Below, piece by piece: positions 1-64,000 of a DNA stretch of 64,000 nucleotides. The position numbers were made by a program, and so were the translations under genes. Source of the stretch: Gammaproteobacteria bacterium (GTDB lineage: Bacteria; Pseudomonadota; Gammaproteobacteria; Steroidobacterales; Rariloculaceae); the NCBI GenBank assembly GCA_036396795.1, contig DASWKF010000017.1:111191-175190 (forward strand), written 5' to 3'. Within the stretch, counting starts at the first letter, position 1, and the number at the start of each line of letters is the position of its first letter. The notes under the pieces were generated by a model, which was not told the origin of the DNA, ran no database searches, and saw only the letters and a list, made by a program, of their open reading frames with translations.

Positions 1-159
1 CGCGAGCGCATCGAGCGCCCGGCGGATCCGCGCCTGGCGCCCGAGGTGCCCGAGGTCAGCCCGCTGATCGAGGGGCCGAGGCCGGGGGAAGAAGGCCGGA
101 TCTCGCCCGTGAGGCCGCCGGCCGAGGGAGCCGAAACGGGACAGCGGGAGACTGCCTAG
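1..159 (+). CDS. 3' end of an unidentified CDS entering from the left edge (partial)
   Basis: Frame 1 is open from base 1 to TAG at 157-159 with mostly G/C-ending codons. No recognisable motif. Confidence 0.2.
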   Translation, partial: RERIERPADPRLAPEVPEVSPLIEGPRPGEEGRISPVRPPAEGAETGQRETA

Positions 160-194
160 CCCACTCGCGAAACACAGCCGGTCGAAACCGTTTC

Positions 195-707
195 GTGCAG
201 ACCATCGAAGAGATTCACAGGAGCCTCGGTATACCCCCGAGCTATGGGCGCGATCCGCCGTTGCCGCGGTTTCACGAGGCGACCGAGCTTGTCGCGGTCG
301 AGCCCAACATCGTCGGGCGCATGCAGGAGCTGACCCCGGAAACCGCCGCGGCGTGGAGCGAAATGAAAGCGCGCGCTCAGGAGGACGGCGTGGCGTTGCT
401 GCTGGTGTCCGGATTTCGCAGCATCGCGCGGCAGATCGCGCTGATCCGCCAAAAGCTCGCTCAGGGACAAACGCTGGACGAGATTCTCAAGGTCAACGCG
501 GCGCCCGGATTCAGTCAGCACCACACGGGCAAAGTCGTCGACGTCGCGACGCCGGGTTGCCGGCCGCTGACGGAGGAGTTCGAAATGACGCCGGCCTTCG
601 GTTGGCTATGCCGCAACGCCGCGGGCTTTGGCTTCAGGCTCGCCTACCCGCGCGACAACGACGAAGGGTTTTGCTACGAGCCGTGGCATTGGTCGAGGTT
701 GCCATGA
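195..707 (+). CDS. M15-family (VanY/D-Ala-D-Ala carboxypeptidase-like) zinc peptidase, no signal peptide
   Basis: 170-aa ORF with motifs SGFRS...QHHTGKVVD...EPWHW typical of peptidase M15B/VanY. GTG start. Confidence 0.8.
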   Translation: MQTIEEIHRSLGIPPSYGRDPPLPRFHEATELVAVEPNIVGRMQELTPETAAAWSEMKARAQEDGVALLLVSGFRSIARQIALIRQKLAQGQTLDEILKVNAAPGFSQHHTGKVVDVATPGCRPLTEEFEMTPAFGWLCRNAAGFGFRLAYPRDNDEGFCYEPWHWSRLP

Positions 708-755
708 AATCTGGTATAAGCGTATTTAGGATCCCAACAGAAGAAGAGGCCCGTC

Positions 756-2267
756 ATGCGCATTAGAACCCCTCTCGCCACGTTCGCGCTGCTCGCGTTT
801 TCGCCGATCGGCTTCGTCGGCGCGCAGATCGCGGATCCGCTGCCGGGGCCGGTGGAAAAGCGCGGCTTGATGGTACAGATCCGCGACGTGGTGCGCCTGC
901 CGCAAACGCGCGGGATGTTTCCTCCGGAAGAGGATGTGAATCCGGCCGGCTGGGCGCGCGTCAGCTTCGTACGCGATTTGCCGGACGGCCGCCGCTTCGC
1001 CAACGACTCACGCGGTTTTCTCTATCTGCTCGACGACGGCAATGAGCCCTCCGTCTATTTGGAGTTCGGCCCCCACTTTCCGCACACGATCTACAACCGG
1101 CTGGAGAGCGGTTTCATCGGCTTCGGTTTCCACCCGGAGTTCGCCCGCAATGGTCTTTTTTATACCGTGCATGGCGAGGGTGCCGCGGCCAACCCCGGGA
1201 CGCCCGACTTCATTCCTCCCGGATACGCCGAAGCCGACGTCACGCACCACAACGTGATTACCGAGTGGCGCGCGAACGACCCGGCGGCAAGCACGTTCGA
1301 GGGCACACGCCGCGAGTTGCTGCGCGTCGCTCACGTCACCACCAACATGTCGCATCCATTCGGCTATGTCGGCTTCAACCCGACCGCCGAGCGCGGCGAT
1401 CTCGATTACGGATTGCTGTATACTAGCGGTAGCGATCTCGGCTTCAGCAACGGCGCCGGACCCAACGCGAACAATCCCGCCCAAACACAGCGCCTCGACA
1501 GCGTCATTACCGCCATTCTACGGATCGACCCGCGCAGCCCCTCGGAAATAAACGGTACCAAAGGGCTCGGCGACTACACGATTCCGCCGGGCAATCCGTT
1601 CGCCGACGACGGCGATGCGGAGACGCTCGGCGAGATCTATGCCTACGGCTTTCGCAACGCGCACCGGCTGTCGTGGGATCCGACGGACGGCACGATGTTC
1701 GCGACGGACATCGGCATGAACCACATCGAGGAGGTCAACATCGTTCGCGCCGGCGGCAACTACGGCTGGATGCCTCGCGAAGGATATTGGGAGAACGGCA
1801 TGACACGTCCCGGCGGCGCCTTGAGTCAGTTGTTCGAGCTGCCGGCCGACGTGCTCGACGGGCGGGCCCACGACGAATTCACCTATCCGGTCGCGATCTA
1901 CGACCATAACGACGGGCAGGCGATAACGGCAGGTTTCGCGTACCACGGGCGCATCGACGCGCTGCGCGGCAAGTTCCTGTTCGGCGATATCGTGCGCGGC
2001 CGGCTTTTCGCTGCGGATCTCGCCGCGATGAAGGCTGCCGACGACGGCGTTCCCGGGACGGTCGCGCCGGTCGAGGAGGTGCAGCTCTATGTTACGGACG
2101 CGGAAGGCAACCGTGTCCATGTCTCCTTTCGCGAGCTCGTCGAGCACACCAATGGCGCCACGGCGGCACGGGCCGATCTGCATCTGAGCCAAAGCCGGGA
2201 CGGTGAGATTTTCCTGACGTCGCGTCAGGACGGCATGATCCGGATGCTCGTGCCCGACGGGGATTGA
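756..2267 (+). CDS. Secreted PQQ-dependent sugar (glucose/sorbosone) dehydrogenase-like beta-propeller
   Basis: 503 aa with N-terminal signal peptide (LLAFSPIGFVGAQ). GFRNAHRLSWDP and GGNYGW motifs are characteristic of soluble quinoprotein dehydrogenases. Confidence 0.8.
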   Translation: MRIRTPLATFALLAFSPIGFVGAQIADPLPGPVEKRGLMVQIRDVVRLPQTRGMFPPEEDVNPAGWARVSFVRDLPDGRRFANDSRGFLYLLDDGNEPSVYLEFGPHFPHTIYNRLESGFIGFGFHPEFARNGLFYTVHGEGAAANPGTPDFIPPGYAEADVTHHNVITEWRANDPAASTFEGTRRELLRVAHVTTNMSHPFGYVGFNPTAERGDLDYGLLYTSGSDLGFSNGAGPNANNPAQTQRLDSVITAILRIDPRSPSEINGTKGLGDYTIPPGNPFADDGDAETLGEIYAYGFRNAHRLSWDPTDGTMFATDIGMNHIEEVNIVRAGGNYGWMPREGYWENGMTRPGGALSQLFELPADVLDGRAHDEFTYPVAIYDHNDGQAITAGFAYHGRIDALRGKFLFGDIVRGRLFAADLAAMKAADDGVPGTVAPVEEVQLYVTDAEGNRVHVSFRELVEHTNGATAARADLHLSQSRDGEIFLTSRQDGMIRMLVPDGD

Positions 2268-2285
2268 GCGGACGGCCGGAGCGGG

Positions 2286-2771
2286 CTAGCGTGCTTCGTC
2301 GATGACCTCGCGCACCTTCGCATTGCGAGTGAGCGCGATGATCTTGGGGTGATTCATCAGCACGGCGTGGTTGCCCGATGCCAGCGCCTCGACGATTTCC
2401 GGGTCGGCCAGCACAGCCTGCACCTCCGGGTCGCTTTGCAGGGATTGAATCATCGACAACAGCCCGGGGCTCTGCAGTATGCGTGACTGCACGGCCTCGA
2501 GATCGGCCCGCTCCGGTGACGATCCGGCCGACGGTACCGTATGCTCGCCGCCGTGATCGATGCTGCGAATGTCCTGCTTGCGCACGCGCACGCTGCCGAG
2601 CAGCGCGGTCTTGACGGTGTATACGTCGCCTTGAAGGGCCTCTATCTCGCCATGAATGACAGCGCCATCCTTCAACACCAGAGTCGCCGCGGACACGGCG
2701 TGCGGGACGTACAGCGCTGCCGTCATGACCAAGAGAACGCCGCTGATGCGGCGGAAGAAATGAACGCGCAT
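2286..2771 (-). CDS. Small secreted hypothetical protein with C-terminal STI1/Hop DP-like helical motif
   Basis: The ORF 2286-2855 is trimmed to the internal ATG at 2771 (MRVHFFRRISGVLLVMTAALYVPHAVSA signal peptide). The C-terminus reads SDPEVQAVLADPEIVEAL...NHPKIIAL. Confidence 0.6.
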   Translation of the reverse strand: MRVHFFRRISGVLLVMTAALYVPHAVSAATLVLKDGAVIHGEIEALQGDVYTVKTALLGSVRVRKQDIRSIDHGGEHTVPSAGSSPERADLEAVQSRILQSPGLLSMIQSLQSDPEVQAVLADPEIVEALASGNHAVLMNHPKIIALTRNAKVREVIDEAR

Positions 2772-2811
2772 TGCAACCAACCCGATACGACTCCCTGCAA
2801 ACCTACTTGAG

Positions 2812-3585
2812 ATGATACTGGAAATGGGAAGCGATGCACCCCCGCTCTCGAGCAAGCCGTTCCTGATCGTCCAGCTGCGACCGGAGGCCGAGGCCGCGGA
2901 CAGCGAGTTTCAAGCCGTTCTCCGCTACGGCGGATTACGTGAAGAGGAGGTGGTTCGCGCGCACATCGAGCACACCGGCCTGCCCGAGATCGATCTCGGC
3001 GGTTATAGCGCGATCATCGTCGGCGGCAGCCCGTTCGACATGAGCACGCCGGAGCACGCCAAGGCCGGCATTCAAAGGAAGATCGAAAGCGACTTCATGA
3101 GCCTGTTCGAGCGCATCGTGGAGATCGATTTTCCGTTTTTGGGTGCCTGCTCCGGCAACAGCCTGCTGGGCAAGTTCTGCGGCGCGCGCATATCGCGGAA
3201 ATATGCCGAGCCCGTCGGCGGCACGGACATCACCTTGACGGAGGAGGGCATGCGCGATCCGCTGCTCGACGGGTTCCCGAAGACTTTTCGAGTGCTTCTT
3301 GGCCACAAGGAAGCCTGCGACGAGATCCCGCCGAACACGGTTCTGCTGGCGTCCTCGCAAGCCTGTCCCGTGCAGATGTTCCGGCTCAGAAACAACATTT
3401 ATGCGACACAGTTCCATCCAGAAGCGGATTTCGAGGGATTCACTGCGCGAATCAAGGTATACAAAAGCCACGGGTACTTCCCGCCGGAAACAGCCGAAGA
3501 TCTGATCGCGGGAATTGCGAACGAAGATACGCCGATCGCGAAGCGGATACTCCATCGCTTCGTTCGCCGGTATAGAGCTTCTTGA
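2812..3585 (+). CDS. Class I glutamine amidotransferase-like protein
   Basis: 257 aa with a GACSGNSLL nucleophile region and the ATQFHPE motif of type-1 GATases. Confidence 0.85.
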   Translation: MILEMGSDAPPLSSKPFLIVQLRPEAEAADSEFQAVLRYGGLREEEVVRAHIEHTGLPEIDLGGYSAIIVGGSPFDMSTPEHAKAGIQRKIESDFMSLFERIVEIDFPFLGACSGNSLLGKFCGARISRKYAEPVGGTDITLTEEGMRDPLLDGFPKTFRVLLGHKEACDEIPPNTVLLASSQACPVQMFRLRNNIYATQFHPEADFEGFTARIKVYKSHGYFPPETAEDLIAGIANEDTPIAKRILHRFVRRYRAS

Positions 3586-3776
3586 CTAAGCGTTGTCGCA
3601 GACGAGATGCATGATGTTCGAAGTCTCAGAGGCCTATCACTTCCGCGGATTCGTCGTCCACGTTCGTGAGCGAGCCCCGTGGCGGTGCGCCCGCCTGCCG
3701 CGAGTCGGTTCGTGCGCCCAGTAGCTGGACCCGAGTGCCCCGGTCGTGGATACTCAATGCGGCAGAGGGGGACGCA

Positions 3777-5885
3777 ATGCCCGGGAGATTCCGCGAACGA
3801 TACGTCGGACCTGCGCCGATGATCATCTGTTGTCTTGCCGCACTGTCGGTATTGCCGCCACCGGCGAACGCGCGCGTAACGAGGATCGTCGTCGATACCG
3901 TGACGTCGCCAGCTTTCGACGGTCAGTCCTTCGGGGACGCTGGTCAATACGAGACCCTCGAAGGCCGCGCGTATGGCGAGCTCGATCCTACCGACCCGCG
4001 CAATGCAATCATCCAGGACATCGCGCTGGCGGCGCGAAACGCGAACGGCAATGTTGAGTACATGGCGACGTTCTTTCTCGTCAAGCCTGTCGACATGTCC
4101 AAGAGCAGCGGGCTGCTATGGCAATTCGTCCCGAACCGCGGCGGCAGGATCACGCTCTCTGCCGAACGCCGCGCCGACGGCGACATCGGCTTGAGCAGTG
4201 GCTGGCAGGGCGATAACGCCGGTGGCACGGCGCACAATACTCCAGGGCGCGAGCTTGTCGTCGTACCGATTGCCAAAAACCCGGACGGCTCCGCGATTGC
4301 CGGGACGGTCATGGGGCGGATCATCAACGCCGAGGGGCTCGAGTCGAGCCCGATCATCGTGCACTCGAATCCGCTGCCCTACGAGCCGGCGACGCTGGAC
4401 ACGACGCGGGCCCGCCTCACCATTATCGAGTCGGAAACCATCGATGGGCGCACGGGCGTAGCTCGCCAAGTGCCGAGCAGCGACTGGGCTTGGGCACGCT
4501 GCAGCAACGGCAGGGACCCGGTATTCCCTGGGAAGCCCGATCCGACGGAGATCTGCGTCCGCGGCGGCTTCGAGCCGAAACGCGTCTATCAAGTCGTATT
4601 CACCGCCCAAGATCCGCCGGTGCTCGGCATCGGCTTCGCAGCGTTCCGCGATGTTGGATCCTTCTTCAAGTTTGCGCGCGCCGACGACGACGGCACGCCC
4701 AACCCGGTGGCCGACCGAGTGGCTTGGATCGTCGCGCGCGGCAGCTCACAGTCCGGCAACATGCTCAGGCAGTACTTACATCTCGGCTTCAACGAGGACG
4801 AATCGCGGCGGCGCGTACACGACGGCAGCTGGATGTGGATCGCTGGCCGGCGCATCGCGCTTAACTTTCGCTTCGCGATGCCCGATGGCGTGCTGAAGCT
4901 TTACGAGCCGGGTGGCGAAGGCGCCATGTGGTGGGAGCGGTGGCCCGACTACGTTCGAGGGCAACCGACTGGCGGAATACTCGACCGCTGCAAGGCGTCC
5001 AGGACGTGTCCCAAGATCGTGGAGCATTTCGGCTCAGCGGAGATCTGGGCGCTCAAGTTCGGCCCCGGGCTCGTCGGTACAGATCCGAAGGCGGATATCC
5101 CTCTGCCGAGTAACGTGCGTCGATATTACATGCCGAGCACCCGCCACGGCGGCGGCGAGGGCAGCTTCGACGTCGAGCCGCCGGCGCCACCGACCTGCCC
5201 CAGCGAGGCGTACGGCCGCGGCATGTTCGCCGACAACCCGGTGCCGCATACCGAAACCCGCAACGCGATCGAGTTTCATCTGCGCAATTGGGTTGTGCAG
5301 GACGTCGCTCCGCCGCCAAGCCGCTGGCCCCGCCTGCACGGCGAGAACGCACATCTCGTCGCGGCAACCAAGGAAGCCATGGGGTTTCCGGACATACCGG
5401 GCGTGCCTCAAGGAGCGCCGACCGGGTTGATCAGCCCCGTGTTCGATTACGATTTCGGCCCCGACTTCGACCACTTCAACACGACCGGCGTGCCGACGAT
5501 CATTCCGCCGATCATCAAGCAGGTGCTGCCTATGCTTGTCCCGCGGGTGGATGCGGACGGCAACGAGCTCGGCGGTGTCCCGGTGGTCTTGCGAGACGCC
5601 CCTCTCGGCACCTACCTCGGGTGGAATATCACCGCCGAAGGCTTTCATGCGGGCAAGATCTGCAACTATGCCGGCGGCATGATCCCGTTCGCGAGGACAC
5701 AGGCGGAGCGCATCGCGAACGGGGACCCGCGCCTGTCGCTTGAGGAACGCTACGGCACTCACGCGGGGTATGTCGCGGCGGTGCGGCAGGCAACGGCAAA
5801 CGCGGTCGCTCAGGGCTTCCTGCTACCGGCTGACGCGGAGGCGCTGATTGCGCGGGCTGACGCGAGCAACGTCCTCAATCCGTAA
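3777..5885 (+). CDS. Large secreted alpha/beta-hydrolase-domain protein (unknown substrate)
   Basis: ORF 3666-5885 trimmed to the ATG at 3777, preceded by GAGGGGGA. Signal peptide MIICCLAALSVLPPPANA. ARGSSQSGN nucleophile-elbow-like motif. The C-terminal DADGNELGG...GMIPFA...GDPRLSLEERY block is recalled from the 'alpha/beta hydrolase domain' family. Confidence 0.7.
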   Translation: MPGRFRERYVGPAPMIICCLAALSVLPPPANARVTRIVVDTVTSPAFDGQSFGDAGQYETLEGRAYGELDPTDPRNAIIQDIALAARNANGNVEYMATFFLVKPVDMSKSSGLLWQFVPNRGGRITLSAERRADGDIGLSSGWQGDNAGGTAHNTPGRELVVVPIAKNPDGSAIAGTVMGRIINAEGLESSPIIVHSNPLPYEPATLDTTRARLTIIESETIDGRTGVARQVPSSDWAWARCSNGRDPVFPGKPDPTEICVRGGFEPKRVYQVVFTAQDPPVLGIGFAAFRDVGSFFKFARADDDGTPNPVADRVAWIVARGSSQSGNMLRQYLHLGFNEDESRRRVHDGSWMWIAGRRIALNFRFAMPDGVLKLYEPGGEGAMWWERWPDYVRGQPTGGILDRCKASRTCPKIVEHFGSAEIWALKFGPGLVGTDPKADIPLPSNVRRYYMPSTRHGGGEGSFDVEPPAPPTCPSEAYGRGMFADNPVPHTETRNAIEFHLRNWVVQDVAPPPSRWPRLHGENAHLVAATKEAMGFPDIPGVPQGAPTGLISPVFDYDFGPDFDHFNTTGVPTIIPPIIKQVLPMLVPRVDADGNELGGVPVVLRDAPLGTYLGWNITAEGFHAGKICNYAGGMIPFARTQAERIANGDPRLSLEERYGTHAGYVAAVRQATANAVAQGFLLPADAEALIARADASNVLNP

Positions 5886-5895
5886 GGAGATGTGC

Positions 5896-6873
5896 ATGGG
5901 CGCGAAAGCCGTTGCCGCCGCCGTGGCATTCAGTCTGCTAGCCCACTTGCAGATCGTGCTTGCGCAGGGCACGGCGGAGGTCGAAACCATCCTGTACAAG
6001 GCGGCGGACGCGCTCGGAATGCTCCGCACGCCGCGGGAAGTGGACAGAGTGGCGACGATGATTTTCTCCGGTACAGGGACGCTGACGCTCGATAGCGAAG
6101 TCTGCGTCATGGAGCACTATCGGGCCGGCATTCGATACCCCATCCCGAACGCGCGACACACTTTTCCCGTTCCGGGTATGCGCGTCGATTTCAGCTGCGC
6201 GCGGGAAGACGACGAGCAGGAGCGGCACATCCATGTCGTGGCGGGTGATCTCGCCTGGGACGAGACCGAGCCGGGCCTCAACGCGACGCCGGCGCCCGAG
6301 ACGGTCCGCGAACGCCTCTTACAGGTGTGGATCCTTCCGCAGGGGCTGGTCAAAGCCGCCGCCGTGGCCGGTCCACTGGTCACAGCCTCCACCGAAGCTG
6401 GGAACCCAGTGCTGACGTTTCCTCTTCCTGCGCCGCTGGACGACACGGTCGTCAAGGTCACGCTGGATCCAGAGGTATTCCTCTCTCACACGATGCCGAC
6501 GGGTCTGAAGCGCGAGTTCAGCCATCGGATTACGCGGGTCGAGACGCGATTCGACGGCGTCGTAATGGAAGTGACCTATGCGAACTACCAGGACTGGAAT
6601 CATGCCGACTACAAGAGCGACGTGTTGCTGCCGGGCCGCATCGTGCACAGACTCGGCGGGACGACGACGCTCGAGCTTACATTGACCCATAGCAACACCT
6701 ACAACCCCTATGTCGTCATGCCCGTGCCGGAGAACATCCCCCGGGCAGCGTCGGGCGCGGTGGGCCGAAGAAACGGCGGCTCGTGCTATAGTCCGGCCAT
6801 CCTGCGGCTCACGCCCCGGTCTCGGGGGGGGGTACAGCGATGCATCGTAACTTACGGGCAATGGCCATTTTGA
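5896..6873 (+). CDS. Secreted hypothetical protein
   Basis: AAGGAG at 5884-5889 precedes ATG 5890/5896. Signal peptide AVAAAVAFSLLAHLQIVLAQG. The 3' tail is Arg-rich, crosses a G9 tract and overlaps the next gene, so the C-terminus is uncertain. Confidence 0.55.
   Translation: MGAKAVAAAVAFSLLAHLQIVLAQGTAEVETILYKAADALGMLRTPREVDRVATMIFSGTGTLTLDSEVCVMEHYRAGIRYPIPNARHTFPVPGMRVDFSCAREDDEQERHIHVVAGDLAWDETEPGLNATPAPETVRERLLQVWILPQGLVKAAAVAGPLVTASTEAGNPVLTFPLPAPLDDTVVKVTLDPEVFLSHTMPTGLKREFSHRITRVETRFDGVVMEVTYANYQDWNHADYKSDVLLPGRIVHRLGGTTTLELTLTHSNTYNPYVVMPVPENIPRAASGAVGRRNGGSCYSPAILRLTPRSRGGVQRCIVTYGQWPF
6824..6832. repeat. Homopolymeric G9 tract
   Basis: Nine consecutive G read directly at 6824-6832. 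It sits 7 nt upstream of the ATG at 6840 and inside the 3' end of the upstream ORF. Confidence 0.9.
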
Positions 6874-7244
6874 GCCTGACGTGGAGCGCCGGGCCGGTTT
6901 CGGCCCATCACGCGGTCCAAGCCCAGTTCGATCAGGACAACGTCGCCACGATCACCGGTGTCATGACGAGGGTGATGTGGATCAATCCGCACGTACGCTG
7001 GTTCATGGACGTCACGGATGAGAACGGCCATGTGACGACGTGGAATATATCCGGGGCGGCGCCCGGCGGGTTCCGCCGGATCGGAATCAGCGGCCGTGAC
7101 GTGTTCAAAACGGGAGAAACCTACACGGCAACGATTGCACTAGCGAAGGATGGCTCGAGCTTCGGATACATCGTCACGTTTAAGCTGCCGGACGGTCGCC
7201 AGCTCGATCTGTGGCACCAGTACCAGGCTGAAGGGAGCTTCTGA
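6840..7244 (+). CDS. Short secreted HH/NPH-motif protein (DUF6152-like), paralog 1 of 6
   Basis: 134 aa. Signal peptide ends VSA, followed by HHAVQAQFD...WINPH. Same motif set as ORFs at 13321, 14442, 17669, 21088 and 31958. Confidence 0.8.
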   Translation: MHRNLRAMAILSLTWSAGPVSAHHAVQAQFDQDNVATITGVMTRVMWINPHVRWFMDVTDENGHVTTWNISGAAPGGFRRIGISGRDVFKTGETYTATIALAKDGSSFGYIVTFKLPDGRQLDLWHQYQAEGSF

Positions 7245-7322
7245 ACGGGCCGCCTCGACAGTGCGACGTGGCCCCGTGGACGCGATGAGAACACGAGCCC
7301 TCGTTCCAAGGAGAGTCCGACG

Positions 7323-8249
7323 ATGAAGGTGTTTTGCCTTCCCTGCAGCCCGAAGATCGCGGGCATCGCGGCTGCCGCCGTACTCCTATCGGCGCCGGCT
7401 GCCGGCCAGAGCCGGTCTGCGCAAGCGGATCCCGCCGCCGTTCCGACGCCGCGAACCGCGGATGGTAAGCTGGACCTGAACGGCCGGTGGGGAGGCAGCA
7501 GTGGTGGTGGCGTCGGCGTCAAGGTGGTGGAGCCAGATGGAACCGAGATGGATTTCGACACATTCGGAGACTATCAAGGCGCTCTGAGCGCCGGTCAGGT
7601 CAGCCCTTCTGCGCGGATTCTCGGCCGTCAGCCCAACTATCGGCATGGGAACAATGTGTACGCCGAACGCGACGGCGGGATGGACCAGCGATACTACGCA
7701 AACCCGCCGCTCTACAGGCCGGAGTTCTGGGAGCGTGTGCGGTATCTCGACGTGAACGGGAACGTCGAGGATACGACCTTCATATGCATGCCGGCCGGTG
7801 TGCCGCGCATGGGACCGCCCGTTCGAGTCATCCAGTCGGCGACGGACGTGGTCCTTCTATATGACCAACGGAATACCTGGCGTGTGATCCCAACTGATGG
7901 GCGACCCCACGACCCCGTGAACGCGGAAGACCAGACCTTCATGGGAGACTCGATCGGATACTGGGACGGAGATACATTGGTCATCGACGTGGTTGGGTTC
8001 AACGATCTCACCTGGCTCGGCTGGCCGGGGTGGTTCCACTCAAACGAGATGCGAGTGGAAGAACGCTTCACACGTGTCGGCAACACGCTTCACTACGATG
8101 TCACGGTGCATGATCCCTCGGTGCTGTTACAGCCGTGGGTAATGGATACGCGAGTGCTGCAGCTCAATGCGAGCTCGGCGACGTACCTCGAGGATCCGCC
8201 TTGTCTGGACTTCGACTCGACGCACATGGTGACCCGGGAGCGGGGATAG
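7323..8249 (+). CDS. Secreted protein homologous to the C-terminal domain of the long HH/NPH fusions
   Basis: AAGGAG RBS and a signal peptide. FICMPAGVPRM...RVIPTDGRPHDP...GDSIGYWDGDTLVIDVVGFND...PPCLDFD aligns with TCIGRPAP...RTIHMDGRDHPDG...GHSIGWWESETLVIDTTHFAD...FNCDPD of ORF 17669. Confidence 0.75.
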   Translation: MKVFCLPCSPKIAGIAAAAVLLSAPAAGQSRSAQADPAAVPTPRTADGKLDLNGRWGGSSGGGVGVKVVEPDGTEMDFDTFGDYQGALSAGQVSPSARILGRQPNYRHGNNVYAERDGGMDQRYYANPPLYRPEFWERVRYLDVNGNVEDTTFICMPAGVPRMGPPVRVIQSATDVVLLYDQRNTWRVIPTDGRPHDPVNAEDQTFMGDSIGYWDGDTLVIDVVGFNDLTWLGWPGWFHSNEMRVEERFTRVGNTLHYDVTVHDPSVLLQPWVMDTRVLQLNASSATYLEDPPCLDFDSTHMVTRERG

Positions 8250-8297
8250 ATCGTACCCACGGTTCGAAAATTCGACGGTTCACCCGCACGGACAGCA

Positions 8298-9746
8298 TCA
8301 ATCCTGCGTCACTTCGAAGGCGAAGCGGAAGGCGGGCAAGTCCTCGCCCGGATGGTCCGCGGCATACGTGAGCTGCGGCATGCGGTAGTTGATCGGGATC
8401 TCGTCCGCGCCCTTGTAGATGCCGGGGTAGAGATCGATGAAATGCCAGCCCGGCGCGCCGGTCGCTTGCAGGTAGATCGTCAGATCGCCTTGGCTGTTGA
8501 ACGCGCAGGCGTAACCGATATAGGAATTGTCGTAGACGACGTGCATGATGTTGGAGGTCTCTGTCCAGCCGACGCCTTTCAAATGCACGGTAAACGGCGT
8601 GCCGACGGGTCCACGCGTCACATCCAACGGCGAGGCCGTCGTTTGCACGAAATGCGTGCCGCGCTTCATCGCGCCGGCTGCATCGAGCCACAGCCCGTGC
8701 GTGCCGCCGAGATCGTCGGGCGTCTCGAACTCGAAGGCGACTTGGCCGCCGGCATCCGCGACCGCTTCGGCGACCGGCGTCGAAGACTCGGCCCAGCCGC
8801 CGCCGTCGATGCGGTTGCCGATCACCCGGGTCCAATGCAGCGTATAGCTTTCGCCCGGGCTCAAGCCAGCGGCGCTCACCGTGACCACCTCGCCGACGCC
8901 GGAGAAACGTGGGCTTGAGATCAGCTCGCCGCCGGGTGTTGCAAGACGCACCGCGGTCTGCGCCTGCGCATCGACCGAAGGCGGCAGCACCGGGTCGCCC
9001 GGTGTAACCGTAAAGGTTCTGTAGAAACGCGGCCGGTCGGGCTGCGGGCTCTGCTCCTGGTTGCGATACGGGAAGCCGAACTGGCCGTGCAGGACCTCGA
9101 CGATGTGCTCGCCGACGTGGCCGGTCGCGGGGATCGTGAAGCTCGCGGAGCCTTGTGTCGTCACTGCCGAAGCCCAGCCCGTGAAGTTATTGTCGTAGAG
9201 AACGTTCCAGGATCGCTCCAAATCGCGGTAACCGATGCCTTTGACCTCGACGTTGATCGGCGTCCCCGCGGGGCCACTCTGCGGTGCGATGTCGACCGTC
9301 ATGTCGATCGAATAGGCGGCCTGCGTGAACAGGCGATCACCCCGCTGCAAGACGATGTCGTGAACGAAGCCGAAATCTTCCGGGGTCTCGAAGACGGCTT
9401 CCAAGCGGCCGCCAGCGTCGCTTTTCACCGCCGCCATCTCATACGCGACGGGTATGAATTCGCGGCCGTGATATTCGGATTCGGTGACGTTCCATTTGCC
9501 GTTAACGGTGCGCCAGACAAGTTGGAATTCCTGGTTCGGCGGAAGATCTTCGGCCGTGACCGTAAAGGACGTTCCGATCTCACCGTGCACGGGCGCGACC
9601 CGCATCGTGCCGACATAGCCGCCTTGTGGCTTGCCGACCTCGACTTGCGGCCCAAAAGTGGATGAAGGGCCGGCGAGCGCCGCGGGCGCGCAGAGAAGGG
9701 CGATTGCGAATACGGACCCTGCGAGCGGCCCGGCATGAATTCTCAT
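8298..9746 (-). CDS. Secreted protein built from an internal ~230-aa duplication (Ig-like/beta-sandwich repeats?)
   Basis: 482 aa with signal peptide AIALLCAPAALAG. The two halves align, e.g. TPINVEVKGIGYRDLERSWNVLYDNNFTGWASAVTTQGSASFTIPATG vs TPFTVHLKGVGWTETSNIMHVVYDNSYIGYACAFNSQGDLTIYLQATG. Confidence 0.75.
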   Translation of the reverse strand: MRIHAGPLAGSVFAIALLCAPAALAGPSSTFGPQVEVGKPQGGYVGTMRVAPVHGEIGTSFTVTAEDLPPNQEFQLVWRTVNGKWNVTESEYHGREFIPVAYEMAAVKSDAGGRLEAVFETPEDFGFVHDIVLQRGDRLFTQAAYSIDMTVDIAPQSGPAGTPINVEVKGIGYRDLERSWNVLYDNNFTGWASAVTTQGSASFTIPATGHVGEHIVEVLHGQFGFPYRNQEQSPQPDRPRFYRTFTVTPGDPVLPPSVDAQAQTAVRLATPGGELISSPRFSGVGEVVTVSAAGLSPGESYTLHWTRVIGNRIDGGGWAESSTPVAEAVADAGGQVAFEFETPDDLGGTHGLWLDAAGAMKRGTHFVQTTASPLDVTRGPVGTPFTVHLKGVGWTETSNIMHVVYDNSYIGYACAFNSQGDLTIYLQATGAPGWHFIDLYPGIYKGADEIPINYRMPQLTYAADHPGEDLPAFRFAFEVTQD

Positions 9747-9779
9747 TGGACCTCTCCGATCTGGGCGGCGACCGCGGCC

Positions 9780-10286
9780 TTAGCGGGCAGCCGTCTCCAT
9801 CATGGGCTCGCCTTCGACGATCGCCAGCTGAGATGGCGCGCGCGTGAACGGCTCCCAGGTCACGACGCTGTCGTCCTGCATGGTGACCAGGACCTTATAG
9901 CCCAACGTGCCGGTGGGGTAGCTGGCCGGGACGGTCCAGGAGTTGGCCCAGAAATAGTCGGTCGGCGGATCGCCGTGGGGACCGTAATCCATTGGCACGG
10001 TCTCGCCGCTGCCGAGCTCGACCATGACGCTCTTCACGGCCTCGCCGTCTACGACGGTCCCGTCCGGCCGAAGAACGCGGATGCGCCACGCAATTGCTTC
10101 GCCGCGCTTGTATCGACTCTGCAGGACGCACCAAGGTCCCATCTGTCCGTCGACACGGTGACGCACGAGGTCGCCTTCGAAGAAAAGCTTGCCGGCAGGC
10201 TCGGTGCGACTTTGCGCGAAAGCCGTCCCCGAAAGCCCGGCAAGCGCGATAGACACGGCGATGGCGGAGAGCGTAACGGATCTCAT
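9780..10286 (-). CDS. Small secreted hypothetical protein
   Basis: ORF trimmed to the ATG at 10286, preceded by AAGGGGGA. Signal peptide MRSVTLSAIAVSIALAGLSGTAFA. Confidence 0.65.
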   Translation of the reverse strand: MRSVTLSAIAVSIALAGLSGTAFAQSRTEPAGKLFFEGDLVRHRVDGQMGPWCVLQSRYKRGEAIAWRIRVLRPDGTVVDGEAVKSVMVELGSGETVPMDYGPHGDPPTDYFWANSWTVPASYPTGTLGYKVLVTMQDDSVVTWEPFTRAPSQLAIVEGEPMMETAAR

Positions 10287-10403
10287 GGGAATTCCCCCTT
10301 TATTCTTGACCCAAGCGATGCATGCCCCGGCAAGTCTGACGCTCAGCATACCGGGTTCCCGGCCGGCCCGAAAGATCCGATCTCCGGCCTTGCTGCCGGG
10401 CGT

Positions 10404-11795
10404 CTACTCCGTCCATGCCGCGCGAACGGGCTGGCCGATCAGCACCGACGGGTCCGCTCCGGGCCGCGGCATGAACTTCTGTGGCCGCCCGCCCCAGACC
10501 TCGGCCGTGTACAGGTTGTTCTCCTGGTCGACGCTGAACTGATGCGTGCCCCAGAGGCCGCCCGGCGCGGGCGTCATCGTGCCCCAGGTCTGCAGCAGCC
10601 GGCCGGTCAGGTCGAACTCGTAGAACTTGAAGTTGCCGTGACCGTCGGACGCCCACAGGTGCTGGTCGGCCGTCATGTAGATGTGATACGTCGCTGCGGG
10701 CCCATCGCCGAGATACCACTCGCTCAGGAACTTGCCGTTCTCGTCGAAGACCTGGATGCGGCGGTTGCTGCGGTCGTTGACGTAGACGCGGCGCTGGTCG
10801 TCGATGGCAATGCCGTGAACAACGTTGAAGTAGCCGGGGCGCCGCTCCGTGCCGGCGTTGCCCATCTGGCCCCATGACATGAGGAAATTACCGTCCGTGT
10901 CGAACTTCATGACGCGGGTTTCCTCGTAGCCGTCCGAGACGAAGAAGCTGCCGTCGGGAAGCCAGGCGATGTCCGTCTGTCGGCCGAAGGTTTCGTCGGC
11001 CGGGCCGGTTTTCTGAGTCAGCGACGGCGTGCCGCGCCAGCCGGTCATTCTCGCGTTCTTCTCGGTCGTCGTGTCGTAGGTACCGATCGTCTGCAGCAGC
11101 TCCTTGCCGTCGTTGCTGAAGATCCGGATCACCTGGTGGCCGTCGTCGATTGCCCAGACGCGCTTCTCGGGGTCGTAGGGACTGATCAAGATTTTGTGAA
11201 CGCGGCCCTGGGAAAGCACCTTGGGGTCGGCCGGCTTGAACAGGGAGTCCCACTGTGTCCAGTCCTCGATCATGTTGCCGTCGCCGTCGAAAACCATGAT
11301 GACGTGGTGCCAGCGATAGTCGACGCCCTCTTCGCCCATGAACTGGTCCGTGGCTTCACCCGGGCTCGCGTAGGGGCCTACCGAGGCATTGCGCGCATAC
11401 ATTCCGACGCCGGGGACCTGCAGGCGCACCGTGCGGCCGTCATCGGTCTCGAGCTCGACGATCTGCGGGCTGAGATTCGATATATCGGGCAGCTCGCCAC
11501 GCATCGCCACGAAGATGCGGTCCGGGTTCTGTGCGAACACGCCCTGGACCGCGCCCCAGGTCCAGCCTTCGTGGCCGGGCAAATTCGACAGAGGCTTGGG
11601 CCAGTTCGGGTCGACCACGTAGGGTCCGTGAACGAGCTCGTCGCTGATGTTGTGCGGGTCGACCCACTGGCCCGGATGCTGCTGAGCGATGGCGATCAAT
11701 GCGCTCGCGTCCTGGGCAGAGCCCGTCGACGCCGTCCCCATGGCGACGCCCGATGCAGCGCATATGACGAAGACGATTCGACGGACGGTGCTCAT
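10404..11795 (-). CDS. Secreted NHL-repeat beta-propeller, peptidyl-alpha-hydroxyglycine alpha-amidating lyase (PAL)-like
   Basis: Start ATG 11795 with AAGAGGA RBS and a signal peptide. NHL-type repeats such as VHGIAIDDQRRVYVNDRSNRRIQVFDENGKFLSEW. Confidence 0.8.
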   Translation of the reverse strand: MSTVRRIVFVICAASGVAMGTASTGSAQDASALIAIAQQHPGQWVDPHNISDELVHGPYVVDPNWPKPLSNLPGHEGWTWGAVQGVFAQNPDRIFVAMRGELPDISNLSPQIVELETDDGRTVRLQVPGVGMYARNASVGPYASPGEATDQFMGEEGVDYRWHHVIMVFDGDGNMIEDWTQWDSLFKPADPKVLSQGRVHKILISPYDPEKRVWAIDDGHQVIRIFSNDGKELLQTIGTYDTTTEKNARMTGWRGTPSLTQKTGPADETFGRQTDIAWLPDGSFFVSDGYEETRVMKFDTDGNFLMSWGQMGNAGTERRPGYFNVVHGIAIDDQRRVYVNDRSNRRIQVFDENGKFLSEWYLGDGPAATYHIYMTADQHLWASDGHGNFKFYEFDLTGRLLQTWGTMTPAPGGLWGTHQFSVDQENNLYTAEVWGGRPQKFMPRPGADPSVLIGQPVRAAWTE

Positions 11796-12008
11796 GTTTT
11801 TTCCTCTTTTTGCTCGATTGTTTCGAGGATCAGGTGGTCCGGGCATTTTACACCTGCAGGCTCAATCGCAGCAGTGCCCCGTTAGCCCGGGCACCGCCCC
11901 AGGGCAGTCAAGGCCGAGCGTGGTCTGCGGCGCTCAATCGGAGTTAACATGGGGTGAAATGATCGACCCGGGAACCCGATGCGGGCCTGGGGCTGGGGGG
12001 AGAAGAAC

Positions 12009-13286
12009 ATGTTCCAGTTGTCGAGACGCCTTCTGATCACCATCCTGCTTTCCGGCGGTCTGCCGGCGTATGCGCAGAGCCAGTTGGCCGCGTTACCTGA
12101 CGGGCCGGGGAAGGAGCTGGTCGAAGCCGCCTGTGTGGCGTGCCATGAGACCGACGTGATCTTCAGCTCGACCGGATACACGCACGAGCAGTGGGGCCGC
12201 CTGATCAGCAAGATGATCGACCTGCCGGATTCACTGAAGGCGAGCATCACGCAATACCTGGCAACGAGCTTTCCGGAGAAATACGATCGCCGCCCGACCC
12301 TGGCACTCGGCAACGCCAAGATTACCTTCCTGGAGTGGACCGTTCCCACGCCTGGGCAGCGGCCGCGGGATCCGGTCATGACGCCGGACGGGATGATCTG
12401 GTGGGCGGGGATGTACGGCAGCTTGATCGGCCGACTCGATCCGAAGAGCGGCGAAATGACGGAGTGGAAGCTCGATCCGCAAGCCAGGCCGCACAGCATT
12501 ATCGACGACGCGCAGGGCAACATCTGGTACACGGGCAACGGCAACGGCACCGTGGGGATGCTCGACCCGGATACGGGTGAGATCACGGTCTACCCAATGC
12601 CCGATCCCGCCGCGCGCGACCCGCATACGCCCATCTTCAGCCGCAACGGCGATTACTGGTTCACCGTCCAGAACAGCAACATGCTCGGCCGCTTGGTCCC
12701 GGATACCGGCGACATCCGGCTGACTCATATGCCGACCGAGAACGCGCGGCCCTATGGCATCAAGGAAGATTCCACGGGCATGATCTGGATCGCCTACCGC
12801 GGCGCCGCGAAGATCGCGCGGGTCGATCCGGATTCGTGGGAAATCGAGGAATTCGAGACACCCGATCCGGATCCGCAATCACACCACGGCAACTACTACA
12901 TTCGCCGGCTCGCGATCGACAGCTACGACACGATTTGGTACGTGGATTCCGGACGCGGCTATCTGGGCCGTCTCGATCCGAGGACCGGCGAGATTGACGA
13001 GTGGCTGACCCCCAGCGGACCCGGCTCGCATCCTTACGCGATCGAGGTCGTCAACGACATCGTTTGGCTCAACGAGTCGGAACAGCGGCCCGACGTGCTG
13101 CTGCGGTTCGACCCGCAAACCGAGCGGTTCCAGAGCTGGCCCATCCCTTCCGGGGTGGGCATCATCCGCAACATGCGGGCGACGCATGAAGGCAACCTGG
13201 TGATTCACCAGAGCAGCAGCAATACCGTAGGCCTCGTCCTTATCGACCGCGAGAGCTCGTGGGTCCCGGGGCCGTATCGGCCCTGA
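12009..13286 (+). CDS. Secreted cytochrome c domain fused to a Vgb/streptogramin-lyase-like beta-propeller
   Basis: Start ATG 12009 after GGGGGAGAAG, with a signal peptide. One CVACH heme-binding motif, then repeated ...G.IW....G...G.LDP.TGE... blades. Confidence 0.8.
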   Translation: MFQLSRRLLITILLSGGLPAYAQSQLAALPDGPGKELVEAACVACHETDVIFSSTGYTHEQWGRLISKMIDLPDSLKASITQYLATSFPEKYDRRPTLALGNAKITFLEWTVPTPGQRPRDPVMTPDGMIWWAGMYGSLIGRLDPKSGEMTEWKLDPQARPHSIIDDAQGNIWYTGNGNGTVGMLDPDTGEITVYPMPDPAARDPHTPIFSRNGDYWFTVQNSNMLGRLVPDTGDIRLTHMPTENARPYGIKEDSTGMIWIAYRGAAKIARVDPDSWEIEEFETPDPDPQSHHGNYYIRRLAIDSYDTIWYVDSGRGYLGRLDPRTGEIDEWLTPSGPGSHPYAIEVVNDIVWLNESEQRPDVLLRFDPQTERFQSWPIPSGVGIIRNMRATHEGNLVIHQSSSNTVGLVLIDRESSWVPGPYRP

Positions 13287-13320
13287 TAGGTCGCGATGTA
13301 CTAGACCTCGAGAAGAACTA

Positions 13321-14388
13321 ATGAAGGTCGAAAAAGAGACTCTGGTCGCAGAGATCGTCAGCGCAGCGATGCTCCTCGTCTGCTTGTCGCTGTTACCCGC
13401 CGCGACGAGCGCGCACCACTCCAGAGTGGAGTACACCGACGGCGCGATGCACGAGATCGAGGGCGAGGTGGTCAGAGTCGTGTGGAGAAATCCGCACATC
13501 ATGATCACCGTCAGAGCCGTGACGGCCGAGGGAACGGCGGAGGATTGGGTACTGGAAGGCCCCGGGGCGGGGACCGTGCGGCAGGAGGGTCTGATCGACG
13601 GCTATGTTTCGCAAGGCGATCGGGTGAAGGCCTCAGGCCAACGATCCGACCGCCGCGAGCATTGGCTCAGGCTTGCGAACGTGCTCGCCCCGAGCGGAAC
13701 CGAGCTGGTCTTCACCAGCGCGGGGCCGCGATGGTCGTCCGACTTCATCGGCGGCAGCCGAGAGGCGGAGGCCGAGGCCGCCGAGGATGAAACGCCGCCC
13801 GAAGGAATCTTTCGCGTCTGGGTGTGGACGGGCGGCACGCCGTACGAGGTGACGGAAGAGCCCCCGCTGACGCCCGAGGCGATGGCCGCCTACCAAAGCT
13901 ACGATCCGCTCCGGGACGACCCCGTTCTCGAGTGCGAGCTTCCCGGGATGCCGCGGGTCATGACGATTGCAGGCGCTCGTCCGTTCGAGCTCGAGCGGCG
14001 CGGTGAGGATATTCTGATTGTTTCCCAAAACTTCAATCAGACTCGAGTGATCCACCTGAGCAACGGAGCCGTGCCGAGCGACACGGAGGCGACCTCACTG
14101 GGGTATTCACGGGGCCGCTGGGAGGGAGAGACTCTGGTTGTCTCGACGACCCGGATCAGCTACCCGTTCTTCGATATACCGCCGTGGTGGGGTATTCCGC
14201 AGACGGAGGCGATCGAAATCGTCGAGCGCTTTACTCCCGACGGGGACAGGCTCGTGTATGACTTCTGGGCGTATGACCCAACGACATTCACGGCACCGAT
14301 CGACAAGCCCGGTTTCCTGATGTGGACTTGGCAACCGGGGCTGGAGGTCGAGGCGGATCGCTGCGAACCCTATTTCGAGGATCCTTAA
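13321..14388 (+). CDS. Long HH/NPH fusion protein (DUF6152-like N-domain + conserved C-domain), paralog 2 of 6
   Basis: 355 aa. ...PAATSA then HHSRVEY...WRNPH. The C-domain reads ECELPGMPRV...GYSRGRWEGETLVVSTT...DRCEPY. Confidence 0.8.
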   Translation: MKVEKETLVAEIVSAAMLLVCLSLLPAATSAHHSRVEYTDGAMHEIEGEVVRVVWRNPHIMITVRAVTAEGTAEDWVLEGPGAGTVRQEGLIDGYVSQGDRVKASGQRSDRREHWLRLANVLAPSGTELVFTSAGPRWSSDFIGGSREAEAEAAEDETPPEGIFRVWVWTGGTPYEVTEEPPLTPEAMAAYQSYDPLRDDPVLECELPGMPRVMTIAGARPFELERRGEDILIVSQNFNQTRVIHLSNGAVPSDTEATSLGYSRGRWEGETLVVSTTRISYPFFDIPPWWGIPQTEAIEIVERFTPDGDRLVYDFWAYDPTTFTAPIDKPGFLMWTWQPGLEVEADRCEPYFEDP

Positions 14389-14441
14389 GACAGGGCTTTC
14401 ATCCCAGCAGCGGTAAGAATGAGCGTCGCAACGGAGGCGAG

Positions 14442-15446
14442 ATGAGCTGGATTCGTGTTGGTTTCCTGCTCGGGGGCTGGTTCGGAGCCTCATGGGCGGG
14501 AGCACACCATGCGGCTACGGGGCTTTACGACGGGAGCAGCATCGGAGAGGTGGAGGGAGAGATCACTTCTATCTTTTGGCGTAACCCTCATGTGCGGCTT
14601 CGGATCGAGCGCGATGGCGAGGCGGGCCCGGAGGAGTGGGCGGTGGAGTTCGGTTCCGTGAACACGCTGGAGCGCATCGGGGTCAGCTCGGACATGGTGC
14701 AAGTAGGCGATCGCGTAAAGGTCTCCGGAAGGCTGGGGCGAGACGGCTTGAAGGCTCTGTTCGCGGATTCAGTCACGCTGTCCGATGGTAGGGAGCTGCC
14801 ACTGAATGCCAGCGTCCGAAGCCGTTATGGTGTGACGGAGAGGGCCATACGCGATGCGCTGGATACCGATCCCGATCTGCGGGCCGACATCTTTCGAGTC
14901 TGGCTTCCGAACGAGCGTCCGAACACGGGAGCGGGCACCACGCGGTATCCGCTGACGGAGGCGGGCCGCGCCGCGCAAGCGGCATGGAACCCGGCGGACG
15001 ACCCGGCGTTGAGGTGCATACCGCCCGGATTACCGACGGCGATGGACAACCCGTATCCGATTCAATTTCGCGATCAAGGCGACACCATCATCCTGCTCCT
15101 CGAGGAATGGGATGGGGTCCGCGCCATTCACATGAACGGCGTCAGGTCCCCGGAGCAGACCGACTCGCGCATGGGGCATTCCGTCGGGCGCTGGGACGCC
15201 AACACGTTGATCGTCGAGACAACCGACATCGGCTGGCGCTATATCGATGATCTCGGCACGCCGCAAAGTGAGGATGCGGTAATCGTTGAGCGTTTCGCCC
15301 TCGATGCGGACGGAACTCGCTTGGCTTGGGAAGCCCGGATCACGGACGCCGTGAATTTCACAGAGCCCGTGGTCATGGAGGGCGAGTGGATTTGGCTCCC
15401 AGGCCATGAGATCAAGCCCTTCAATTGCACGCTGTCCGCCGAGTGA
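14442..15446 (+). CDS. Long HH/NPH fusion protein, paralog 3 of 6
   Basis: ORF 14322-15446 trimmed to ATG 14442 (GGAGG at 14433-14437). ...ASWAGA then HHAATGLYD...WRNPH. The C-domain reads RCIPPGLPTA...GHSVGRWDANTLIVETT...FNCTL. Confidence 0.8.
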   Translation: MSWIRVGFLLGGWFGASWAGAHHAATGLYDGSSIGEVEGEITSIFWRNPHVRLRIERDGEAGPEEWAVEFGSVNTLERIGVSSDMVQVGDRVKVSGRLGRDGLKALFADSVTLSDGRELPLNASVRSRYGVTERAIRDALDTDPDLRADIFRVWLPNERPNTGAGTTRYPLTEAGRAAQAAWNPADDPALRCIPPGLPTAMDNPYPIQFRDQGDTIILLLEEWDGVRAIHMNGVRSPEQTDSRMGHSVGRWDANTLIVETTDIGWRYIDDLGTPQSEDAVIVERFALDADGTRLAWEARITDAVNFTEPVVMEGEWIWLPGHEIKPFNCTLSAE

Positions 15447-15568
15447 TGGCGTTGCGCGCTTGCTGCTCGCGAAGTGTACGAGTTCGCTTTCATCATCCAG
15501 CCGTTGAAGATTCAGGGAGCGACCGGGTCGACAGTCGCACCCGCCGCAATTTACTGAGGAGAATCCCA

Positions 15569-16540
15569 ATGCGAAATGCCCTATTTGTTGCGGGCCTGGC
15601 CGCGGCGCTCGCGTTGACGCCGATCGTTCACGCCGATGAGGGCCTCGTCGTGGGCACGGAAGCTATCGCAGGCAGCGATATACCGGCGGCCTACCATCTG
15701 GTCCCGACCGTCGACGGGCTGTTCACGGCGATCGGGTTGCGCAAGCCCAGCGGCGATGGGCCGTTTCCGATCGTGTTGTTTGCCTCCGGGAACGGCGGCG
15801 AAGGGCTCGATTGGGTAAAAAATGCGAGCCATAACATGAGCTGGACTCAGGAGCAGTTTCTCGATGCAGGCTACGCCGTGGCCTGGATGCGCTATCGAGC
15901 CGAAGTCGACGTGCCGGAGTACGACGGCAAAGCGCTCGACGATCGCGCCTGGTCGGGACGGCCGCGCTTGAGCCGCGCACCGTTCGAGTACGAGGACGTC
16001 ATCGGCATTTTCGAGTACGTGAAAACGCTTCCCGAGATTCAGGCGGACCGTGTCGCGTACATGGGCATGAGCCATGGCGGCGAGATGCTCATGAAAATCG
16101 CGTCGGTGTATGACGGCTTGCGCGCGGGCATTGCGAGTGAGCCCGCGTCGGCGGGTTTCCTCGCGCGCGGCCCGGCAGATCCGAACGCACCGGAACGCCC
16201 CGAGACCGCGGAGGTCTACACGGCAGACATGCAGGCGCAGGCCGTGCGCGAGCTGCACGCGCGCATCGATCGCAACGTCGCCATGCAGCGCATTGCGCCG
16301 ATCGATATTCCGATTTTCGTGCAGGGGCGGGACCGGGATCACAACCAGGATACGTTTCGGGTCAACTACGAGCTGCTGCAGGAAGCCGGCAAGGAGGTCG
16401 AGTGGAAGACCTACGACCACGACGAGCACGGCTTCGTCTACGTCAAGCGCAATACGGATGGCCGTTACGAGCCGAATGCGGTGCAGCGCGAGGCCGTCGC
16501 GGACTCGATCGCTTTCTTCGATCGGCACATGAAGCGTTGA
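15569..16540 (+). CDS. Secreted alpha/beta hydrolase (dienelactone hydrolase / S9 peptidase-like)
   Basis: ORF trimmed to ATG 15569 (GAGGAG upstream). Signal peptide LAAALALTPIVHA and a GMSHGG nucleophile elbow. Confidence 0.8.
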   Translation: MRNALFVAGLAAALALTPIVHADEGLVVGTEAIAGSDIPAAYHLVPTVDGLFTAIGLRKPSGDGPFPIVLFASGNGGEGLDWVKNASHNMSWTQEQFLDAGYAVAWMRYRAEVDVPEYDGKALDDRAWSGRPRLSRAPFEYEDVIGIFEYVKTLPEIQADRVAYMGMSHGGEMLMKIASVYDGLRAGIASEPASAGFLARGPADPNAPERPETAEVYTADMQAQAVRELHARIDRNVAMQRIAPIDIPIFVQGRDRDHNQDTFRVNYELLQEAGKEVEWKTYDHDEHGFVYVKRNTDGRYEPNAVQREAVADSIAFFDRHMKR

Positions 16541-16620
16541 TCGACGGACGGGGTCGACGTGAGTGTCTTGGCCGTATTCCTTGCCGGAGCGCCGGTTCCA
16601 ACGAAAATAGGGAACAACTG

Positions 16621-17607
16621 ATGAACAAATTTCGCCTCTCGACGTTTGCCGTCTCACTGAGCTTCTCGCTGTCCGTTGCTGCGCCGCTGCAGGCTCAGCA
16701 GCCGCAGAACTACGAAATCACGCAGGTCGCGGACGGTCTCTATCGTGCGGCCACCAGCTCCCACCGCACGGTGTTTCTCGTGACCGAGGAGGGAATCATC
16801 CTGGCGGATCCCATTCACACGGACTTTTCCACTTGGCTGAAGTCCGAGCTGCAGCAGCGCTTCGGTGTCCCGGTCAGACACGTGCTATACAGCCACCATC
16901 ACTGGGATCATGCCTCGGGCGGCGCGGTCTTCGCGGACACGGCGACCTTCGTTGCGCACGAGGACATGGCGGCCGCGCTCGCGGCACCGCTGCCGAGCAA
17001 CGCGACGGTTCTCGATGCGAGCGGCAACGGGGTTCTGGAGCGGGGCGAGGCGAGCGGCGGTTTCGCCGAGAACTTCGACCGGCTGGATACCGATCAGGAC
17101 GGCGGCCTCAGTGGAGCGGAGATCAATGTCGATATCCATCCTCCGGAGCTGCTCTATTCCGACCGCATGACGGTAAGCTTGGGCGGTGAGCGCGTCGAGC
17201 TCATACATCCCGAGCCGGCGCATTCGAGCGATACGACCATTCTGTATTTCCCCGAGCAACGCGCAGGCTTTGCGGTCGATTACATAAACGTCAGGCGTTT
17301 ACCGGGATCCTTCGATCCGTACCCGTTCGACCAGTACGTCAGCGCCGTCGCCACGATGTTTGCGCTCGATATCGATATCGTCGTACCGGGCCATGGGAAC
17401 GTCGGGCAGCGGGAGGACCTCGCCGAATACATGGGCTTCCTGCGAGATCTCCAGACGGAAGTCGCCGCCGCGATCGCGGATGGACAGACGCTGCAACAGG
17501 CTCAGCAATCCGTGGAGCTTGCGGAATATTCGGGCTGGCTGCTTTTCGACGAGCGCAAGGCCAATGTCGTCGCCGGCGCCTATGCCATCTTGAGCGGCAC
17601 GCGCTGA
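16621..17607 (+). CDS. Secreted MBL-fold metallo-hydrolase carrying an inserted EF-hand pair
   Basis: ORF trimmed to ATG 16621. Signal peptide SLSVAAPLQA. HHHWDH zinc motif. Two canonical 12-residue Ca-binding loops, DASGNGVLERGE and DTDQDGGLSGAE (nt 17014-17121). Confidence 0.85.
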   Translation: MNKFRLSTFAVSLSFSLSVAAPLQAQQPQNYEITQVADGLYRAATSSHRTVFLVTEEGIILADPIHTDFSTWLKSELQQRFGVPVRHVLYSHHHWDHASGGAVFADTATFVAHEDMAAALAAPLPSNATVLDASGNGVLERGEASGGFAENFDRLDTDQDGGLSGAEINVDIHPPELLYSDRMTVSLGGERVELIHPEPAHSSDTTILYFPEQRAGFAVDYINVRRLPGSFDPYPFDQYVSAVATMFALDIDIVVPGHGNVGQREDLAEYMGFLRDLQTEVAAAIADGQTLQQAQQSVELAEYSGWLLFDERKANVVAGAYAILSGTR

Positions 17608-17668
17608 GTCCATTGAGCGATATCTATGTAGAATAGCGAACACAGCTCAAGGTTCGGGGGGTGCAATC

Positions 17669-18676
17669 TTGAGAACGCTCACACGTCTTGCGGCGGCTTG
17701 CTTGGCCGCCACGCCCGTCTGGGGCCACCACAGCGACGCCGGCCTGGACGTCAACTCGATCCTGGCTTTCGAGGGGACGGTCACCGAGTTCGCGTTTCGC
17801 AATCCTCACGTCTACGTCGGTGTCGAGACTGCGGGCCCGAGCGGCGAGCCGGTGACCTGGGCGCTGCAAATGGGTACGGCCAACAATCTCAATCGACAAG
17901 GCTGGGTGCGGGACACGCTCAAGCCCGGCGACCAAGTCGCGGTCCGCGTGCATCCTGCGACGGACGGGCGACCCTACGGCGTGGTGACATCCATCGACAA
18001 GCAAGGCGGGCTGGGTCTGGCGCCGGTCTCCGACGAGCCGCAAGCGCCGGCCCGCGCAACGACCCTGGCGGGCAAATGGCGCGCGGACGTTTCCAAGCTC
18101 GTCGAATACCCGGGCGGTTTCGACGGGTTTTTTCACGCTGAGCTCGAGCTGACCGAGCGGGGCGCCGCCGCCCAGGCCCTATACGACCCGCTTTCCGCGG
18201 AGAACCCCGAGTCGACGTGCATCGGACGACCGGCACCGGCGGCGTTGGTGTCGAGCCGCCTCTATCTGCTCGAGTTCGAGCTCAACGAGGACACCGTCGT
18301 CATCCGAACCGAATATTTCGACGAGGAACGAACGATCCATATGGACGGCCGCGACCATCCGGACGGCAGCGGCCGTTTCGCCAGCGGGCATTCGATCGGC
18401 TGGTGGGAGAGCGAGACGCTCGTGATCGATACCACCCACTTCGCCGATCATCGCTCGCCGTACCAGATCGGTGTGCCCTCAGGACCGCGGAAGCACGTCG
18501 TCGAGCGATACCGACTGATCGAGAACGGCACGAGAATGCTGGCCGAGTTCGTCCTCGAAGATCCGGAATACATTGCCGAGCCCTTGACCCATCAAAGGGA
18601 GCTGATCTACTTGCCCCACGAAACCATGTATCGCTTCAACTGTGACCCGGATTCGACCAGCCGTTTCGTGCGCTGA
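17669..18676 (+). CDS. Long HH/NPH fusion protein, paralog 4 of 6
   Basis: 335 aa, TTG start after a GGGGGG run. ...ATPVWG then HHSDAGLD...FRNPH. The C-domain reads TCIGRPAP...GHSIGWWESETLVIDTT...FNCDPD. Confidence 0.8.
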   Translation: MRTLTRLAAACLAATPVWGHHSDAGLDVNSILAFEGTVTEFAFRNPHVYVGVETAGPSGEPVTWALQMGTANNLNRQGWVRDTLKPGDQVAVRVHPATDGRPYGVVTSIDKQGGLGLAPVSDEPQAPARATTLAGKWRADVSKLVEYPGGFDGFFHAELELTERGAAAQALYDPLSAENPESTCIGRPAPAALVSSRLYLLEFELNEDTVVIRTEYFDEERTIHMDGRDHPDGSGRFASGHSIGWWESETLVIDTTHFADHRSPYQIGVPSGPRKHVVERYRLIENGTRMLAEFVLEDPEYIAEPLTHQRELIYLPHETMYRFNCDPDSTSRFVR

Positions 18677-18691
18677 TCTGAGGTAGTGCCG

Positions 18692-19456
18692 ATGGCGAGA
18701 CCCTTCATCCTCGCGGCCGCGCTGATGCTTGCCGCCGCGACTTCCTCCGCGGCGCTCGCGCAGCAAGCCGCCGCCGACCGCTCGATGTCGTTTTTCGTGA
18801 CCAGCCGGCCCATCGGTGACGGCGGCAATCTCGGCGGGCTTGCCGGCGCGGATGCGCATTGCCAGGCGCTCGCGACCGCGGTCGGTGCCGGCCACAGGAC
18901 CTGGCACGCTTACTTGAGCACGCAGGCCCGCCCCGGTCGACCGGCCGTGAACGCGCGCGACCGCATCGGCACCGGGCCCTGGTACAACGTACGAGGCGAG
19001 ATGATCGCCCGCGACGTCGCGCATCTGCACGGCGACACCCTCGAGCTCGCGCGGCTCGGCAACAACTTGACGAAGCAGTCGGCGCTCACCGAGAAGGGGC
19101 AGATCGTGCCGGGCCTGGAGGATTTTCCGGATCCCCGAGACAACGACTGGGACTACGTCAAGACTACGCCGAATTCCAATCGCCACGAGATCTTGACGGG
19201 CACGCAGCCCGACGGCCGGGCGTATCCCTCGGACCTCGATTACACCTGCGACAATTGGACGAGCAACGAGGACCCGGAAGGGCAGGCGTCCCTGGGAGCG
19301 GCTCCGGCCAAGCCCAACGCGCAGATCGGCTTCACCGACCGCAACGGCGGCGGCAACGGTTCTTGGAACTCCTCGCATGGCACGCGCGGCTGTAGTCAAT
19401 ATGCGCTGCCGAGAACACACGGCATCGGCATGCTCTACTGCTTTGCGGTGAATTGA
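18692..19456 (+). CDS. Secreted endostatin-like / C-type-lectin-fold protein (DUF1554-like), tandem copy 1
   Basis: Signal peptide [41 protein letters not shown] matches collagen XVIII endostatin [29 protein letters not shown]. Four Cys lie in equivalent positions (HC, TCDNW, GCSQ, YCF). The start could also be GTG 18686. Confidence 0.75.
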   Translation: [254 protein letters not shown]

Positions 19457-19463
19457 GGCGCGC

Positions 19464-20147
19464 ATGACGAGAACGACATCGTTGCTGACGGCCGCCGCGC
19501 TTCTCACGCTCAGCAGCGTTTTTACGGCGATCGCACAACAGCGAGCGCAGGCGCCGATGACGTTCTTCGTTACCAGCGAGCCGATCGGCGACGGCGGCAA
19601 TCTCGGCGGGCTCGAAGGCGCCGATGCGCATTGCCAGGCGCTCGCGACCGCCGCCGGCGCGGGCGATCATACCTGGCGCGCGTATCTGAGCACGCAGGCG
19701 CGCCCCGGGATGCCCGCGGTGAATGCCCGCGACCGCATCGGCGACGGCCCGTGGTACGCTGCCGTGCGCAGGCTCGACCGTCCGATCATCAAGTCCGAGC
19801 TTCACGGCGACACGCTCATCGAAGCGCAGCGCGGCAGCAACATGTTCAAGCGGTACACGCTCACCGAGAAGGGCGAGCTCGTCAACGGTATCGGCGATCC
19901 GCTGCCGATGCGCCACGATATCCTCACCGGCTCGCAGACGGACGGGCGCGCCTTCACCGCCGCCGCCGACCATACATGCAACAACTGGACCAGCAACGCC
20001 GAAGGCTCGGCGCAGGTCGGCCATTCCGATCGCATCGGCAACGGCAACACCTCGTGGAATTCCTCGCACGCGACCGACGGCTGCGGTCAGGCGGACCTCG
20101 AGGGCTGGGGCGGCGTCGGCTTGTTCTATTGCTTCGCCGTGGATTGA
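19464..20147 (+). CDS. Secreted endostatin-like / C-type-lectin-fold protein, tandem copy 2
   Basis: 227 aa paralog of the upstream gene. It shares a 29-nt identical stretch (18851-18879 = 19623-19651) and the four Cys. Confidence 0.75.
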   Translation: [227 protein letters not shown]

Positions 20148-20169
20148 TCCCGCCGCGCCCTCTTCAAGC

Positions 20170-20970
20170 TCAGCGCAGATAGTCGGGCTTGATGTCCTCG
20201 AACAGATCGTCACGCACCTCGGCCGGGCGAGTGCGGCCCCGGCAGTACACGCCGGCGCTCGTTAAACGATACATGTTGCCCAGCGTGCTCGCCGGGTGAT
20301 GGTCAGCCGTGTAACAACTGCCGGCGAACGACAGCCCCCCCTCGGCCTGGGGTGTCGTCGCGAGCGGCACCTCGCGGCTCGGCGGCGGCCGGCCGGTAGG
20401 CACGCTCGGCACGCTCGAGCTCGACTCCGGCAGGGTTTGCGGATACGCGGGATAGCCGAAGCCGCGGTAACGGCGCTCGCGCTCGGTTTCCTGCCGGAGG
20501 TAGACCACCGCCTCGGGAATGCGCGCGCCCCAATCGACGTCGGGCGCCGGCGCCTCGTCCTCGGCCGCCGAGACCTCGTCGTCGTCAGCCGGCAGCTCGG
20601 CGCCCTCCGGGCCGCTCTCGGTTTCCGGCGGCGTTGCCGCCGCGACGGCCGGCTCGGCCTCGCCGGCGTCGGACGGTGGTGCCGGCGCCAGGGCGGGCTC
20701 GACGGCCGGCTCGAAAGCCGGCTCGATGGGCGGCCAAGGCTCCCGGAGCACGAAGGCTTCTAACGGTCGCATCGGCAGGTCCGGCGGTCGGCTCCATTCG
20801 GTCTGCATCACGACGAGCACGACCAGCGCGTGCAGCCCGGCGGATCCGGCGACGGCGGCAATTCGCGCGTCCCGGGCACCGGGCACGGGCTTGTCTAAGA
20901 TGGCCTGCAGCCGAGCTCTCCCCCGACGGCGATTTCCGGCGAATGCGCATCCGATCATAGCGGCATTCAT
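20170..20970 (-). CDS. Hypothetical single-pass membrane protein with Pro/Glu-rich spacer
   Basis: C-terminal 266 codons of the 616-aa ORF 20170-22020, the part not antisense to gene 21088-22107. One hydrophobic helix (IAAVAGSAGLHALVVLVVM), then PIEPAFEPAVEPALAPAPP and an acidic stretch. No clear RBS, so start and reality are uncertain. Confidence 0.4.
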   Translation of the reverse strand: MNAAMIGCAFAGNRRRGRARLQAILDKPVPGARDARIAAVAGSAGLHALVVLVVMQTEWSRPPDLPMRPLEAFVLREPWPPIEPAFEPAVEPALAPAPPSDAGEAEPAVAAATPPETESGPEGAELPADDDEVSAAEDEAPAPDVDWGARIPEAVVYLRQETERERRYRGFGYPAYPQTLPESSSSVPSVPTGRPPPSREVPLATTPQAEGGLSFAGSCYTADHHPASTLGNMYRLTSAGVYCRGRTRPAEVRDDLFEDIKPDYLR

Positions 20971-21087
20971 TACAGGGGATACGCCGCGGAGCCCGAGGGT
21001 CGCGGCAGGCCCCGGAGCAGCTGCGAGACGCGTCGATCGCGCTAGAATCCGCGTAAAATCTGCAGACGGGCTCAGAGAGGGGGACCC

Positions 21088-22107
21088 ATGAGGAATCAGG
21101 CAGCCTTCGCCGCGGCGTCTTTCACGCTCGCCTGCGCGGCTTTCGGTCATCACAGCGACGTCGGCCTGCAGATGGATGCGGTGACGACCTTCGAGGGGAT
21201 CGTCACCGAATACACGCTGCGCAATCCTCACAGCTATTTCACCGTCGCAACCACGGACGAAAACGCCGAATCGGTCACCTGGACCGTGCAAATGGGCTCG
21301 GCGATCTCGGTTTCGCGCAGAGGATGGACGCGCGACACGCTTGCACTCAACGACCGGGTGATCGTCGGCGTGCATGCGGCGCGCGACGGGCGGCCGTACG
21401 GGCTGCTCGCAACGCTCGAGAAGGAAGGTGTGCCTATCTCCTATGCGCGGTTGCCGAACCCGGTGACGGTGAGCACGACGAGCCTCGAAGGCCGGTGGAT
21501 CATCGATCGGGCGAGCCTCCCCGAGGACTACCCCGGAGGCCTCGACCAGCTCACGCTTCAAGATCTTGCCTTGACCGAGAAAGGCCGGGCCGCGCTGGCG
21601 GCGTTCAGTCAGAACTCCGAGGAGAATCCGGAGCTCGCCTGCATATCGAAGCCGACGCCGGGAGGAATCGTCTATACGGACATTTACCCGATCGAGATCG
21701 AGTTCGTGCAGGGCAACGAGATCATCATGATCCGCAGCCAGTACTTCGATCAGGAGCGCACCGTGTACATGGACGGTCGACCGCATCCCGACCTCGACCA
21801 GCGTTGGCACGAAGGCCATTCGATCGGCTGGTGGGAAGGCGAGGTGCTGATCGTGGATACGCGGAATTTTGCGGACAACCGATCGCCCTACCAGAACGGC
21901 ATTCCCTCGGGGGCGCAAAAGCACGTCGTCGAGCGTTACGAGCTGCAGCCGAGCGGCACACACATGACGGTCGAGTTCACGCTCGAGGATCCTGAATATC
22001 TCGTCGGATCGATGACTCACAGGAGAGACTTGGTCTATTCGCCGCAGCTGGAGATGACGCCATTCAATTGCGATCTCGAAGCGACGCGACGCTACCTGCC
22101 TCGATAG
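21088..22107 (+). CDS. Long HH/NPH fusion protein, paralog 5 of 6
   Basis: 339 aa, RBS GAGGGGGA. ...ACAAFG then HHSDVGLQ...LRNPH. Roughly half the residues are identical to ORF 17669 by eye. FNCDLE lies near the C-terminus. Confidence 0.8.
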   Translation: MRNQAAFAAASFTLACAAFGHHSDVGLQMDAVTTFEGIVTEYTLRNPHSYFTVATTDENAESVTWTVQMGSAISVSRRGWTRDTLALNDRVIVGVHAARDGRPYGLLATLEKEGVPISYARLPNPVTVSTTSLEGRWIIDRASLPEDYPGGLDQLTLQDLALTEKGRAALAAFSQNSEENPELACISKPTPGGIVYTDIYPIEIEFVQGNEIIMIRSQYFDQERTVYMDGRPHPDLDQRWHEGHSIGWWEGEVLIVDTRNFADNRSPYQNGIPSGAQKHVVERYELQPSGTHMTVEFTLEDPEYLVGSMTHRRDLVYSPQLEMTPFNCDLEATRRYLPR

Positions 22108-22132
22108 CGGCCCATCCAGACGGCTGTGCGTA

Positions 22133-23038
22133 ATGCGTTACCGGTACTTCATCTGTGACGTCTTCACGGATCGGCCTTTCTGCGGCAATCAGTTGGCCGT
22201 GTTGCCCGAAGCCGAAGGTCTCAGCGATCTCCAGATGCAGCAGATTGCGCGCGAATTCAATTTCTCCGAGACGACCTTCGTCTTCCCGGCCGAGGCGGGC
22301 CATACGCGCAAGGTACGAATATTCACGCCGACGAAAGAGCTGCCGTTCGCGGGCCATCCCAACCTCGGCACGGCCCACGTGCTCGCGGTCGACGGCGCTT
22401 TCGGCGCTTTCGAGGCAATGAAGACCGTAACTTTCGAAGAGGGCGCCGGACCGGTGCGTATCTCGATCCACCGGCGCGAGGACGAGCGGTTATGGTGCGA
22501 GCTGGAGGCGCCGCAAGGCCTGACGCTCGGCGGCCCTATCTCCCCGCAGAGGATGGCGTCGATTCTTGCCCTGGAGCCGGGAGACATCGTCACGGACGTG
22601 CATCTCCCCATGGTTGCCTCCGTAGGCCTGCCGTTCTTGGTCGCCGAGATCAAAGACAGAAGCGCTCTGGCGCGAGCTCGGGTCGACCTGACCGAGCTCG
22701 GCAAGCTCGCGGCGGAAGGAATCTGCCACGATCTTCACATCTACGTGCGCAGCGAACACGAGTTTGATATTCGGGCTCGCATGTTCGCGCCGCTCGACGG
22801 CGTGCCCGAAGATCCGGCGACCGGCAGCGCGAATTGCGCTCTGGCGGGGTTGCTGAGCGCGTTTCAGCCTGAGGAACACGGGAATTTCAGTTGGCGCATC
22901 GCTCAAGGCATGGAAATGGGCAGGCCGAGCATTCTGGACGCGCGCACGGAGAAACGAAACGGGTCCGTTGCCAGATGCTGGATCGGCGGCGTAAGCGTCC
23001 TTGTCAGCGAAGGAACAATCACTGCCGTTCCGCCCTAA
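22133..23038 (+). CDS. PhzF-family isomerase/epimerase-like protein
   Basis: 301 aa. The N-terminus MRYRYFICDVFTDRPFCGNQLAVL...FNFSETTFV is typical of the PhzF family. Confidence 0.85.
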   Translation: MRYRYFICDVFTDRPFCGNQLAVLPEAEGLSDLQMQQIAREFNFSETTFVFPAEAGHTRKVRIFTPTKELPFAGHPNLGTAHVLAVDGAFGAFEAMKTVTFEEGAGPVRISIHRREDERLWCELEAPQGLTLGGPISPQRMASILALEPGDIVTDVHLPMVASVGLPFLVAEIKDRSALARARVDLTELGKLAAEGICHDLHIYVRSEHEFDIRARMFAPLDGVPEDPATGSANCALAGLLSAFQPEEHGNFSWRIAQGMEMGRPSILDARTEKRNGSVARCWIGGVSVLVSEGTITAVPP

Positions 23039-23113
23039 AATGCGTTAGATTTGCTCCAGGCGGCGGAGACGACCCGAGGTTCTTTGCAGCTTCACCAATT
23101 CAGGAGCCCTTCT

Positions 23114-23533
23114 GTGTTCCACAAGCCCAGAGACACATCAGTGGGGAATTCCGTTCTTGCGACGAAAGTCCGATTCGCCGCGAGCGCACTATCCTCGGAT
23201 GAGGATCTCACCATCGAGGGCATCGTCGAGGGCAGCATCGCCAATCGGAGTCACCAGGTGACCATCGGCAGAAGCGGCCGGGTAAAGGCCGACGTGCATG
23301 CGAGAATCATCGTCGTGGAGGGGACCATCGAGGGAGATTTGTTGGGCGAGGAAGCCGTGCACATGCGGCGCACCGCGCGAGTCGTCGGCAATGTGACCTC
23401 GCCTCGGATCACGCTCGAGGACGGCGCGACGGTGAAAGGCAACATCAGGACCTCCGGGCGGTCGCCTGCCGCGCCACGTGCCGCGGCGGAGCAAGCCCCG
23501 CCGCCGCCCGCCGGGAGCATGCGAGCTCAATAG
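23114..23533 (+). CDS. Bactofilin (polymer-forming cytoskeletal protein)
   Basis: Repetitive beta-helix pattern IEGIVEGSI...VKADVHARIIVVEGTIEGDLLG...VVGNVTSPRITLEDGATVKGNI. GTG 23114 is preferred because AGGAG lies at 23102-23106. Confidence 0.75.
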   Translation: MFHKPRDTSVGNSVLATKVRFAASALSSDEDLTIEGIVEGSIANRSHQVTIGRSGRVKADVHARIIVVEGTIEGDLLGEEAVHMRRTARVVGNVTSPRITLEDGATVKGNIRTSGRSPAAPRAAAEQAPPPPAGSMRAQ

Positions 23534-23534
23534 G

Positions 23535-24659
23535 ATGCGCCGCGCCATCCCCATGTTGCTGGCCGTCGGGCTCGTCGCCCCGGTGCACTACGCGTGGGCA
23601 CAGGGTCCGGAGAGCCTGCGGATCTATGTCATCGACGTCGAAGGCGGCGGCGCAACCTTGTTCGTTCCGCCATCGGGCGAGTCGCTGCTCATTGATACCG
23701 GTAACGGCGGCGACGCGGCCGCACGGGACGCGGGCCGGATCATGGAGGCGATCGAAGACGCCGGCCTCGACCGCCTCGACCACGTGATCATCACTCACTA
23801 TCACGGCGATCACATCGGCGGTCTGGCCGAGCTGGCCACGCGGATCCCGATCGGCCACTTCATCGATCATGGGCCGAACGTTCAGCCCGAGGGATCGGGC
23901 GCGGCCCACCTGCCGCGCTACGAGGAGCTATCCCGGCAGGCGCAGCACACTGTTGTCAAGTCCGGGGATCGCATTCCCGTATCGGGGCTCTATATCCGTG
24001 TCGTCGCCTCCGCCGGGCAGGTGATCGCGACGGCGCTGCCGGGCGCCGGCGAATCCAATCCGCATTGCGCGAATGTCGACCCTATCGCGCCCGATCTCAC
24101 GGAGAACGCGCAGTCCGTAGCGGTATCCATCGAGTTCGGACGCTTCCGCGTAGCGCACCTGGGCGATCTGACGTGGAACGGCGAGCTCGAGCTGATGTGC
24201 CCTGAGAACAAGTTCGGCACGGCCGATCTCTTCATTGTGTCGCACCATGCACAGCAGCGCCCGGCCTCGATGTCGAACTCCAGACCGCTGGTGCATGGCT
24301 TGGGTCCGCGGGTGGCGATCTCGAGCAACGGCATCCGCAAGGGCGCGCAGGTCGCTGCGATGCAGATCCTCTTTACCTCGCCGGGTCTCGAGGACCTGTG
24401 GCAGCTGCACTTCTCCGAGTTCAGTGGGCAGGAATACACGGTGCCGGGATTGTTCATCGCCAATCGATACGACGGCGAGACCTACATCCCGGTCGCACCC
24501 ACGGCCGCGCAATCGCCGACGCCCTCGGATCCGCCGATCCCGCCGCACGACGGGCCGGCGTTTTATTTCAAGGTCACGGCGCAAGAAGATGGGACGTTCA
24601 CCGTGACGAATACACGGAACGGGTTCTCGAAGACCTACGAGGCGGTATCGGGAGGCTGA
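23535..24659 (+). CDS. Secreted MBL-fold metallo-hydrolase (ComEC-type lactamase_B domain)
   Basis: ORF trimmed to ATG 23535. Signal peptide LLAVGLVAPVHYAWAQ. HYHGDH motif and a Pro-rich C-terminal extension. Confidence 0.8.
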   Translation: MRRAIPMLLAVGLVAPVHYAWAQGPESLRIYVIDVEGGGATLFVPPSGESLLIDTGNGGDAAARDAGRIMEAIEDAGLDRLDHVIITHYHGDHIGGLAELATRIPIGHFIDHGPNVQPEGSGAAHLPRYEELSRQAQHTVVKSGDRIPVSGLYIRVVASAGQVIATALPGAGESNPHCANVDPIAPDLTENAQSVAVSIEFGRFRVAHLGDLTWNGELELMCPENKFGTADLFIVSHHAQQRPASMSNSRPLVHGLGPRVAISSNGIRKGAQVAAMQILFTSPGLEDLWQLHFSEFSGQEYTVPGLFIANRYDGETYIPVAPTAAQSPTPSDPPIPPHDGPAFYFKVTAQEDGTFTVTNTRNGFSKTYEAVSGG

Positions 24660-24756
24660 TCAGAAACGCTTGAAAGGAGATTGACACGGCGTCGATCGCT
24701 CACCGACAGTGGCGTTCGTTGGGGAGGCCACGTCGGAAGTTGAACAGGGGGGACTC

Positions 24757-25809
24757 ATGAAACGACATCTTCGGATGATAACTCTGGGCCTGGCCGGCAT
24801 TGCCGTCTCAGGCGGTGGCGCGGGCGCGCAAACGCCTCAGCAACACGGCGCGGACTGGCCCGACTGGGCTTACGGTTATCTGGCTCCGCTTTCCGAGGGC
24901 GATCTAGTCGCGCCTCCCTGTCCGCTGACGGCCAATCCGCTCGACTGCCGACACGCCAGCGAGCCGGATACGGACGACGGCAACAAGCGCAGCTTGCCCG
25001 ACACGACCCTGTCCTTTACGGAGTATGAGGCGAACTTCGGTTACGGCCCCGCGGACTGGTTCCCGGGGGACCACCCGCCGATGCCCGACATCGTGGCGCA
25101 CGGTAAGCAAAGCGCCGGGGTGCGTGCCTGCTCGCTGTGTCACTACCCCAACGGCCAGGGCAAGATGGAGAACGCGCATGTCGCAGGTCTCCCCAAGGCC
25201 TACATCCTCCAGCAGCTCGAAGCGTTTGAGAAAGGTGACCGCCACAACGCGGATCCGCGCAAGGCGAACACCAACGAGATGGCGAGAATGCCCAGAGGGA
25301 TGACCGACGCCGAGAAGGAGCAGGCTGCCGAATACTTCTCCTCGATGCCGTTTCGCCCGTGGGTTCGCGTCGTCGAAGCCGACGAAGTGCCGACGGTGCG
25401 CGTCACCGAGGGCGGGCTCATGATACCGATCGAGGGTGCGCTGCCGATGCCGATCGGCCGGCGCATCATCGAGGTGCCCGAGCACGCGGAGCGGATGGAG
25501 ATCATGCGCGATCCGAGATCGGGATTTATCACCTATGTGCCGGTCGGCAGCCTGGCTGCGGGTGAGGCGCTCGTGACCACCGGCGCCGGCAAGACGATAC
25601 AGTGCAGCCTGTGCCACGGCCCGGGGCAAAAAGGCCTCGGCGACATTCCCGGCATCGCGGGTCGGACCGCGAGCTACACGATGCGGCAGCTGTGGGACTT
25701 CAAGCAGGGCGCGCGCAAGAGCCCGGGGGCGATGCAGCCCGTGGTGCAGAATCTGAGCTCCGAGGATCTGCTCAACATCGTGGCCTATTTGGCCTCGCTC
25801 GAGCCCTGA
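24757..25809 (+). CDS. Periplasmic di-heme c-type cytochrome
   Basis: ORF trimmed to ATG 24757 (GGGGGGA upstream) with a signal peptide. Two CXXCH motifs (CSLCH at two positions). Confidence 0.8.
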   Translation: MKRHLRMITLGLAGIAVSGGGAGAQTPQQHGADWPDWAYGYLAPLSEGDLVAPPCPLTANPLDCRHASEPDTDDGNKRSLPDTTLSFTEYEANFGYGPADWFPGDHPPMPDIVAHGKQSAGVRACSLCHYPNGQGKMENAHVAGLPKAYILQQLEAFEKGDRHNADPRKANTNEMARMPRGMTDAEKEQAAEYFSSMPFRPWVRVVEADEVPTVRVTEGGLMIPIEGALPMPIGRRIIEVPEHAERMEIMRDPRSGFITYVPVGSLAAGEALVTTGAGKTIQCSLCHGPGQKGLGDIPGIAGRTASYTMRQLWDFKQGARKSPGAMQPVVQNLSSEDLLNIVAYLASLEP

Positions 25810-25827
25810 GCCGGCGCACGCGAGCTC

Positions 25828-26664
25828 TCAGAGCTGCGTGGTGCGCGCGATGACCGCCTTGACGAGCTGGACCAGGCCCCAGAGAAATACGAGCGGCAGG
25901 ATGATCGTCTGAAACACGAAGATGACGATCAGCTCGATGATGTGCTCCACGGAGTCGGATACCTGTTGGCGAAGATTCTCCAGCCGCTCGCGGGCGTTGA
26001 GCGTGCGTAGCGTATCGCCCAGCATCGCGCCGAGCTGATCGACGAGCGAAGAGTCTTCGGCCGGCGGCGGCGCGGTCTCGGCGTTGAATTCCTCGATTTC
26101 TTCGCTGGTGGCCTCGATCGCCTGCGTCGCCGCCGTGTGCTGCTCGGCGAGGAAGGTCTCGAAAAACAAGCTCGAGAACACCATCAGCGCCGGAATCGCG
26201 AATCGCAGCAGGCTCGCGATCAGCAGCCCGCGCAAGGCCATGCGCGCCGGCAGCGACGCTATCGGCGGCGCCCAGACGATGATCAGGCTCAAGGCCGCGG
26301 CGATCACCAGCGCCGCGCTGACGCCCCACCAGGCCGTGACTCGGAGCAGCACGTTCTGCAGGCCCAGCGAGCTCGTCGCGACGAGCATCACGCCGGAGAA
26401 TTGCTCGATCAGATCGTTGATGGGGTCGAGCACCTCACCGATGCTCAAGTTGACGCCGATACCGCCCGGCTCGAGCGAAAGCTCCGTGCCTTGCGCCGCG
26501 GAAATGACGCCGTTGAGCGTGCGCGCCGCGGCGAAGGTCAGGAGCGCGCGCCCGAAAGTGTCCGCGGCATAGTCGCGCGCAAGCTCGTCGACGCGCCCGG
26601 TAGCGGCGGCCGCCGTCGCCGCGAGCGCGAAAACGGTCCAGAGCAGCTTGCGGGTCAGCGTCAT
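25828..26664 (-). CDS. Hypothetical polytopic membrane protein
   Basis: 278 aa with several hydrophobic helices and no recognised family motif. Confidence 0.6.
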   Translation of the reverse strand: MTLTRKLLWTVFALAATAAAATGRVDELARDYAADTFGRALLTFAAARTLNGVISAAQGTELSLEPGGIGVNLSIGEVLDPINDLIEQFSGVMLVATSSLGLQNVLLRVTAWWGVSAALVIAAALSLIIVWAPPIASLPARMALRGLLIASLLRFAIPALMVFSSLFFETFLAEQHTAATQAIEATSEEIEEFNAETAPPPAEDSSLVDQLGAMLGDTLRTLNARERLENLRQQVSDSVEHIIELIVIFVFQTIILPLVFLWGLVQLVKAVIARTTQL

Positions 26665-26718
26665 CGGCCTGCGGCCTCGGGATTCGAGCGCGCGTGCCGC
26701 AGTCCCACGGCGGGGCCG

Positions 26719-27306
26719 CTAGATCCGCGGCAGTATGACCGGAACACCGATGAGCATCGCGTGCAGGCCCGCGATGAATGCGAGATAGATGCCGACGCCG
26801 AGGCCGACCGCGATGACGTCGTTCCACGGCGAGGCGGGAAGGCTCGGCACGGGGCGCACCGGGCGGTATTTCAGCGACACGCGCGTGGCGCCGGCCCACA
26901 CGAGAAACGAGCCGAACAGCAGGACGTCGGCGAGCGTGCCGTTGGCGAGCAGATGCGCTATCGCCCAGATTTTGGTCGCGACCAGCAACGGATGCTTGAG
27001 CCGCGTGCGAATGCGGCCGGGCAGATAGGCCGCCAGCAGCAGCGGAAAGACGAATACGAGCAGCAGCGTGGCGGCGTCGCGCAGCCACGACGGCGGCGCG
27101 TAGAGGAACACCGGCGCTTGGCGCGCGATGCCGTAGCCGCGAATAACGAGCACCAGGCCGACGAGGGCGACGGCGGCATAGCCCGCCTGCCAGAGCGGCC
27201 GGCCGATACGAGCGATGCAGCGGTCGCGCCAGCTCCAGGACACGATGGAGATCGAATGCACGCCCAGAAAAACTACCAGGCCGATGATCAGCGTCGTCAT
27301 GTTCAT
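26719..27306 (-). CDS. NnrU-family membrane protein
   Basis: 195 aa with a 5-6 TM pattern. The N-terminus MTTLIIGLVVFLGVHS and the HLLANG motif are recalled from the NnrU family. Confidence 0.7.
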   Translation of the reverse strand: MNMTTLIIGLVVFLGVHSISIVSWSWRDRCIARIGRPLWQAGYAAVALVGLVLVIRGYGIARQAPVFLYAPPSWLRDAATLLLVFVFPLLLAAYLPGRIRTRLKHPLLVATKIWAIAHLLANGTLADVLLFGSFLVWAGATRVSLKYRPVRPVPSLPASPWNDVIAVGLGVGIYLAFIAGLHAMLIGVPVILPRI

Positions 27307-27461
27307 CTCCGCAAACCGGCCGCGTCATAATGCCCGAATTCGCCGCAAGCCGGTATGCGCCGGGGCGGGGTTCCCGCCCGGCGCGACCCGGGTTCCACGG
27401 TGTCAGCCTGGCACTGGCGGCTTTTCGTTGCTTTAATTGCGCACCAAATGGGAGGCCGACA

Positions 27462-28106
27462 GTGACAGGCTACGCGGCGACGCCGGGAGAGTCCGCCTAC
27501 CGGCTCCGGGAGGACTTCAAGCTCGACACGATGGACATCGTCGTGGCGGTGCTGCTGGGCGTCATCCAGGCGGTCATCGAGATCGTCGGCCTGCTGGGGT
27601 TCCTCGAGCGCACGGTCTGGGCGGCAGGACCGGTGGGCTTCGCCATCTACGCGTTCTACAACGGCACCACCTGGATCTTGTTCTATGCCGGTGTCTATCT
27701 TCGCAAGCGCGCCGTCGTGCCGGTTCTGGCGGTGGTCGTCACCGCGCTCGTGCGTTGGTTCGCAGGCGATCCGGACGGCCCGATCCTGCTGTTCTACGGC
27801 CTGTTCCCGGCGGCCTTCGGCGCCGCCGTATTCGCGCTGCTGCGCTGGCGCGGCGGCCGGTTGCTGTTTGCCGCCGCGGTAGCCGTGACCTCCGTGGCCA
27901 ATCAGGTGGCGCTGTTCATCGGTCAAGGCGGATTTCAGCTCGCCGAGGGCGCGACCTGGGCGCTGATCTCGATGTCGATCGCTGCCGGCGGCGGCCTGCT
28001 CTGGGGCATCGCTTCGTGGTATCTGGGGCGTGGCCTCGAGCGTGCCGGCGTGCCCTCCGTGGACAAGCCGCCGGCGCTCGGCGGCGCCCGCAGAGCGCAC
28101 GCGTGA
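27462..28106 (+). CDS. ECF-transporter substrate-capture (S) component, YkoE-like
   Basis: Hydrophobic ~6-TM protein directly upstream of the fused ECF ATPase and T component. GTG 27462 is preceded by GGGAGG. Start uncertain. Confidence 0.7.
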   Translation: MTGYAATPGESAYRLREDFKLDTMDIVVAVLLGVIQAVIEIVGLLGFLERTVWAAGPVGFAIYAFYNGTTWILFYAGVYLRKRAVVPVLAVVVTALVRWFAGDPDGPILLFYGLFPAAFGAAVFALLRWRGGRLLFAAAVAVTSVANQVALFIGQGGFQLAEGATWALISMSIAAGGGLLWGIASWYLGRGLERAGVPSVDKPPALGGARRAHA

Positions 28107-28128
28107 GCCGGATGCGGCCTCGGCGCGC

Positions 28129-29952
28129 GTGGGCAATATCGCCGACCTCGACACCAGCCGTCACCGGGCGTCGAGGGTGACGGGCGAGACCGCGCTCGCG
28201 CTGGAGGCCTACAGCTTCTGGTTCAAGCCCCAGGGCGGTCAGCCGGAAGGCCCTGCCGCGCTCGATGACGTGAGCTTCGAGGTCGAGGCGGGATCCTTCG
28301 TGTTGATCCTCGGGCGGAGCGGCTCCGGCAAGAGCACGTTGGCGCTGAATCTCGTCGGCATCTATCCCGACTATTTCGGCGGTCGCAACCAGGGCTTGAT
28401 GCGGGTGCGGCACCCAGAGCGCGGGCTGATCAACCGTCGCGAGCTCGAGGCCGCGGAACGCTTCAAGCTCGTCAACATGTTGTTCCAGAATCCCGAGGAC
28501 CAGATCGTCACCTTGACGGTGGAGGAGGAGGTCGCGTTCGCGCTCGAAAACTACCTGTTTCCGCCGCAGGAGATTCACCGGCGCATCGACCGGGCGCTCG
28601 AGCTCGTGGGCTTGAGCGGCTTGCGGCAACGCGAGACCCTGCATCTCTCCGGCGGCGAGAAGCAGCGCGTGGCGCTGGCGGCGATGCTGGCGTTGGAGCC
28701 GTCGGTGTTGATCCTCGACGAGCCGACGTCGAACCTCGATCCGGCCGGAACCGCGGAGGTTCTCGCGACCATCGATCACGTGCGCGACGAGCTTGGGCTC
28801 ACGGTCATGGTGGTCGAGCACGAGGTCGACGAGGTGTTCGACCGCGTCGACTCCGTGCTGCTCGTCGAGGATCGGCGCGTCGTCGGCCCGCTCTCGCCGC
28901 GCGAGTTCATCGCGAGCCGCGGTCTTCAGATTCGCGACGAGATGGGCTTGTGGATTCCGCAGGCTTCGGAGGTCGGGCTCGAGCTCGAGCGCGCCGGCAT
29001 CGAGCTCGGCAGACCCGTGCCGCTCAACGGGCCCGAGCTCGTTACCGGTGTGGAGCGGCTCGGCTTGAGGTTTTCGGCTCGAAAGGAACCGCGTGTGCCT
29101 TCGCGGGCGGCCTCCGAGGCGTCGCCGGAGCCTGCGATCGAGGTCAGAAACGTCTCGTTCTCTTACGGCGAGCACGCGGTCCTCAAGAACGTGAGCTTTG
29201 AGGCGCGGCGCAGAGAGCTGCTGGCGATCGTCGGTCAGAACGGCTCCGGCAAGTCGACGCTCGCGTCGCTCTTCAACGGCATCGCCTCACCCGATGCCGG
29301 CACGGTGTTGGTCGAGGGCGTGCCCACGGGAGAATACGAGTTCGCGCACCTCGCCAAACGAGTCGCGTATATCTTTCAAGTGCCGGAAAAACAGTTCGTC
29401 TGCCGCACGGTGTTCGACGAGATCGCCCATGGCTTGCGCGCGCTGGGCATGAGCGAGGCCCGAGTCGAGGAGCGCGCCGTCGAGATCCTCGAATCGGTGC
29501 GCCTGCTGGAGCGGCGCGACGCAAGCCCCTATGTGCTCAGCCATGGGCAGAAGCGCCGACTGTCCGTCGCGGCGATGGTCGTCGGCAAGCCCGACGTCGT
29601 CGTTCTCGACGAGCCGACCTTCGGTCAGGACTTCCATCAGGCGCGCAACCTGATGCAGCTCTTGCGCGACTTGGCCGATGACGGCGCGGCCGTGGTCTTC
29701 ATCACGCACGACATGCGCCTGGTGGCCGAATATGCCGACCGCGCATCGGTGCTCTGCCGCGGCGAGATCATTTTCGATGGCAGCCCCGATGAGCTGTTCG
29801 CGGCTCGCGAGGTGCTCGATCGGGCGAAGCTCAAGCCGCCGTCAGTCTACGAGTTCTCGGCTAAGCTCATCGGCGAGCCGGTGCTCACCACGGCCGAGCT
29901 CGTGAAGCGCATACAGGAGGCGGCCCGTGGCCCACGTCGAACTGTCGTTTAA
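28129..29952 (+). CDS. ECF-transporter ATPase with two fused ABC domains (YkoD-like)
   Basis: Two Walker A motifs (GRSGSGKST, GQNGSGKST), two signature motifs (LSGGEKQR, LSHGQKRR) and two Walker B motifs (ILDEPT, VLDEPT). Start ambiguous among GTG 28030, 28129 and 28177. Confidence 0.85.
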   Translation: MGNIADLDTSRHRASRVTGETALALEAYSFWFKPQGGQPEGPAALDDVSFEVEAGSFVLILGRSGSGKSTLALNLVGIYPDYFGGRNQGLMRVRHPERGLINRRELEAAERFKLVNMLFQNPEDQIVTLTVEEEVAFALENYLFPPQEIHRRIDRALELVGLSGLRQRETLHLSGGEKQRVALAAMLALEPSVLILDEPTSNLDPAGTAEVLATIDHVRDELGLTVMVVEHEVDEVFDRVDSVLLVEDRRVVGPLSPREFIASRGLQIRDEMGLWIPQASEVGLELERAGIELGRPVPLNGPELVTGVERLGLRFSARKEPRVPSRAASEASPEPAIEVRNVSFSYGEHAVLKNVSFEARRRELLAIVGQNGSGKSTLASLFNGIASPDAGTVLVEGVPTGEYEFAHLAKRVAYIFQVPEKQFVCRTVFDEIAHGLRALGMSEARVEERAVEILESVRLLERRDASPYVLSHGQKRRLSVAAMVVGKPDVVVLDEPTFGQDFHQARNLMQLLRDLADDGAAVVFITHDMRLVAEYADRASVLCRGEIIFDGSPDELFAAREVLDRAKLKPPSVYEFSAKLIGEPVLTTAELVKRIQEAARGPRRTVV

Positions 29953-30748
29953 GAAGGGCAACTCGTTGTTTCACCGCATGACGCCGGGCTCGAAGCTGTT
30001 GTTCGTGCTGAGCGTCTCCTTCGTGGCGATCTTCAACACCAATCTGTACGTCGGCGCTGGGCTGTTCCTGTTTTGCCTGCTGCTGGCGTTGTTTTGCACC
30101 GGCGTGCCGTTCAAGCAGTATTGGGCGCTCGGCAAGATCATCGTGCCCTTCGTGTTGATACTCGCGATCGTGTTTCCGTTCTTCTACGGCGGGCAGGCGA
30201 CGGTCGGCTCGGACGCGATCGCGCTGCGCACGCCGGTCAAGGACCTGTCCTGGGGCGCGCTGGGCTTCGGCGCGCTCCTGGGTCTGAGGTTTCTGGCGCT
30301 GGGCCTGGCCGGGCTCGCGTTCGCCTTCACGACGCATCCGAGCGACCTCGTTCAGAACCTCTCCAGGCACGGTTGGGATTACAGGCTCGTCCACGCGCCG
30401 GTGCTGGGCCTGATTCTGTTTCCGTCGTTCTTGAAGCTCGGCCAAGAAATCTCGGTGACGCAGCGGATTCGCGACCTCGGGCAAAACACCAACTGGCTCA
30501 AGCGCAAATGGCTGCGCGTTCGGCATCTGGCGTTCGCGATGCTGGTGCTGGGCTTGAGGAACGGCCAGACTCAGGCGATGGCGCTCGACATTCGCGGCTA
30601 CGGCGCCTACAAGACGCGAACCTTTCTGCGCGAGGTGCCGAGGCACCGTGCAGGCGAGATCTTCGCCTGGGTGTTTTTCGTTCTCTCGGTGATCTACTTG
30701 TTCATGCAGTTCAATCCGGCGAACATGCAGTGGAACATGCAGTTTTGA
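29927..30748 (+). CDS. ECF-transporter transmembrane (T) component, EcfT/CbiQ family
   Basis: 273 aa polytopic protein overlapping the ATPase gene by 26 nt. Gene order S-AA-T as in ykoEDC. Confidence 0.8.
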   Translation: MAHVELSFKKGNSLFHRMTPGSKLLFVLSVSFVAIFNTNLYVGAGLFLFCLLLALFCTGVPFKQYWALGKIIVPFVLILAIVFPFFYGGQATVGSDAIALRTPVKDLSWGALGFGALLGLRFLALGLAGLAFAFTTHPSDLVQNLSRHGWDYRLVHAPVLGLILFPSFLKLGQEISVTQRIRDLGQNTNWLKRKWLRVRHLAFAMLVLGLRNGQTQAMALDIRGYGAYKTRTFLREVPRHRAGEIFAWVFFVLSVIYLFMQFNPANMQWNMQF

Positions 30749-30887
30749 CCCTCAGTGTCACGGATCCGCGCAGGTTCGTGAGCTTGCGCTGAGATGACAT
30801 TCGCACGCTTTTGGCGGATGATCGAATGCACAGATCGCCGGCCACGGCGGCGGAACAACGATGAATCGTCTCGGGGGAGATCGAAGC

Positions 30888-31946
30888 ATGCTTGATCGAA
30901 GAGCTTTTCTGACGGTCGCGGGCACGGTGGCGGCGGGCGCCTATCTCGGACCTCCCTTGGACGCCCTGGCGCAGATGCGCAAGGAGGTTCGCGTCGGCGG
31001 CCGGCGCGTGCACGTGGTCGACATTCACGCGCACTGTCTGTTCCAGGAAGTCGCGCCCATTATCGAGGGCACGCACATGGCGGACGTCGACCTGGGCGAC
31101 AACCTCGTGCTCGGCCCGCGGCGGCTCGACGAGATGGATGCACGCGGCATCGATATCGCCGCGCTGAGCGTAAACCGCTACTGGTGGTACGAAGCCGGTC
31201 GCGAGCAGGTGCGCCAGATCGTGCGCATCAACGACGAAGGCCTGACGGAATGGTGCGCCGCGCACCCCGACCGCTTCGTTGCCTTGAGCTCGCCGGCATT
31301 GCAGTTCCCGGAGCTCGCGGCCGAGCAGCTCGACTACGCAGTGCGCCAGCTCGGTCATCGCGGCGCCTCGATCGGCGGGCACGCCCAGAACGAGATCCCG
31401 TCGGGGCCGAAGTTCGATCCATTCTGGGCCAAGGTCGAGGAGCTCGGCGTGCCGGTCTTCATGCATCCGAACAATGCGTTCAATCTGATCCAGCCAGGGC
31501 GGCTCGCGGGCACCGGCGGGCTCAACAACATCGTCGGCAATCCGCTGGAGACGACTGTGTTCCTGTCGCGGATGATCTTCGACGGTACCCTCGACCGCTT
31601 CCCCGGCATCAAGGTCTGCGCCGCGCACGGCGGCGGCTACTTGCCGTCTTATCTCGGCCGCTCCGAGGTCGCCTGCGAGCGCAACGGTGCCGATTGCAAG
31701 AACGGCAAGAACCCGAGCGACTATCTCAGAAGCCAGATCCTCATCGATTCGATGGTGTTCTCGGAGGAGGGCCTGCGTCACCTGGTCGCCGAGTCCGGCG
31801 TGAGCCAGGTCGTCTACGGCTCCGACATGCCGTTCGACTGGCCCGATACCATCGATATCATCGTCGAGTCACCGAGCCTCACCGATGCCGAAAAGGAGGC
31901 GATTCTCGGCGGTAATTTGATCGAGCTACTGAAAATCGACGTCTAG
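30888..31946 (+). CDS. Tat-signal-bearing amidohydrolase_2 family protein (ACMSD/LigW-like metal-dependent hydrolase/decarboxylase)
   Basis: ATG 30888 after GGGGGAGA. Twin-arginine motif DRRAFLTVAG. VDIHAHC metal-binding N-terminus and AAHGGG... motifs. Confidence 0.85.
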   Translation: MLDRRAFLTVAGTVAAGAYLGPPLDALAQMRKEVRVGGRRVHVVDIHAHCLFQEVAPIIEGTHMADVDLGDNLVLGPRRLDEMDARGIDIAALSVNRYWWYEAGREQVRQIVRINDEGLTEWCAAHPDRFVALSSPALQFPELAAEQLDYAVRQLGHRGASIGGHAQNEIPSGPKFDPFWAKVEELGVPVFMHPNNAFNLIQPGRLAGTGGLNNIVGNPLETTVFLSRMIFDGTLDRFPGIKVCAAHGGGYLPSYLGRSEVACERNGADCKNGKNPSDYLRSQILIDSMVFSEEGLRHLVAESGVSQVVYGSDMPFDWPDTIDIIVESPSLTDAEKEAILGGNLIELLKIDV

Positions 31947-31957
31947 AGAGAAGCCCG

Positions 31958-32332
31958 ATGTCGCCCATGAAGCTCGCAGCCGGCGTCGCCGCCTGCGGTT
32001 TGGCGCTGCCGTTTGCAGCCGACGCGCATCATTCGCACGGCAACTACCGGCTCCACGAATACACCTATTTGACGGGAACGGTCAAAGAGGTGTTGTGGAT
32101 CAATCCGCACACCTGGATTCATCTCGAGGTCACCAACGAGAACGGCGAGGCCACGGATTGGGCTCTCGAGGGCGGGGGCATCGCCGCGCTCACGCGGCGG
32201 GGCTGGCAAGAGGGCGACGTCAGGCCCGGTGACACGATCTCGGTGCGCTGCCATCAGCTTCGCGACGGTGCGCAAGGTTGTCTGCTCGGCTATGTGACTC
32301 CCGAGGGCGGAGAGGAGAAGGAATGGGATTGA
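31958..32332 (+). CDS. Short secreted HH/NPH-motif protein (DUF6152-like), paralog 6 of 6
   Basis: 124 aa. ...LPFAADA then HHSHGNYR...WINPH. Starts 11 nt after the amidohydrolase stop. Confidence 0.8.
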   Translation: MSPMKLAAGVAACGLALPFAADAHHSHGNYRLHEYTYLTGTVKEVLWINPHTWIHLEVTNENGEATDWALEGGGIAALTRRGWQEGDVRPGDTISVRCHQLRDGAQGCLLGYVTPEGGEEKEWD

Positions 32333-32991
32333 GAACGCTGCCGGGGGCGGGCGCGGCGCTCGTCCCGAGCTGGCGCGGCTTGCGCGCTTGCGGATTCACG
32401 CTGGCGTTGCTGCTGTTGTCCGCAAGCGTCCTCGCGCAGGGCTGGCGAACCTACGTGTCCCGTGATCGCTATTTCAGCGTGAACTTTCCCGACGAGCCTC
32501 AAGTGGAGGATGTCTCTTACGCCTCGGAATACGGGGCGACGCTGCCCGCGCGGGTCTATTCGGTGCAAAGGGGCCAGAGCCTGCATTCGGTGACGGTCGT
32601 CGATTTCACCGAAGCGCAGCGCATCTATCAGGAACTGCCCGATAGAACCGACGAAGCCAACAACGCGTCGCTCTGGCTTTACGATCAGCGCGCGTCCGTC
32701 GCGTTTGCCGCACGCAATTTTCGACTCCGCGGCGGCGACGTGACCTACGACGCTTGGCATCACATCGACCTCGTCGAAGGCCACCAGCTCCAGATCACCA
32801 ACACCGACCGGTCGCGGACTTACGCGAGCACGTATTTCCACCAGGGCCGGCTCTATATCCTCGAGGCGACCGTGCCGCCCGGCTCGCTGCCGCAAGGGCT
32901 TTTCCAGCAAAGCTTGAGCTTCCTCGACGAGGACGGCAATCGGATCCGCTACCAGCTCTTTGCCGACGGCAGCCGCACGCGCGTGCTCTAG
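32323..32991 (+). CDS. Secreted hypothetical protein
   Basis: ATG 32323 overlaps the preceding stop by 10 nt, with GGAGAAGG upstream. Signal peptide LALLLLSASVLAQG. Confidence 0.6.
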   Translation: MGLRTLPGAGAALVPSWRGLRACGFTLALLLLSASVLAQGWRTYVSRDRYFSVNFPDEPQVEDVSYASEYGATLPARVYSVQRGQSLHSVTVVDFTEAQRIYQELPDRTDEANNASLWLYDQRASVAFAARNFRLRGGDVTYDAWHHIDLVEGHQLQITNTDRSRTYASTYFHQGRLYILEATVPPGSLPQGLFQQSLSFLDEDGNRIRYQLFADGSRTRVL

Positions 32992-33030
32992 CCGGCCGCG
33001 CCGCGCGGCGCTGATTCTCCCGAGTTTGCG

Positions 33031-33615
33031 ATGATTTTCGGCGGCCGCGGCGCCCCGCCGCCCGGCCGATTGTGGGATCGGTTTCACATAACCCCGGGCG
33101 CCCTGTCGTCATACTGGCGCGATGCTTCGCCGCATGATGTCAACGCCAGCCGTTTCGGCCAGGGCGCCGCGCTCGGCGTTTGTCTCGACCGGGCGATTGC
33201 CGTGGCGGTCGCCTCGACGAACTCGGAGACCCCCGCGCACGTTCATCTCGCGGCACTGCCGACCGAGCACGACGCGCAGGTCAAGAAGCTCAGCAAGCTC
33301 GTGACCAAGCTCGGCATGCAGGGTTGCACCGCGGCGCTGGCGCCGTCGCAGCGCTTCCACGTCATCGACCGGCCCGTGTCGTATCTCTGCGATCCCGCGC
33401 CAGGCGGCGGCGCGCTGCGGCGCTACGCCGGCTACGCGATGCAGCCGAGTCAGCCCGCTGCGCTGACTGCGGGCGATTTGCTTGCGGAGAACGTCGTCGA
33501 TTGCGAGTTTCGCCTCATCGACTCTCGGCTTGTCTCGCTGCGGGTCGCAGCCGGCGACCCTGCCGGTGATACCGTCACGCTGTACTCGCAAGTCCAGCTG
33601 GTGGACGAGCCATGA
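33031..33615 (+). CDS. MshO-like minor-pilin C-terminal region lacking the prepilin N-terminus (possible gene remnant)
   Basis: 194 aa with no signal or prepilin motif. The C-terminal pattern ...VSLRVAAGDPAGDTVTLYSQVQLVDEP resembles MshO-type proteins from memory. ATGA overlap with the following MshP-like gene. Confidence 0.35.
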   Translation: MIFGGRGAPPPGRLWDRFHITPGALSSYWRDASPHDVNASRFGQGAALGVCLDRAIAVAVASTNSETPAHVHLAALPTEHDAQVKKLSKLVTKLGMQGCTAALAPSQRFHVIDRPVSYLCDPAPGGGALRRYAGYAMQPSQPAALTAGDLLAENVVDCEFRLIDSRLVSLRVAAGDPAGDTVTLYSQVQLVDEP

Positions 33616-34022
33616 GCAGGCTTTCGAGGTCTCCAGCTGCGCTTCGCCGGTCCTCCGGCGTCGCCCTGATCAGCGTGATCATGGTCATGTTGGTGCTGAG
33701 CTTGATGGCGACTTACCTGGTCGAAAGCCTGAGCGGCCAGTACGCGGCGACCGGCCTCTCGCAGCTCACGGCGCAAACCGAAGCCGCGGCGGCGAGCGGT
33801 GTCGAATGGGGCCGCGACCGGGCGCTGCGGTTTGGGCTATGCGGCACGAGCCAGTTCCAGGTCGGCAACGTGACCGTCGACGTCAGCTGCGCCACGCAGC
33901 TCATCCAGGAAGACGCGGACAGCTACGACGTCTACGATATTTCCGTCGACGCTCGCTACGGTGCCTACGGCAACTGGGATCACGTGCGCCGCTCCCGTAG
34001 CGCGCGCTACGCCTCGCGCTAG
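33612..34022 (+). CDS. MshP/PilX-like type IV pilus minor component
   Basis: 136 aa. The N-terminus RSSGVALISVIMVMLVLSLMATYL is typical of PilX/MshP-class proteins. Confidence 0.5.
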   Translation: MSRLSRSPAALRRSSGVALISVIMVMLVLSLMATYLVESLSGQYAATGLSQLTAQTEAAAASGVEWGRDRALRFGLCGTSQFQVGNVTVDVSCATQLIQEDADSYDVYDISVDARYGAYGNWDHVRRSRSARYASR

Positions 34023-34143
34023 GCAAAATGCCGTCCGGGCGCGTGTTGCCCGTGACAACTGAATTCCGTACTCTGTGCACACCCCCGGGACCCCGGGCTT
34101 TCCCAGAGGCGATGCGAAGACATTCCATCGAAATACATAGATT

Positions 34144-34749
34144 ATGAAAAGAACGATACAGGGCCTCATCGTCATTGCGCTTGGCGCTCTCGCATTCGGC
34201 AAGGCAGGCGCCCAGCTTCAGGTGGGCGGAGATCTGCTCAGCAACTGTGGCCAGATCGACGGTCATCGCGATGCCGGCAACCTGCCGCAGGCCCGCGAAG
34301 CTGCGCGTCTATGCCTTCAGGGCCTGGACCAGCTGCTCGAAGGCGAGGTCGGCCAATATTTCCTCATGGAGGTCGCCGGCTGGGTGCGCACGAGCTTCGA
34401 GCAGAACTCGGTCATGGGATTCAACAACACCACGGCCGAATACCAGAAGAACGGCAATACCGCCATGGTATCGCTGACGGGCGATGCGGGCGGCGGGGGC
34501 GGATTGCTGGGCGCTTTCGGCGGGCTTGCAAGTCTCGGCATGATGCAAGCGGGCCAGCAGGTCACCGTCGCGGGCCTGTCCGCGGTGGTGACGCCCGACG
34601 GGATGATCATCGTGACGCTGGGCAACGGCGCTTTCTTGAGCTTCAGCTGCTCGGCTTTCACGACTGCCGCGGCGGCGCTGGCAGGTATCGGCGATCTCGT
34701 CGACGCCTTCCCGGTCGCGCAGGTCAACAAGACGCTGGTCGACGGCTGA
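34144..34749 (+). CDS. Secreted hypothetical Gly/Ala-rich protein
   Basis: 201 aa. Signal peptide LIVIALGALAFGKAGAQ and an internal GDAGGGGGLLGAFGGLASLG stretch. Confidence 0.55.
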   Translation: MKRTIQGLIVIALGALAFGKAGAQLQVGGDLLSNCGQIDGHRDAGNLPQAREAARLCLQGLDQLLEGEVGQYFLMEVAGWVRTSFEQNSVMGFNNTTAEYQKNGNTAMVSLTGDAGGGGGLLGAFGGLASLGMMQAGQQVTVAGLSAVVTPDGMIIVTLGNGAFLSFSCSAFTTAAAALAGIGDLVDAFPVAQVNKTLVDG

Positions 34750-34778
34750 CGCTAGGAGATCTTGGCCGCGCTCGGCGC

Positions 34779-35333
34779 TCAGAATCGCCAGACCACGCCT
34801 GCCGAGAGCATATCGACGTCGTCCGTAGCTTCGATGTCGAACTTCTCGTACTCGGTACGGATGAACAGCGAGCCGACGTTGAAGCGCAAGCCGAGGCCGT
34901 AAGCCGAATCGTTACCGTCGGTGCTCGCTGCAAAGCCGTCCAGCGAGGCGTCCGCATCCCAGGCGATGACACCGGCTTTGGCGAAAACGCCGACGATGCC
35001 GAAATCCAAGCCCGCGACCACGAAGGCGTCGAGCCCGCTGATCTCGAGCTCCGCGCCGCTCAAGTCATGCCGGGGCGCGCCGAAATCGACATAGTTCGTC
35101 TCCAGGCTGATGTCGACGACCGGCAGGTCGAAGACGTAGCCGAAGATCAGCTTCCCGGCCGAGTCGTCCTCATCAAAGGTGAAGCCTTCGATCTCGGCCT
35201 CGACCGCTGCTTGGCCGACGCTGGCGCCGGCGTAGAATTCGGCCTGGGCGGCGGACGGCGCGAGGATTGCCGCGAACGGCAGCGACGCGAAAACGGAGAG
35301 ACTACGAAATCCGAGTGGAGAGATGAGTTTCAT
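34779..35333 (-). CDS. Outer-membrane beta-barrel protein (OmpA-like/porin-family small barrel)
   Basis: ATG 35333. Signal peptide ending AAQAEFYAG, alternating amphipathic strands, and a C-terminal ...AGVVWRF with terminal Phe. Confidence 0.75.
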   Translation of the reverse strand: MKLISPLGFRSLSVFASLPFAAILAPSAAQAEFYAGASVGQAAVEAEIEGFTFDEDDSAGKLIFGYVFDLPVVDISLETNYVDFGAPRHDLSGAELEISGLDAFVVAGLDFGIVGVFAKAGVIAWDADASLDGFAASTDGNDSAYGLGLRFNVGSLFIRTEYEKFDIEATDDVDMLSAGVVWRF

Positions 35334-35439
35334 GATCTGTCCTTCCCTTGACATGATTCATTCAACGCCAATGATGCCACTGAAAGGCCCGCGGGTGCGA
35401 GAACCTGGTCGTCTTTGGCGTTGAGCGCCGGTTGATGCG

Positions 35440-35526
<87 letters not shown>

Positions 35527-35544
35527 ACGGTGGGAAGGCGCTCG

Positions 35545-35573
35545 AATGTATAGACTGCCCCGGAGGCTGTCAA
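35545..35573 (-). promoter_or_regulatory. Candidate sigma70 promoter for tRNA-Leu
   Basis: The minus strand reads TTGACA-N17-TACATT followed by a GC-rich discriminator (CGAGCGCC), about 12 nt upstream of the mature tRNA 5' end. Confidence 0.45.
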
Positions 35574-35716
35574 ACGCCCGACGATCCTTCCAGCTCAAAG
35601 CTCCGAGCGAGCCGCCGAATACCGCCGCGACAGGCTGAACAGGCGATTTCCGCTTGTCCTGCCGCTATGATGCCGCTGATGATTCCTCACTTCCCCTGCC
35701 GATACGTTCCCTGCTG

Positions 35717-37912
35717 ATGGCGCGGCGAGAAAGAAAACCGCGGCCGGACAAGCAGCCCAAATACGAGCACGCGATACCTTCCCGGGATGAGATTCTCAAG
35801 ATAATGGAGGTCGCCGGGCGTCCGCTGGCGCTCGACGCGCTCGCCGGACAATTCTCGATCCGCGGGGAGCAACACCAGCGCGCGCTCGAGAACCGCCTGA
35901 AGGCAATGGTGCGCGACGGCCAGCTGTTGCGAAACCGCGCCAAGGCGTATTGCCTGACGGGCCATCTCGATCTCGTCACGGGCCGTGTGCAGGCGCACCG
36001 CGACGGTTACGGCTTCGTAATCCCCGACGACGGCTCGGAAGACATCTATCTTTCGGCCCGCGAAATGGCCTCGCTTTGGAACGACGATCGCGTGGCCGTG
36101 CGCGCGAGCATGAGCCGGCGCGGCGGCCGCGAGGGCCGCCTCGTCGAGGTGCTGACGCGCGCTCACGAGGAAGTGGTCGGCCGCTTCGTGCGTGAGCGCG
36201 GCATCGATCTCGTGCTTGCCGAAGGCGGGGGCCGTGCACGGGTGCTGATCCCGCGCGGCGAGACGGGCGGGGCGCGCGCGGGCGACATGGTTCGCGCCGA
36301 GATCGTGCAGCATCCGACCCAGAGGACCGATGCGATAGGGTGCGTCATTCGCGTGATCGGGCGGGTCGACGACCCGGGCATCGAAACCGACGTCGCGATC
36401 CTCGCTCACGGCATCCCGAACGAGTGGCCTGAATCCGTGCAGATCCAGATGGCGGCATTGCCGTCGCAAGTCCCTGCGAGCGCCAAGCGCGACCGCGAGG
36501 ACCTGCGCAAGCTGGCGTTGGTGACCATCGACGGCGAGGACGCTCGGGATTTCGACGACGCCGTCTACGCCGAGCGCCACGGCGACGGCTGGCGGCTCAT
36601 CGTCGCGATCGCCGACGTGAGCCACTACGTCTCGCCGGATACCACGCTCGACGTCGAGGCGCGCGCGCGCGGCACCTCGGTCTATTTCCCCGACCGGGTC
36701 GTGCCGATGCTGCCGGAAACCCTGTCCAACGGTCTGTGCTCGTTGAATCCGAACGCCGACCGCCTCTGCCTGTGCTGCGAGATGGCCATCAGCGCAAACG
36801 GCGAGGTGCGCCGATCACGGTTCTTCGAAGGCGTAATGCGCTCACATGCGCGCATGACTTACACGGAGGCGGCGGCGATGCTCGACGGCGAGAGAGACGC
36901 CGGCAAGCGGGAAGCGCTCGCACCGAGGCTCGAATGCTTGCACGAGGTCTATCGCGTGTTCGAGCGACGCCGTAAACACCGCGGCGCGATCGATTTCGAT
37001 CTGCCGGAGACCAAGATTCTGCTCGACGATCGGGGCCAGGTCGCGGACGTGTGCGTCGCAGAAAGGCTCATCAGCCATCGCATCATCGAGGAGTGCATGA
37101 TCGCCGCCAACGTCGAGTCGGCGAAGCGCATGCGCCAGGGCCGCATCCCGGGTCTCTATCGCGTGCACGAGGGCCCGGATCCCGAGCGCATCGAGGAGCT
37201 GATGGTGTTCCTGCAAAGCTTAGGTCTCAGGCTCAACTCCCCGGAGAAGCTGACGCCGAAAGACGTGAGCCGCCTGATCGAAAGTGTCGCAGGACACCCG
37301 GAGGCCGAGCTGATCGACGCGATGGTGTTGCGCTCGATGAGGCAAGCCCACTACCAGCCGCGCAACGTCGGGCATTTCGGCCTGGCGCTGCCGGCGTACG
37401 CCCATTTCACCTCGCCGATCCGGCGTTATCCGGATCTGCTCGTGCACCGCGCGCTCAAGTGGCTGCTCGAGCACGGCGGCAGCAAGGGCTATCGCCATGC
37501 TTTCCCGGAGATGGAGCAGCTCGGCGAGCATTGCTCGAGAGCCGAGCGGCGCGCCGACCAGGCCGTCTGGCAGGTTGAGGAGCGCCTGAAGTGTGCGTTC
37601 CTCAAGCAACGCATCGGCGAGGAGTTCGATGTGCTCGTATCGAGCGTCGTGCCTTTCGGCCTGTTCGTCAGGCTACACGACTTGCAGATCGACGGGCTCG
37701 TGCACGTGACGGCCCTGCCCGAAGACTACTATCATCGCGAGGCGGGCGGCTCGATGCTGGTCGGCGAGCACTCCGGCAACCGCTACCGCGTGACGGACCG
37801 GCTGCGGGTGCGGCTGGTCAACGTCGACGTTGCGGAGCGCAAGATCGACTTCGTGCCCGTGAATGCAAACGGCGAGCCGCCGCCCCGAAAACGGCGGGAA
37901 GGCCGCCGCTGA
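35717..37912 (+). CDS. rnr: Ribonuclease R
   Basis: ORF trimmed to ATG 35717. RNB catalytic motifs (DGEDARDFDDAV, YFPDRVVPMLPE, HFGL...YAHFTSPIRRYPDL) and a C-terminal S1 domain. Confidence 0.95.
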   Translation: MARRERKPRPDKQPKYEHAIPSRDEILKIMEVAGRPLALDALAGQFSIRGEQHQRALENRLKAMVRDGQLLRNRAKAYCLTGHLDLVTGRVQAHRDGYGFVIPDDGSEDIYLSAREMASLWNDDRVAVRASMSRRGGREGRLVEVLTRAHEEVVGRFVRERGIDLVLAEGGGRARVLIPRGETGGARAGDMVRAEIVQHPTQRTDAIGCVIRVIGRVDDPGIETDVAILAHGIPNEWPESVQIQMAALPSQVPASAKRDREDLRKLALVTIDGEDARDFDDAVYAERHGDGWRLIVAIADVSHYVSPDTTLDVEARARGTSVYFPDRVVPMLPETLSNGLCSLNPNADRLCLCCEMAISANGEVRRSRFFEGVMRSHARMTYTEAAAMLDGERDAGKREALAPRLECLHEVYRVFERRRKHRGAIDFDLPETKILLDDRGQVADVCVAERLISHRIIEECMIAANVESAKRMRQGRIPGLYRVHEGPDPERIEELMVFLQSLGLRLNSPEKLTPKDVSRLIESVAGHPEAELIDAMVLRSMRQAHYQPRNVGHFGLALPAYAHFTSPIRRYPDLLVHRALKWLLEHGGSKGYRHAFPEMEQLGEHCSRAERRADQAVWQVEERLKCAFLKQRIGEEFDVLVSSVVPFGLFVRLHDLQIDGLVHVTALPEDYYHREAGGSMLVGEHSGNRYRVTDRLRVRLVNVDVAERKIDFVPVNANGEPPPRKRREGRR

Positions 37913-38735
37913 GGCGGCGGGCGGGCTCTCAAAGAGGGAGGGTGCCGAGATAGCGTCCCGTCGACATCGCCACGGCGCGAATCTCGTTTACGGCCTGCAC
38001 GCCGTGTGGGCGCTGCTCGACAAGCGCCCGGACGGCATCCTCGCGGCGCGGGTCTTGCGCGGGTCCAGAGCGGGATCCTTGCCTGAGATCGAGCGCAGGC
38101 TCGCGTTCTTGAAAATCCCCGTGAGCCACGTCGAGCGCCAGGAGCTCGACCGGCTCACGCAGGGCGCGGCTCATCAGGGCGTCGTCGTGCAAACCCGGGG
38201 GCTCGCCGAGATCGGTATCCGCGAGCTCGAGACGCTGGTGCTCGAGCGCGGCAAGTCCGTGCGGCTGCTGGTGCTCGATCAGGTGCAGGACCCGAGAAAT
38301 CTAGGCGCCTGCCTGCGCACCGCCGATGCCGCCGCCGTGGATGCCGTCGTGATTCCCAGGCACCGCGCCGCCGCGCTCACGGCCACGGCCGTCAAGGCCG
38401 CAACCGGCGCCGCCGAGAGCGTGCGCCTGGCGCGGGTCGCCAACCTGGCGTCCACGCTGCACTGGCTCAAGGACGCGGGCGTCTGGATCGTGGGCGCCGA
38501 TGCCCAGACCCAACGCTGCCTCTACGATACCCAGATCGGCGCGCCGATTGCAGTGGTCGTCGGCGGCGAGGGCCGAGGCCTGCGCCGTCTAACGCGCGAG
38601 CTCTGCGACGAGATCGTCAGCATTCCCATGCACGGGACCGTGGCGAGCCTCAATGTCTCCGTCGCGGTCGGTATCTTGTTGTTCGAGCTCGACCGCCAGA
38701 TCCGAGCCCGCAGCCCCGCAAGGCGCGTGACTTGA
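37863..38735 (+). CDS. rlmB: 23S rRNA (guanosine-2'-O)-methyltransferase RlmB
   Basis: VYGLHAV..., DQVQDPRNLGACLRTADAAAV and IPMHGTVASLNVSVAVGILLFE closely parallel E. coli RlmB. The only in-frame ATG/GTG/TTG upstream of the conserved N-terminus is ATG 37863, 50 nt inside rnr. Confidence 0.9.
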   Translation: MQTASRRPENGGKAAAEAAGGLSKREGAEIASRRHRHGANLVYGLHAVWALLDKRPDGILAARVLRGSRAGSLPEIERRLAFLKIPVSHVERQELDRLTQGAAHQGVVVQTRGLAEIGIRELETLVLERGKSVRLLVLDQVQDPRNLGACLRTADAAAVDAVVIPRHRAAALTATAVKAATGAAESVRLARVANLASTLHWLKDAGVWIVGADAQTQRCLYDTQIGAPIAVVVGGEGRGLRRLTRELCDEIVSIPMHGTVASLNVSVAVGILLFELDRQIRARSPARRVT

Positions 38736-38760
38736 GGCCCGGGCAGGCCTACAGTAGGAT
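38732..38760 (+). promoter_or_regulatory. Candidate promoter for the rpsF operon
   Basis: TTGAGG-N17-TAGGAT followed by GGCGCGCC. The -10 context TACAGTAG(G/A)AT is shared with the rpsP upstream region. Confidence 0.3.
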
Positions 38761-38835
38761 GGCGCGCCCAGATTAACAAATACTCCTTGCCTCACTGGTG
38801 TTGCTCAGGAGGCTTTTAACCGAGAGGAGCCTCGA

Positions 38836-39360
38836 TTGAGACACTACGAAGTCGTGTTTCTGGTCCATCCTGACCAGAGCGAACAAGTCCCTGCGATGAT
38901 GGAGCGGTACCGCCGCATGATCGAAGCGGCCGGCGGCGCCGTTCACCGCGAGGAGGATTGGGGCAGGCGTCAGCTCGCCCATTCGATCTCCAAAGTTCAC
39001 AAGGCCCACTATTTGCTGCTCAATATCGAATGTGGGCAGGACACGCTCAATGAGCTGACGGGCGCGTTCCGTTTCAACGATGCGGTGCTGCGCCACCTCG
39101 TGATCAAGCGTACCGAGGCGATCACCGAGGCCTCGCACATGGCCAAGGCTGAAGAAGAGGAGAAGGCCAGGGACGCGCAAGCGGCCGCCGACGCCGCTCG
39201 CGCGCGCGGGCCGGGTCGTGCAAAGACCTCCGAGCGGAGGGCGGACGACGACAGCGAGTCGCGAGACGAGGATACGGGTGGCGACGTCGCCGCGGGCTTC
39301 GACGACGATGCCGGCGCGGATGACGCTAGCGACGACGCTAGCGACAACGAGGAGAAGTAG
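38836..39360 (+). CDS. rpsF: 30S ribosomal protein S6 with ~70-aa acidic C-terminal extension
   Basis: TTG start after [24 protein letters not shown]... is canonical S6. The tail is rich in D/E/A. Confidence 0.9.
39322..39345. repeat. Perfect 2 x 12-nt tandem repeat (GACGCTAGCGAC) inside the rpsF tail
   Basis: Read directly. It encodes DASD-DASD. Confidence 0.9.
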
Positions 39361-39362
39361 GC

Positions 39363-39587
39363 ATGGCGCGCTATTTTCGACGCAAGAAGTTTTGCCGTTT
39401 CACGGCCGAGGGCGTCAAGGAGATCGACTATAAGGATCTCACCACGCTCAAGGCTTACATCAGCGAGACCGGGAAGATCGTTCCGAGCCGGATTACCGGC
39501 ACCAAGGCCCACTACCAGCGACAGCTTGCGACTGCGATCAAGCGCGCCCGTTACTTGGCGTTACTGCCCTACACGGACCAGCATTGA
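39363..39587 (+). CDS. rpsR: 30S ribosomal protein S18
   Basis: [26 protein letters not shown]... is canonical S18. Confidence 0.95.
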
Positions 39588-39618
39588 GCCGCGGCATGGC
39601 TCGGTTCAACCCGGTGTC

Positions 39619-40494
39619 GTGACCGCCTTCGTCTTATGGCTGTTGCAGCGCCGCTATCGGCTGATCATCCTGGCGATTGCCGTGGCGCCGATGATCCCGT
39701 TGTTGTCGGCCGCGTTGATGACGCTGGAGACACTGCGTCGCGGCCCGAACCAGGGGCTCTTGAGCGCGGCTTTCGGCCTCGCCGGCGTGCTTGTGCTCGG
39801 AGGCGTCGTCGGCACCGATCTCTCTGTGCTCGCGCCGGTCGGCGGCTTGACGATGTTGTCCGGCACCGCGCTCGGCTCGATCATCGGCTGGACGCAGTCC
39901 TTGACCCTGGCGTTTCAGGCGAGCCTGCTTGTCTGCGTGCTCGGCGTGGTCGCGGCGCTCTTCGTGTGGCCGGACCCGGGCGCGTTGATCGGCCCGCGCC
40001 TCGATTCGCTGCTCGCGGTATTGGAGGGCAACGGCGCCTCCCCGGAGCAGCTCGAAGCGTTGGCGCAGCTCGGCGGCGTGTTTTTCGGGCTGCTGGCGGC
40101 CGCAATCTTCGCCCAGGTCGTCGTTGCGGCGATACTCGGCTATTGGTGGGCCAGCCTGGCCGGGACCGAGGGGCAGCCAGGCAGCGATTTTCGCAGCCTG
40201 CGCCTCGGCAAGCTCTTAGGCATTCCCGCGACCTTGCTGATGGCCTCGAGCCTGTTGCTGTCCACGCCGGTGGTGCAGAACCTGTTTCCGGTCGCGCTGT
40301 TCGGGTTCTGTTTCCAGGGGCTTGCGGTGACGCATGCCTGGGCCCACGCCAAGCGTTGGAATCCGGCGATCTTACTGCTTGTTTATCTTTTGCTCGTGAG
40401 CCCGCTGACGGCCGTGATGATATTGGTTCTCGGCTCCATGGGCCTGACGGATAATTGGATCAATCTGCGGGCGCCGCTGCGCCCGGTCGCTTGA
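39619..40494 (+). CDS. Polytopic membrane protein of unknown function between rpsR and rplI
   Basis: ORF 39526-40494 trimmed to the first in-frame start after the rpsR stop (GTG 39619). 7-8 predicted hydrophobic helices. Confidence 0.6.
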   Translation: MTAFVLWLLQRRYRLIILAIAVAPMIPLLSAALMTLETLRRGPNQGLLSAAFGLAGVLVLGGVVGTDLSVLAPVGGLTMLSGTALGSIIGWTQSLTLAFQASLLVCVLGVVAALFVWPDPGALIGPRLDSLLAVLEGNGASPEQLEALAQLGGVFFGLLAAAIFAQVVVAAILGYWWASLAGTEGQPGSDFRSLRLGKLLGIPATLLMASSLLLSTPVVQNLFPVALFGFCFQGLAVTHAWAHAKRWNPAILLLVYLLLVSPLTAVMILVLGSMGLTDNWINLRAPLRPVA

Positions 40495-40512
40495 GGTTAG
40501 GAGTAGGCGGCT

Positions 40513-41013
40513 ATGGACGTCATTCTGTTGGAAAAAGTGGAAAACATCGGTGGCATAGGCGACCAGGTGAGCGTAAAGCCCGGTTATGCGAGAAACTATT
40601 TGATTCCGCAAGGCAAGGCCGCGCTCGCGACACCGGAGAACATCGCCAAGCTCGAAAGCCGCCGCGCGGAGCTCGAGACAAAGGCTCAGGCGGAGCTTGA
40701 CGCCGCGAAAGCACGGGGCGCCAAGCTCGAGGGCCAAGTCTTGTATCTGAAGAGCAATGCCGGACCGGAAGGCAAGCTGTTCGGCTCGATCGGCACGATC
40801 GATATCGCCGAGGCCTGCGAGGCTTTGGGGGTTCCGGTCGAGCGCAGCGAGGTTCGTCTGCCCGAGGGGCCGTTGCGGGTCGTCGGCGAGCATCCGATCG
40901 AGCTGCATCTGCATTTCGATGTCAACGTCGCAATGACGGTCGTCATCGAAGCGAGCGAGGTCGTGGATCCGGAGCCCCGAGACGAGGAAGAGACCAACGA
41001 CACCGAGGAGTGA
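40513..41013 (+). CDS. rplI: 50S ribosomal protein L9
   Basis: MDVILLEKVENIGGIGDQVSVKPGYARNYLIPQGKA is canonical L9. Confidence 0.95.
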   Translation: MDVILLEKVENIGGIGDQVSVKPGYARNYLIPQGKAALATPENIAKLESRRAELETKAQAELDAAKARGAKLEGQVLYLKSNAGPEGKLFGSIGTIDIAEACEALGVPVERSEVRLPEGPLRVVGEHPIELHLHFDVNVAMTVVIEASEVVDPEPRDEEETNDTEE

Positions 41014-41060
41014 TGCCGGCGCGGCTATGCTAAGCTCGATCGAAACGAGGCCGGCAGGGC

Positions 41061-42458
41061 ATGGTTGAAGCGATCGCAAAGTCGAAGCAGGCCGCGGCAC
41101 ATACCGAGGCCTTGCGCCTGCCGCCGCATTCCGTCGAAGCCGAGCAGTCAGTGCTCGGCGGAGTCATGCTCGATCCTTCGGCCTGGGACCAAATCGCCGA
41201 CATCGTCACCAGGGAAGATTTCTATCGCGCCGATCACCGGCTCATTTTCACGGCGATAGAGCAGCTCACGGGGCGCGACCAGCCGCCGGACGCGCTGACG
41301 GTCAGCGAGCACCTCGACCGCCAGGGCGAGCTCGCCGCTGCCGGCGGTCTCGCGTATCTGTCGCAGCTCGTCCGCGACGTGCCCAGCGCCGCCAACGTGC
41401 GCGCTTACGCAGGCATCGTGCGCGACCGCGCGATGCTGCGGCAGCTCATCGCGATCGGCGGCGCCATCGCGGCCAGCGTCCATGACGAGGAGGGCAGAAC
41501 AGTCGAGGAGCTCGTCGATCTCGCCGAGCAGCGCGTGTTCGAGATCGCTGATCACGGGAAGAGGCGAAGTCGGGGATTTACTCCTTTGAGCGTGCTTACG
41601 TCAAAGGCGATAGATCGGATAGATCTTCTGTATCACTCTACCGAGGAGATAACGGGAGTCCCAACGGGTTTTAAGAAGATGGACGAGATGACCGCCGGTA
41701 TGCAGCGCGGCGACCTCATCATTATCGCTGGGCGTCCGTCGATGGGTAAGACCACGTTGGCAATGAATATCGCCGAGAACGCTGCCATTGGGCATAAGGT
41801 GCCAACGGCGATTTTCAGCATGGAAATGTCTGCGGAGCAGTTGACCATGCGTATGATTGGCTCAAATGGGCGCATCAATCAGGCGCATTTGCGCACGGGC
41901 AATCTAACCGATGATGACTGGTCCCGCATCGACTCGGCCGTGTCGCTGATGTCGACTGCGCCGATCTTCGTCGACGACGCTCCGGCGCTGACGCCGACGG
42001 AGGTCCGCGCACGCGCCAGGCGGCTCAAACGCGAGCACGGTTTGGGGCTGATCGTGGTCGACTATCTCCAGCTCATGCAGGTCGCCGGCACGAAGGAAAA
42101 CCGCGCCACGGAGATCTCGGAGATTTCGAGATCCTTGAAGGCCCTGGCCAGGGAGCTCGACCTTCCGGTGATCGCGCTATCGCAGCTCAATCGCAGCGTC
42201 GAGCAGCGCGAAAGCAAGAAACCGGTCATGTCTGATCTTCGCGAATCCGGTGCGATAGAGCAGGACGCAGACCTGATTGTCTTTATTTATCGAGACGAGG
42301 TTTATGACCCGGAAACACCGCGCAAGGGATACGCGGATATCATCATCGGGAAGCAGCGCAACGGCCCAATCGGAGACTTTGAGCTGACGTTCCTCGCGGC
42401 CTCAACGAGATTCGAGAATCCCGTTTCCGAGGCCTACGGAGAGGGCGTACTGGGCTAG
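41061..42458 (+). CDS. dnaB: Replicative DNA helicase DnaB
   Basis: 465 aa. PPHSVEAEQSVLGG, Walker A GRPSMGKTT, IVVDYLQLM and SQLNRSVEQR motifs. Confidence 0.95.
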   Translation: MVEAIAKSKQAAAHTEALRLPPHSVEAEQSVLGGVMLDPSAWDQIADIVTREDFYRADHRLIFTAIEQLTGRDQPPDALTVSEHLDRQGELAAAGGLAYLSQLVRDVPSAANVRAYAGIVRDRAMLRQLIAIGGAIAASVHDEEGRTVEELVDLAEQRVFEIADHGKRRSRGFTPLSVLTSKAIDRIDLLYHSTEEITGVPTGFKKMDEMTAGMQRGDLIIIAGRPSMGKTTLAMNIAENAAIGHKVPTAIFSMEMSAEQLTMRMIGSNGRINQAHLRTGNLTDDDWSRIDSAVSLMSTAPIFVDDAPALTPTEVRARARRLKREHGLGLIVVDYLQLMQVAGTKENRATEISEISRSLKALARELDLPVIALSQLNRSVEQRESKKPVMSDLRESGAIEQDADLIVFIYRDEVYDPETPRKGYADIIIGKQRNGPIGDFELTFLAASTRFENPVSEAYGEGVLG

Positions 42459-42483
42459 TCCGGCAAGCGCGGCGGCTCGCCGC

Positions 42484-43272
42484 TCAGTTGACGAAGAACC
42501 CCATTTTCACGCCGGCGAGCTGAATGACGTCGTTGTCTTCGAGCTTGCGCGCCTGTGGACCGATCGGTTGGCCGTTGACCTTCGGATAATCGTCCGGCTT
42601 ACCGCTCTCGACGTGCACGATGTAGTAGCCCTCGGAGCGGCGCGTTACGGCCGCGACTTGAACGCCCGGGCGGCCTAAAGTCGTAAGTGCTTTGGTCAAA
42701 TCGAGCTCGCGGCCGGCAAACGTTCCGGATAACACCTGCAGCTTGGCTCTCGGCAACACCGGCGCCGCCTGCTCGTCGACGTTTTGGGTGCTCGTCGGGG
42801 AGAATCGCTTGGAAGCAGTGCCAAGCGCAGCCGGGCGGCTGCCCGGTGCCGCAGCCCTGCCGCCGCTGGCGGCGGCTTCGGCGGCGCGCGCGACCTTGGC
42901 GATCTGCTCCTCCATCCTGCCGCTCGGCTCGATGACCATGGTTTTCTCGAATTCGTCCTGCTGACCGCCGGCGGCTTCCTCGGCCTGATCATCCACGTAG
43001 CGCAGCTGGTGGTGCCCGGCCGTGATCACGTCGCCGTGCTGCAGCGCGTGCTTCTTGATGAGCTTGCCGTTGACGTAAGTGCCGTTGGTGCTGTTGAGAT
43101 CCTCGAGGAACGAGTCGTTGAGAATGTTGATGATCAACGAGTGATGCCCGCTAACGGCCGCATTGTCGATACGGATGTCGTTGTCCGGCAGACGCCCGAT
43201 GGTATAGCGCTCCTTGGTCATGTTGTACTCGGCCAGGGTTTGCCCATCTAAACTCAGTATCAAACGTGCCAT
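42484..43272 (-). CDS. FHA-domain protein (canonical N-terminal FHA plus degenerate C-terminal FHA-like domain)
   Basis: N-terminal TIGRLPDNDIRIDNAAVSGHHSLI...STNGTYVNGKLI. Ala/Pro-rich linker. The C-terminus reads LTTLGRPG...KVNGQPI...NDVIQLAGVKMGF. Confidence 0.85.
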   Translation of the reverse strand: MARLILSLDGQTLAEYNMTKERYTIGRLPDNDIRIDNAAVSGHHSLIINILNDSFLEDLNSTNGTYVNGKLIKKHALQHGDVITAGHHQLRYVDDQAEEAAGGQQDEFEKTMVIEPSGRMEEQIAKVARAAEAAASGGRAAAPGSRPAALGTASKRFSPTSTQNVDEQAAPVLPRAKLQVLSGTFAGRELDLTKALTTLGRPGVQVAAVTRRSEGYYIVHVESGKPDDYPKVNGQPIGPQARKLEDNDVIQLAGVKMGFFVN

Positions 43273-43286
43273 CGTATTCGTTCCGA

Positions 43287-44111
43287 TTATCCAAACAGGT
43301 TACGAACTCTAGCCAGCAGCCCCGCATTGGCGGGGAATGCGTCCATCACGCGCACCAGCACGACCGAGACGTTGTCCCGCCCCCCGTTGTCGTTGGCGAG
43401 CTTGATGAGCTGCTGGCCGATTGTATCAATATTATTGTTAAACGTGCTGATCGTTAGGTGGATATCCTCGTCCTCGACCATGTCGGGCAGGCCGTCGGAG
43501 CACATCAGGATGTAATCGTCCTTCTCGACGTCGACCTCCTGCACCTCCACCTCGACGTTCGGTTCCACGCCCAAGGCTCGGGTGACGTAGTTCCGGTTGG
43601 TCGATCGCTGAGCTTCCTCCTGGGAATAGAAGCCGCGGTCGACGAGCTCCTGGAGCAGCGAATGATCCATGGTAATCTGCTCGAAGCGATTGTCCCGCAT
43701 CCGGTAAAGCCTCGAGTCACCGACATGCGCGATCGACACGCGATTGTCGTAGAACAGGCAAGCGACCAAAGTCGTGCCCATGCCTTCGCATTGCGGTTGT
43801 GATTTTGCTGTTTGGTTGATGATCTTGTTGGCTCTGTGGACGGCGTCGCGGAGCACGATCGTCTGCCGCATGTAGCCGGTGCCGGACTCGATGTCCGAGC
43901 GGTCTTCGCGCTCGCAGGCCTCCGAGACCAGATCGATGATGGTCTTGACCGCGATGCCGCTCGCGACCTCGCCGGCGTTGTAGCCTCCCATGCCGTCGGC
44001 AAGCACCCAAAGACCGATCTCCTGGACGCAACCGATCGCATCCTCGTTGTGATCTCTGACCCTGCCGGTGTCACTGAGCTCGATGTGGGTGAACTTGTTT
44101 TTCAGGCTCAT
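43287..44111 (-). CDS. PP2C-family Ser/Thr protein phosphatase
   Basis: DTGRVRDHNEDA, LADGMGGYNAGEVAS, CSDGLPDMV and GGRDNVSVVLVRV motifs. Confidence 0.9.
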   Translation of the reverse strand: MSLKNKFTHIELSDTGRVRDHNEDAIGCVQEIGLWVLADGMGGYNAGEVASGIAVKTIIDLVSEACEREDRSDIESGTGYMRQTIVLRDAVHRANKIINQTAKSQPQCEGMGTTLVACLFYDNRVSIAHVGDSRLYRMRDNRFEQITMDHSLLQELVDRGFYSQEEAQRSTNRNYVTRALGVEPNVEVEVQEVDVEKDDYILMCSDGLPDMVEDEDIHLTISTFNNNIDTIGQQLIKLANDNGGRDNVSVVLVRVMDAFPANAGLLARVRNLFG

Positions 44112-44131
44112 TGGGAGACTCTGCCCGTGCT

Positions 44132-46243
44132 CTAGCCGCCGGCTCTTGCGGGGACCGCGCGTAATGCGCGGGCCATCTCGCCGCCCGTCTGATAGCGGTC
44201 CGCCGGCTGCTTGGCGAGCGCGCGATCGAGAATCTCATCTAGGTCGGGGGGCAGGTCAGCTCGAATCGTCGTCACAGGAACATGAGGTTCGTTGGTAATC
44301 ACGAACATGAGTTGAGTCATCGAGGTTCCCCGGAAGGGCAAGAGACTAGTCAGCAACTGGTATAGATTAACGCCCAACGCGAATAAGTCGGTGTGCCCGT
44401 TCACATTTTCCCCTTGAAGCTGCTCCGGGGACATGTACGAAGGCGTCCCGAGAACGATGCCCGTTCGAGTCCGGCTCACATCCATCAGCCGTGCGATCCC
44501 AAAGTCAGTGATCTTCAACGAATCCGTGGCAGAATCATACATAATATTGGCGGGCTTGATATCCCTGTGCACGACGTTCTGGCTGTGAGCATAGGCAAGC
44601 GCGTCGGCGGTGCGGGCCAGCAAGTCGAGCACCATCGGAATCGGCAGCAGCGTCTCTTTCTCGCAATGGTCGCTCAGGTGTATGCCGCAGACGTACTCCA
44701 TGGCGATGTAGGCGACGCCGCTTTCCTCGCCGACGTCGTAGATCGTGACGATGGAGGGGTGACTCAAGCGCCCGGCCGTCTCGGCCTCGCGGACGAATCG
44801 CCCGCGTGCCTCCTCCGCATAGCCGGGATCCAGCTCCTTCTCGAAGTGAATCGCCTTGATGGCGACGATGCGGTTGATCGCGGGGTCCCGACCGAGGTAG
44901 ACCACGCCCATCGCGCCGCGGCCGAGCCTGCCAAGTATCTGATAGCGGCCCAGGGTCTTGGGCATGTCGACGCCATGCGACGGACCCTGCTCCCGGCACG
45001 AGGCTGCGACCAGGCGCGCGGTGACGTCCTTGAAGCCGGCGTGGGCCTGCGCCATGCGATGGAAGAGGTCGGCGGCCTTCCGCGGCTCACCTTTGCCGGC
45101 CAGGGCATCGGCAAGCTCATAGAGATCGCCGAGCACGTCTTGGCGTATCGGCAGTCTCCTATAGACGGCCCAAGCCTGCTCGAGCGCGCCGGCGGACGCG
45201 AGGCGGCGTGCGTCCAGCAGCGTCTGATCTCCCGCGCCCCCGGCCAGCGCCGGCGCGGCTCTGCCACGGTCGCGGCTTGGGGTCAAACCGCTCAGCGCGA
45301 GCACCAGCAGGCTCGGGGCGGCGACCGGCAGCCACACGCCGGCTGCGGTAAATCCGAGAGCGCCCGCGGCCTGCAGGCCCAAAGCGCTGCCGATTGGGGC
45401 CAGCATCGTGCCCATGAGGCTCGGCGGTGCAAAGGCGATGGCCGCGACACAGGCCGCGCCGAGCAACCAAGCCAGGGCGTCCAACCATGGCCCGGTTCTG
45501 ACCCGGTGCTCCAGGCGGTATCCGGCCAAGCCGTGGGCGAGCAGCTCGGCGGGTGCAAGCGATCCCACCGGGGTCGGATACGGGGTCGCCTCGAGATCCC
45601 CGACGATGACGATCTTGTCCCTCAGGGCGTTGGGCTGGCCGCCGATCTCGTCGATGCCGATGGGCGCGAACGCGTCACGGTCGAAGAAGCGCAGCCAACG
45701 CCGGCCGAAGCGGTCCGCCTCGACGTCCTCGAGCCTGAGCACTGTCGCTCCGCGGCCTGCGTGCGCGGCGGGATTGGCCTTAAGCCAAGCGGCCGCCGCG
45801 AATGCCAGCGAGGGGGTGGGTGGGGCGCCGCCGAGAGAAGGGCGCTCGAAGCGAACCGTGCCGTCGATATCGGCGCGCGTCCAGAGGTAGCCGCCGTCAC
45901 GCCAGGCGGTTTCCCGCAATATCGGCATCGCCGCCGAGGCGACGGCCACCGGCCCGAGGGCAGCTCCCTTGCCTGGCAGGCTCGGCTTGTCGGCCAGCGT
46001 CGTGACTACGAGCCGGGCCGACTGCCAGGCCGCGGTCTCGAGCAGCGCCGTGTGCGAGCCCGCGCCGTGCACCTCGACGACGAGCATGTCTGTCGGTGCC
46101 GTCGGCGGAGCGAGGCGCGTCCAGAGGTCGAAAAGGGCGCGATCCAGCCTCTGAGGCAGCTCCAGCGGTGGCAGGCTCAACGCTCCGAGCAGGAGCAGGC
46201 CGAGCGATAGGATTTTCGGGATCGCTAAACGCAAGCTCAGCAC
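44132..46243 (-). CDS. Membrane sensor Ser/Thr protein kinase (CHASE2-like periplasmic domain, TM block, helical linker, C-terminal Hanks kinase)
   Basis: Kinase motifs GRGAMGVVY, AIKAI, HRDIKPANIM, DFGIA and SPEQ. The N-terminal half has a leader TM, an extracytoplasmic segment and a cluster of TM helices, as in CHASE2. Start set at GTG 46243 (TTG 46234 is also possible) to avoid overlapping radA. Confidence 0.85.
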   Translation of the reverse strand: MLSLRLAIPKILSLGLLLLGALSLPPLELPQRLDRALFDLWTRLAPPTAPTDMLVVEVHGAGSHTALLETAAWQSARLVVTTLADKPSLPGKGAALGPVAVASAAMPILRETAWRDGGYLWTRADIDGTVRFERPSLGGAPPTPSLAFAAAAWLKANPAAHAGRGATVLRLEDVEADRFGRRWLRFFDRDAFAPIGIDEIGGQPNALRDKIVIVGDLEATPYPTPVGSLAPAELLAHGLAGYRLEHRVRTGPWLDALAWLLGAACVAAIAFAPPSLMGTMLAPIGSALGLQAAGALGFTAAGVWLPVAAPSLLVLALSGLTPSRDRGRAAPALAGGAGDQTLLDARRLASAGALEQAWAVYRRLPIRQDVLGDLYELADALAGKGEPRKAADLFHRMAQAHAGFKDVTARLVAASCREQGPSHGVDMPKTLGRYQILGRLGRGAMGVVYLGRDPAINRIVAIKAIHFEKELDPGYAEEARGRFVREAETAGRLSHPSIVTIYDVGEESGVAYIAMEYVCGIHLSDHCEKETLLPIPMVLDLLARTADALAYAHSQNVVHRDIKPANIMYDSATDSLKITDFGIARLMDVSRTRTGIVLGTPSYMSPEQLQGENVNGHTDLFALGVNLYQLLTSLLPFRGTSMTQLMFVITNEPHVPVTTIRADLPPDLDEILDRALAKQPADRYQTGGEMARALRAVPARAGG

Positions 46244-46401
46244 CCCATCATGGGTATCCAGTGTCGGTGGTAGAGAAAGTATGCCAGTTGTCCCGGATCG
46301 CCCCTGTGATCCAGGACGCTTTTCCAGCGCAATTTCAAGGATTCTCGAGCCGCGACCGCCGCCTCGGCGATGTGCTCGGCGGGCGATGCTATGCTTGCCC
46401 G

Positions 46402-47763
46402 GTGAGTCGCTCGAAGCGCATCTACACCTGCGGCGAATGTGGGGCGCAGCACCTGAAGTGGCAGGGACAGTGTCCCGATTGCGGCTCATGGAACGCGCTG
46501 GCGGAAACCCGTGGGCCGGCGAAGCGCGACTCGGCGCCGATCCCTCGAGCGGCTCAGTTGCAGCGAACCCGGCTCGACGGCCTCGCGGTCGAGGAGACGG
46601 TGCGGCTGTCGAGCGGCCTCGCCGAGCTCGACCGTGTGCTCGGTGGCGGGCTGGTTCCCGGCGTGGTCGTGCTGATCGGCGGTGACCCCGGCATCGGCAA
46701 GTCGACCTTGCTGCTCGACTCCGCGGCGCGTATCTCCGCCTGCGCCCGCGTCTGTTACGTTACCGGCGAGGAATCGCTCGAGCAGATCGGTCTTCGCGCG
46801 GCGCGGCTCGGCGTCGCCAAGGCGCCGCTCGAGCTCCTCTCCGAGACCTGCGTCGAGGCCGTCATCGAGGCGCTCGGAGAGGATCCTCCGCGCGTGCTGG
46901 TCATCGACTCCATTCAAACCCTCTACAGCGAGCAGCTCGAATCGGCGCCGGGCTCCGTCAGTCAGCTGCGCGAGACCGCGGCACAGCTCGTCCGCTTCGC
47001 CAAGCAGCGCGGCGTCGCGACCTTTCTCGTCGGGCACGTGACCAAGGAAGGCACGCTCGCGGGACCGCGAGTGCTCGAGCATATGGTCGATACCGTGCTT
47101 TATTTCGAGACGGATCTCGGCAGTCGCTTCCGGATCATTCGTGCCGTGAAGAACCGCTTCGGCGCCGCCAACGAGATGGGCTTCTTCGTGATGGACGAGC
47201 GCGGCTTCAAGGAGGTGCGCAACCCGTCGGCGATCTTTCTGGCGCGGCGCGCCGAGCCCGTTGCCGGCAGCGTCACGCTCGTGACCCGGGAAAGCACGCG
47301 CGCGCTGTTGGTGGAGGTGCAGGCGCTCGTCGATACGATTCCGGGGAGCACGCCGCGCAGGGTGGCGCAAGGGCTCGACGGGCAGCGGCTGAGCCTGCTG
47401 CTGGCGGTCGCGCATCGCCACTGCCGGGTCAACCTCGGTGACCGCGACGTTTTCGTCAACGTCGTCGGCGGTCTTAGGGTCGCGGAGACCGCGGCGGACC
47501 TCGCCGTGATACTCGCCGTGCTGTCGAGCTGGTCCGGCTGTGCCTTGCCCGGCCATCTCGCGGTTTTCGGCGAGCTCGGCTTGACGGGCGAGGTGCGTCC
47601 GGTGCCTTTCGGCGAGGAGCGTGTGCTCGAGGCGCACAAGCACGGTTTCAGCAAGGTGCTGTTGCCCAAGGCCAACCGGCCGCGGCAGCCGCCCGAGGGC
47701 GTGGAGGTCGTGGTCGTAGAGCAGCTGGCCGAGGCGTTCGCCGCGGCCGGGCTCGGAGTTTAG
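46402..47763 (+). CDS. radA: DNA repair protein RadA
   Basis: ORF trimmed to GTG 46402. N-terminal zinc ribbon YTCGECGAQHLKWQGQCPDCGSWN, Walker A GDPGIGKST, the KNRFG motif and a Lon-like C-terminal domain. Confidence 0.9.
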   Translation: MSRSKRIYTCGECGAQHLKWQGQCPDCGSWNALAETRGPAKRDSAPIPRAAQLQRTRLDGLAVEETVRLSSGLAELDRVLGGGLVPGVVVLIGGDPGIGKSTLLLDSAARISACARVCYVTGEESLEQIGLRAARLGVAKAPLELLSETCVEAVIEALGEDPPRVLVIDSIQTLYSEQLESAPGSVSQLRETAAQLVRFAKQRGVATFLVGHVTKEGTLAGPRVLEHMVDTVLYFETDLGSRFRIIRAVKNRFGAANEMGFFVMDERGFKEVRNPSAIFLARRAEPVAGSVTLVTRESTRALLVEVQALVDTIPGSTPRRVAQGLDGQRLSLLLAVAHRHCRVNLGDRDVFVNVVGGLRVAETAADLAVILAVLSSWSGCALPGHLAVFGELGLTGEVRPVPFGEERVLEAHKHGFSKVLLPKANRPRQPPEGVEVVVVEQLAEAFAAAGLGV

Positions 47764-49055
47764 CCGATGGCGCTGAGCCGCGGCTCGACGGCCGGGCGTT
47801 TCGGCACCGTGATACGCACGCGCTTGATGGCGTGCTCGCTGGTTTCGAGTATCTCGAGCTGGTAACCCGCCAGCGTCAGCTTGGCGCCCGAGTCGGGAAT
47901 GGTTTCGAGCTGCTCGACGATGAGCCCGTTCAAGGTTTTCGGGCCGTCTGTCGGCAGGTCCCAGGTCATGAGGCGGTTGAGCTGGCGAATGTTGACGCTG
48001 GCGTCGACGACGAACACGTTGTCTTGCTCCTGTTTGACCTCGGGGCCGATCGAGCCGGGCTCGGTGTCGAACTCGCCGACGATCTCGCGAAGCACGTCTT
48101 CCGTCGTCACCAGTCCTTGAACGTCGCCGTATTCGTCGACCGCAAACGCGAACCTCTGCTTCAAGCGCTCGAAATTCACGAGCTGCTTGTTCAGCGGCGT
48201 CCCCTCGGGAACGAAGTACGGCTCCTCGGTGTTCGCGAGCAGCAGCTCCTGGTTCAATTTTCCCTGGGCGAGATCGGGCAGAATGCTCCTCAGGTGGACG
48301 ACGCCGACGATATTCTCGATATCGCCGCGGTAGACGGGCAGGCGGCTGTAACGACTCTTGCGAATCAAGCCCAGGTTGTCCTCCCACGTCTCATCGAGAT
48401 CGATGCCGACGATCTCTTGCCGCGGAACCATGACGTCGTCGACGGTAATCTCGCCGAGATCGAGGATGCTCAACAGCATGCGTTTGTGGCGCCGCGGCAT
48501 CATGCTGCCGGCCTCCGCGACCAGGGTCCTGAGCTCCGCTTCACTGAGCGCGTCGTTGTAGTCGCGATCCCCACGTATGCCGATCAGCCACAGCAGGCCG
48601 CCGGCGAGGAAGCTGATGACCCAGACGAGCGGATAAGCGATCTTGAGCAACGGGTAGTAGATCAGCGCCGCGGGCAGAGCGATTTTTGACGGGTAGCGGG
48701 CCGCGATCGTCTTCGGCGTCACTTCCGCGAAGATCAACACTACGACGGTCAGAATCAGCGTCGCCACGAAGATGGCCGCCTCGCCGCCGAGCCGGATCGC
48801 GATCACCGTCACCAGGGCGGCTGCGGCCAGGTTGACCGCATTATTGCCGAGCAGGATGAGGCCGATGAGGCGCTCGGGGCGCTGCAGCAACTTCTCGGTG
48901 AGACGCGCGGCATGATTGCCCGATCGTGCCCGATGCCGCAATCGATAGCGGTTCAGGCTCATCAGGGCGGTTTCCGTGCTGGAGAAGAACGCAGACAGAA
49001 GGAGCAAAACGATGAGTAGGCCGAATAGCAGGCCTAACGGAACGTCTTCACTCAA
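47760..49055 (-). CDS. HlyC/CorC-family transporter (DUF21-CBS pair-CorC_HlyC)
   Basis: 431 aa. N-terminal 4-TM DUF21, a CBS pair and a C-terminal transporter-associated domain. Its stop overlaps the radA stop by 4 nt (convergent). Confidence 0.9.
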   Translation of the reverse strand: MSEDVPLGLLFGLLIVLLLLSAFFSSTETALMSLNRYRLRHRARSGNHAARLTEKLLQRPERLIGLILLGNNAVNLAAAALVTVIAIRLGGEAAIFVATLILTVVVLIFAEVTPKTIAARYPSKIALPAALIYYPLLKIAYPLVWVISFLAGGLLWLIGIRGDRDYNDALSEAELRTLVAEAGSMMPRRHKRMLLSILDLGEITVDDVMVPRQEIVGIDLDETWEDNLGLIRKSRYSRLPVYRGDIENIVGVVHLRSILPDLAQGKLNQELLLANTEEPYFVPEGTPLNKQLVNFERLKQRFAFAVDEYGDVQGLVTTEDVLREIVGEFDTEPGSIGPEVKQEQDNVFVVDASVNIRQLNRLMTWDLPTDGPKTLNGLIVEQLETIPDSGAKLTLAGYQLEILETSEHAIKRVRITVPKRPAVEPRLSAIG

Positions 49056-49216
49056 AAAAGGTGATCCTCCCGGTACACGATAGATTCCGTAGATTGGGGG
49101 GCATCCGCGGCAGTGTCAAGGACGTCCCCGCGGGTTTCGGCCTCGGGCCTCGCCGCCTCAGGGCCCGCGTGCTAGGCTGGCGGGCCGATCGCGGCAGCTG
49201 CAGCACTCAAGCACAC

Positions 49217-50575
49217 ATGTTTCAGTCCTTGACAGAAAGGCTCAGCCTTGCGGTGCGGAACCTCACCGGCCGCGGACGCATCAGCGAGGACAACGTTCGC
49301 GATACGGTTCGCAAGATCCGCATGGCGCTGCTCGAGGCCGACGTAGCCCTGCCGGTCGCGAAAGGCCTGGTCGACCGAGTCCGCGAGCGCGCCTTGGGTG
49401 CCGAAGTCGCCAGGAGCCTCGATCCCGGGCAGGCGTTCGTCAAAATCGTCCATGACGAGCTCGTCGCGGTGCTGGGTGGCGAGGAAGCCGGCCTCAAGCG
49501 CTCGGGCCGGCCCAGCGTGATCATGCTCGTCGGCCTGCAGGGCGCGGGCAAGACGACGACCGCGGCGAAGCTCGCCAAGCGCTTGACCGAGCGCAGCAAG
49601 GAGCGCGTGCTGCTCGTGAGCACCGACGTCTACCGGCCGGCCGCGCGCGCGCAGCTTGCGACGCTTGCGCGCGACCTCGGCGTCGAGTGCGTCGAACCCG
49701 GGAGCGCGGAACCCGTGGCGATTGCTCAGGCGGCGCTCGCTCACGCCCGCAGCGGCGGACATGCCTGGCTCATCGTCGACACCGCCGGCCGGCTGCACGT
49801 CGATCGACAGATGATGGCCGAAGCCGCCGCGATACGCGCTGCGGTCGATCCCGCGGAGACCTTGTTCATCGTCGATGCGATGGCCGGTCAGGATGCGGTG
49901 AACTCGGCGCGCGCCTTTCACGAATCGGTGCCGTTGACCGGAGCGATTCTGACCAAGGCCGACGGCGACGCGCGCGGTGGCGTCGCGCTATCGGTTCGGG
50001 AAGCCACCGGTGTGCCGATCAAGCTCGTCGGCACCGGTGAAAAGCTCGACGCCCTCGACGACTTCGTGCCCAAGCGCATGGCCTCGAGGATCTTAGGCAT
50101 GGGCGACATGGTCGGATTCGTCGAGAGCGTGCAACGCCAGGCCGACGAGCAGGTGGCGCAGAAAATAGCGACGAAGATCAAGCGTGGCCGCGAGCTCGAT
50201 CTCGTCGACTTGCGCAGTCAGCTGGAGCAGATCCAAGCGCTCGGCGGCATCGGCAGCCTGCTCGACAAGCTGCCCGGCGTGAATCCCGCCGCGCTGCAGG
50301 CATCGGGCTTCGACGAGCGTCAGATTCGCAGGCAGATCGGGATCATCAATTCGATGACGCCGCGGGAGCGACGCCATCCGGCGCTCATCGACGGCTCGCG
50401 CAAGCGCCGCATCGCTGCCGGCGCGGGCCTGAGCCTTCAGGACGTGAATCGCTTACTGAAGCAGCACAAGCTGTTGGCCAAGACGATGAAGCGCGTGTCG
50501 AAGGGGGGCGGCATGCAGCAGCTGCTCGAGAACGTGCGCCGCCCGCGCGACGGATTCCCGGGCGGCCGCCGCTAG
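49217..50575 (+). CDS. ffh: Signal recognition particle protein Ffh
   Basis: ORF trimmed to ATG 49217 (MFQSLTERLS...). GLQGAGKTTT, DTAGR and TKADGDARGG motifs, plus an M-domain. Confidence 0.95.
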   Translation: MFQSLTERLSLAVRNLTGRGRISEDNVRDTVRKIRMALLEADVALPVAKGLVDRVRERALGAEVARSLDPGQAFVKIVHDELVAVLGGEEAGLKRSGRPSVIMLVGLQGAGKTTTAAKLAKRLTERSKERVLLVSTDVYRPAARAQLATLARDLGVECVEPGSAEPVAIAQAALAHARSGGHAWLIVDTAGRLHVDRQMMAEAAAIRAAVDPAETLFIVDAMAGQDAVNSARAFHESVPLTGAILTKADGDARGGVALSVREATGVPIKLVGTGEKLDALDDFVPKRMASRILGMGDMVGFVESVQRQADEQVAQKIATKIKRGRELDLVDLRSQLEQIQALGGIGSLLDKLPGVNPAALQASGFDERQIRRQIGIINSMTPRERRHPALIDGSRKRRIAAGAGLSLQDVNRLLKQHKLLAKTMKRVSKGGGMQQLLENVRRPRDGFPGGRR

Positions 50576-50603
50576 GCGAGCAGAGCGGGCGGCGGCCTAA
50601 AGG

Positions 50604-50632
50604 CTTCTTTTTGGGCGCAAATACAGTAGAAT
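50604..50632 (+). promoter_or_regulatory. Candidate promoter for rpsP-rimM-trmD-rplS
   Basis: TAGAAT at 50627-50632 in the context TACAGTAGAATGCGCGG, with a GC-rich discriminator. The -35 is weak (TTCTTT/CTTCTT). Confidence 0.3.
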
Positions 50633-50704
50633 GCGCGGTCCTGGGCGACGGTCGGGTGATGCGGCCGTTTCAGTTTAAAGATCAAGACGTTACGAGACCA
50701 ATCT

Positions 50705-50959
50705 ATGGTGTGTATCCGGCTGTCGCGCGGCGGCGCCAAGAAACGCCCGTTCTACCACATCGTGGTGACGGACCGCCGAAGCCGTAGGGATGGCCGCTAT
50801 CTGGAGCGCCTCGGCTTCTTCAATCCGATCGCCACGGGCGGCGAGGCGAAGCTCACGATAGACCTCCTGCGCGCCGACTACTGGCTGGCGCAGGGAGCGC
50901 AGCCGTCGCAAAGGGTCGTGGCGTTGATGAAGGAATACCGAGGCACGCAGGCCTCGTAG
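50705..50959 (+). CDS. rpsP: 30S ribosomal protein S16
   Basis: [23 protein letters not shown]... is canonical S16. Confidence 0.95.
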
Positions 50960-50990
50960 CCGATTGGCTTTTTGCGGCGGGGCACATGCC

Positions 50991-51503
50991 GTGAACCTCG
51001 CTTCCGACAAACTGGTGACGCTCGGTGTCGTGCTCGGCGCTTGGGGCGTCAAAGGTTGGGTGAGGATTCGATCCTTTACCGAGCCGCGCGAGAATATCAT
51101 CGGCTTTGCCGACTGGATTGTGCGGCGGGGGGCCGAACAACGCAGCACGCGCATCGAGACCGGCAAGACCCACGGCCGCGCCGTCGTCGTCAAGCTCGAG
51201 GGTATCGACGATCGAGCCGCAGCGGAGCAGCTGGCGGGCTGGGAGATTCTCGTGACGCGAACGGCGATGGCGCCCTGCGAGCCGGGTGAATATTACTGGG
51301 CGGACCTGGAAGGCAAGCGCGTCCTGACGACGCACGGCGATGAACTCGGTCGCGTCGCCCACTTGTTGGAGACGGGTAGCAATGACGTCATGGTCGTCGC
51401 GGGCGAGCGAGAGAGGTTGATCCCCTTCATCAAGGACACCGTCGTGCGCACCGTCGATCTCGCGGAAGGCGTGATCGTCGTCGACTGGGATCCGGCGTTT
51501 TAG
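50991..51503 (+). CDS. rimM: Ribosome maturation factor RimM
   Basis: LGVVLGAWGVKGWVRIRSFTEP and a PRC-barrel C-terminus. The start is either GTG 50991 (GGCGGGG upstream) or TTG 50964. Confidence 0.85.
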   Translation: MNLASDKLVTLGVVLGAWGVKGWVRIRSFTEPRENIIGFADWIVRRGAEQRSTRIETGKTHGRAVVVKLEGIDDRAAAEQLAGWEILVTRTAMAPCEPGEYYWADLEGKRVLTTHGDELGRVAHLLETGSNDVMVVAGERERLIPFIKDTVVRTVDLAEGVIVVDWDPAF

Positions 51504-51514
51504 AGGCAGATCGA

Positions 51515-52324
51515 ATGTATGACGTGCGCGTTGTTTCGCTCCTTCCCGAGCTGGTCGAACCGGTAGCTCGATGCGGCGTCGTCGGCCGAGCGTGCGAGCG
51601 GAATTTGCTCAAGATCACGCACGTGTCGCCGCGCGACTTCGTCGCGGACGTACACCGCACGGTCGACGACCGGCCCTACGGTGGAGGGCCCGGCATGGTC
51701 CTCAAGTATGAGCCGCTGCGCGACGCGATTCGCGCCGCCGGGCGAGATCTGCCTGCGGGCAGCCGGACTTTCCTCCTCAGCGCCCAGGGGCGTCCTCTGG
51801 ACCAGACGCTCGTCGAAGAGCTCGCCGCGGCGCAGGGACTGCTGCTGGTAGCGGGCCGCTACGAAGGGGTCGACGAGCGCATCATCGAAAGCGAGGCGCT
51901 GACGGAGCTGTCCGTCGGCCCGTACGTGTTGAGCGGCGGAGAGATCGCCGCCGCCGTCGTCATCGATGCCGTGGCGCGGCTGTTGCCGGGCGTGCTCGGA
52001 CACGAGGATTCGGCGCGCGAGGAATCGTATACCACGGGGCTCTTGGACTATCCGCAGTACACGCGGCCGGAGTGCGTGGACGGGCTCAGCGTTCCCCAGG
52101 TCCTGCTTCAAGGTCACCATGAGGCGATTCGCCGCTGGCGGCTCAAGCAGGCCTTGGGGCGAACCTGGCAGCGGCGGCCGCTGCTGTTGCAGCACCGCCA
52201 GCTCACGCCGGAGGAACGCAGTTTGCTGCAAGAGTTCATCGCCGAGCACGAGCCGGGAGAAGGGCGCCGTGCTGTTGCGAACGGTAGTGCGATAGCCGTA
52301 GCCATGGAGACGGACTCGCGGTAA
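51515..52324 (+). CDS. trmD: tRNA (guanine37-N1)-methyltransferase TrmD
   Basis: VDDRPYGGGPGMVL, GRYEGVDERI and SVGPYVLSGGE motifs. Confidence 0.95.
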   Translation: MYDVRVVSLLPELVEPVARCGVVGRACERNLLKITHVSPRDFVADVHRTVDDRPYGGGPGMVLKYEPLRDAIRAAGRDLPAGSRTFLLSAQGRPLDQTLVEELAAAQGLLLVAGRYEGVDERIIESEALTELSVGPYVLSGGEIAAAVVIDAVARLLPGVLGHEDSAREESYTTGLLDYPQYTRPECVDGLSVPQVLLQGHHEAIRRWRLKQALGRTWQRRPLLLQHRQLTPEERSLLQEFIAEHEPGEGRRAVANGSAIAVAMETDSR

Positions 52325-52381
52325 CCTCACGGCCGAGGAAAGCATTGACGCGCCTTGCGCGAAGAACGGAAGGATTGAGCC

Positions 52382-52726
52382 ATGTCAAAAGTGATCAACG
52401 AGCTCGAGCAGGAGCAGCTCAAGAAGGACGTGCCCGACTTCGCGCCGGGCGATACCGTTGTGGTCCAGGTCCGCGTGAAGGAAGGCGATCGTGAGCGCTT
52501 GCAAGGCTACGAAGGTATCGTGATCGCGAAGCGAAACCGCGGACTAAACTCATCCTTCACCGTCAGGAAGGTCTCGCATGGGGAGGGCGTCGAGCGCGTG
52601 TTCCAAACTCACAGCCCCGCGATCGCAAGCATCGAGCTCAAGCGGCGAGGCGACGTGCGCCGGGCGAAGCTCTATTATTTGAGAGCGCGCAGCGGCAAGT
52701 CGGCGCGAATCAAGGAAAAGCTCTAG
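52382..52726 (+). CDS. rplS: 50S ribosomal protein L19
   Basis: [45 protein letters not shown] is canonical L19. Confidence 0.95.
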
Positions 52727-52734
52727 CAAACCGG

Positions 52735-53634
52735 ATGCCCGGCGCGGTGACGATACCCGCTCGTCCTGCTTCGACGCTGAACTTTCTGGCTTCGCTCGCG
52801 AGCACCGCAGGGCTCGTGGCAGTGCTGCTGTCCAGCGGCGGTTGCGCCGCTTACGTCGGCGCCCGCGCGGGTGACACCTTGTCCGCGGCCGTGCTCAATC
52901 AAGACGATCCCGCCATCGTCGCCGCGGGGCTTCCGGCGTATCTTCTCATCGTCGACGGGCTGATCGCCGACGATCCCGATAACGCTGCACTGCTTTCCGG
53001 CGGCGCGCAGCTGTTTGCGCTGTACGCATCCCGCTTCGAGCCCGAGCCTCAGCATGCGGAGGTTCTTGCCGCCAAGGCGCGGCGTTACGGAGCGCGCGCG
53101 TTGTGCGTCGAGCATCCGCCTGCGTGCCATTGGGCCGGCATGATCTATGACGATTTCGTTGCGGGGCTCGCGGAGCTGCGGCGTCGCGATGCGGACGCCC
53201 TCTATGCCTACGCCGTGAGTTGGCTGAGCCACTTGGCCGTCACCAGCAGCGACTGGACCGCTGTCGCCGAGCTGCCGTGGGTGCAGGCGGCATTGCAACG
53301 TCTGCTCACGCTCGACGAGACTTACGACGGCGGCGGTGTTCACGTCTATCTGGGCATCCTGAATTCCCTGCGACCGCCGGCGCTCGGTGGCCTGCCGGAA
53401 GTGGCAAAAGCTCATTTTGAGAGATCCATCGCGTTATCCGGCGGAACGGATCTCGCCGCCAAGGTAGAATACGCGCGGCACTATGCGCGCTTGACGTTCG
53501 ACCAGGAGCTACACGATCGGTTGCTCAGGGAGGTGCTGGCGTCGCCGGTGAGGGTCAGCGGCAGAACGCTTCTCAACGTGCTGGCCCAAAGGGACGCGGC
53601 GGAACTACTCGAGACCTCAGGGGAGTATTTCTGA
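52735..53634 (+). CDS. TRAP-transporter-associated TatT-family (TPR-like) lipoprotein
   Basis: Lipobox-like LLSSGGC. The C-terminal GGGVHVYLGILNSLRPPALGG...AKAHFERSIALSGG...VEYARHYA pattern is recalled from the TatT family. Directly followed by TRAP P, Q and M genes. Confidence 0.7.
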   Translation: MPGAVTIPARPASTLNFLASLASTAGLVAVLLSSGGCAAYVGARAGDTLSAAVLNQDDPAIVAAGLPAYLLIVDGLIADDPDNAALLSGGAQLFALYASRFEPEPQHAEVLAAKARRYGARALCVEHPPACHWAGMIYDDFVAGLAELRRRDADALYAYAVSWLSHLAVTSSDWTAVAELPWVQAALQRLLTLDETYDGGGVHVYLGILNSLRPPALGGLPEVAKAHFERSIALSGGTDLAAKVEYARHYARLTFDQELHDRLLREVLASPVRVSGRTLLNVLAQRDAAELLETSGEYF

Positions 53635-54686
53635 TGAGATCTAGAGCCGACTCGAATTTCACCACGATCGACGCACGCGTCCGGGTGCTCGGGTTGCTGC
53701 TCGCCTTGTGCTCGTTGCCCGCCGCAGCGGTTGAGATCAAGGTGGCCTCGGTCGCCCCGGACGGCTCCACTTGGATGCGCGAAATGCGAGGCGGCGGCGA
53801 CGAGATTCGGCGGCGAACCGATGGCCGCGTCGAGTTCAAGTTCTATCCGGGCGGCGTCATGGGCAGCGATTCCCAGGTCATGCGAAAGATTCGTGTCGGA
53901 CAGCTGCATGGCGGCGCCTTCGCCAGCGGCGGTTTCGGTGAGCGCTATACCGCGCTCAACGTCTACGGCATCCCGCTGCTGTTTCGCTCGCTCGAGGAAG
54001 TCGATTACGTTCGCCAGCACCTCGATCCGGTGCTTGCTGCAGGCTTGGAGAACGCGGGCTTCGTCAGTTTCGGTTTCATCGAAGGCGGCTTCGCGCAAAT
54101 CATGGCGAACGAGCCGATCCGCACCGTAGAGGACATGCGGCGGCAAAAGTTCTGGATACCGGAGGGAGATCCGATCAGCTTCATGGTTCTGGAGGCAATG
54201 GGGCTGTCGCCGGTGATTTTGCCGCCAACCGACGTGCTCACGGGATTGCAAACCGGCCTGCTCGAAATCGTGGCCGCTTCACCGATCGTCGCATTGGTGC
54301 TCCAGTGGCACACGAAGATGCGCTATGTCACGGACTTGCCGATTGCCTACAGCGTCGGCGTGTTTGCGATCGATAAGCGCGTCTTCGACCGCCTGGCGGA
54401 GGAGGACCGGCGGATCGTGTCCGAGACCATGAGTCGGGTCATGCGCGAGCTGGACAGTGTGGCAAGAGAAGACGACCGCGAAGCCCGGCGCGTGTTGGAG
54501 CAATCGGGCCTTAAGTTTGTCGACGTCAACCAGGGCGATATTTCGGGTTGGCGCGAGACCATAGAAAGCCTCTATCCGGCGCTGCGTGCCCGCAGGGACA
54601 TCGACCCGGCATTGTTCGACCGCTTGCTGGCTCTGCTTTCTGAATATCGCGGAGAGGCCTCGGTCCCGCCGCATTCGGCGCGGTAG
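53634..54686 (+). CDS. TRAP transporter substrate-binding protein (DctP family)
   Basis: Signal peptide. IKVASVAPDGSTWMREM... and FYPGGVMGSDSQVMRKIRVGQL are typical of DctP. The start overlaps the TatT stop (TGATG). Confidence 0.85.
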   Translation: MRSRADSNFTTIDARVRVLGLLLALCSLPAAAVEIKVASVAPDGSTWMREMRGGGDEIRRRTDGRVEFKFYPGGVMGSDSQVMRKIRVGQLHGGAFASGGFGERYTALNVYGIPLLFRSLEEVDYVRQHLDPVLAAGLENAGFVSFGFIEGGFAQIMANEPIRTVEDMRRQKFWIPEGDPISFMVLEAMGLSPVILPPTDVLTGLQTGLLEIVAASPIVALVLQWHTKMRYVTDLPIAYSVGVFAIDKRVFDRLAEEDRRIVSETMSRVMRELDSVAREDDREARRVLEQSGLKFVDVNQGDISGWRETIESLYPALRARRDIDPALFDRLLALLSEYRGEASVPPHSAR

Positions 54687-54716
54687 CGCCGGCGTCGCGC
54701 ACGCGAAGAGACCGGC

Positions 54717-55208
54717 GTGAGCCGCAAGTTCCGCCGTTGGCTCGACCGATCGGACCGGATCGCAAGGGCCGTGGAGAACGCGCTGCTCGTGTTGCTGCTG
54801 ACCGGGCTTTCGCTGCTGGCATGCTCGCAGATCTTCCTGCGCAACGCCTTATCCATGAGCTTGCCGTGGGGCGACGAGCTCGTTCGCCTGCTCGTGCTCT
54901 GGCTCGCGATGCTCGGCGCGATTGCGGCGAGTCGCGACGACCGACAAATCCACATCGATCTCCTGTCCCGCCTCCTCCCGAGCGCCTGGCTCAGCTTCTC
55001 AAACGCCGCCGCTGCCGCTTTCACGGCGGTCGTTTGCATGCTTTTGACCTGGCAGTCATGGCGCTTCGTACAGGACTCGCGTGAGTTCGGCGACCGTATG
55101 CTCGGCGAATGGCCGGCATGGGTCCTGCAACTGATTCTGCCGATCGGCTTCGCGCTGATCGCATATCGCTATGTCGTGCGTATGACCAAGACCTTGAACC
55201 GCCCCTGA
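54717..55208 (+). CDS. TRAP transporter small permease (DctQ family)
   Basis: 163 aa, 4 TM, with the WGDELVRLLVLWLAMLGA motif. Confidence 0.8.
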   Translation: MSRKFRRWLDRSDRIARAVENALLVLLLTGLSLLACSQIFLRNALSMSLPWGDELVRLLVLWLAMLGAIAASRDDRQIHIDLLSRLLPSAWLSFSNAAAAAFTAVVCMLLTWQSWRFVQDSREFGDRMLGEWPAWVLQLILPIGFALIAYRYVVRMTKTLNRP

Positions 55209-55212
55209 CGAT

Positions 55213-56466
55213 ATGCTGACGGCCATCCTTCTTATCGTCGTTGCGTTGCTCGGTGCGCCATTGTTCGCGGTGATCGCCGCGAGCGCCATGCTGGGTTTCC
55301 ACCGTGCCGAGATCGATCTGTCGATCGTCGCGATCGAGTTTTTCGGTCTCGCGGAGATGCCCATCCTGGTCGCGATACCGCTGTTCACGTTTGCGGGATT
55401 TCTGCTGAGCGAGAGCCGCTCGCCGCAGCGGCTCGTGAGGTTGTCGCAAGCGCTGCTCGGCTGGCTGCCGGGCGGGCTCGCGATCATCTGTCTCGCGGCC
55501 TGCGCCCTGTTCACCGCGTTTACCGGTGCATCCGGGGTGACGATCATCGCGCTCGGCGCGCTGTTTTATCCTGCGCTGACGAGGGCAGGCTACGAGGAGC
55601 GCTTCAGTCTCGGATTGATCACGACCTCCGGCAGTCTCGGCCTGCTGTTCGCGCCTTCACTGCCGCTGATTCTGTTCGGCATAGTCGCCGGCGCGTCGAT
55701 AGACGACCTGTTTCTCGCGGGCATACTGCCAGGCCTGCTGCTGATCGTAGTTTTGGCGCTGTACAGCTATTGGAAGAACGCGACATTGCGCACACCCTGG
55801 ACGGCGGCATCGAAAGGCGAGCTGGGTGCTGCGCTTCGCGAGTCGGTCTGGGAGCTGCCGTTGCCGGTTGTCGTGCTCGGCGGCATTTACAGCGGCTATT
55901 TCGCCGTCTCCGAGGCGGCGGCCGTGACGGTGCTCTACGTCTTCATCGTCGAGGTGCTGATCCTGCGCGAGATACCGTGGCGGCGTCTTCCCGAGGTCAT
56001 GCGCGAATCGATGGTGCTCGTCGGGGCGATCTTCATGATACTCGGCGTATCGCTGGCGTCGACCAACTTCATGATCGATATCGGCGTTCCGGAAAGGCTG
56101 TTTGCCTTGATCGGCGACTACGTGACAAGCCAGGCTTCCTTTCTTTTCGCCTTGATCGTTTTCTTGCTGATCCTGGGTGCGATTCTGGACATATTCTCGG
56201 CTTTGGTGCTCGTAGTGCCGTTGATTTTGCCGGTGGCGACGCGATATGGGATCGACCCGATACATCTTGGTATATTGTTCCTTGCGACCATGGAACTCGG
56301 CTACCTGACGCCGCCGGTAGGACTGAACTTGTTCATCTCCAGCTTTAGATTCGAGCGCAGTATCGCTTCGATCTATCGGGCAACCCTGCCTTTCTTCGCA
56401 GTGCTGCTGATTGCGGTGTTCTTGATCGCCTATATTCCTTCCTTGTCGCTGATACTGGTGCGCTGA
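55213..56466 (+). CDS. TRAP transporter large permease (DctM family)
   Basis: 417 aa polytopic protein following DctQ by 4 nt. Confidence 0.9.
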   Translation: MLTAILLIVVALLGAPLFAVIAASAMLGFHRAEIDLSIVAIEFFGLAEMPILVAIPLFTFAGFLLSESRSPQRLVRLSQALLGWLPGGLAIICLAACALFTAFTGASGVTIIALGALFYPALTRAGYEERFSLGLITTSGSLGLLFAPSLPLILFGIVAGASIDDLFLAGILPGLLLIVVLALYSYWKNATLRTPWTAASKGELGAALRESVWELPLPVVVLGGIYSGYFAVSEAAAVTVLYVFIVEVLILREIPWRRLPEVMRESMVLVGAIFMILGVSLASTNFMIDIGVPERLFALIGDYVTSQASFLFALIVFLLILGAILDIFSALVLVVPLILPVATRYGIDPIHLGILFLATMELGYLTPPVGLNLFISSFRFERSIASIYRATLPFFAVLLIAVFLIAYIPSLSLILVR

Positions 56467-56525
56467 GCGGACATGCCGACTTGCGGGCGCTGTCTCGGAA
56501 TCGGGATTTCTTCGGAGGGCTGAGA

Positions 56526-58379
56526 GTGGGATTGCTTAAGAAATGTCTTGGGTGGCTTTGGCGAGTGCTGGACGGCACACGCAAGGTCTTGCACCTGTTG
56601 GTGTTGTTGTTCGTGCTCCTGTTGGTGCTTGCGAGCCTCGCGCCCAACGTGCCGAGAATCCCGGCGGCAGGGGCCTTGGTGCTTGCGCCCGAGGGCGATA
56701 TCGTCGAGCAGCTGTCCGGGAACCCGCTGGAACGCGCGCTCGCCAAAGCGCGCGGTCTGCCGATTCAAGAAACGGCGCTCAAGGATCTCGTCGAAGCGAT
56801 TCGCGGCGCGAAAGACGACGATCGCGTCAAGGTTCTGGTGCTGCAGCTCGACGGCTTGACCAGTGCGGGGCTCAGCAAGCTTCAGGACCTCGCCGACGAG
56901 ATCGTGCTGTTCAAGGAGAGCGCCAAGCCTGTGGTCGCCGTCGGCGGCAGCTTCACCAGGCCGCAGTATTACCTCGCCGCGCATGCGGATGAGGTGTTCA
57001 TGCACCCGATGGGGTTCGTATACATCGACGGCTACGGCCGCTTTCAACCCTATTATCGCGAGGCGCTCGACAACCTCATGGTCGATTTTCACGTCTGGCG
57101 AGTCGGCGAATACAAATCGTTTGTCGAGCCGATCACCAGAGACGGTATGTCCGAGGAGGACAGGGAAGCGTCCGCCGAGTATCTCGCTGCTCTCTGGGAT
57201 GCCTATCAGGCGGACGTGACCGCGGCGCGCGAGCTTGCGCCGAGCACGCTGCAGCGTTACGCCGATAATGCCGCCGAGCTGCTGGCGGGGGCCGGCGGCG
57301 ACGCTGCTCGGCTCGCCGTCGATCTCGGCCTGGTCGACGAGTTGCTGACGCGCGATCTCGTCGACGAGCGCATCAAGGCGCTGATCGGCGACGACGAGGC
57401 CGAGGAGGAGGAAGGCACGGGCTATCCGCTGATCGGCGATGCCGACTACCTGCGCGCGATTCGCGCGGGCCACCTCGGCGGCGGGGACGCGGACAGCATC
57501 GCCGTGCTCGTCGCCTCCGGCACCATCCTGGACGGCATACAACCTCCGGGGACGGTCGGCGGCGATTCGACCGCGGCCTTGATCAGGGAAGCCATCGACG
57601 ACGAGCGCGTCAAGGCGCTGGTATTGCGCGTCGACAGCCCGGGCGGCAGCGCGTTTGCCTCGGAGCTCATCTTGCGTGAGCTCGAGGTTTTTCAGGCGAG
57701 CGGCCGGCCTCTGGTGGCCTCGATGAGCAGCGTCGCCGCCTCCGGCGGTTACTGGATTTCCATGGGCGCCGACGAGATCTGGGCGAGCCCGACGACGATC
57801 ACCGGATCGATCGGCGTGGGCGCGACCTTGCCGACGGTTCCGCGCGCGTTGGATTGGCTCGGCGTTCACTTCGACGGCCTGGGCACGACGAATCTCGCCG
57901 GCCAGCTCCACCTGGGCCGACCGCTCGGGCCCGACATGGCGGAGGTATTGCGGCAATCGATCGAGTTCAGCTATCAGCAGTTCATCGGCAAGGTCGCGCA
58001 GCACCGGGAGCAGGACGTCGACGGGATCGATGCCGTCGCCCGTGGCCGAGTCTGGATCGGCGCGCGGGCTCAGGAGCTCGATCTGGTCGACCGGCTCGGC
58101 AGCTTCGACGACGCGCTGGCCTCGGCTGCGGAGCTCGCGGGCCTCGCCGAGGGTGAGTACGAAACGCGCTATCTCGAGCAGGAGCTCGGTTTCGCCGAGC
58201 AGCTGGCGCTGGACCTCGTCGGCGTGGCGGAGCCTTTGGTTCGTGCGCTGCCCGAGGGGCCGCTGTTCTCACAGGAGTTTCGGCAGCTGCTCGACATCGC
58301 CGCGCGGCCGTTCACCTGGGTCGACAAGCTCAACGATCCGCGAGGCTTGTACGCGTACTGCTTCTGCGACGTGTTGTAG
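56526..58379 (+). CDS. sppA: Signal peptide peptidase SppA, 67K type
   Basis: GTG 56526 after GGAGGG. N-terminal TM and a duplicated ClpP/crotonase-like S49 domain (VLRVDSPGGSAFASE, SMSSVAASGGYW). Confidence 0.9.
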   Translation: MGLLKKCLGWLWRVLDGTRKVLHLLVLLFVLLLVLASLAPNVPRIPAAGALVLAPEGDIVEQLSGNPLERALAKARGLPIQETALKDLVEAIRGAKDDDRVKVLVLQLDGLTSAGLSKLQDLADEIVLFKESAKPVVAVGGSFTRPQYYLAAHADEVFMHPMGFVYIDGYGRFQPYYREALDNLMVDFHVWRVGEYKSFVEPITRDGMSEEDREASAEYLAALWDAYQADVTAARELAPSTLQRYADNAAELLAGAGGDAARLAVDLGLVDELLTRDLVDERIKALIGDDEAEEEEGTGYPLIGDADYLRAIRAGHLGGGDADSIAVLVASGTILDGIQPPGTVGGDSTAALIREAIDDERVKALVLRVDSPGGSAFASELILRELEVFQASGRPLVASMSSVAASGGYWISMGADEIWASPTTITGSIGVGATLPTVPRALDWLGVHFDGLGTTNLAGQLHLGRPLGPDMAEVLRQSIEFSYQQFIGKVAQHREQDVDGIDAVARGRVWIGARAQELDLVDRLGSFDDALASAAELAGLAEGEYETRYLEQELGFAEQLALDLVGVAEPLVRALPEGPLFSQEFRQLLDIAARPFTWVDKLNDPRGLYAYCFCDVL

Positions 58380-58387
58380 CTTGCGGG

Positions 58388-58756
58388 ATGCGCCTCGATC
58401 GTTGGCTCTGGTGCGCGCGGTTCTTCAAGACGCGCAGCCTGGCGAGCGAGGCGATCCAGGGCGGTCACGTCAGGGTCGCGGGCAGGCGAAGCAAGGCGTC
58501 CAAGGAGGTCGCGGTCGGCGACGAGCTCACGATCGTGAAGGGCCCGGAATCGTGGGTAGTGGTCGTCACGGTGCTGCCCGAGCGACGTGGGCCCGCGGCG
58601 GAAGCGAGGCGGCTCTACGTCGAGGATCCGGCATCGGTCGAGCGCCGCGAGCTCGCCCGGCGCGACCGGCGCGAATCGAGCGCGCGGCCGCCGACTCCCG
58701 GTCGGCCGGACAAGCGCACCCGGCGCCTGATCCGCGGCCAGCGACGCAAAGCCTGA
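58388..58756 (+). CDS. hslR: Ribosome-associated heat shock protein Hsp15 (S4 RNA-binding domain)
   Basis: MRLDRWLWCARFFKTRSLA...GGHVRV and a basic C-terminal tail. Confidence 0.85.
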   Translation: MRLDRWLWCARFFKTRSLASEAIQGGHVRVAGRRSKASKEVAVGDELTIVKGPESWVVVVTVLPERRGPAAEARRLYVEDPASVERRELARRDRRESSARPPTPGRPDKRTRRLIRGQRRKA

Positions 58757-58789
58757 TGCGCCGTCGCAGCCGCCAGGCGGTACCCTCAC

Positions 58790-59305
58790 TCAGTCTTCGA
58801 TCAGCAGGATCTCGGAGTTCTTGGGGTAGTCGTAATAGGCGAGCACGGCCCCGGCCTCAGGCAGCCGGCCCCAATGGCTCGTGTCGAAGTCCCCGGCGAC
58901 GACGCTGGTCGTGGGGAGGTTGTCGAGCTTGAGCTCCGGAAACAGGCGGTTGGCCAGATCCGTGAGCCCCGGATTGTGGCCGAAGAGCATCAGGTCGGAG
59001 AAGTCGTCCTGTTGCTCGCATATGACCGCGATCGCTTCGTCCGGGCTCGCCAGATAGAGCTGTTGCTCGAGATGCAGGAATTCGAGCGGGTAGCCGAGGA
59101 TCCCGGCGATCGTTTTCGCCGTCGCCTGGGCGCGAAGGGCCGGGCTGGAAACGATTAACGACGGACGCGCCTTGCGGGCGAGCAGGCGGGTCCCCATCTT
59201 GCGCGCGTCTCGCTCGCCGCGGTCGGAAAGCGGGCGGTCTCGATCAGCCGCCGCGTTCGACGTCCAGCTCGACTTCGCGTGGCGAACCAGGGTCAGGCGT
59301 TTCAT
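58790..59305 (-). CDS. sixA: Phosphohistidine phosphatase SixA / histidine phosphatase family
   Basis: LTLVRHAKS (RHG-type motif) and LFGHNPG. Confidence 0.8.
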   Translation of the reverse strand: MKRLTLVRHAKSSWTSNAAADRDRPLSDRGERDARKMGTRLLARKARPSLIVSSPALRAQATAKTIAGILGYPLEFLHLEQQLYLASPDEAIAVICEQQDDFSDLMLFGHNPGLTDLANRLFPELKLDNLPTTSVVAGDFDTSHWGRLPEAGAVLAYYDYPKNSEILLIED

Positions 59306-59314
59306 GCCGCGAGT

Positions 59315-59866
59315 TTAGAGCAAACCGGCTTCGAGTTGCGCCTCTTCCGACATCATCGAGCGATTCCATGGCGGGTCGAACACCAGCTCCACCTCCGCAC
59401 GATGGATGGTCGGAATGATCTCGATTTTCTCGCGCACGTCCTCGGTGAGTATCGGACCCATGCCGCAGCCCGGCGCCGTCAGCGTAATGTCGATGTGCAC
59501 GATGCGCTTGCCGTCCTCGTCGCGACCGAGCTCGCAGCGGTAAACGAGGCCGAGATCGACGATATTGATTGGAATCTCGGGATCGAAGCAGGTCTTGAGC
59601 TGCTGCCAGATGACGCTCTCGAGCTCCTTTTCAGTCGGATCCGCGGAAACTTCGGGCGCCCGGATCGGATCCTTGCCGATGGCATCGGCGTCGGTGCCGG
59701 CAACGCGGAACAGATTACCTTCGATATATACCGTGAAGCTGCCGCCGAGCGCCTGCGTGATGAATCCGGTCGCTCCTTCGGGAAGCCTGACATCTTCCCC
59801 CGACGGGATCAAAGTCGCCGGGCACTCACGCGAGACAACCACGGGTTCGCTGCCTGGGTAGTACAC
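59315..59866 (-). CDS. sufT: Putative Fe-S cluster assembly protein SufT (DUF59 domain)
   Basis: 183 aa. DPEIPINIVDLGLVY...ITLTAPGCGMG is the DUF59/MIP18 motif. It is the last gene of the suf operon. Confidence 0.8.
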   Translation of the reverse strand: MYYPGSEPVVVSRECPATLIPSGEDVRLPEGATGFITQALGGSFTVYIEGNLFRVAGTDADAIGKDPIRAPEVSADPTEKELESVIWQQLKTCFDPEIPINIVDLGLVYRCELGRDEDGKRIVHIDITLTAPGCGMGPILTEDVREKIEIIPTIHRAEVELVFDPPWNRSMMSEEAQLEAGLL

Positions 59867-59869
59867 GCG

Positions 59870-60322
59870 TCACTCCGTGGATACGCTGTCGTCGGGGCCC
59901 GTGAGCGCGGTTCTCATGGCGTGCCAACTGAGGCTTGCGCACTTGACCCGGCTTGGGAACTCTCGCACGCCGGACAGCGCCGCAAGCTTGCCGAGCTCAT
60001 CCAGGTCCTCGGGGGCGTCGGAGCCCTTGGTCAACATGCCGTGAACCTTGTCGAACAGCTCGAGGCTTTCCGAGATCGTGCTGCCCTTGATCCTCTCGGT
60101 CATGAGGGACGATGACGCGACCGAGATCGCGCAGCCGGTCCCTTTGAAACGGATGTCCTCGACGCGATCGCCGTCGAGCTTGACGTAGAGAGTCACACGG
60201 TCGCCGCAAAGAGGGTTCACGCCTTCGATTATGCGATCGGCCGGCTCCAGCTCGCCAAAATTGCGCGGTTGCCGGTTGTGGTCGAGGATGACTTCGCGGT
60301 AGAGGTCTTGCAATTCGCTCAA
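59870..60322 (-). CDS. sufU: SufU/NifU-type Fe-S assembly sulfurtransferase/scaffold
   Basis: The 3' part of ORF 59870-60892. TTG 60322 overlaps the sufS TGA (TTGA). NPLCGD, GTGCAIS and VKCASLSW cysteine motifs. Confidence 0.8.
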   Translation of the reverse strand: MSELQDLYREVILDHNRQPRNFGELEPADRIIEGVNPLCGDRVTLYVKLDGDRVEDIRFKGTGCAISVASSSLMTERIKGSTISESLELFDKVHGMLTKGSDAPEDLDELGKLAALSGVREFPSRVKCASLSWHAMRTALTGPDDSVSTE

Positions 60323-61581
60323 GCGAAAAACTCCAGTGCGCGCTTCAATCCCTCGACGAGACGATCCACGTCGTCGCGATTGTTGTAGAACGCAAACGAT
60401 GCGCGCGCCGTGGCCGGGATCTTGAAATGATCCATTACGGGCATGGCGCAATGGTGACCCGTGCGGACCGCAACGCCTTCCCGGTCGAGTATCGTGCCCA
60501 GGTCGTGCGCGTGAATGCCGCCGAGCAGGAAGGACACGATACCTGCCTTCTCGCGGGCTTCTCCAATAATGCGGATCTCCGGAAGCTTGATCAGCTCCTG
60601 TGTCGCATATTCGAGCAGCTCGTCCTCGTAGCGGCTGCGGGACTCGAAATCGATGCCCGCGAGGTAGTCGATCGTCGCGCCGAGCCCGATCGCCCCGGTA
60701 ATGTGCGGCGTGCCGGCCTCGAACTTGTAGGGGAGGGCGTTGTAAGTCGTCGCCTCGAAGCTGACTGTGCGAATCATCTCGCCGCCGCCCTGATAGGGGG
60801 GCATGGTCTCGAGCAGTTGCGTCTTGCCGTACAAGACGCCGATTCCCGTCGGGCCGAACATCTTGTGACTGGAAAAGGCGTAGAAGTCGCAATCCACAGC
60901 CCGCACGTCGATTTGCAGGTGCGGCGCCGCCTGCGCGCCGTCGATGAGCACTACGGCGCCGGCCGCATGCGCTTTGGCCGTCAGTTCCTCGACGGGATTG
61001 ATGGTGCCGAGCGCGTTGGACACGTGCCCGAAAGCGACGATCTTGGTGCGACGGCTGAGGCGACTTTCGAAAGCGGGCAGGTCGAGCTCCCCGCGTGGGG
61101 TGATCGGCGCGGGCACCACGCGGGCGCCGGTTTTCTCGCAGATGAGCTGCCAGGGCACGATATTGGAGTGATGCTCCATCGTGGTCAAGAGCACTTCATC
61201 GCCGGCCTCGAGCAGCTGACCGCCGAGGCTCGAAGCGACGAGGTTGATGGACTCCGTGGTGCCGCGCGTGAAGATGATCTCGTGCGAGGCTGCCGCGTTG
61301 ATGAAGCGCCTGACCTTTTCGCGAGCGCCTTCGTAGGCCGCCGTGGACCGTTGGCTCAGCTCGTGAACACCTCGATGGACGTTGGCGTGATTGCGTTGCT
61401 CCTGCTCGACCATCGCATCGATGACTGCGCGAGGTCGTTGCGCCGATGCTGCGCTGTCGAGGTACACGAGTGGCTTTCCGGCGATCTCTTGGTCCAATAT
61501 CGGGAAGTCCGCCCGCAAAGACGCGATGTCCTTGATCAGACCTCCAGGATTCCGTGCGGGGATTCTCGGGACGCTGCTCAT
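60319..61581 (-). CDS. sufS: Cysteine desulfurase SufS
   Basis: ATG 61581 overlaps the sufD stop (ATGA). LDSAASAQRP, HANVHRG, FSSHKMFGPTGIG (PLP Lys) and RTGHHCA (active-site Cys) motifs. Confidence 0.9.
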   Translation of the reverse strand: MSSVPRIPARNPGGLIKDIASLRADFPILDQEIAGKPLVYLDSAASAQRPRAVIDAMVEQEQRNHANVHRGVHELSQRSTAAYEGAREKVRRFINAAASHEIIFTRGTTESINLVASSLGGQLLEAGDEVLLTTMEHHSNIVPWQLICEKTGARVVPAPITPRGELDLPAFESRLSRRTKIVAFGHVSNALGTINPVEELTAKAHAAGAVVLIDGAQAAPHLQIDVRAVDCDFYAFSSHKMFGPTGIGVLYGKTQLLETMPPYQGGGEMIRTVSFEATTYNALPYKFEAGTPHITGAIGLGATIDYLAGIDFESRSRYEDELLEYATQELIKLPEIRIIGEAREKAGIVSFLLGGIHAHDLGTILDREGVAVRTGHHCAMPVMDHFKIPATARASFAFYNNRDDVDRLVEGLKRALEFFA

Positions 61582-62888
61582 GGCGCGGGATTCCATTGCA
61601 GGTCCTCGGGAAGCTCCAGGTCCAGCTTGTCGGTGAGCCGGCGCTGCAAGCCGGTAATCGACGCACGCGACAGGATCTCGTTGGCGAATGCGAGCGTCAG
61701 CAGACCTCTCGCGGCGGGATCTGCGATGCCGCGACTCTTGAGATAGAACAATTGCTCTTCGTCGAGCTCGCCGACAGTGGCGCCGTGTGCGCACTTGACG
61801 TCGTCGGCATAGATCTCGAGCTCCGGCTTGGTGTCGATCTCGCCGCGATCGGACAATAGCAGGTTGTCGCTGGTCTGGCGCGCGTCGATGCCGCGCGTCT
61901 GCTTGTGAACGATCACCTTGCCGTTGAAAACGCCGCGCCCGTGCTCGCCGATGATGCTGCGGAACACCTCCCGGCTTCGCGTCGACGATGCGCAGTGATC
62001 GACGCGCAGATGATTGTCGACATGCTGCCCGCCCGTAGCGACGAAGAGCCCGGCAAGGTCGCAGCCCGCCTCCGGTTCCCGGAGCTTGATCTGCACGTCG
62101 TTGCGCACGAGCTTCCCGCCGAGGTCGATGTAAGTGATGTCGAGCTGGGCGCCCGCGGCCAAATCTGCTTCGAGCAGCTCGGTGTGCAAGTGCTCCGGGC
62201 CGTGGTCTTGAAGGCGCGTCAAGGTCAGCCCGGCGCCCGCCTGCATGGAGATGCGCGTCAACGCGTTGGTCCAACCGGACGATGCGCCGGTGCCGAGGTA
62301 GTGCTGCACGAGTGTCGCGCGGGCATCGCGGCCGATATCGATTTGCAGTCTCGGCTGCGGCGCCTGCGAAGGGCGGTCGCTGTCGATGAGCAGCAAATGG
62401 ATCGGCTGCTCGACGATCGTCCCTTCGCCGAGCCGCAGCCACGCCCCCTGGGACGCGAAAGCCATGTTCAGCGCCGCCAGCGGCGGTGAGTCACCGCGCA
62501 TTTGCAGCGCCGCGGGGTCGAGATCGTCCCAGGACTCGCCGAGGTTCGAAAGCGTCGCGCCTCGCGGCAGGCCGCCGGACGCCCGGTCGACGATCAGGTG
62601 GCCGTCGACGAACAGCAGCCACAGGGAGCCCGTCTTGAGACCGGCCGTTGCGATCAGCCTTGCATACGCGTCCGGGCTCGCGTCATCGGGCCGCGTCGGC
62701 AGCAGATCGAAGGACGCCTCCGAGAGCGCACGCAGGTCCGTATAGCGCCAGTCCTCGAGCTTCCTCGAAGGGAATCCCGCGCCGCTGAAGGCGTTCATCG
62801 CCGCCTCGCGTGCCGCCTGAACGGCCGCCGACCCCGGCAGTCGGGAGAGATTCTGCCGCAGTCGATCCGTGAGCTCCTGGGGGGTCAT
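61578..62888 (-). CDS. sufD: Fe-S cluster assembly protein SufD
   Basis: 436 aa. The beta-helix C-terminal block ...VKCAHGATVGELDEEQLFYLKSRGI... is typical of SufD. Confidence 0.9.
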   Translation of the reverse strand: MTPQELTDRLRQNLSRLPGSAAVQAAREAAMNAFSGAGFPSRKLEDWRYTDLRALSEASFDLLPTRPDDASPDAYARLIATAGLKTGSLWLLFVDGHLIVDRASGGLPRGATLSNLGESWDDLDPAALQMRGDSPPLAALNMAFASQGAWLRLGEGTIVEQPIHLLLIDSDRPSQAPQPRLQIDIGRDARATLVQHYLGTGASSGWTNALTRISMQAGAGLTLTRLQDHGPEHLHTELLEADLAAGAQLDITYIDLGGKLVRNDVQIKLREPEAGCDLAGLFVATGGQHVDNHLRVDHCASSTRSREVFRSIIGEHGRGVFNGKVIVHKQTRGIDARQTSDNLLLSDRGEIDTKPELEIYADDVKCAHGATVGELDEEQLFYLKSRGIADPAARGLLTLAFANEILSRASITGLQRRLTDKLDLELPEDLQWNPAP

Positions 62889-63640
62889 GCCGGTTCCGCT
62901 TGCTGTTGAATCCAGTCGTAGCCGTGCTCGTCGAGCTCCCGCGCCAGCGTTCGATCGCCGGACTTGACGATGCGGCCTCGGCTCAGCACGTGCACGTAGT
63001 CCGGCTCGATGAGCTCCAGCAAGCGCTCGTAGTGAGTGACGAGGATCATCGAGCGCTGCGGGTCACGGGCGCTGTTGACGGCCTTGGCGACGACCTTGAG
63101 CGCGTCGACGTCGAGCCCGGAATCGGTTTCGTCGAGCACCGCAAGACGTGGTTGCAGGGTAAGCATCTGCAAGATCTCGTTGCGCTTTTTCTCACCGCCG
63201 GAAAAACCGGCGTTGACGCTGCGCGAGAGAAAATCCTTGGGAATCTGCATGAATTCCATATGCTGCTTGATCAAGCGCATGAACTCGAACGCATCGACCG
63301 CGGGCTCGCCGCGAGACTTTTTCTGAGCATTGAGCGCCGCCTTGAGCAGATAGGCGTTGTTGACGCCGGGGATCTCGATCGGATACTGAAAGGCGAGAAA
63401 CAGGCCGGCCCGGGCGCGTTCCTCGGGCGACATGGAGAGCAGATCGGCGTCGAGAAACCGGACGGTACCGCTTGTGACCTCGTAGTCCGGGCGCCCCGCG
63501 AGCACTTGCGCGAGCGTGCTTTTCCCCGAGCCGTTCGGGCCCATGATGGCGTGCACTTCCCCGGCGCCCACCGACAACGACAAGCCGTCGAGGATCTCAT
63601 GGCCTTGAACGCTAACATGCAGTGAATTTATCTCGAGCAT
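62885..63640 (-). CDS. sufC: Fe-S cluster assembly ATPase SufC
   Basis: ATG 63640 after AAGGGAG. GPNGSGKSTL, FSGGEKKRNEILQ and LDETDSGLD motifs. The stop overlaps the sufD start by 4 nt. Confidence 0.95.
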   Translation of the reverse strand: MLEINSLHVSVQGHEILDGLSLSVGAGEVHAIMGPNGSGKSTLAQVLAGRPDYEVTSGTVRFLDADLLSMSPEERARAGLFLAFQYPIEIPGVNNAYLLKAALNAQKKSRGEPAVDAFEFMRLIKQHMEFMQIPKDFLSRSVNAGFSGGEKKRNEILQMLTLQPRLAVLDETDSGLDVDALKVVAKAVNSARDPQRSMILVTHYERLLELIEPDYVHVLSRGRIVKSGDRTLARELDEHGYDWIQQQAEPA

Positions 63641-63659
63641 TGCGCAGCAAACTCCCTTG

Positions 63660-64000
63660 CTATCCGACGGCGCCTTCCAGGCTGACATTGAGCAGGTTCT
63701 GAGCCTCGACCGCGAACTCCATCGGAAGCTCCTTGAAAACCTCACGGCAAAAGCCATTGACGATCATGTTGACCGCGTCTTCCTCGGACAGGCCGCGCTG
63801 GCGGCAGTAGAACAGCTGATCCTCGCTGATTTTGGAAGTCGTCGCCTCGTGCTCGACGTGAGCGCTCTGGTTTCTTGCCTCGATGTAGGGAAAGGTGTGC
63901 GCGCCGCAACGGTCGCCGAGCAGTAGTGAGTCGCACTGGGTGTGGTTTCGCGCTCCGCGCGCGGTCGGCATGATCCGAACGAGTCCGCGGTAGGAATTCT
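63660..64000 (-). CDS. sufB: Fe-S cluster assembly protein SufB (C-terminal part, continues beyond the right edge)
   Basis: The frame is open to the window edge. ...[29 protein letters not shown]...[23 protein letters not shown]...LEGAVG is the canonical SufB C-terminus. Confidence 0.9.

Follow-up and report, generated by a model that had tools for sequence, protein, structure and literature searches.

Split and fused genes in the window

Three genes for exported proteins lie close together at 5896–8249 of the window, the whole 64,000-nucleotide stretch of DNA analysed here, and these genes and the features within them are on the forward strand. Gene X (5896–6873) encodes a protein of 325 amino acids; proteins of its family have ~290 amino acids, and a 34-aa C-terminal extension of gene X in the window overlaps the start of the following gene. 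That second gene (6840–7244) encodes a stand-alone N-module of 134 amino acids with a signal peptide; an alternative start lies at 6861, from which the JGI gene call gives a protein of 127 amino acids. The third gene (7323–8249) follows after 78 bp, on the same strand and in N-then-C order, and encodes a stand-alone C-module of 308 amino acids. An AAGGAG ribosome-binding site (7308–7313) is positioned 9 nt 5′ of its ATG. The X, N and C genes have no terminator-like or promoter-like site between them.

A first-pass annotation of this DNA had described 6840–7244 as the N-module only and 7323–8249 as a separate gene with its own signal peptide. Both descriptions hold. In a Pfam search, the product of 6840–7244 matched DUF6152 (PF19649) with an E value of 1.8e-17 and 63.6 bits over model positions 5–96 of 98, and the product of 7323–8249 has a signal-peptide-like N-terminus in addition to its own AAGGAG site.

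Four further genes on the forward strand encode DUF6152 and a C-module as a single polypeptide: 13321–14388 (355 aa), 14442–15446 (334 aa; structure modelled), 17669–18676 (335 aa) and 21088–22107 (339 aa). The open reading frame of the second fusion opens at 14322, and its signal peptide starts at 14442. BLASTP gave 27–30% identity between the N-module and the N-terminal parts of the fusions, and 24–27% identity, at 37–43.5 bits in a six-sequence database, between the product of 7323–8249 and the four fusions. HMM comparisons agreed in both directions: an HMM of the fusion C-domain recovered 7323–8249 at 2e-14, and an HMM of the split family recovered all four fusions at 1e-8 to 6e-11. The first-pass annotation had also claimed that the C-module gene aligns with the C-terminal halves of the fusions and had proposed a multiple alignment or a profile–profile comparison as a check. 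When the split-family profile (44 sequences) was compared with the fusion profile (42 sequences) using hhalign, the two matched with 98.8% probability (E 1.3e-16) over 128 columns, pairing residues 148–279 of the 7323–8249 product with residues 185–317 of the 14442–15446 fusion. The negative control, the split-family C profile against the gene X family, gave 0.7% probability, and on this result we rejected gene X as a distant homologue of the C-module.

The shared sequence elements listed in the first-pass annotation are likewise all present. They include the strings around the first Cys (FICMPAGVPRM, ECELPGMPRV, RCIPPGLPTA, TCIGRPAPAA and ACISKPTPGG), those around the second Cys (PPCLDFD, DRCEPY, FNCTL, FNCDPD and FNCDLE), the R-x-I core, and the G-x-S-x-G-x-W motif in the form G-x-S-x-G-x-W-[ED]-x-x-[TV]-L-[VI]. 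Everything that follows DUF6152 in the fusions has a colinear counterpart in the mature 7323–8249 product, down to the first strand (L-x-G-[RK]-W, taken from a region-limited alignment); relative to the fusions, the product carries an insertion of ~60 aa (aa 57–117). The N-module aligns with fusion residues ~20–120 and the C-module with residues from ~150 to the end, so that the two matches are consecutive and do not overlap, as expected of the Rosetta-stone layout that had been proposed. The further statement that the split pair "equals" the fusions is accurate for architecture and fails for orthology: at 24–27% identity, the split pair is an old paralogue of the fusions and not the result of a recent fission.

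The adjoining ORFs could instead be pseudogene fragments of an N–C fusion that was broken by a nonsense mutation, a frameshift or an assembly error. Their same-strand, N-then-C arrangement 78 bp apart fits such an origin, as does the presence of four intact N–C fusions nearby. Against it, the C gene has a ribosome-binding site and a signal-peptide-like N-terminus of its own; its product is 77–79% identical to stand-alone 308-aa orthologues and only 24–27% identical to the fusions; 49 of 80 genomes share the split layout across different phyla; and 23 metagenome contigs carry the identical pair. More broadly, orthologues of the 7323–8249 product at 51–79% identity are stand-alone proteins of ~300 aa. 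The ribosome-binding site, the stand-alone orthologues and the recurrence in 49/80 genomes effectively refute a broken gene, which we regard as extremely improbable. By these sequence criteria, the N and C genes are intact and separately encoded.

Conserved residues and predicted folds

The stand-alone N-module and the N-termini of all four fusions match DUF6152, with E values of 1.8e-17 to 1.5e-24 and 52.6–86.4 bits; for membership we required a score above the Pfam gathering threshold of 27 bits and coverage of most of the 98 model positions. The Pfam model covers only the ~100-aa N-module, and not the C-module, X or the fused architectures. Across 115 DUF6152 sequences, a small-x-small pattern (A/G/S/T at −1) directly precedes a His-His pair in 114, an NPH motif is almost unchanged (N in 113/115, P and H in 115/115), and one Trp is near-invariant. 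The product of 6840–7244 carries these signatures as VSA followed by His23-His24 (6906–6911) and as N49-P50-H51 (6984–6992). Signal-peptide cleavage, predicted after VSA, would leave His-His as residues 1 and 2 of the mature N-module. A second stand-alone DUF6152 gene in the window (~31958–32332) has no C-module neighbour; a cryptic C-module beside it, at 32323–32991, was considered and rejected, as neither an HMM match nor a Pfam match was obtained.

DUF6152 is predicted to adopt an OB-fold. In the AlphaFold2 model of the 14442–15446 fusion, strands at residues 29–45, 51–59 and 62–70 are followed by a helix at 73–78 and by strands at 91–99 and 105–112, the arrangement that defines the fold, a barrel of five strands in which a helix separates the third from the fourth. 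Foldseek matched this part of the model, weakly, to OB-folds, namely the LysRS anticodon-binding domain, M. tuberculosis SSB (target TM 0.57) and Stn1/Ten1. In the fusion model, the conserved Trp is located in β3 and the His of NPH in the loop between β1 and β2. The region around His-His has pLDDT values below 50 because the modelled chain kept its signal peptide.

Two groups of known metal-binding proteins offer partial parallels to the N-module. CusF and the BOF proteins YgiW and YdeI are also small exported OB-folds, and CusF illustrates that a periplasmic OB-fold can serve as a metal carrier with a capping Trp: it uses a His and this Trp on its β2–β3 face. In DUF6152, the comparable residues are the near-invariant His of the β1–β2 loop and the β3 Trp. 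DUF6152 differs from CusF in lacking the Met-x-Met motif, and any conserved Met pair among its invariant positions, and any metal in it would be held by three His or by a His brace. The N-module had no match to the CusF or BOF Pfam families at E ≤ 1, which gives no basis for placing it in the CusF family, and CusF was absent from the top 50 Foldseek matches of the fusion model. The second parallel is with histidine-brace copper sites, whose hallmark is a conserved N-terminal His exposed by signal-peptide cleavage. Like the LPMOs (AA9/AA10), CopC and YcnI, DUF6152 has a predicted residue-1 His and a second, distant conserved His. Those proteins are β-sandwich or cupredoxin-like, whereas DUF6152 is predicted to be an OB-fold, and its two consecutive N-terminal His are unusual in comparison with them. 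In the literature searched, we found no papers on DUF6152, on PF19649 or on a histidine brace with an OB-fold.

The C-module belongs to a large family, with 11,857 representatives at 50% identity, for which Pfam and NCBIfam have no model. Neither the 7323–8249 product nor the C-halves of the fusions matched any Pfam family at E ≤ 1; the single NCBIfam match of the 7323–8249 product was at chance level, and profile searches of solved structures with the split and fusion families returned nothing meaningful. Arg, Glu and Asp residues located in or just after barrel strands are conserved in more than 97% of 231 C-modules. The first conserved Cys (Cys155 here, 7785–7787, within C-x-P-x-G-x-P) was aligned as Cys by hmmalign in 218 of the 231, the other 13 comprising 11 alignment gaps and two Glu; it is kept in all 216 evaluable C-modules. 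The second (Cys294, 8202–8204) lies in the C-terminal tail. Tail length varies and hmmalign consequently gapped this position in 97/231 sequences, so Cys residues in the tails were counted directly: each of the 216 evaluable C-modules has at least one, with exactly one in 213 and 3–5 in the other three, and the median distance beyond the DP aspartate is 28 residues. No Cys occurs between the two positions. The pairing noticed in a handful of sequences by the first-pass annotation therefore extends, beyond what it could know, to 216/216 evaluable family members. The two Cys probably form a disulfide linking the lid-to-barrel loop to the C-terminal tail, as their conservation suggests, and such a bond is plausible because the C-module is exported.

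Structure prediction points to a FABP-like β-barrel with a helical lid, joined in the 7323–8249 product to an N-terminal insertion subdomain of ~60 aa. The AlphaFold2 model of this product (pLDDT 75, pTM 0.70) found CRBP1, SAHS and FABP as its best PDB matches by Foldseek (E 3.7e-3 to 5e-2, target TM 0.43–0.50), and the C part of the 14442–15446 model matched CRABP2 (target TM 0.59). Foldseek assigned a probability of ~1.0 to the FABP, CRBP, CRABP and tardigrade SAHS proteins as the best structural matches, which are weak in their other scores (E 1e-4 to 1e-2 and target TM 0.45–0.59). Intracellular lipid-binding proteins form a 10-stranded β-barrel with a helix-turn-helix lid. The order in the fusion model, strand A, then helices, then about nine strands, fits FABP topology. 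Identity to FABP-type proteins is only 6–18%, and the C-module matched neither the Pfam Lipocalin/FABP-type families nor any PDB sequence, so the likeness is one of predicted fold and not of sequence membership in the FABP/calycin group. Unlike FABP-type proteins, the C-module is exported, has two conserved Cys and partner modules and, in the 7323 type, carries the insertion.

Linkage across genomes and the third gene

Of 80 independent genomes, 49 carry a stand-alone C gene and a DUF6152 gene next to each other in the same orientation; these are mostly from Acidobacteriota, with Gammaproteobacteria as well, and all of the hits came from metagenome bins. The arrangements include NC, NCC, CCN and CNC, often with tandem C paralogues. 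The adjacency is not obligatory, since 27/80 C loci have no DUF6152 gene within ~4 kb and orphan DUF6152 genes exist.

Gene X is a third partner of N and C that the first-pass annotation had missed. Its product is 72%, 54% and 47% identical to the products of genes flanking DUF6152/C pairs at three other loci (L001, L003 and L004, respectively). X, N and C are kept together, in this order or a permuted one, on a 4.39 Mb gammaproteobacterial contig, in an Acidobacteria genome and on metagenome contigs. Searches with gene X returned 282 matches, all of ~290 aa and all annotated "hypothetical"; it had no Pfam match, and its profile found nothing meaningful in the PDB. Elsewhere, X and C are joined in single proteins, as verified by HMM (P0241, P0263, P0306, P0309, P0329, P0342, P0361, P0368 and P0118), and a DUF6152 gene follows the X–C fusion in both of the two cases examined. 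The cassette in the window is part of a widespread, uncharacterised secreted protein set.

N and C might nevertheless be merely co-located and co-regulated, acting independently, for example as two binding or stress proteins, with the fusions being accidents that lack a stable interface. The 27 C loci without a nearby DUF6152 gene and the orphan DUF6152 genes would be in keeping with this, as would the Pfam description of DUF6152 as typically stand-alone at ~110–130 aa. Several observations argue in the opposite direction. C takes part in two independent types of fusion (N–C and X–C), and the N–C fusion family alone numbers at least 1,273 clusters. The AlphaFold2 model of the 14442–15446 fusion is compact (pLDDT 85.4, pTM 0.82), and the apparent linker, residues 113–185, is confidently structured, with pLDDT mostly of 83–96 and falling to 76 from residue 181; as a model, this fits packed N and C modules. 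Finally, N/C adjacency persists across phyla while the surrounding genes vary. On balance, we consider independent action of N and C unlikely.

The variation of the surroundings was apparent from a Pfam search of 143 flanking genes from ~78 loci, in which no functional theme was dominant and the top family occurred in only six genes. These six encode TonB-receptor-like barrels; PQQ dehydrogenase, cytochrome c, MBL-fold and Mo-oxidoreductase genes number 3–4 each. Tetrahaem CytoC_RC, which follows the cassette at L003 and L089, was rejected as a general partner, being absent at L006, at L008 and in the window.

A working model for the protein set

We favor, with a probability of roughly 60% for the explanation as a whole, a reading in which X (5896–6873), N (6840–7244) and C (7323–8249) form one co-transcribed cassette, whose three products are exported individually as modules of one extracytoplasmic set of proteins. 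N would be a small OB-fold exposing a His-His N-terminus together with the NPH histidine and the Trp, and C a FABP-like barrel with a helical lid and two conserved Cys. N and C appear as fusions without X in the four paralogous genes at 13.3–22.1 kb, and elsewhere X and C appear fused with N separate. These two combinations make it most likely that N docks physically on C, as does X in this subfamily.

In the mechanism that we propose, the three His of N would coordinate Cu, Zn or Ni in a three-His or histidine-brace-like site, which would lie on the canonical ligand face of the OB-fold. The barrel of C may hold a small ligand; barrels of the FABP type take up small hydrophobic or amphipathic molecules, and here the ligand would probably be amphipathic. 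In the periplasm, N and C could then function as a pair in metal-dependent binding or catalysis. A metal-binding OB module docked on a ligand-binding barrel is our working model for N and C, drawn from conserved residues, predicted structures and analogy. At some loci a single N gene accompanies several C paralogues in tandem, which suggests a shared N subunit with specificity supplied by C.

A periplasmic relay for metal or metallophore, as opposed to an enzyme, could be built from the same parts: a metal-chelate brought in by a TonB-dependent receptor would be captured by C, and the His-His/His site of N would take the metal, by analogy with ZinT and ZnuA. In those proteins, which are fused in streptococcal AdcA, a calycin-type barrel and its partner likewise occur split or joined. 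The His-rich N-terminus of N and the predicted calycin-type barrel of C are compatible with such a relay, and TonB-dependent receptors, the commonest flanking family, are encoded within a few kb of the cassette at L001, L004, L005 and L085. That association is weak, however, at 6/143 flanking genes in genomes rich in such receptors, and no transporter gene is consistently linked. Nor did Pfam return a match to ZinT or to any metal-binding family, so that no homology links the two systems, and the partner here is an OB-fold and not a cluster-9 solute-binding protein. A relay of this kind therefore seems quite unlikely to us.

Returning to the docked N/C unit, a bolder extension of it would make DUF6152 a new class of extracytoplasmic metal centre, with a histidine-brace-like or three-His site on an OB-fold in place of a β-sandwich. 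Its action would depend on complexes with secreted FABP-like barrels of a very large, previously unrecognised family, and sometimes with X as well. Such a set would be a periplasmic metalloenzyme or metal relay not described before, abundant in Acidobacteriota and sediment Gammaproteobacteria, with interchangeable C "specificity" subunits. We put this forward as speculation, and rather doubtful speculation.

New here are X as a third partner, the X–C fusions and the large unmodelled C-module family. In the resources searched, neither the C-module family nor the X family has an entry in Pfam, NCBIfam, the PDB or the literature, and DUF6152 exists as a name only. Adjacency, the two fusion combinations (N–C and X–C) and the occurrence of one DUF6152 with several C-modules bring these proteins together as one testable system. 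Without a metal centre, the locus would still be a clear, if ordinary, case of domains splitting and fusing in secreted proteins. If the metal centre is real, the OB-fold would join the short list of scaffolds for N-terminal-His metal sites, and thousands of proteins from soil and sediment bacteria would gain an annotation.

Split and fused genes in the window

The gene at 6840-7244 (+) encodes a 134-aa protein matching DUF6152 (PF19649; E 1.8e-17, 63.6 bits against a 27-bit Pfam threshold) and, as the first-pass annotation had proposed, consists of this N-module only. The C-module gene (7323-8249, +; 308 aa) starts 78 bp downstream, with a ribosome-binding site (AAGGAG, 7308-7313) 5' of its ATG. 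No terminator-like site was found between the genes of the cassette, which comprises this pair and the upstream gene X (5896-6873). Both products begin like exported proteins: the N product with the signal-peptide-like MHRNLRAMAILSLTWSAGPVSA followed by HH, and the C product with MKVFCLPCSPKIAGIAAAAVLLSAPAAG, in agreement with the separate signal peptide previously assigned to it. Four further genes (13321-14388, 14442-15446, 17669-18676 and 21088-22107; fusions 1-4) encode single-chain proteins with DUF6152 at the N-terminus. In Pfam and NCBIfam scans, neither the 7323 product nor the C-halves of the fusions had a Pfam match, and NCBIfam gave nothing informative for them. The fusion 2 reading frame opens at 14322, with its true start probably 40 codons further in (MSWIRVG...); the stretch 14322-14441 (+) overlaps the end of fusion 1, and the 334-aa form is also used in the JGI gene call.

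Other genes lie nearby. Secreted proteins of 482 aa (8298-9746, -; internal repeats apparent) and 189 aa (9780-10349, -), neither with a Pfam match, are convergent to the cassette. Directly 5' of fusion 1, 11979-13286 (+) encodes a protein in which a Vgb-lyase-like β-propeller is fused to a c-type cytochrome motif (CVACH). Interleaved with the fusions are MBL-fold hydrolase genes (16402-17607, 23478-24659), an S9/DLH hydrolase gene (15425-16540) and, between fusions 3 and 4, tandem paralogous secreted proteins (18686-19456 and 19464-20147, +) whose DUF1554 (PF07588) matches are weak or borderline and whose Cys pattern is conserved. A sixth DUF6152 gene (31958-32332, +) is stand-alone, with a signal peptide ending ...PFAADA before HHSHGNY; it has no C-module neighbor, and the product of the adjoining 32323-32991 matched neither the C HMM, the X HMM nor Pfam. 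A signaling gene cluster at 42484-46489 (-), judged from translations only to encode FHA-like, PP2C-type phosphatase-like and large Ser/Thr kinase-like membrane proteins, is unrelated to the split pair.

Homology and predicted folds of the C-module

The motif strings on which the first-pass annotation had based its alignment of the 7323 product with the fusion C-halves are all present in the sequences. BLASTP aligned the 7323 product with each fusion at 24-27 % identity (37-43.5 bits), an HMM of the fusions retrieved it at 2e-14, and the split-family HMM retrieved the four fusions at 1e-8 to 6e-11. The profile-profile comparison proposed at that stage was decisive: hhalign of the 7323 family (44 sequences) against the fusion family (42 sequences) gave 98.8 % probability (E 1.3e-16, 128 columns), and the 7323-family profile against the unrelated X family, as a control, gave 0.7 %. 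In a region-limited alignment, the mature 7323 protein runs colinearly, over its full length, with all fusion sequence after the OB domain. The match opens with a strand common to both, L-x-G-[RK]-W (S-R-Y in the 14442 fusion), and an insertion of ~60 aa (aa 57-117) sets the 7323 type apart. The split thus falls at the boundary between the domains.

AlphaFold2 models of the 14442 fusion (pLDDT 85.4, pTM 0.82; inter-domain segment mostly pLDDT 83-96) and of the 7323 product (pLDDT 75, pTM 0.70) were compared with the PDB using Foldseek. The N part resembled OB-folds, including the LysRS anticodon-binding domain, M. tuberculosis SSB (target TM 0.57) and Stn1/Ten1. The C part resembled CRABP2, FABPs, CRBP1 and tardigrade SAHS proteins (target TM 0.45-0.59, E 1e-4 to 1e-2), and its model matches FABP topology: strand A, helices, then about nine strands. 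These model-based resemblances are at the fold level only; Pfam and sequence searches of the PDB found no sequence-level membership.

Recurrence of the split layout and additional fusions

Could the pair simply be a broken fusion gene? Every orthologue of the 7323 product in the range of 51-79 % identity is a stand-alone protein of ~300 aa, and more than 3,177 clusters match it. Among 80 diverse loci from a one-per-species genome scan (mostly Bryobacterales, Vicinamibacterales and Terriglobia, with Gammaproteobacteria including Ca. Rariloculaceae), 49 have a stand-alone DUF6152 ORF adjoining a C ORF that is likewise stand-alone and lies on the same strand. Since the split layout is recurrent and the orthologues stand alone, we rejected this explanation as extremely improbable; the split pair is anciently paralogous to the four fusions and did not arise by recent fission. 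Elsewhere among the 80 loci, C lacks a DUF6152 gene within ~4 kb (27 loci), DUF6152 is present in a non-adjacent position (3) or a fusion adjoins C (1). Several tandem C genes per N gene are common (NCC, CCN, CNC, NCCCC). JGI metagenomes contain near-identical contigs, and the nearest named relatives fall within Ca. Rariloculaceae; the window probably comes from a related gammaproteobacterium of sediment or soil.

Gene X, directly 5' of the N gene, encodes a protein with a signal peptide and two invariant Cys, for which no relative was found in Pfam or the PDB. It is 47-72 % identical to genes flanking N/C pairs in other cassettes, and its family (282 matches, all ~290 aa and all annotated 'hypothetical') is smaller than the C family. 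The order X(290)-DUF6152(140)-C(307) occurs in a 4.39-Mb gammaproteobacterial contig, X-DUF6152-C also in an Acidobacteria genome, and X-C-DUF6152 in another contig; a 5.9-Mb contig has, besides the cassette, another split set on the opposite strand. In the window, X extends ~34 codons (6772-6873, +) beyond the end of all ~290-aa homologues and overlaps the DUF6152 gene start by 34 nt. This Arg-rich tail, shared with a 97 %-identical metagenome protein (P0390), looks like read-through following loss of an ancestral stop codon. Directly 3' of the cassette, two unrelated contigs have a CytoC_RC-type (tetrahaem-like) cytochrome gene (L003:2310-3431, L089:1975-3102), followed in L003 by MtrB/PioB and multihaem cytochrome genes; it is absent from this position in the window and in loci L006 and L008.

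A profile search of 1.84 billion representatives recovered 11,857 proteins carrying a C-module at E <= 1e-3, of which 5,815 also pass E <= 1e-10. Among the 150 top-ranking matches are X-C fusions of ~550-600 aa (P0241, P0263, P0306, P0309, P0329, P0342, P0361, P0368), an architecture confirmed with X and C HMMs; P0118, from an earlier search, is another. In both cases with readable context, a stand-alone DUF6152 gene comes next after the X-C fusion gene. Tandem C-C fusions are another single-chain architecture (P0265, P0294, P0388 and L081:3608-5287, +), and in a 654-aa protein (L009:5631-7592, +) the C-module is followed by a region that matches the metallo-β-lactamase fold weakly (E 4e-4, short of the Pfam cutoff). 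Given that N-C and X-C fusions both exist, C is the hub: some lineages fuse it to N, others to X.

Conserved residues and a proposed mechanism

We compared 115 DUF6152 domains: 64 stand-alone, 9 from fusions at genome loci and 42 taken from the alignment of the fusion family. A small-x-small cleavage motif directly followed by His-His is present in 114, as is the β3 Trp; in the NPH motif, Pro and His are invariant and Asn occurs in 113/115. Across 231 C-modules, conservation exceeds 94 % at each of four positions (the first Cys, one Arg, one Glu and one Asp), with exceptions mostly due to alignment gaps. The paired Cys noted earlier also held up: all 216 evaluable C-modules have a Cys ~28 residues after the DP aspartate and none between the two positions. 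The simplest reading of this pattern is a putative disulfide linking the lid-to-barrel loop to the C-terminal tail of an exported C protein.

We consider it highly probable (roughly 85 %) that the modules make up a single unit, both physically and functionally. That they are independent, co-located proteins seems unlikely. The flanking genes are heterogeneous, with no consistent functional theme found among them. More tentatively, the OB module would bind a metal (Cu, Zn or Ni) and dock on a ligand-binding barrel that would provide specificity. This model draws on the invariant His pair at the predicted mature N-terminus, third His and Trp, placed by topology on the suggested OB ligand face; on the precedent of histidine-brace proteins and CusF; on the predicted FABP-like cavity protein with its conserved Arg, Glu and Asp; and on loci that combine a single N gene with several C genes. 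A relay for a metal or metallophore, which overlaps this model, appears unlikely. Taken together, the single unit and its metal/ligand mechanism make a reasonably likely overall explanation.

DUF6152 is a named yet uncharacterized Pfam family. The folds are of known kinds and the inference, from domain fusion and conserved neighborhood, is standard. The resources searched appear to contain no description of the C or X module, of their linkage or of either type of fusion. The correspondence between split and fused forms is solid and can be extended.

Follow-up and report, generated by a model that had tools for sequence, protein, structure and literature searches.

Endostatin (Pfam PF06482) forms the C terminus of a collagen and is reportedly, after Hohenester et al. 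in 1998, a distant relative of the C-type lectin domain. Its zinc ligands are His1, His3, His11, and Asp76. LenA to LenF of Leptospira ("leptospiral endostatin-like"; NCBIfam NF047482 and NF047483) belong to Pfam family DUF1554. They are outer-membrane lipoproteins with which a pathogen binds host proteins, and both they and the proteins described below have multiplied through duplication of genes and domains. An endostatin-like fold was predicted for these extracytoplasmic proteins in 2007 (PMC2063517, PMC2387172), and binding of laminin, fibronectin, and factor H has been described (PMC2063517). In the literature that we searched, the Len proteins were the only tested family members found. 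Other relatives are GenBank entries from MAGs named "lectin" or "DUF1554 domain-containing protein," which belong to the same family and from which the proteins described below do not differ in kind.

We analyzed a stretch of 64,000 nucleotides (the window) from an uncultured gammaproteobacterium that is represented by metagenome assemblies only. Two open reading frames, ORF1 and ORF2, lie on the same strand with a gap of 7 nt and were found where an earlier note on this DNA had placed them (Table 1). In four public assemblies, ORF1 starts at ATG 18692 and encodes 254 aa; a start at GTG 18686 instead would yield 256 aa. The two products are identical to GenBank HEX9875570.1 and HEX9875571.1, respectively, both of which are titled "MAG TPA: lectin [Gammaproteobacteria bacterium]." Relatives at 66 to 91% identity are named "lectin" or "hypothetical protein" in GenBank, where the name lectin is an automatic annotation. 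At 50% identity, the family falls into more than 3,500 clusters. Since endostatin-like (DUF1554) proteins of bacteria became known through the 2007 work on Len proteins and these exact sequences were already deposited, the observation, although correct, is for the most part an ordinary addition to a large and catalogued family.

Table 1. Features of the window around the tandem pair
Feature	Coordinates	Strand	Basis and remarks
Dienelactone-hydrolase / S9-type alpha/beta hydrolase	15569..16540	+	Pfam Peptidase_S9, Abhydrolase_3, DLH; gene call; same gene row
DUF6152 two-domain protein ("fusion C" of the earlier note)	17669..18676	+	Pfam DUF6152, E 1.5e-24; upstream neighbor
ORF1, U-type endostatin-like / DUF1554 protein	18692..19456	+	254 aa; ORF, public gene call
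U-type Sec signal peptide, predicted	18692..18760	+	23 residues, cut before QQ; read from sequence
29-nt block, copy 1	18851..18879	+	Encodes DAHCQALAT, holds first invariant Cys
ORF2, D-type endostatin-like / DUF1554 protein	19464..20147	+	227 aa; ORF
D-type Sec signal peptide, predicted	19464..19535	+	24 residues, cut before QQ; read from sequence
29-nt block, copy 2	19623..19651	+	Exact identity to copy 1
Convergent 262-aa gene, Pro/Ala/Glu-rich	20170..20958	-	Gene call; between the pair and "fusion D"
DUF6152 two-domain protein ("fusion D" of the earlier note)	21088..22107	+	Pfam DUF6152, E 1e-18; downstream of the pair

Endostatin fold and DUF1554 membership

An AlphaFold model of ORF2, computed with an alignment of 136 sequences whose seed was a myxobacterial-type relative at 40% identity, reached a pLDDT of 90.8 and a pTM of 0.85. 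It replaced an earlier run with 48 close relatives (60% identity or more), for which the pLDDT was 48.5. When the model was compared with the PDB using Foldseek, the only matches were the collagen XVIII/XV endostatin domains 1bnl, 1dy0, 1dy1, 1koe, and 1dy2, with E values from 3e-7 to 1.8e-4, a probability of 1.00, and target TM-scores of 0.59 to 0.69. The alignments extended over 207 to 211 columns and covered the whole target at 15 to 17% identity; beyond the endostatins, the next match had an E value of 3.2. Among PDB sequences, a family profile likewise found endostatin chains only (best E value, 9.4e-6), and the best matches of ORF1 were endostatins as well. A local hhalign comparison of the family with endostatin gave a probability of 84.6% and an E value of 6.9e-6 for an alignment that ends at query residue 180 and endostatin residue 143. 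It was used in place of a global alignment (probability, 31.6%) in which the C-terminal cysteines were misplaced. For the mouse endostatin sequence entered here, residues 14 to 154 agree with the PDB alignments that we obtained.

At an E value of 1e-3 or less, Pfam DUF1554 was matched by 121 of the 136 family members and Pfam Endostatin by 34 of them (best E value, 1e-6). ORF2 scored above the DUF1554 gathering score of 27.5 (28.5 bits; E value, 1.5e-6) and ORF1 just under it (24.9 bits; E value, 2e-5), and the Endostatin gathering score of 29.4 was reached neither by ORF2 (16.2 bits) nor by ORF1 (14.5 bits; E value, 0.03). ORF1 and ORF2 match only positions 5 to 47 of the 136 in the DUF1554 model, whereas relatives match positions 5 to 129; the two proteins therefore represent a divergent branch of the family. 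The predicted structure and the profile comparisons support an endostatin fold and DUF1554 membership for both proteins. The earlier note had proposed a tandem pair of secreted endostatin-fold proteins related to DUF1554 and had named a missing profile or structure match as its refutation; matches of both types were found. The confident model ties a large environmental branch of the family to the endostatin fold, for which the earlier link consisted of weak profile matches.

Motif matches to endostatin that the note had listed were reproduced by HMMER and HH-suite. These comparisons aligned GGLxGADxxCQ...W/F-RAYLS to the endostatin segment and HDILTGS..DGR...TCxNWTS to KSVWHGSDPxGRRL..SYCETWRT, and the motifs common to both groups are G-x-x-GAD-x-x-C, [WF]-RA-[YF]-LS, DR-x-G-x-x-P, G-S-x-x-x-G-R, and C-x-x-W. 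The match that had been drawn between GQASLG and endostatin is probably coincidental, since GQASLG lies in an insertion of ORF1 that is absent from ORF2. The strand that follows it has a family-wide equivalent, AQIGF in ORF1 and AQVGH in ORF2. The suggested equivalence of LYCFA with endostatin VLCIE was supported by the full-length Foldseek alignment but not by sequence methods, as the local hhalign alignment stops short of it. The term C-type-lectin fold goes back to the published classification of endostatin. No canonical C-type lectin was matched here: there was no Pfam Lectin_C match, none appeared among the Foldseek matches, and no EPN or QPD motif for calcium and sugar was present.

Like endostatin, ORF1 and ORF2 have four cysteines, exactly four in each. 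These counterparts of the endostatin cysteines, which the note had pointed out, are strictly conserved in the family (136 of 136 and 98 of 98 members). Cys57 aligned with endostatin Cys33 and Cys172 with Cys135 in the profile search and in local hhalign, and the third and fourth cysteines were placed by the Foldseek span only. With all four conserved without exception and the first two aligned in this way, it is plausible that the same two disulfides are formed as in endostatin. The nested bonds Cys57-Cys223 and Cys172-Cys207 (ORF2 numbering) would steady the domain outside the cytoplasm. Near-invariant polar residues among the 136 members are H56, H114, E135, H151, D152, H187, D189, W198, N199, and H202. 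Near-invariance of this kind across phyla is seen more often at a catalytic or metal site than in a lectin whose specificity varies.

The proteins also differ from endostatin. They stand alone behind their own signal peptides, whereas endostatin is a collagen C terminus, and they exceed it in length by about 30 to 60 residues, the model showing additional loops and a short helix between cysteines three and four. Both mature proteins are acidic, with computed pI values of 6.05 and 5.42, whereas a pI of 9.3 was computed for endostatin. No histidines were found when the mature N termini of ORF1 and ORF2 were read, so that the N-terminal His cluster of endostatin is missing. Because the proteins are acidic and have no N-terminal zinc histidines, we infer that they do not bind heparin in the manner of endostatin and that their ligand would not be heparin-like.

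Age of the tandem pair

ORF1 and ORF2 are 54% identical to each other (BLASTP E value, 4e-80), with 54 to 60% identity across comparisons. The 29-nt block that the earlier note had reported is exact and not extendable, and it falls inside 203 nt over which the two genes share 82% identity. Its identity has a P value of 0.004 under independent codon choice, which favors the note's view of recent duplicates; in the corresponding rival reading, a recent and functionally redundant tandem duplication has left the block as its remnant. Orthologs are closer to each other than the paralogs are, however. ORF1 shares 83% identity with its ortholog from locus L006 and ORF2 about 80% with its own, and orthologs overall share 80 to 84%. 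In the tree, the upstream-type (U) and downstream-type (D) copies fall into separate clades whose branching orders match, with ORF1 in the U clade and ORF2 in the D clade. Synonymous sites look saturated, and where residues are identical, the share of identical codons is the same for the paralogs (0.59) as between species (0.55 to 0.61). In addition, other old U/D pairs have exact runs of 25 to 28 nt in this region as well, at a nucleotide identity of 0.71 to 0.84. Recent duplication is refuted by these comparisons as the origin of the pair and retains hardly any probability. A short, local patch of gene conversion at the block is possible; it would fit the sequence ALAT in both window copies, as against ALAA and TLAE in the copies of L006.

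Tandem pairs were present in 15 of 80 GTDB species loci, distributed over Gammaproteobacteria, Alphaproteobacteria, Betaproteobacteria, and Acidobacteriota, and in most of them the genes are 1 to 17 nt apart. The window has the same arrangement, a D-clade gene directly following a U-clade gene on one strand. Judged from these sequences, the pair derives from one ancient duplication, and both types have since been passed on as a unit in no fewer than 15 other species. U copies carry fixed substitutions at sites that are invariant elsewhere, namely, H187 to F, M, or L, D152 to E, and G216 to H. H187 is kept in 82 of 82 non-U members, whereas ORF1 has F187, E152, and H216. An ancient U/D unit with fixed differences of this kind argues for a two-component function.

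Export, gene neighborhood, and domain fusions

AxA-type signal peptides are readable in both proteins. No lipobox cysteine was found in or just after either of them when the two sequences were read, the first cysteine being residue 57. In the AlphaFold model, residues 3 to 25 of ORF2 form a lower-confidence helix apart from the domain. The conserved domain begins at SFFVTS, and in two fusion proteins (P0164 and P0186) it starts at the same motif, just behind the position of the leader and with no leader of its own. ORF1 and ORF2 are thus predicted to be Sec-exported, non-lipoprotein, single-domain proteins.

The pair is accompanied by two DUF6152 proteins that are 48% identical to each other; the public gene call for the upstream one starts at 17702. 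The DUF6152 protein has no relative among PDB sequences, and a literature search on DUF6152 found nothing. The convergent gene between the pair and the downstream DUF6152 gene has no Pfam match, and its tblastn matches are confined to L001 to L004, which are from the same organism; it probably lies outside the unit. Long minus-strand ORFs at 18479-19600, 19332-20213, and 20170-22020 were considered and taken as shadow ORFs of high-GC DNA, given that both conservation and the public gene calls track the genes of the plus strand. A promoter and terminator scan from 11.5 to 22.5 kb returned fewer sites than shuffled sequence did, and for this reason no operon boundaries were drawn.

In other genomes, the endostatin-like domain is fused to GH5 cellulases (P0269 and P0257), an S8 subtilase (P0129), a DLH esterase (P0167), and full-length DUF6152 proteins (P0164 and P0186), which is new. 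It also occurs with FlgD_ig (P0352), as two copies in each of three proteins (P0162, P0146, and P0138), and as three matched stretches in each of two giant proteins of 6,506 and 6,876 aa. The esterase of P0167 is a relative of the hydrolase in the window. In both DUF6152 fusions, the DUF6152 protein comes before the endostatin-like domain. Residues 2 to 341 of P0164 align with residues 11 to 326 of the upstream DUF6152 protein (E value, 2e-22), and residues 353 to 536 are 49% identical to ORF1, so that the order within the fusion is the gene order of the window. The two DUF6152 fusions may stem from one fusion event. DLH and DUF6152, both fused to the domain elsewhere, are also neighbors of ORF1 and ORF2 in the window.

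DUF6152 genes were found within 8 kb of 10 of 19 U/D-clade loci but of only 6 of 64 others (Fisher P = 1.5e-4, a comparison among these loci), and the enrichment may simply reflect an expansion of DUF6152 in the genomes concerned. Direct adjacency was seen in L011, L014, L066, and the window. L006 has the same U/D pair with no DUF6152 genes nearby, and L005 has a lone D-type gene beside a GSDH-type dehydrogenase, a neighbor that was present in L005 only. Through its fusions and its neighborhood, the domain is connected to secreted hydrolases and to the uncharacterized DUF6152, and the latter link provides an experimental handle on two families annotated without function at once.

Possible roles of the pair

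We favor the reading, with a probability of roughly 55%, that ORF1 and ORF2 are a conserved, ancient, Sec-exported pair of endostatin-fold proteins that act as noncatalytic binding or targeting modules serving their neighbors. Since it is found on secreted enzymes whose chemistries are unrelated, and several times within single proteins, the domain would be a module of the lectin or carbohydrate-binding-module kind. Carbohydrate-binding modules (CBMs) are a fitting comparison, as the domain is small and extracellular, has predicted disulfides, and is found alone, in tandem, or on GH5 cellulases, a protease, and an esterase; to our knowledge, it has no CAZy CBM family. The stand-alone pair would serve extracytoplasmic neighbors, above all the DUF6152 proteins, which it might hold on a polymeric substrate or an envelope component. 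Because U and D have been kept paired and U has fixed substitutions at otherwise invariant sites, the two are expected to form a heterodimer or to provide two nonredundant binding specificities and not to be spare copies. The Len proteins, of the same Pfam family, offer a precedent for binding as such.

The noncatalytic reading has to be weighed against one in which the proteins bind metal or are catalytic, the invariant His, acidic, and Trp-Asn residues forming a metal or active site that might act on the DUF6152 neighbors or deliver metal to them. The (near-)invariance of the ten polar residues in 136 diverse members, and of H187 in all non-U members, is in keeping with such a site. Furthermore, mammalian endostatin binds zinc, PDB entry 1bnl being titled as zinc-dependent dimers, and the DUF6152 proteins have invariant H20, H21, and R44-N45-P46-H47 of their own. 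On the other hand, the zinc histidines of endostatin have no counterpart in the mature N termini, we know of no enzyme with an endostatin fold, and joining to enzymes that are complete without it (GH5, S8, and DLH) is the pattern of an accessory module. We consider a metal-binding or catalytic role unlikely. Far less probable is a role as host-matrix adhesins like the Len proteins, which would attach to an animal host through laminin, fibronectin, or complement regulators. Membership of DUF1554 is common to both groups, Len proteins do bind such ligands (PMC2063517), and there are weak matches to the NCBIfam models LenA/B and LenF (E values, 5.8e-7 and 3.5e-4). These matches are N-terminal only, however, and at 16 to 29 bits they fall far under the model cutoffs of 300 and 400. 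ORF1 and ORF2 have no lipobox and hence no lipid anchor, which sets them apart from the Len lipoproteins. They are also acidic, whereas binding of laminin by Len proteins is ionic and competed by heparin (PMC2063517). Moreover, the MAGs that contain relatives are named as Acidobacteriota, Vicinamibacterales, Bryobacterales, Methylococcaceae, Cellvibrio, etc., and not as animal pathogens, and several of them are labeled groundwater. The host-adhesin reading is disfavored on these grounds.

A more specific version of the preferred binding or targeting role is that the U/D pair constitutes the substrate- or envelope-targeting part of an extracytoplasmic system, so far undescribed, whose core would be the DUF6152 two-domain proteins. 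The endostatin-like domain would then tether DUF6152 proteins, along with other secreted enzymes, to a polymer, and in some lineages both parts would be fused into one chain. We regard this version as speculative and rather improbable as it stands. In the DUF6152 proteins, the two invariant histidines directly follow the signal peptide, and this His-His at the predicted mature N terminus, together with the RNPH motif, suggests a metal centre that is exposed at the N terminus.

The tandem genes and their products

Both ORFs of the tandem pair described in the earlier note were recovered; four public assemblies of the same organism have ORF1 called from ATG 18692. The genes are separated by 7 nt and their products share 54% identity (BLASTP, E 4e-80). 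Each protein begins with a typical Sec signal peptide, of 23 residues in ORF1 and 24 in ORF2, followed by QQ; sequence inspection revealed no lipobox cysteine in either signal peptide. Each protein contains exactly four cysteines. GenBank holds identical proteins (HEX9875570.1 and HEX9875571.1) named 'MAG TPA: lectin [Gammaproteobacteria bacterium]'. The window is chromosomal, since genes for DnaB, RNase R, and an ABC-F protein are also present there.

Features of the endostatin-like gene pair and its surroundings (window coordinates)
Feature	Position	Strand	Remark
ORF1 (U-type, upstream)	18692-19456	+	254 codons; 256 from alternative GTG 18686
ORF2 (D-type, downstream)	19464-20147	+	227 codons
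Identical 29-nt block	18851-18879; 19623-19651	+	encodes DAHCQALAT
DUF6152 two-domain paralogs	13321-14388; 14442-15446; 17669-18676; 21088-22107	+	four paralogs
Fifth paralog	7323-8249	+	C-terminal domain of DUF6152 proteins only; no Pfam match
NHL-repeat beta-propeller	10404-11846	-	
Row of apparently exported proteins	11979-25809	same strand	includes Vgb-lyase-like beta-propeller, DUF6152 proteins, DLH/S9 hydrolase, bactofilin
Esterase of the family fused in P0167	15569-16540		in gene row
Metallo-beta-lactamase-fold proteins	16621-17607; 23478-24659		in same-strand row
PhzF-like protein	22133-23038		in same-strand row
Di-haem-type cytochrome c	24709-25809		in same-strand row
Convergent gene	20170-20958	-	262 aa
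Antisense ORFs	18479-19600; 19332-20213; 20170-22020	-	293-616 codons
Ser/Thr protein kinase	44132-46489	-	N-terminal CHASE2 sensor domain

Single-sequence searches gave weak but consistent indications of endostatin likeness. The Pfam DUF1554 model matched ORF1 (E 2e-5) and ORF2 (E 1.5e-6; 28.5 bits, above the gathering score of 27.5), in agreement with the relation proposed in the earlier note, and the Pfam Endostatin model matched both under threshold (E 0.03 and 0.009, respectively). The NCBIfam LenA/B and LenF models of Leptospira endostatin-like proteins matched with scores far under their cut-offs, and endostatins alone approached significance in the PDB (E about 0.02). This is a very large family, with over 8,000 clusters scored at 90% identity and, at 50% identity, 3,533 representatives reaching E <= 1e-3. 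When a profile of 136 diverse members was compared with the PDB, endostatin chains were the sole matches (best E 9.4e-6, residues 15 to 138 of the 172-residue 1koe_A). Local hhalign against endostatin sequences, which were partly cross-checked against PDB search alignments, gave a probability of 84.6% (E 6.9e-6) and aligned Cys57 and Cys172 with endostatin Cys33 and Cys135. The four cysteines are invariant in 136/136 aligned members and in all 98 genes of the locus set, and disulfide pairing as in endostatin is likely.

AlphaFold reached a pLDDT of only 48.5 with a shallow alignment and, for ORF2 with the 136-member alignment, 90.8 (pTM 0.85). Foldseek comparison of the latter model with the PDB returned five significant matches, all of them collagen XVIII/XV endostatin domains (1bnl, 1dy0, 1dy1, 1koe, and 1dy2), with E values from 3e-7 to 1.8e-4, probability 1.00, target TM-scores of 0.59 to 0.69, and 207 to 211 aligned columns covering the whole target; the next match had an E value of 3.2. 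On the predicted structure and the sequence profiles, the ORFs are assigned the endostatin fold, as the earlier note had suggested from sequence motifs; a lack of significant profile or structure matches, which that note would have taken as a refutation, was not what the searches showed. One of those motifs, GQASLG in ORF1 against GQASSL in endostatin, is probably coincidental and sits in an ORF1 insertion absent from ORF2.

Bacterial endostatin-like proteins take their definition from Leptospira: its Len proteins were modelled on endostatin, and laminin, fibronectin, and factor H were shown to be their ligands (PMC2063517). DUF1554 has been tied to PDB entry 1koe (PMC2387172). Apart from an unrelated fungal paper, DUF1554 appeared in the searchable literature only in Leptospira papers, and DUF6152 was not mentioned there. 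Since such proteins are described and databases already label the ORFs 'lectin', the pair is a correctly identified, uncharacterised instance of a known family. What the analysis adds is a confident structural tie of this environmental branch to the endostatin fold, the fusion and neighbourhood link of the domain to DUF6152 and secreted hydrolases, and the ancient U/D pairing.

Age and divergence of the pair

The earlier note took the genes for recent duplicates on account of a 29-nt identical block. The block is exact at both positions and non-extendable, but the inference of recency did not hold. In L006, a 515-kb contig of another organism, the same two genes occur in the same order; the upstream gene shares 83% identity with ORF1 and only 48% with ORF2, and the downstream gene (P0008) shares 80% with ORF2. 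For a neighbour-joining tree, 98 family genes were taken from the window, the loci L005 and L006, and 80 GTDB species loci; 16 U-type and 18 D-type copies fell into two distinct clades whose internal branching orders match. Synonymous sites appear saturated, because the fraction of identical codons at identical residues in the window paralogs (0.59) equals that in cross-species and cross-paralog comparisons (0.53 to 0.61).

Under independent codon choice, a 29-nt exact run has a probability of 0.004. In other old U/D pairs, the corresponding 192-nt conserved region shows identities of 0.71 to 0.84 and exact matches as long as 28 nt. The run reflects extreme protein conservation together with GC-rich codon bias. 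At most, a short gene-conversion patch may be present in the window pair, since ALAT appears in both window copies where those of L006 have ALAA and TLAE. The two clades, the ortholog identities, codon saturation, and long exact runs in other old pairs rule out recent duplication as the origin of the pair.

Of the 80 GTDB species loci, 15 contain tandem pairs; the MAGs are named as Acidobacteriota, Terriglobia, Rariloculaceae, other Gammaproteobacteria, Rhodospirillaceae, another alphaproteobacterium, and a 'Bordetella' bin. All 16 U-type proteins replace H187 with F, M, or L (His in 82/82 others), D152 with E, and G216 with H, at sites invariant in non-U members. D-type genes occur alone in three loci (L005, L010, and L017), a U-type gene only in L066. 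This pattern is that of two partners which are not redundant. In the Rhodospirillaceae MAG Ww272, two contigs each have a U/D pair of their own (L012, JAHEEM010000118.1; L014, JAHEEM010000151.1), and a DUF6152 gene directly follows the pair in L014.

Domain fusions and gene neighbourhood

Among 50%-identity representatives of the family, the endostatin-like domain is mobile. It is joined to a GH5 cellulase (P0269 and P0257), an S8 subtilase (P0129), an FlgD Ig-like domain (P0352), and, in P0167, a dienelactone-hydrolase-type esterase that precedes it. It occurs twice in P0162, P0146, and P0138, and as three matched stretches in each of the giants P0143 (6,506 aa) and P0135 (6,876 aa), presumably surface adhesin-like proteins. 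In P0164 (618 aa) and P0186 (541 aa), an endostatin-like domain that has no leader comes immediately after a full-length DUF6152 two-domain homolog, the same order as that of the DUF6152 gene at 17669-18676 and ORF1. Residues 2 to 341 of P0164 match residues 11 to 326 of that DUF6152 protein (E 2e-22), and residues 353 to 536 match ORF1 (49% identity). At its end, P0164 also has a linker rich in Pro and Gly and then a hydrophobic segment, GGGFSWLWGLLGALVLGGIGFMAIRKTD, that resembles an anchor for membrane attachment or sorting.

DUF6152 homologs lie within 8 kb of an endostatin-like gene in 10/19 U/D-clade loci versus 6/64 other loci (Fisher p = 1.5e-4, the baseline being those other loci and not genome-wide DUF6152 copy number), and directly adjoin it in L011, L014, L066, and the window. 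There are exceptions to this association: the L006 pair is without DUF6152 genes, and the lone D-type gene of L005 stands beside a GSDH-type dehydrogenase. The four DUF6152 paralogs share two invariant cysteines, an invariant RNPH, and, where the signal peptide is predicted to be cleaved off, an invariant His-His immediately behind the cut; no PDB relative was found for them. The His-His suggests a putative metal site.

Candidate role of the pair

The pair encodes a Sec-exported, four-cysteine endostatin-fold domain conserved as a two-gene unit. We propose as the most likely reading that this domain has no catalytic role and is a module for binding or targeting, one that would travel with secreted enzymes or be encoded beside them. 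In the window, it may serve extracytoplasmic proteins encoded nearby, DUF6152 proteins in particular, and U and D would either form a heterodimer or differ in specificity.

The main rival, that the domain itself holds a metal or catalytic site, draws on the unusual invariance of H56, H114, E135, H151, D152, H187, D189, W198, N199, and H202 and on the His-His and RNPH of the DUF6152 partners; we consider it rather improbable. We do not expect the proteins to bind heparin or zinc in the manner of endostatin, because the mature proteins are acidic (predicted pI 6.05 for ORF1 and 5.42 for ORF2, versus 9.3 for the endostatin sequence) and do not have the N-terminal histidines of endostatin. Adhesion to host matrix, as by Len proteins, is likewise unlikely, since the window proteins are acidic and have no lipid anchor and their relatives come from free-living taxa.

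The same-strand row surrounding the pair consists of apparently exported proteins of unclear role. The NHL-repeat beta-propeller recurs near endostatin-like genes in L006 (84% identity), L013 (44%, E 1e-107), L079, and L085, NHL proteins being common. The CHASE2 kinase is unrelated to the pair. The convergent gene encodes a Pro/Ala/Glu-rich protein with Cys in its C-terminal region; it had no Pfam match and turned up nowhere but in assemblies of this organism. The antisense ORFs overlap real genes and are shadow ORFs of the kind typical for DNA with 65% GC; they are missing from the public gene calls, save the last 262 codons of 20170-22020.
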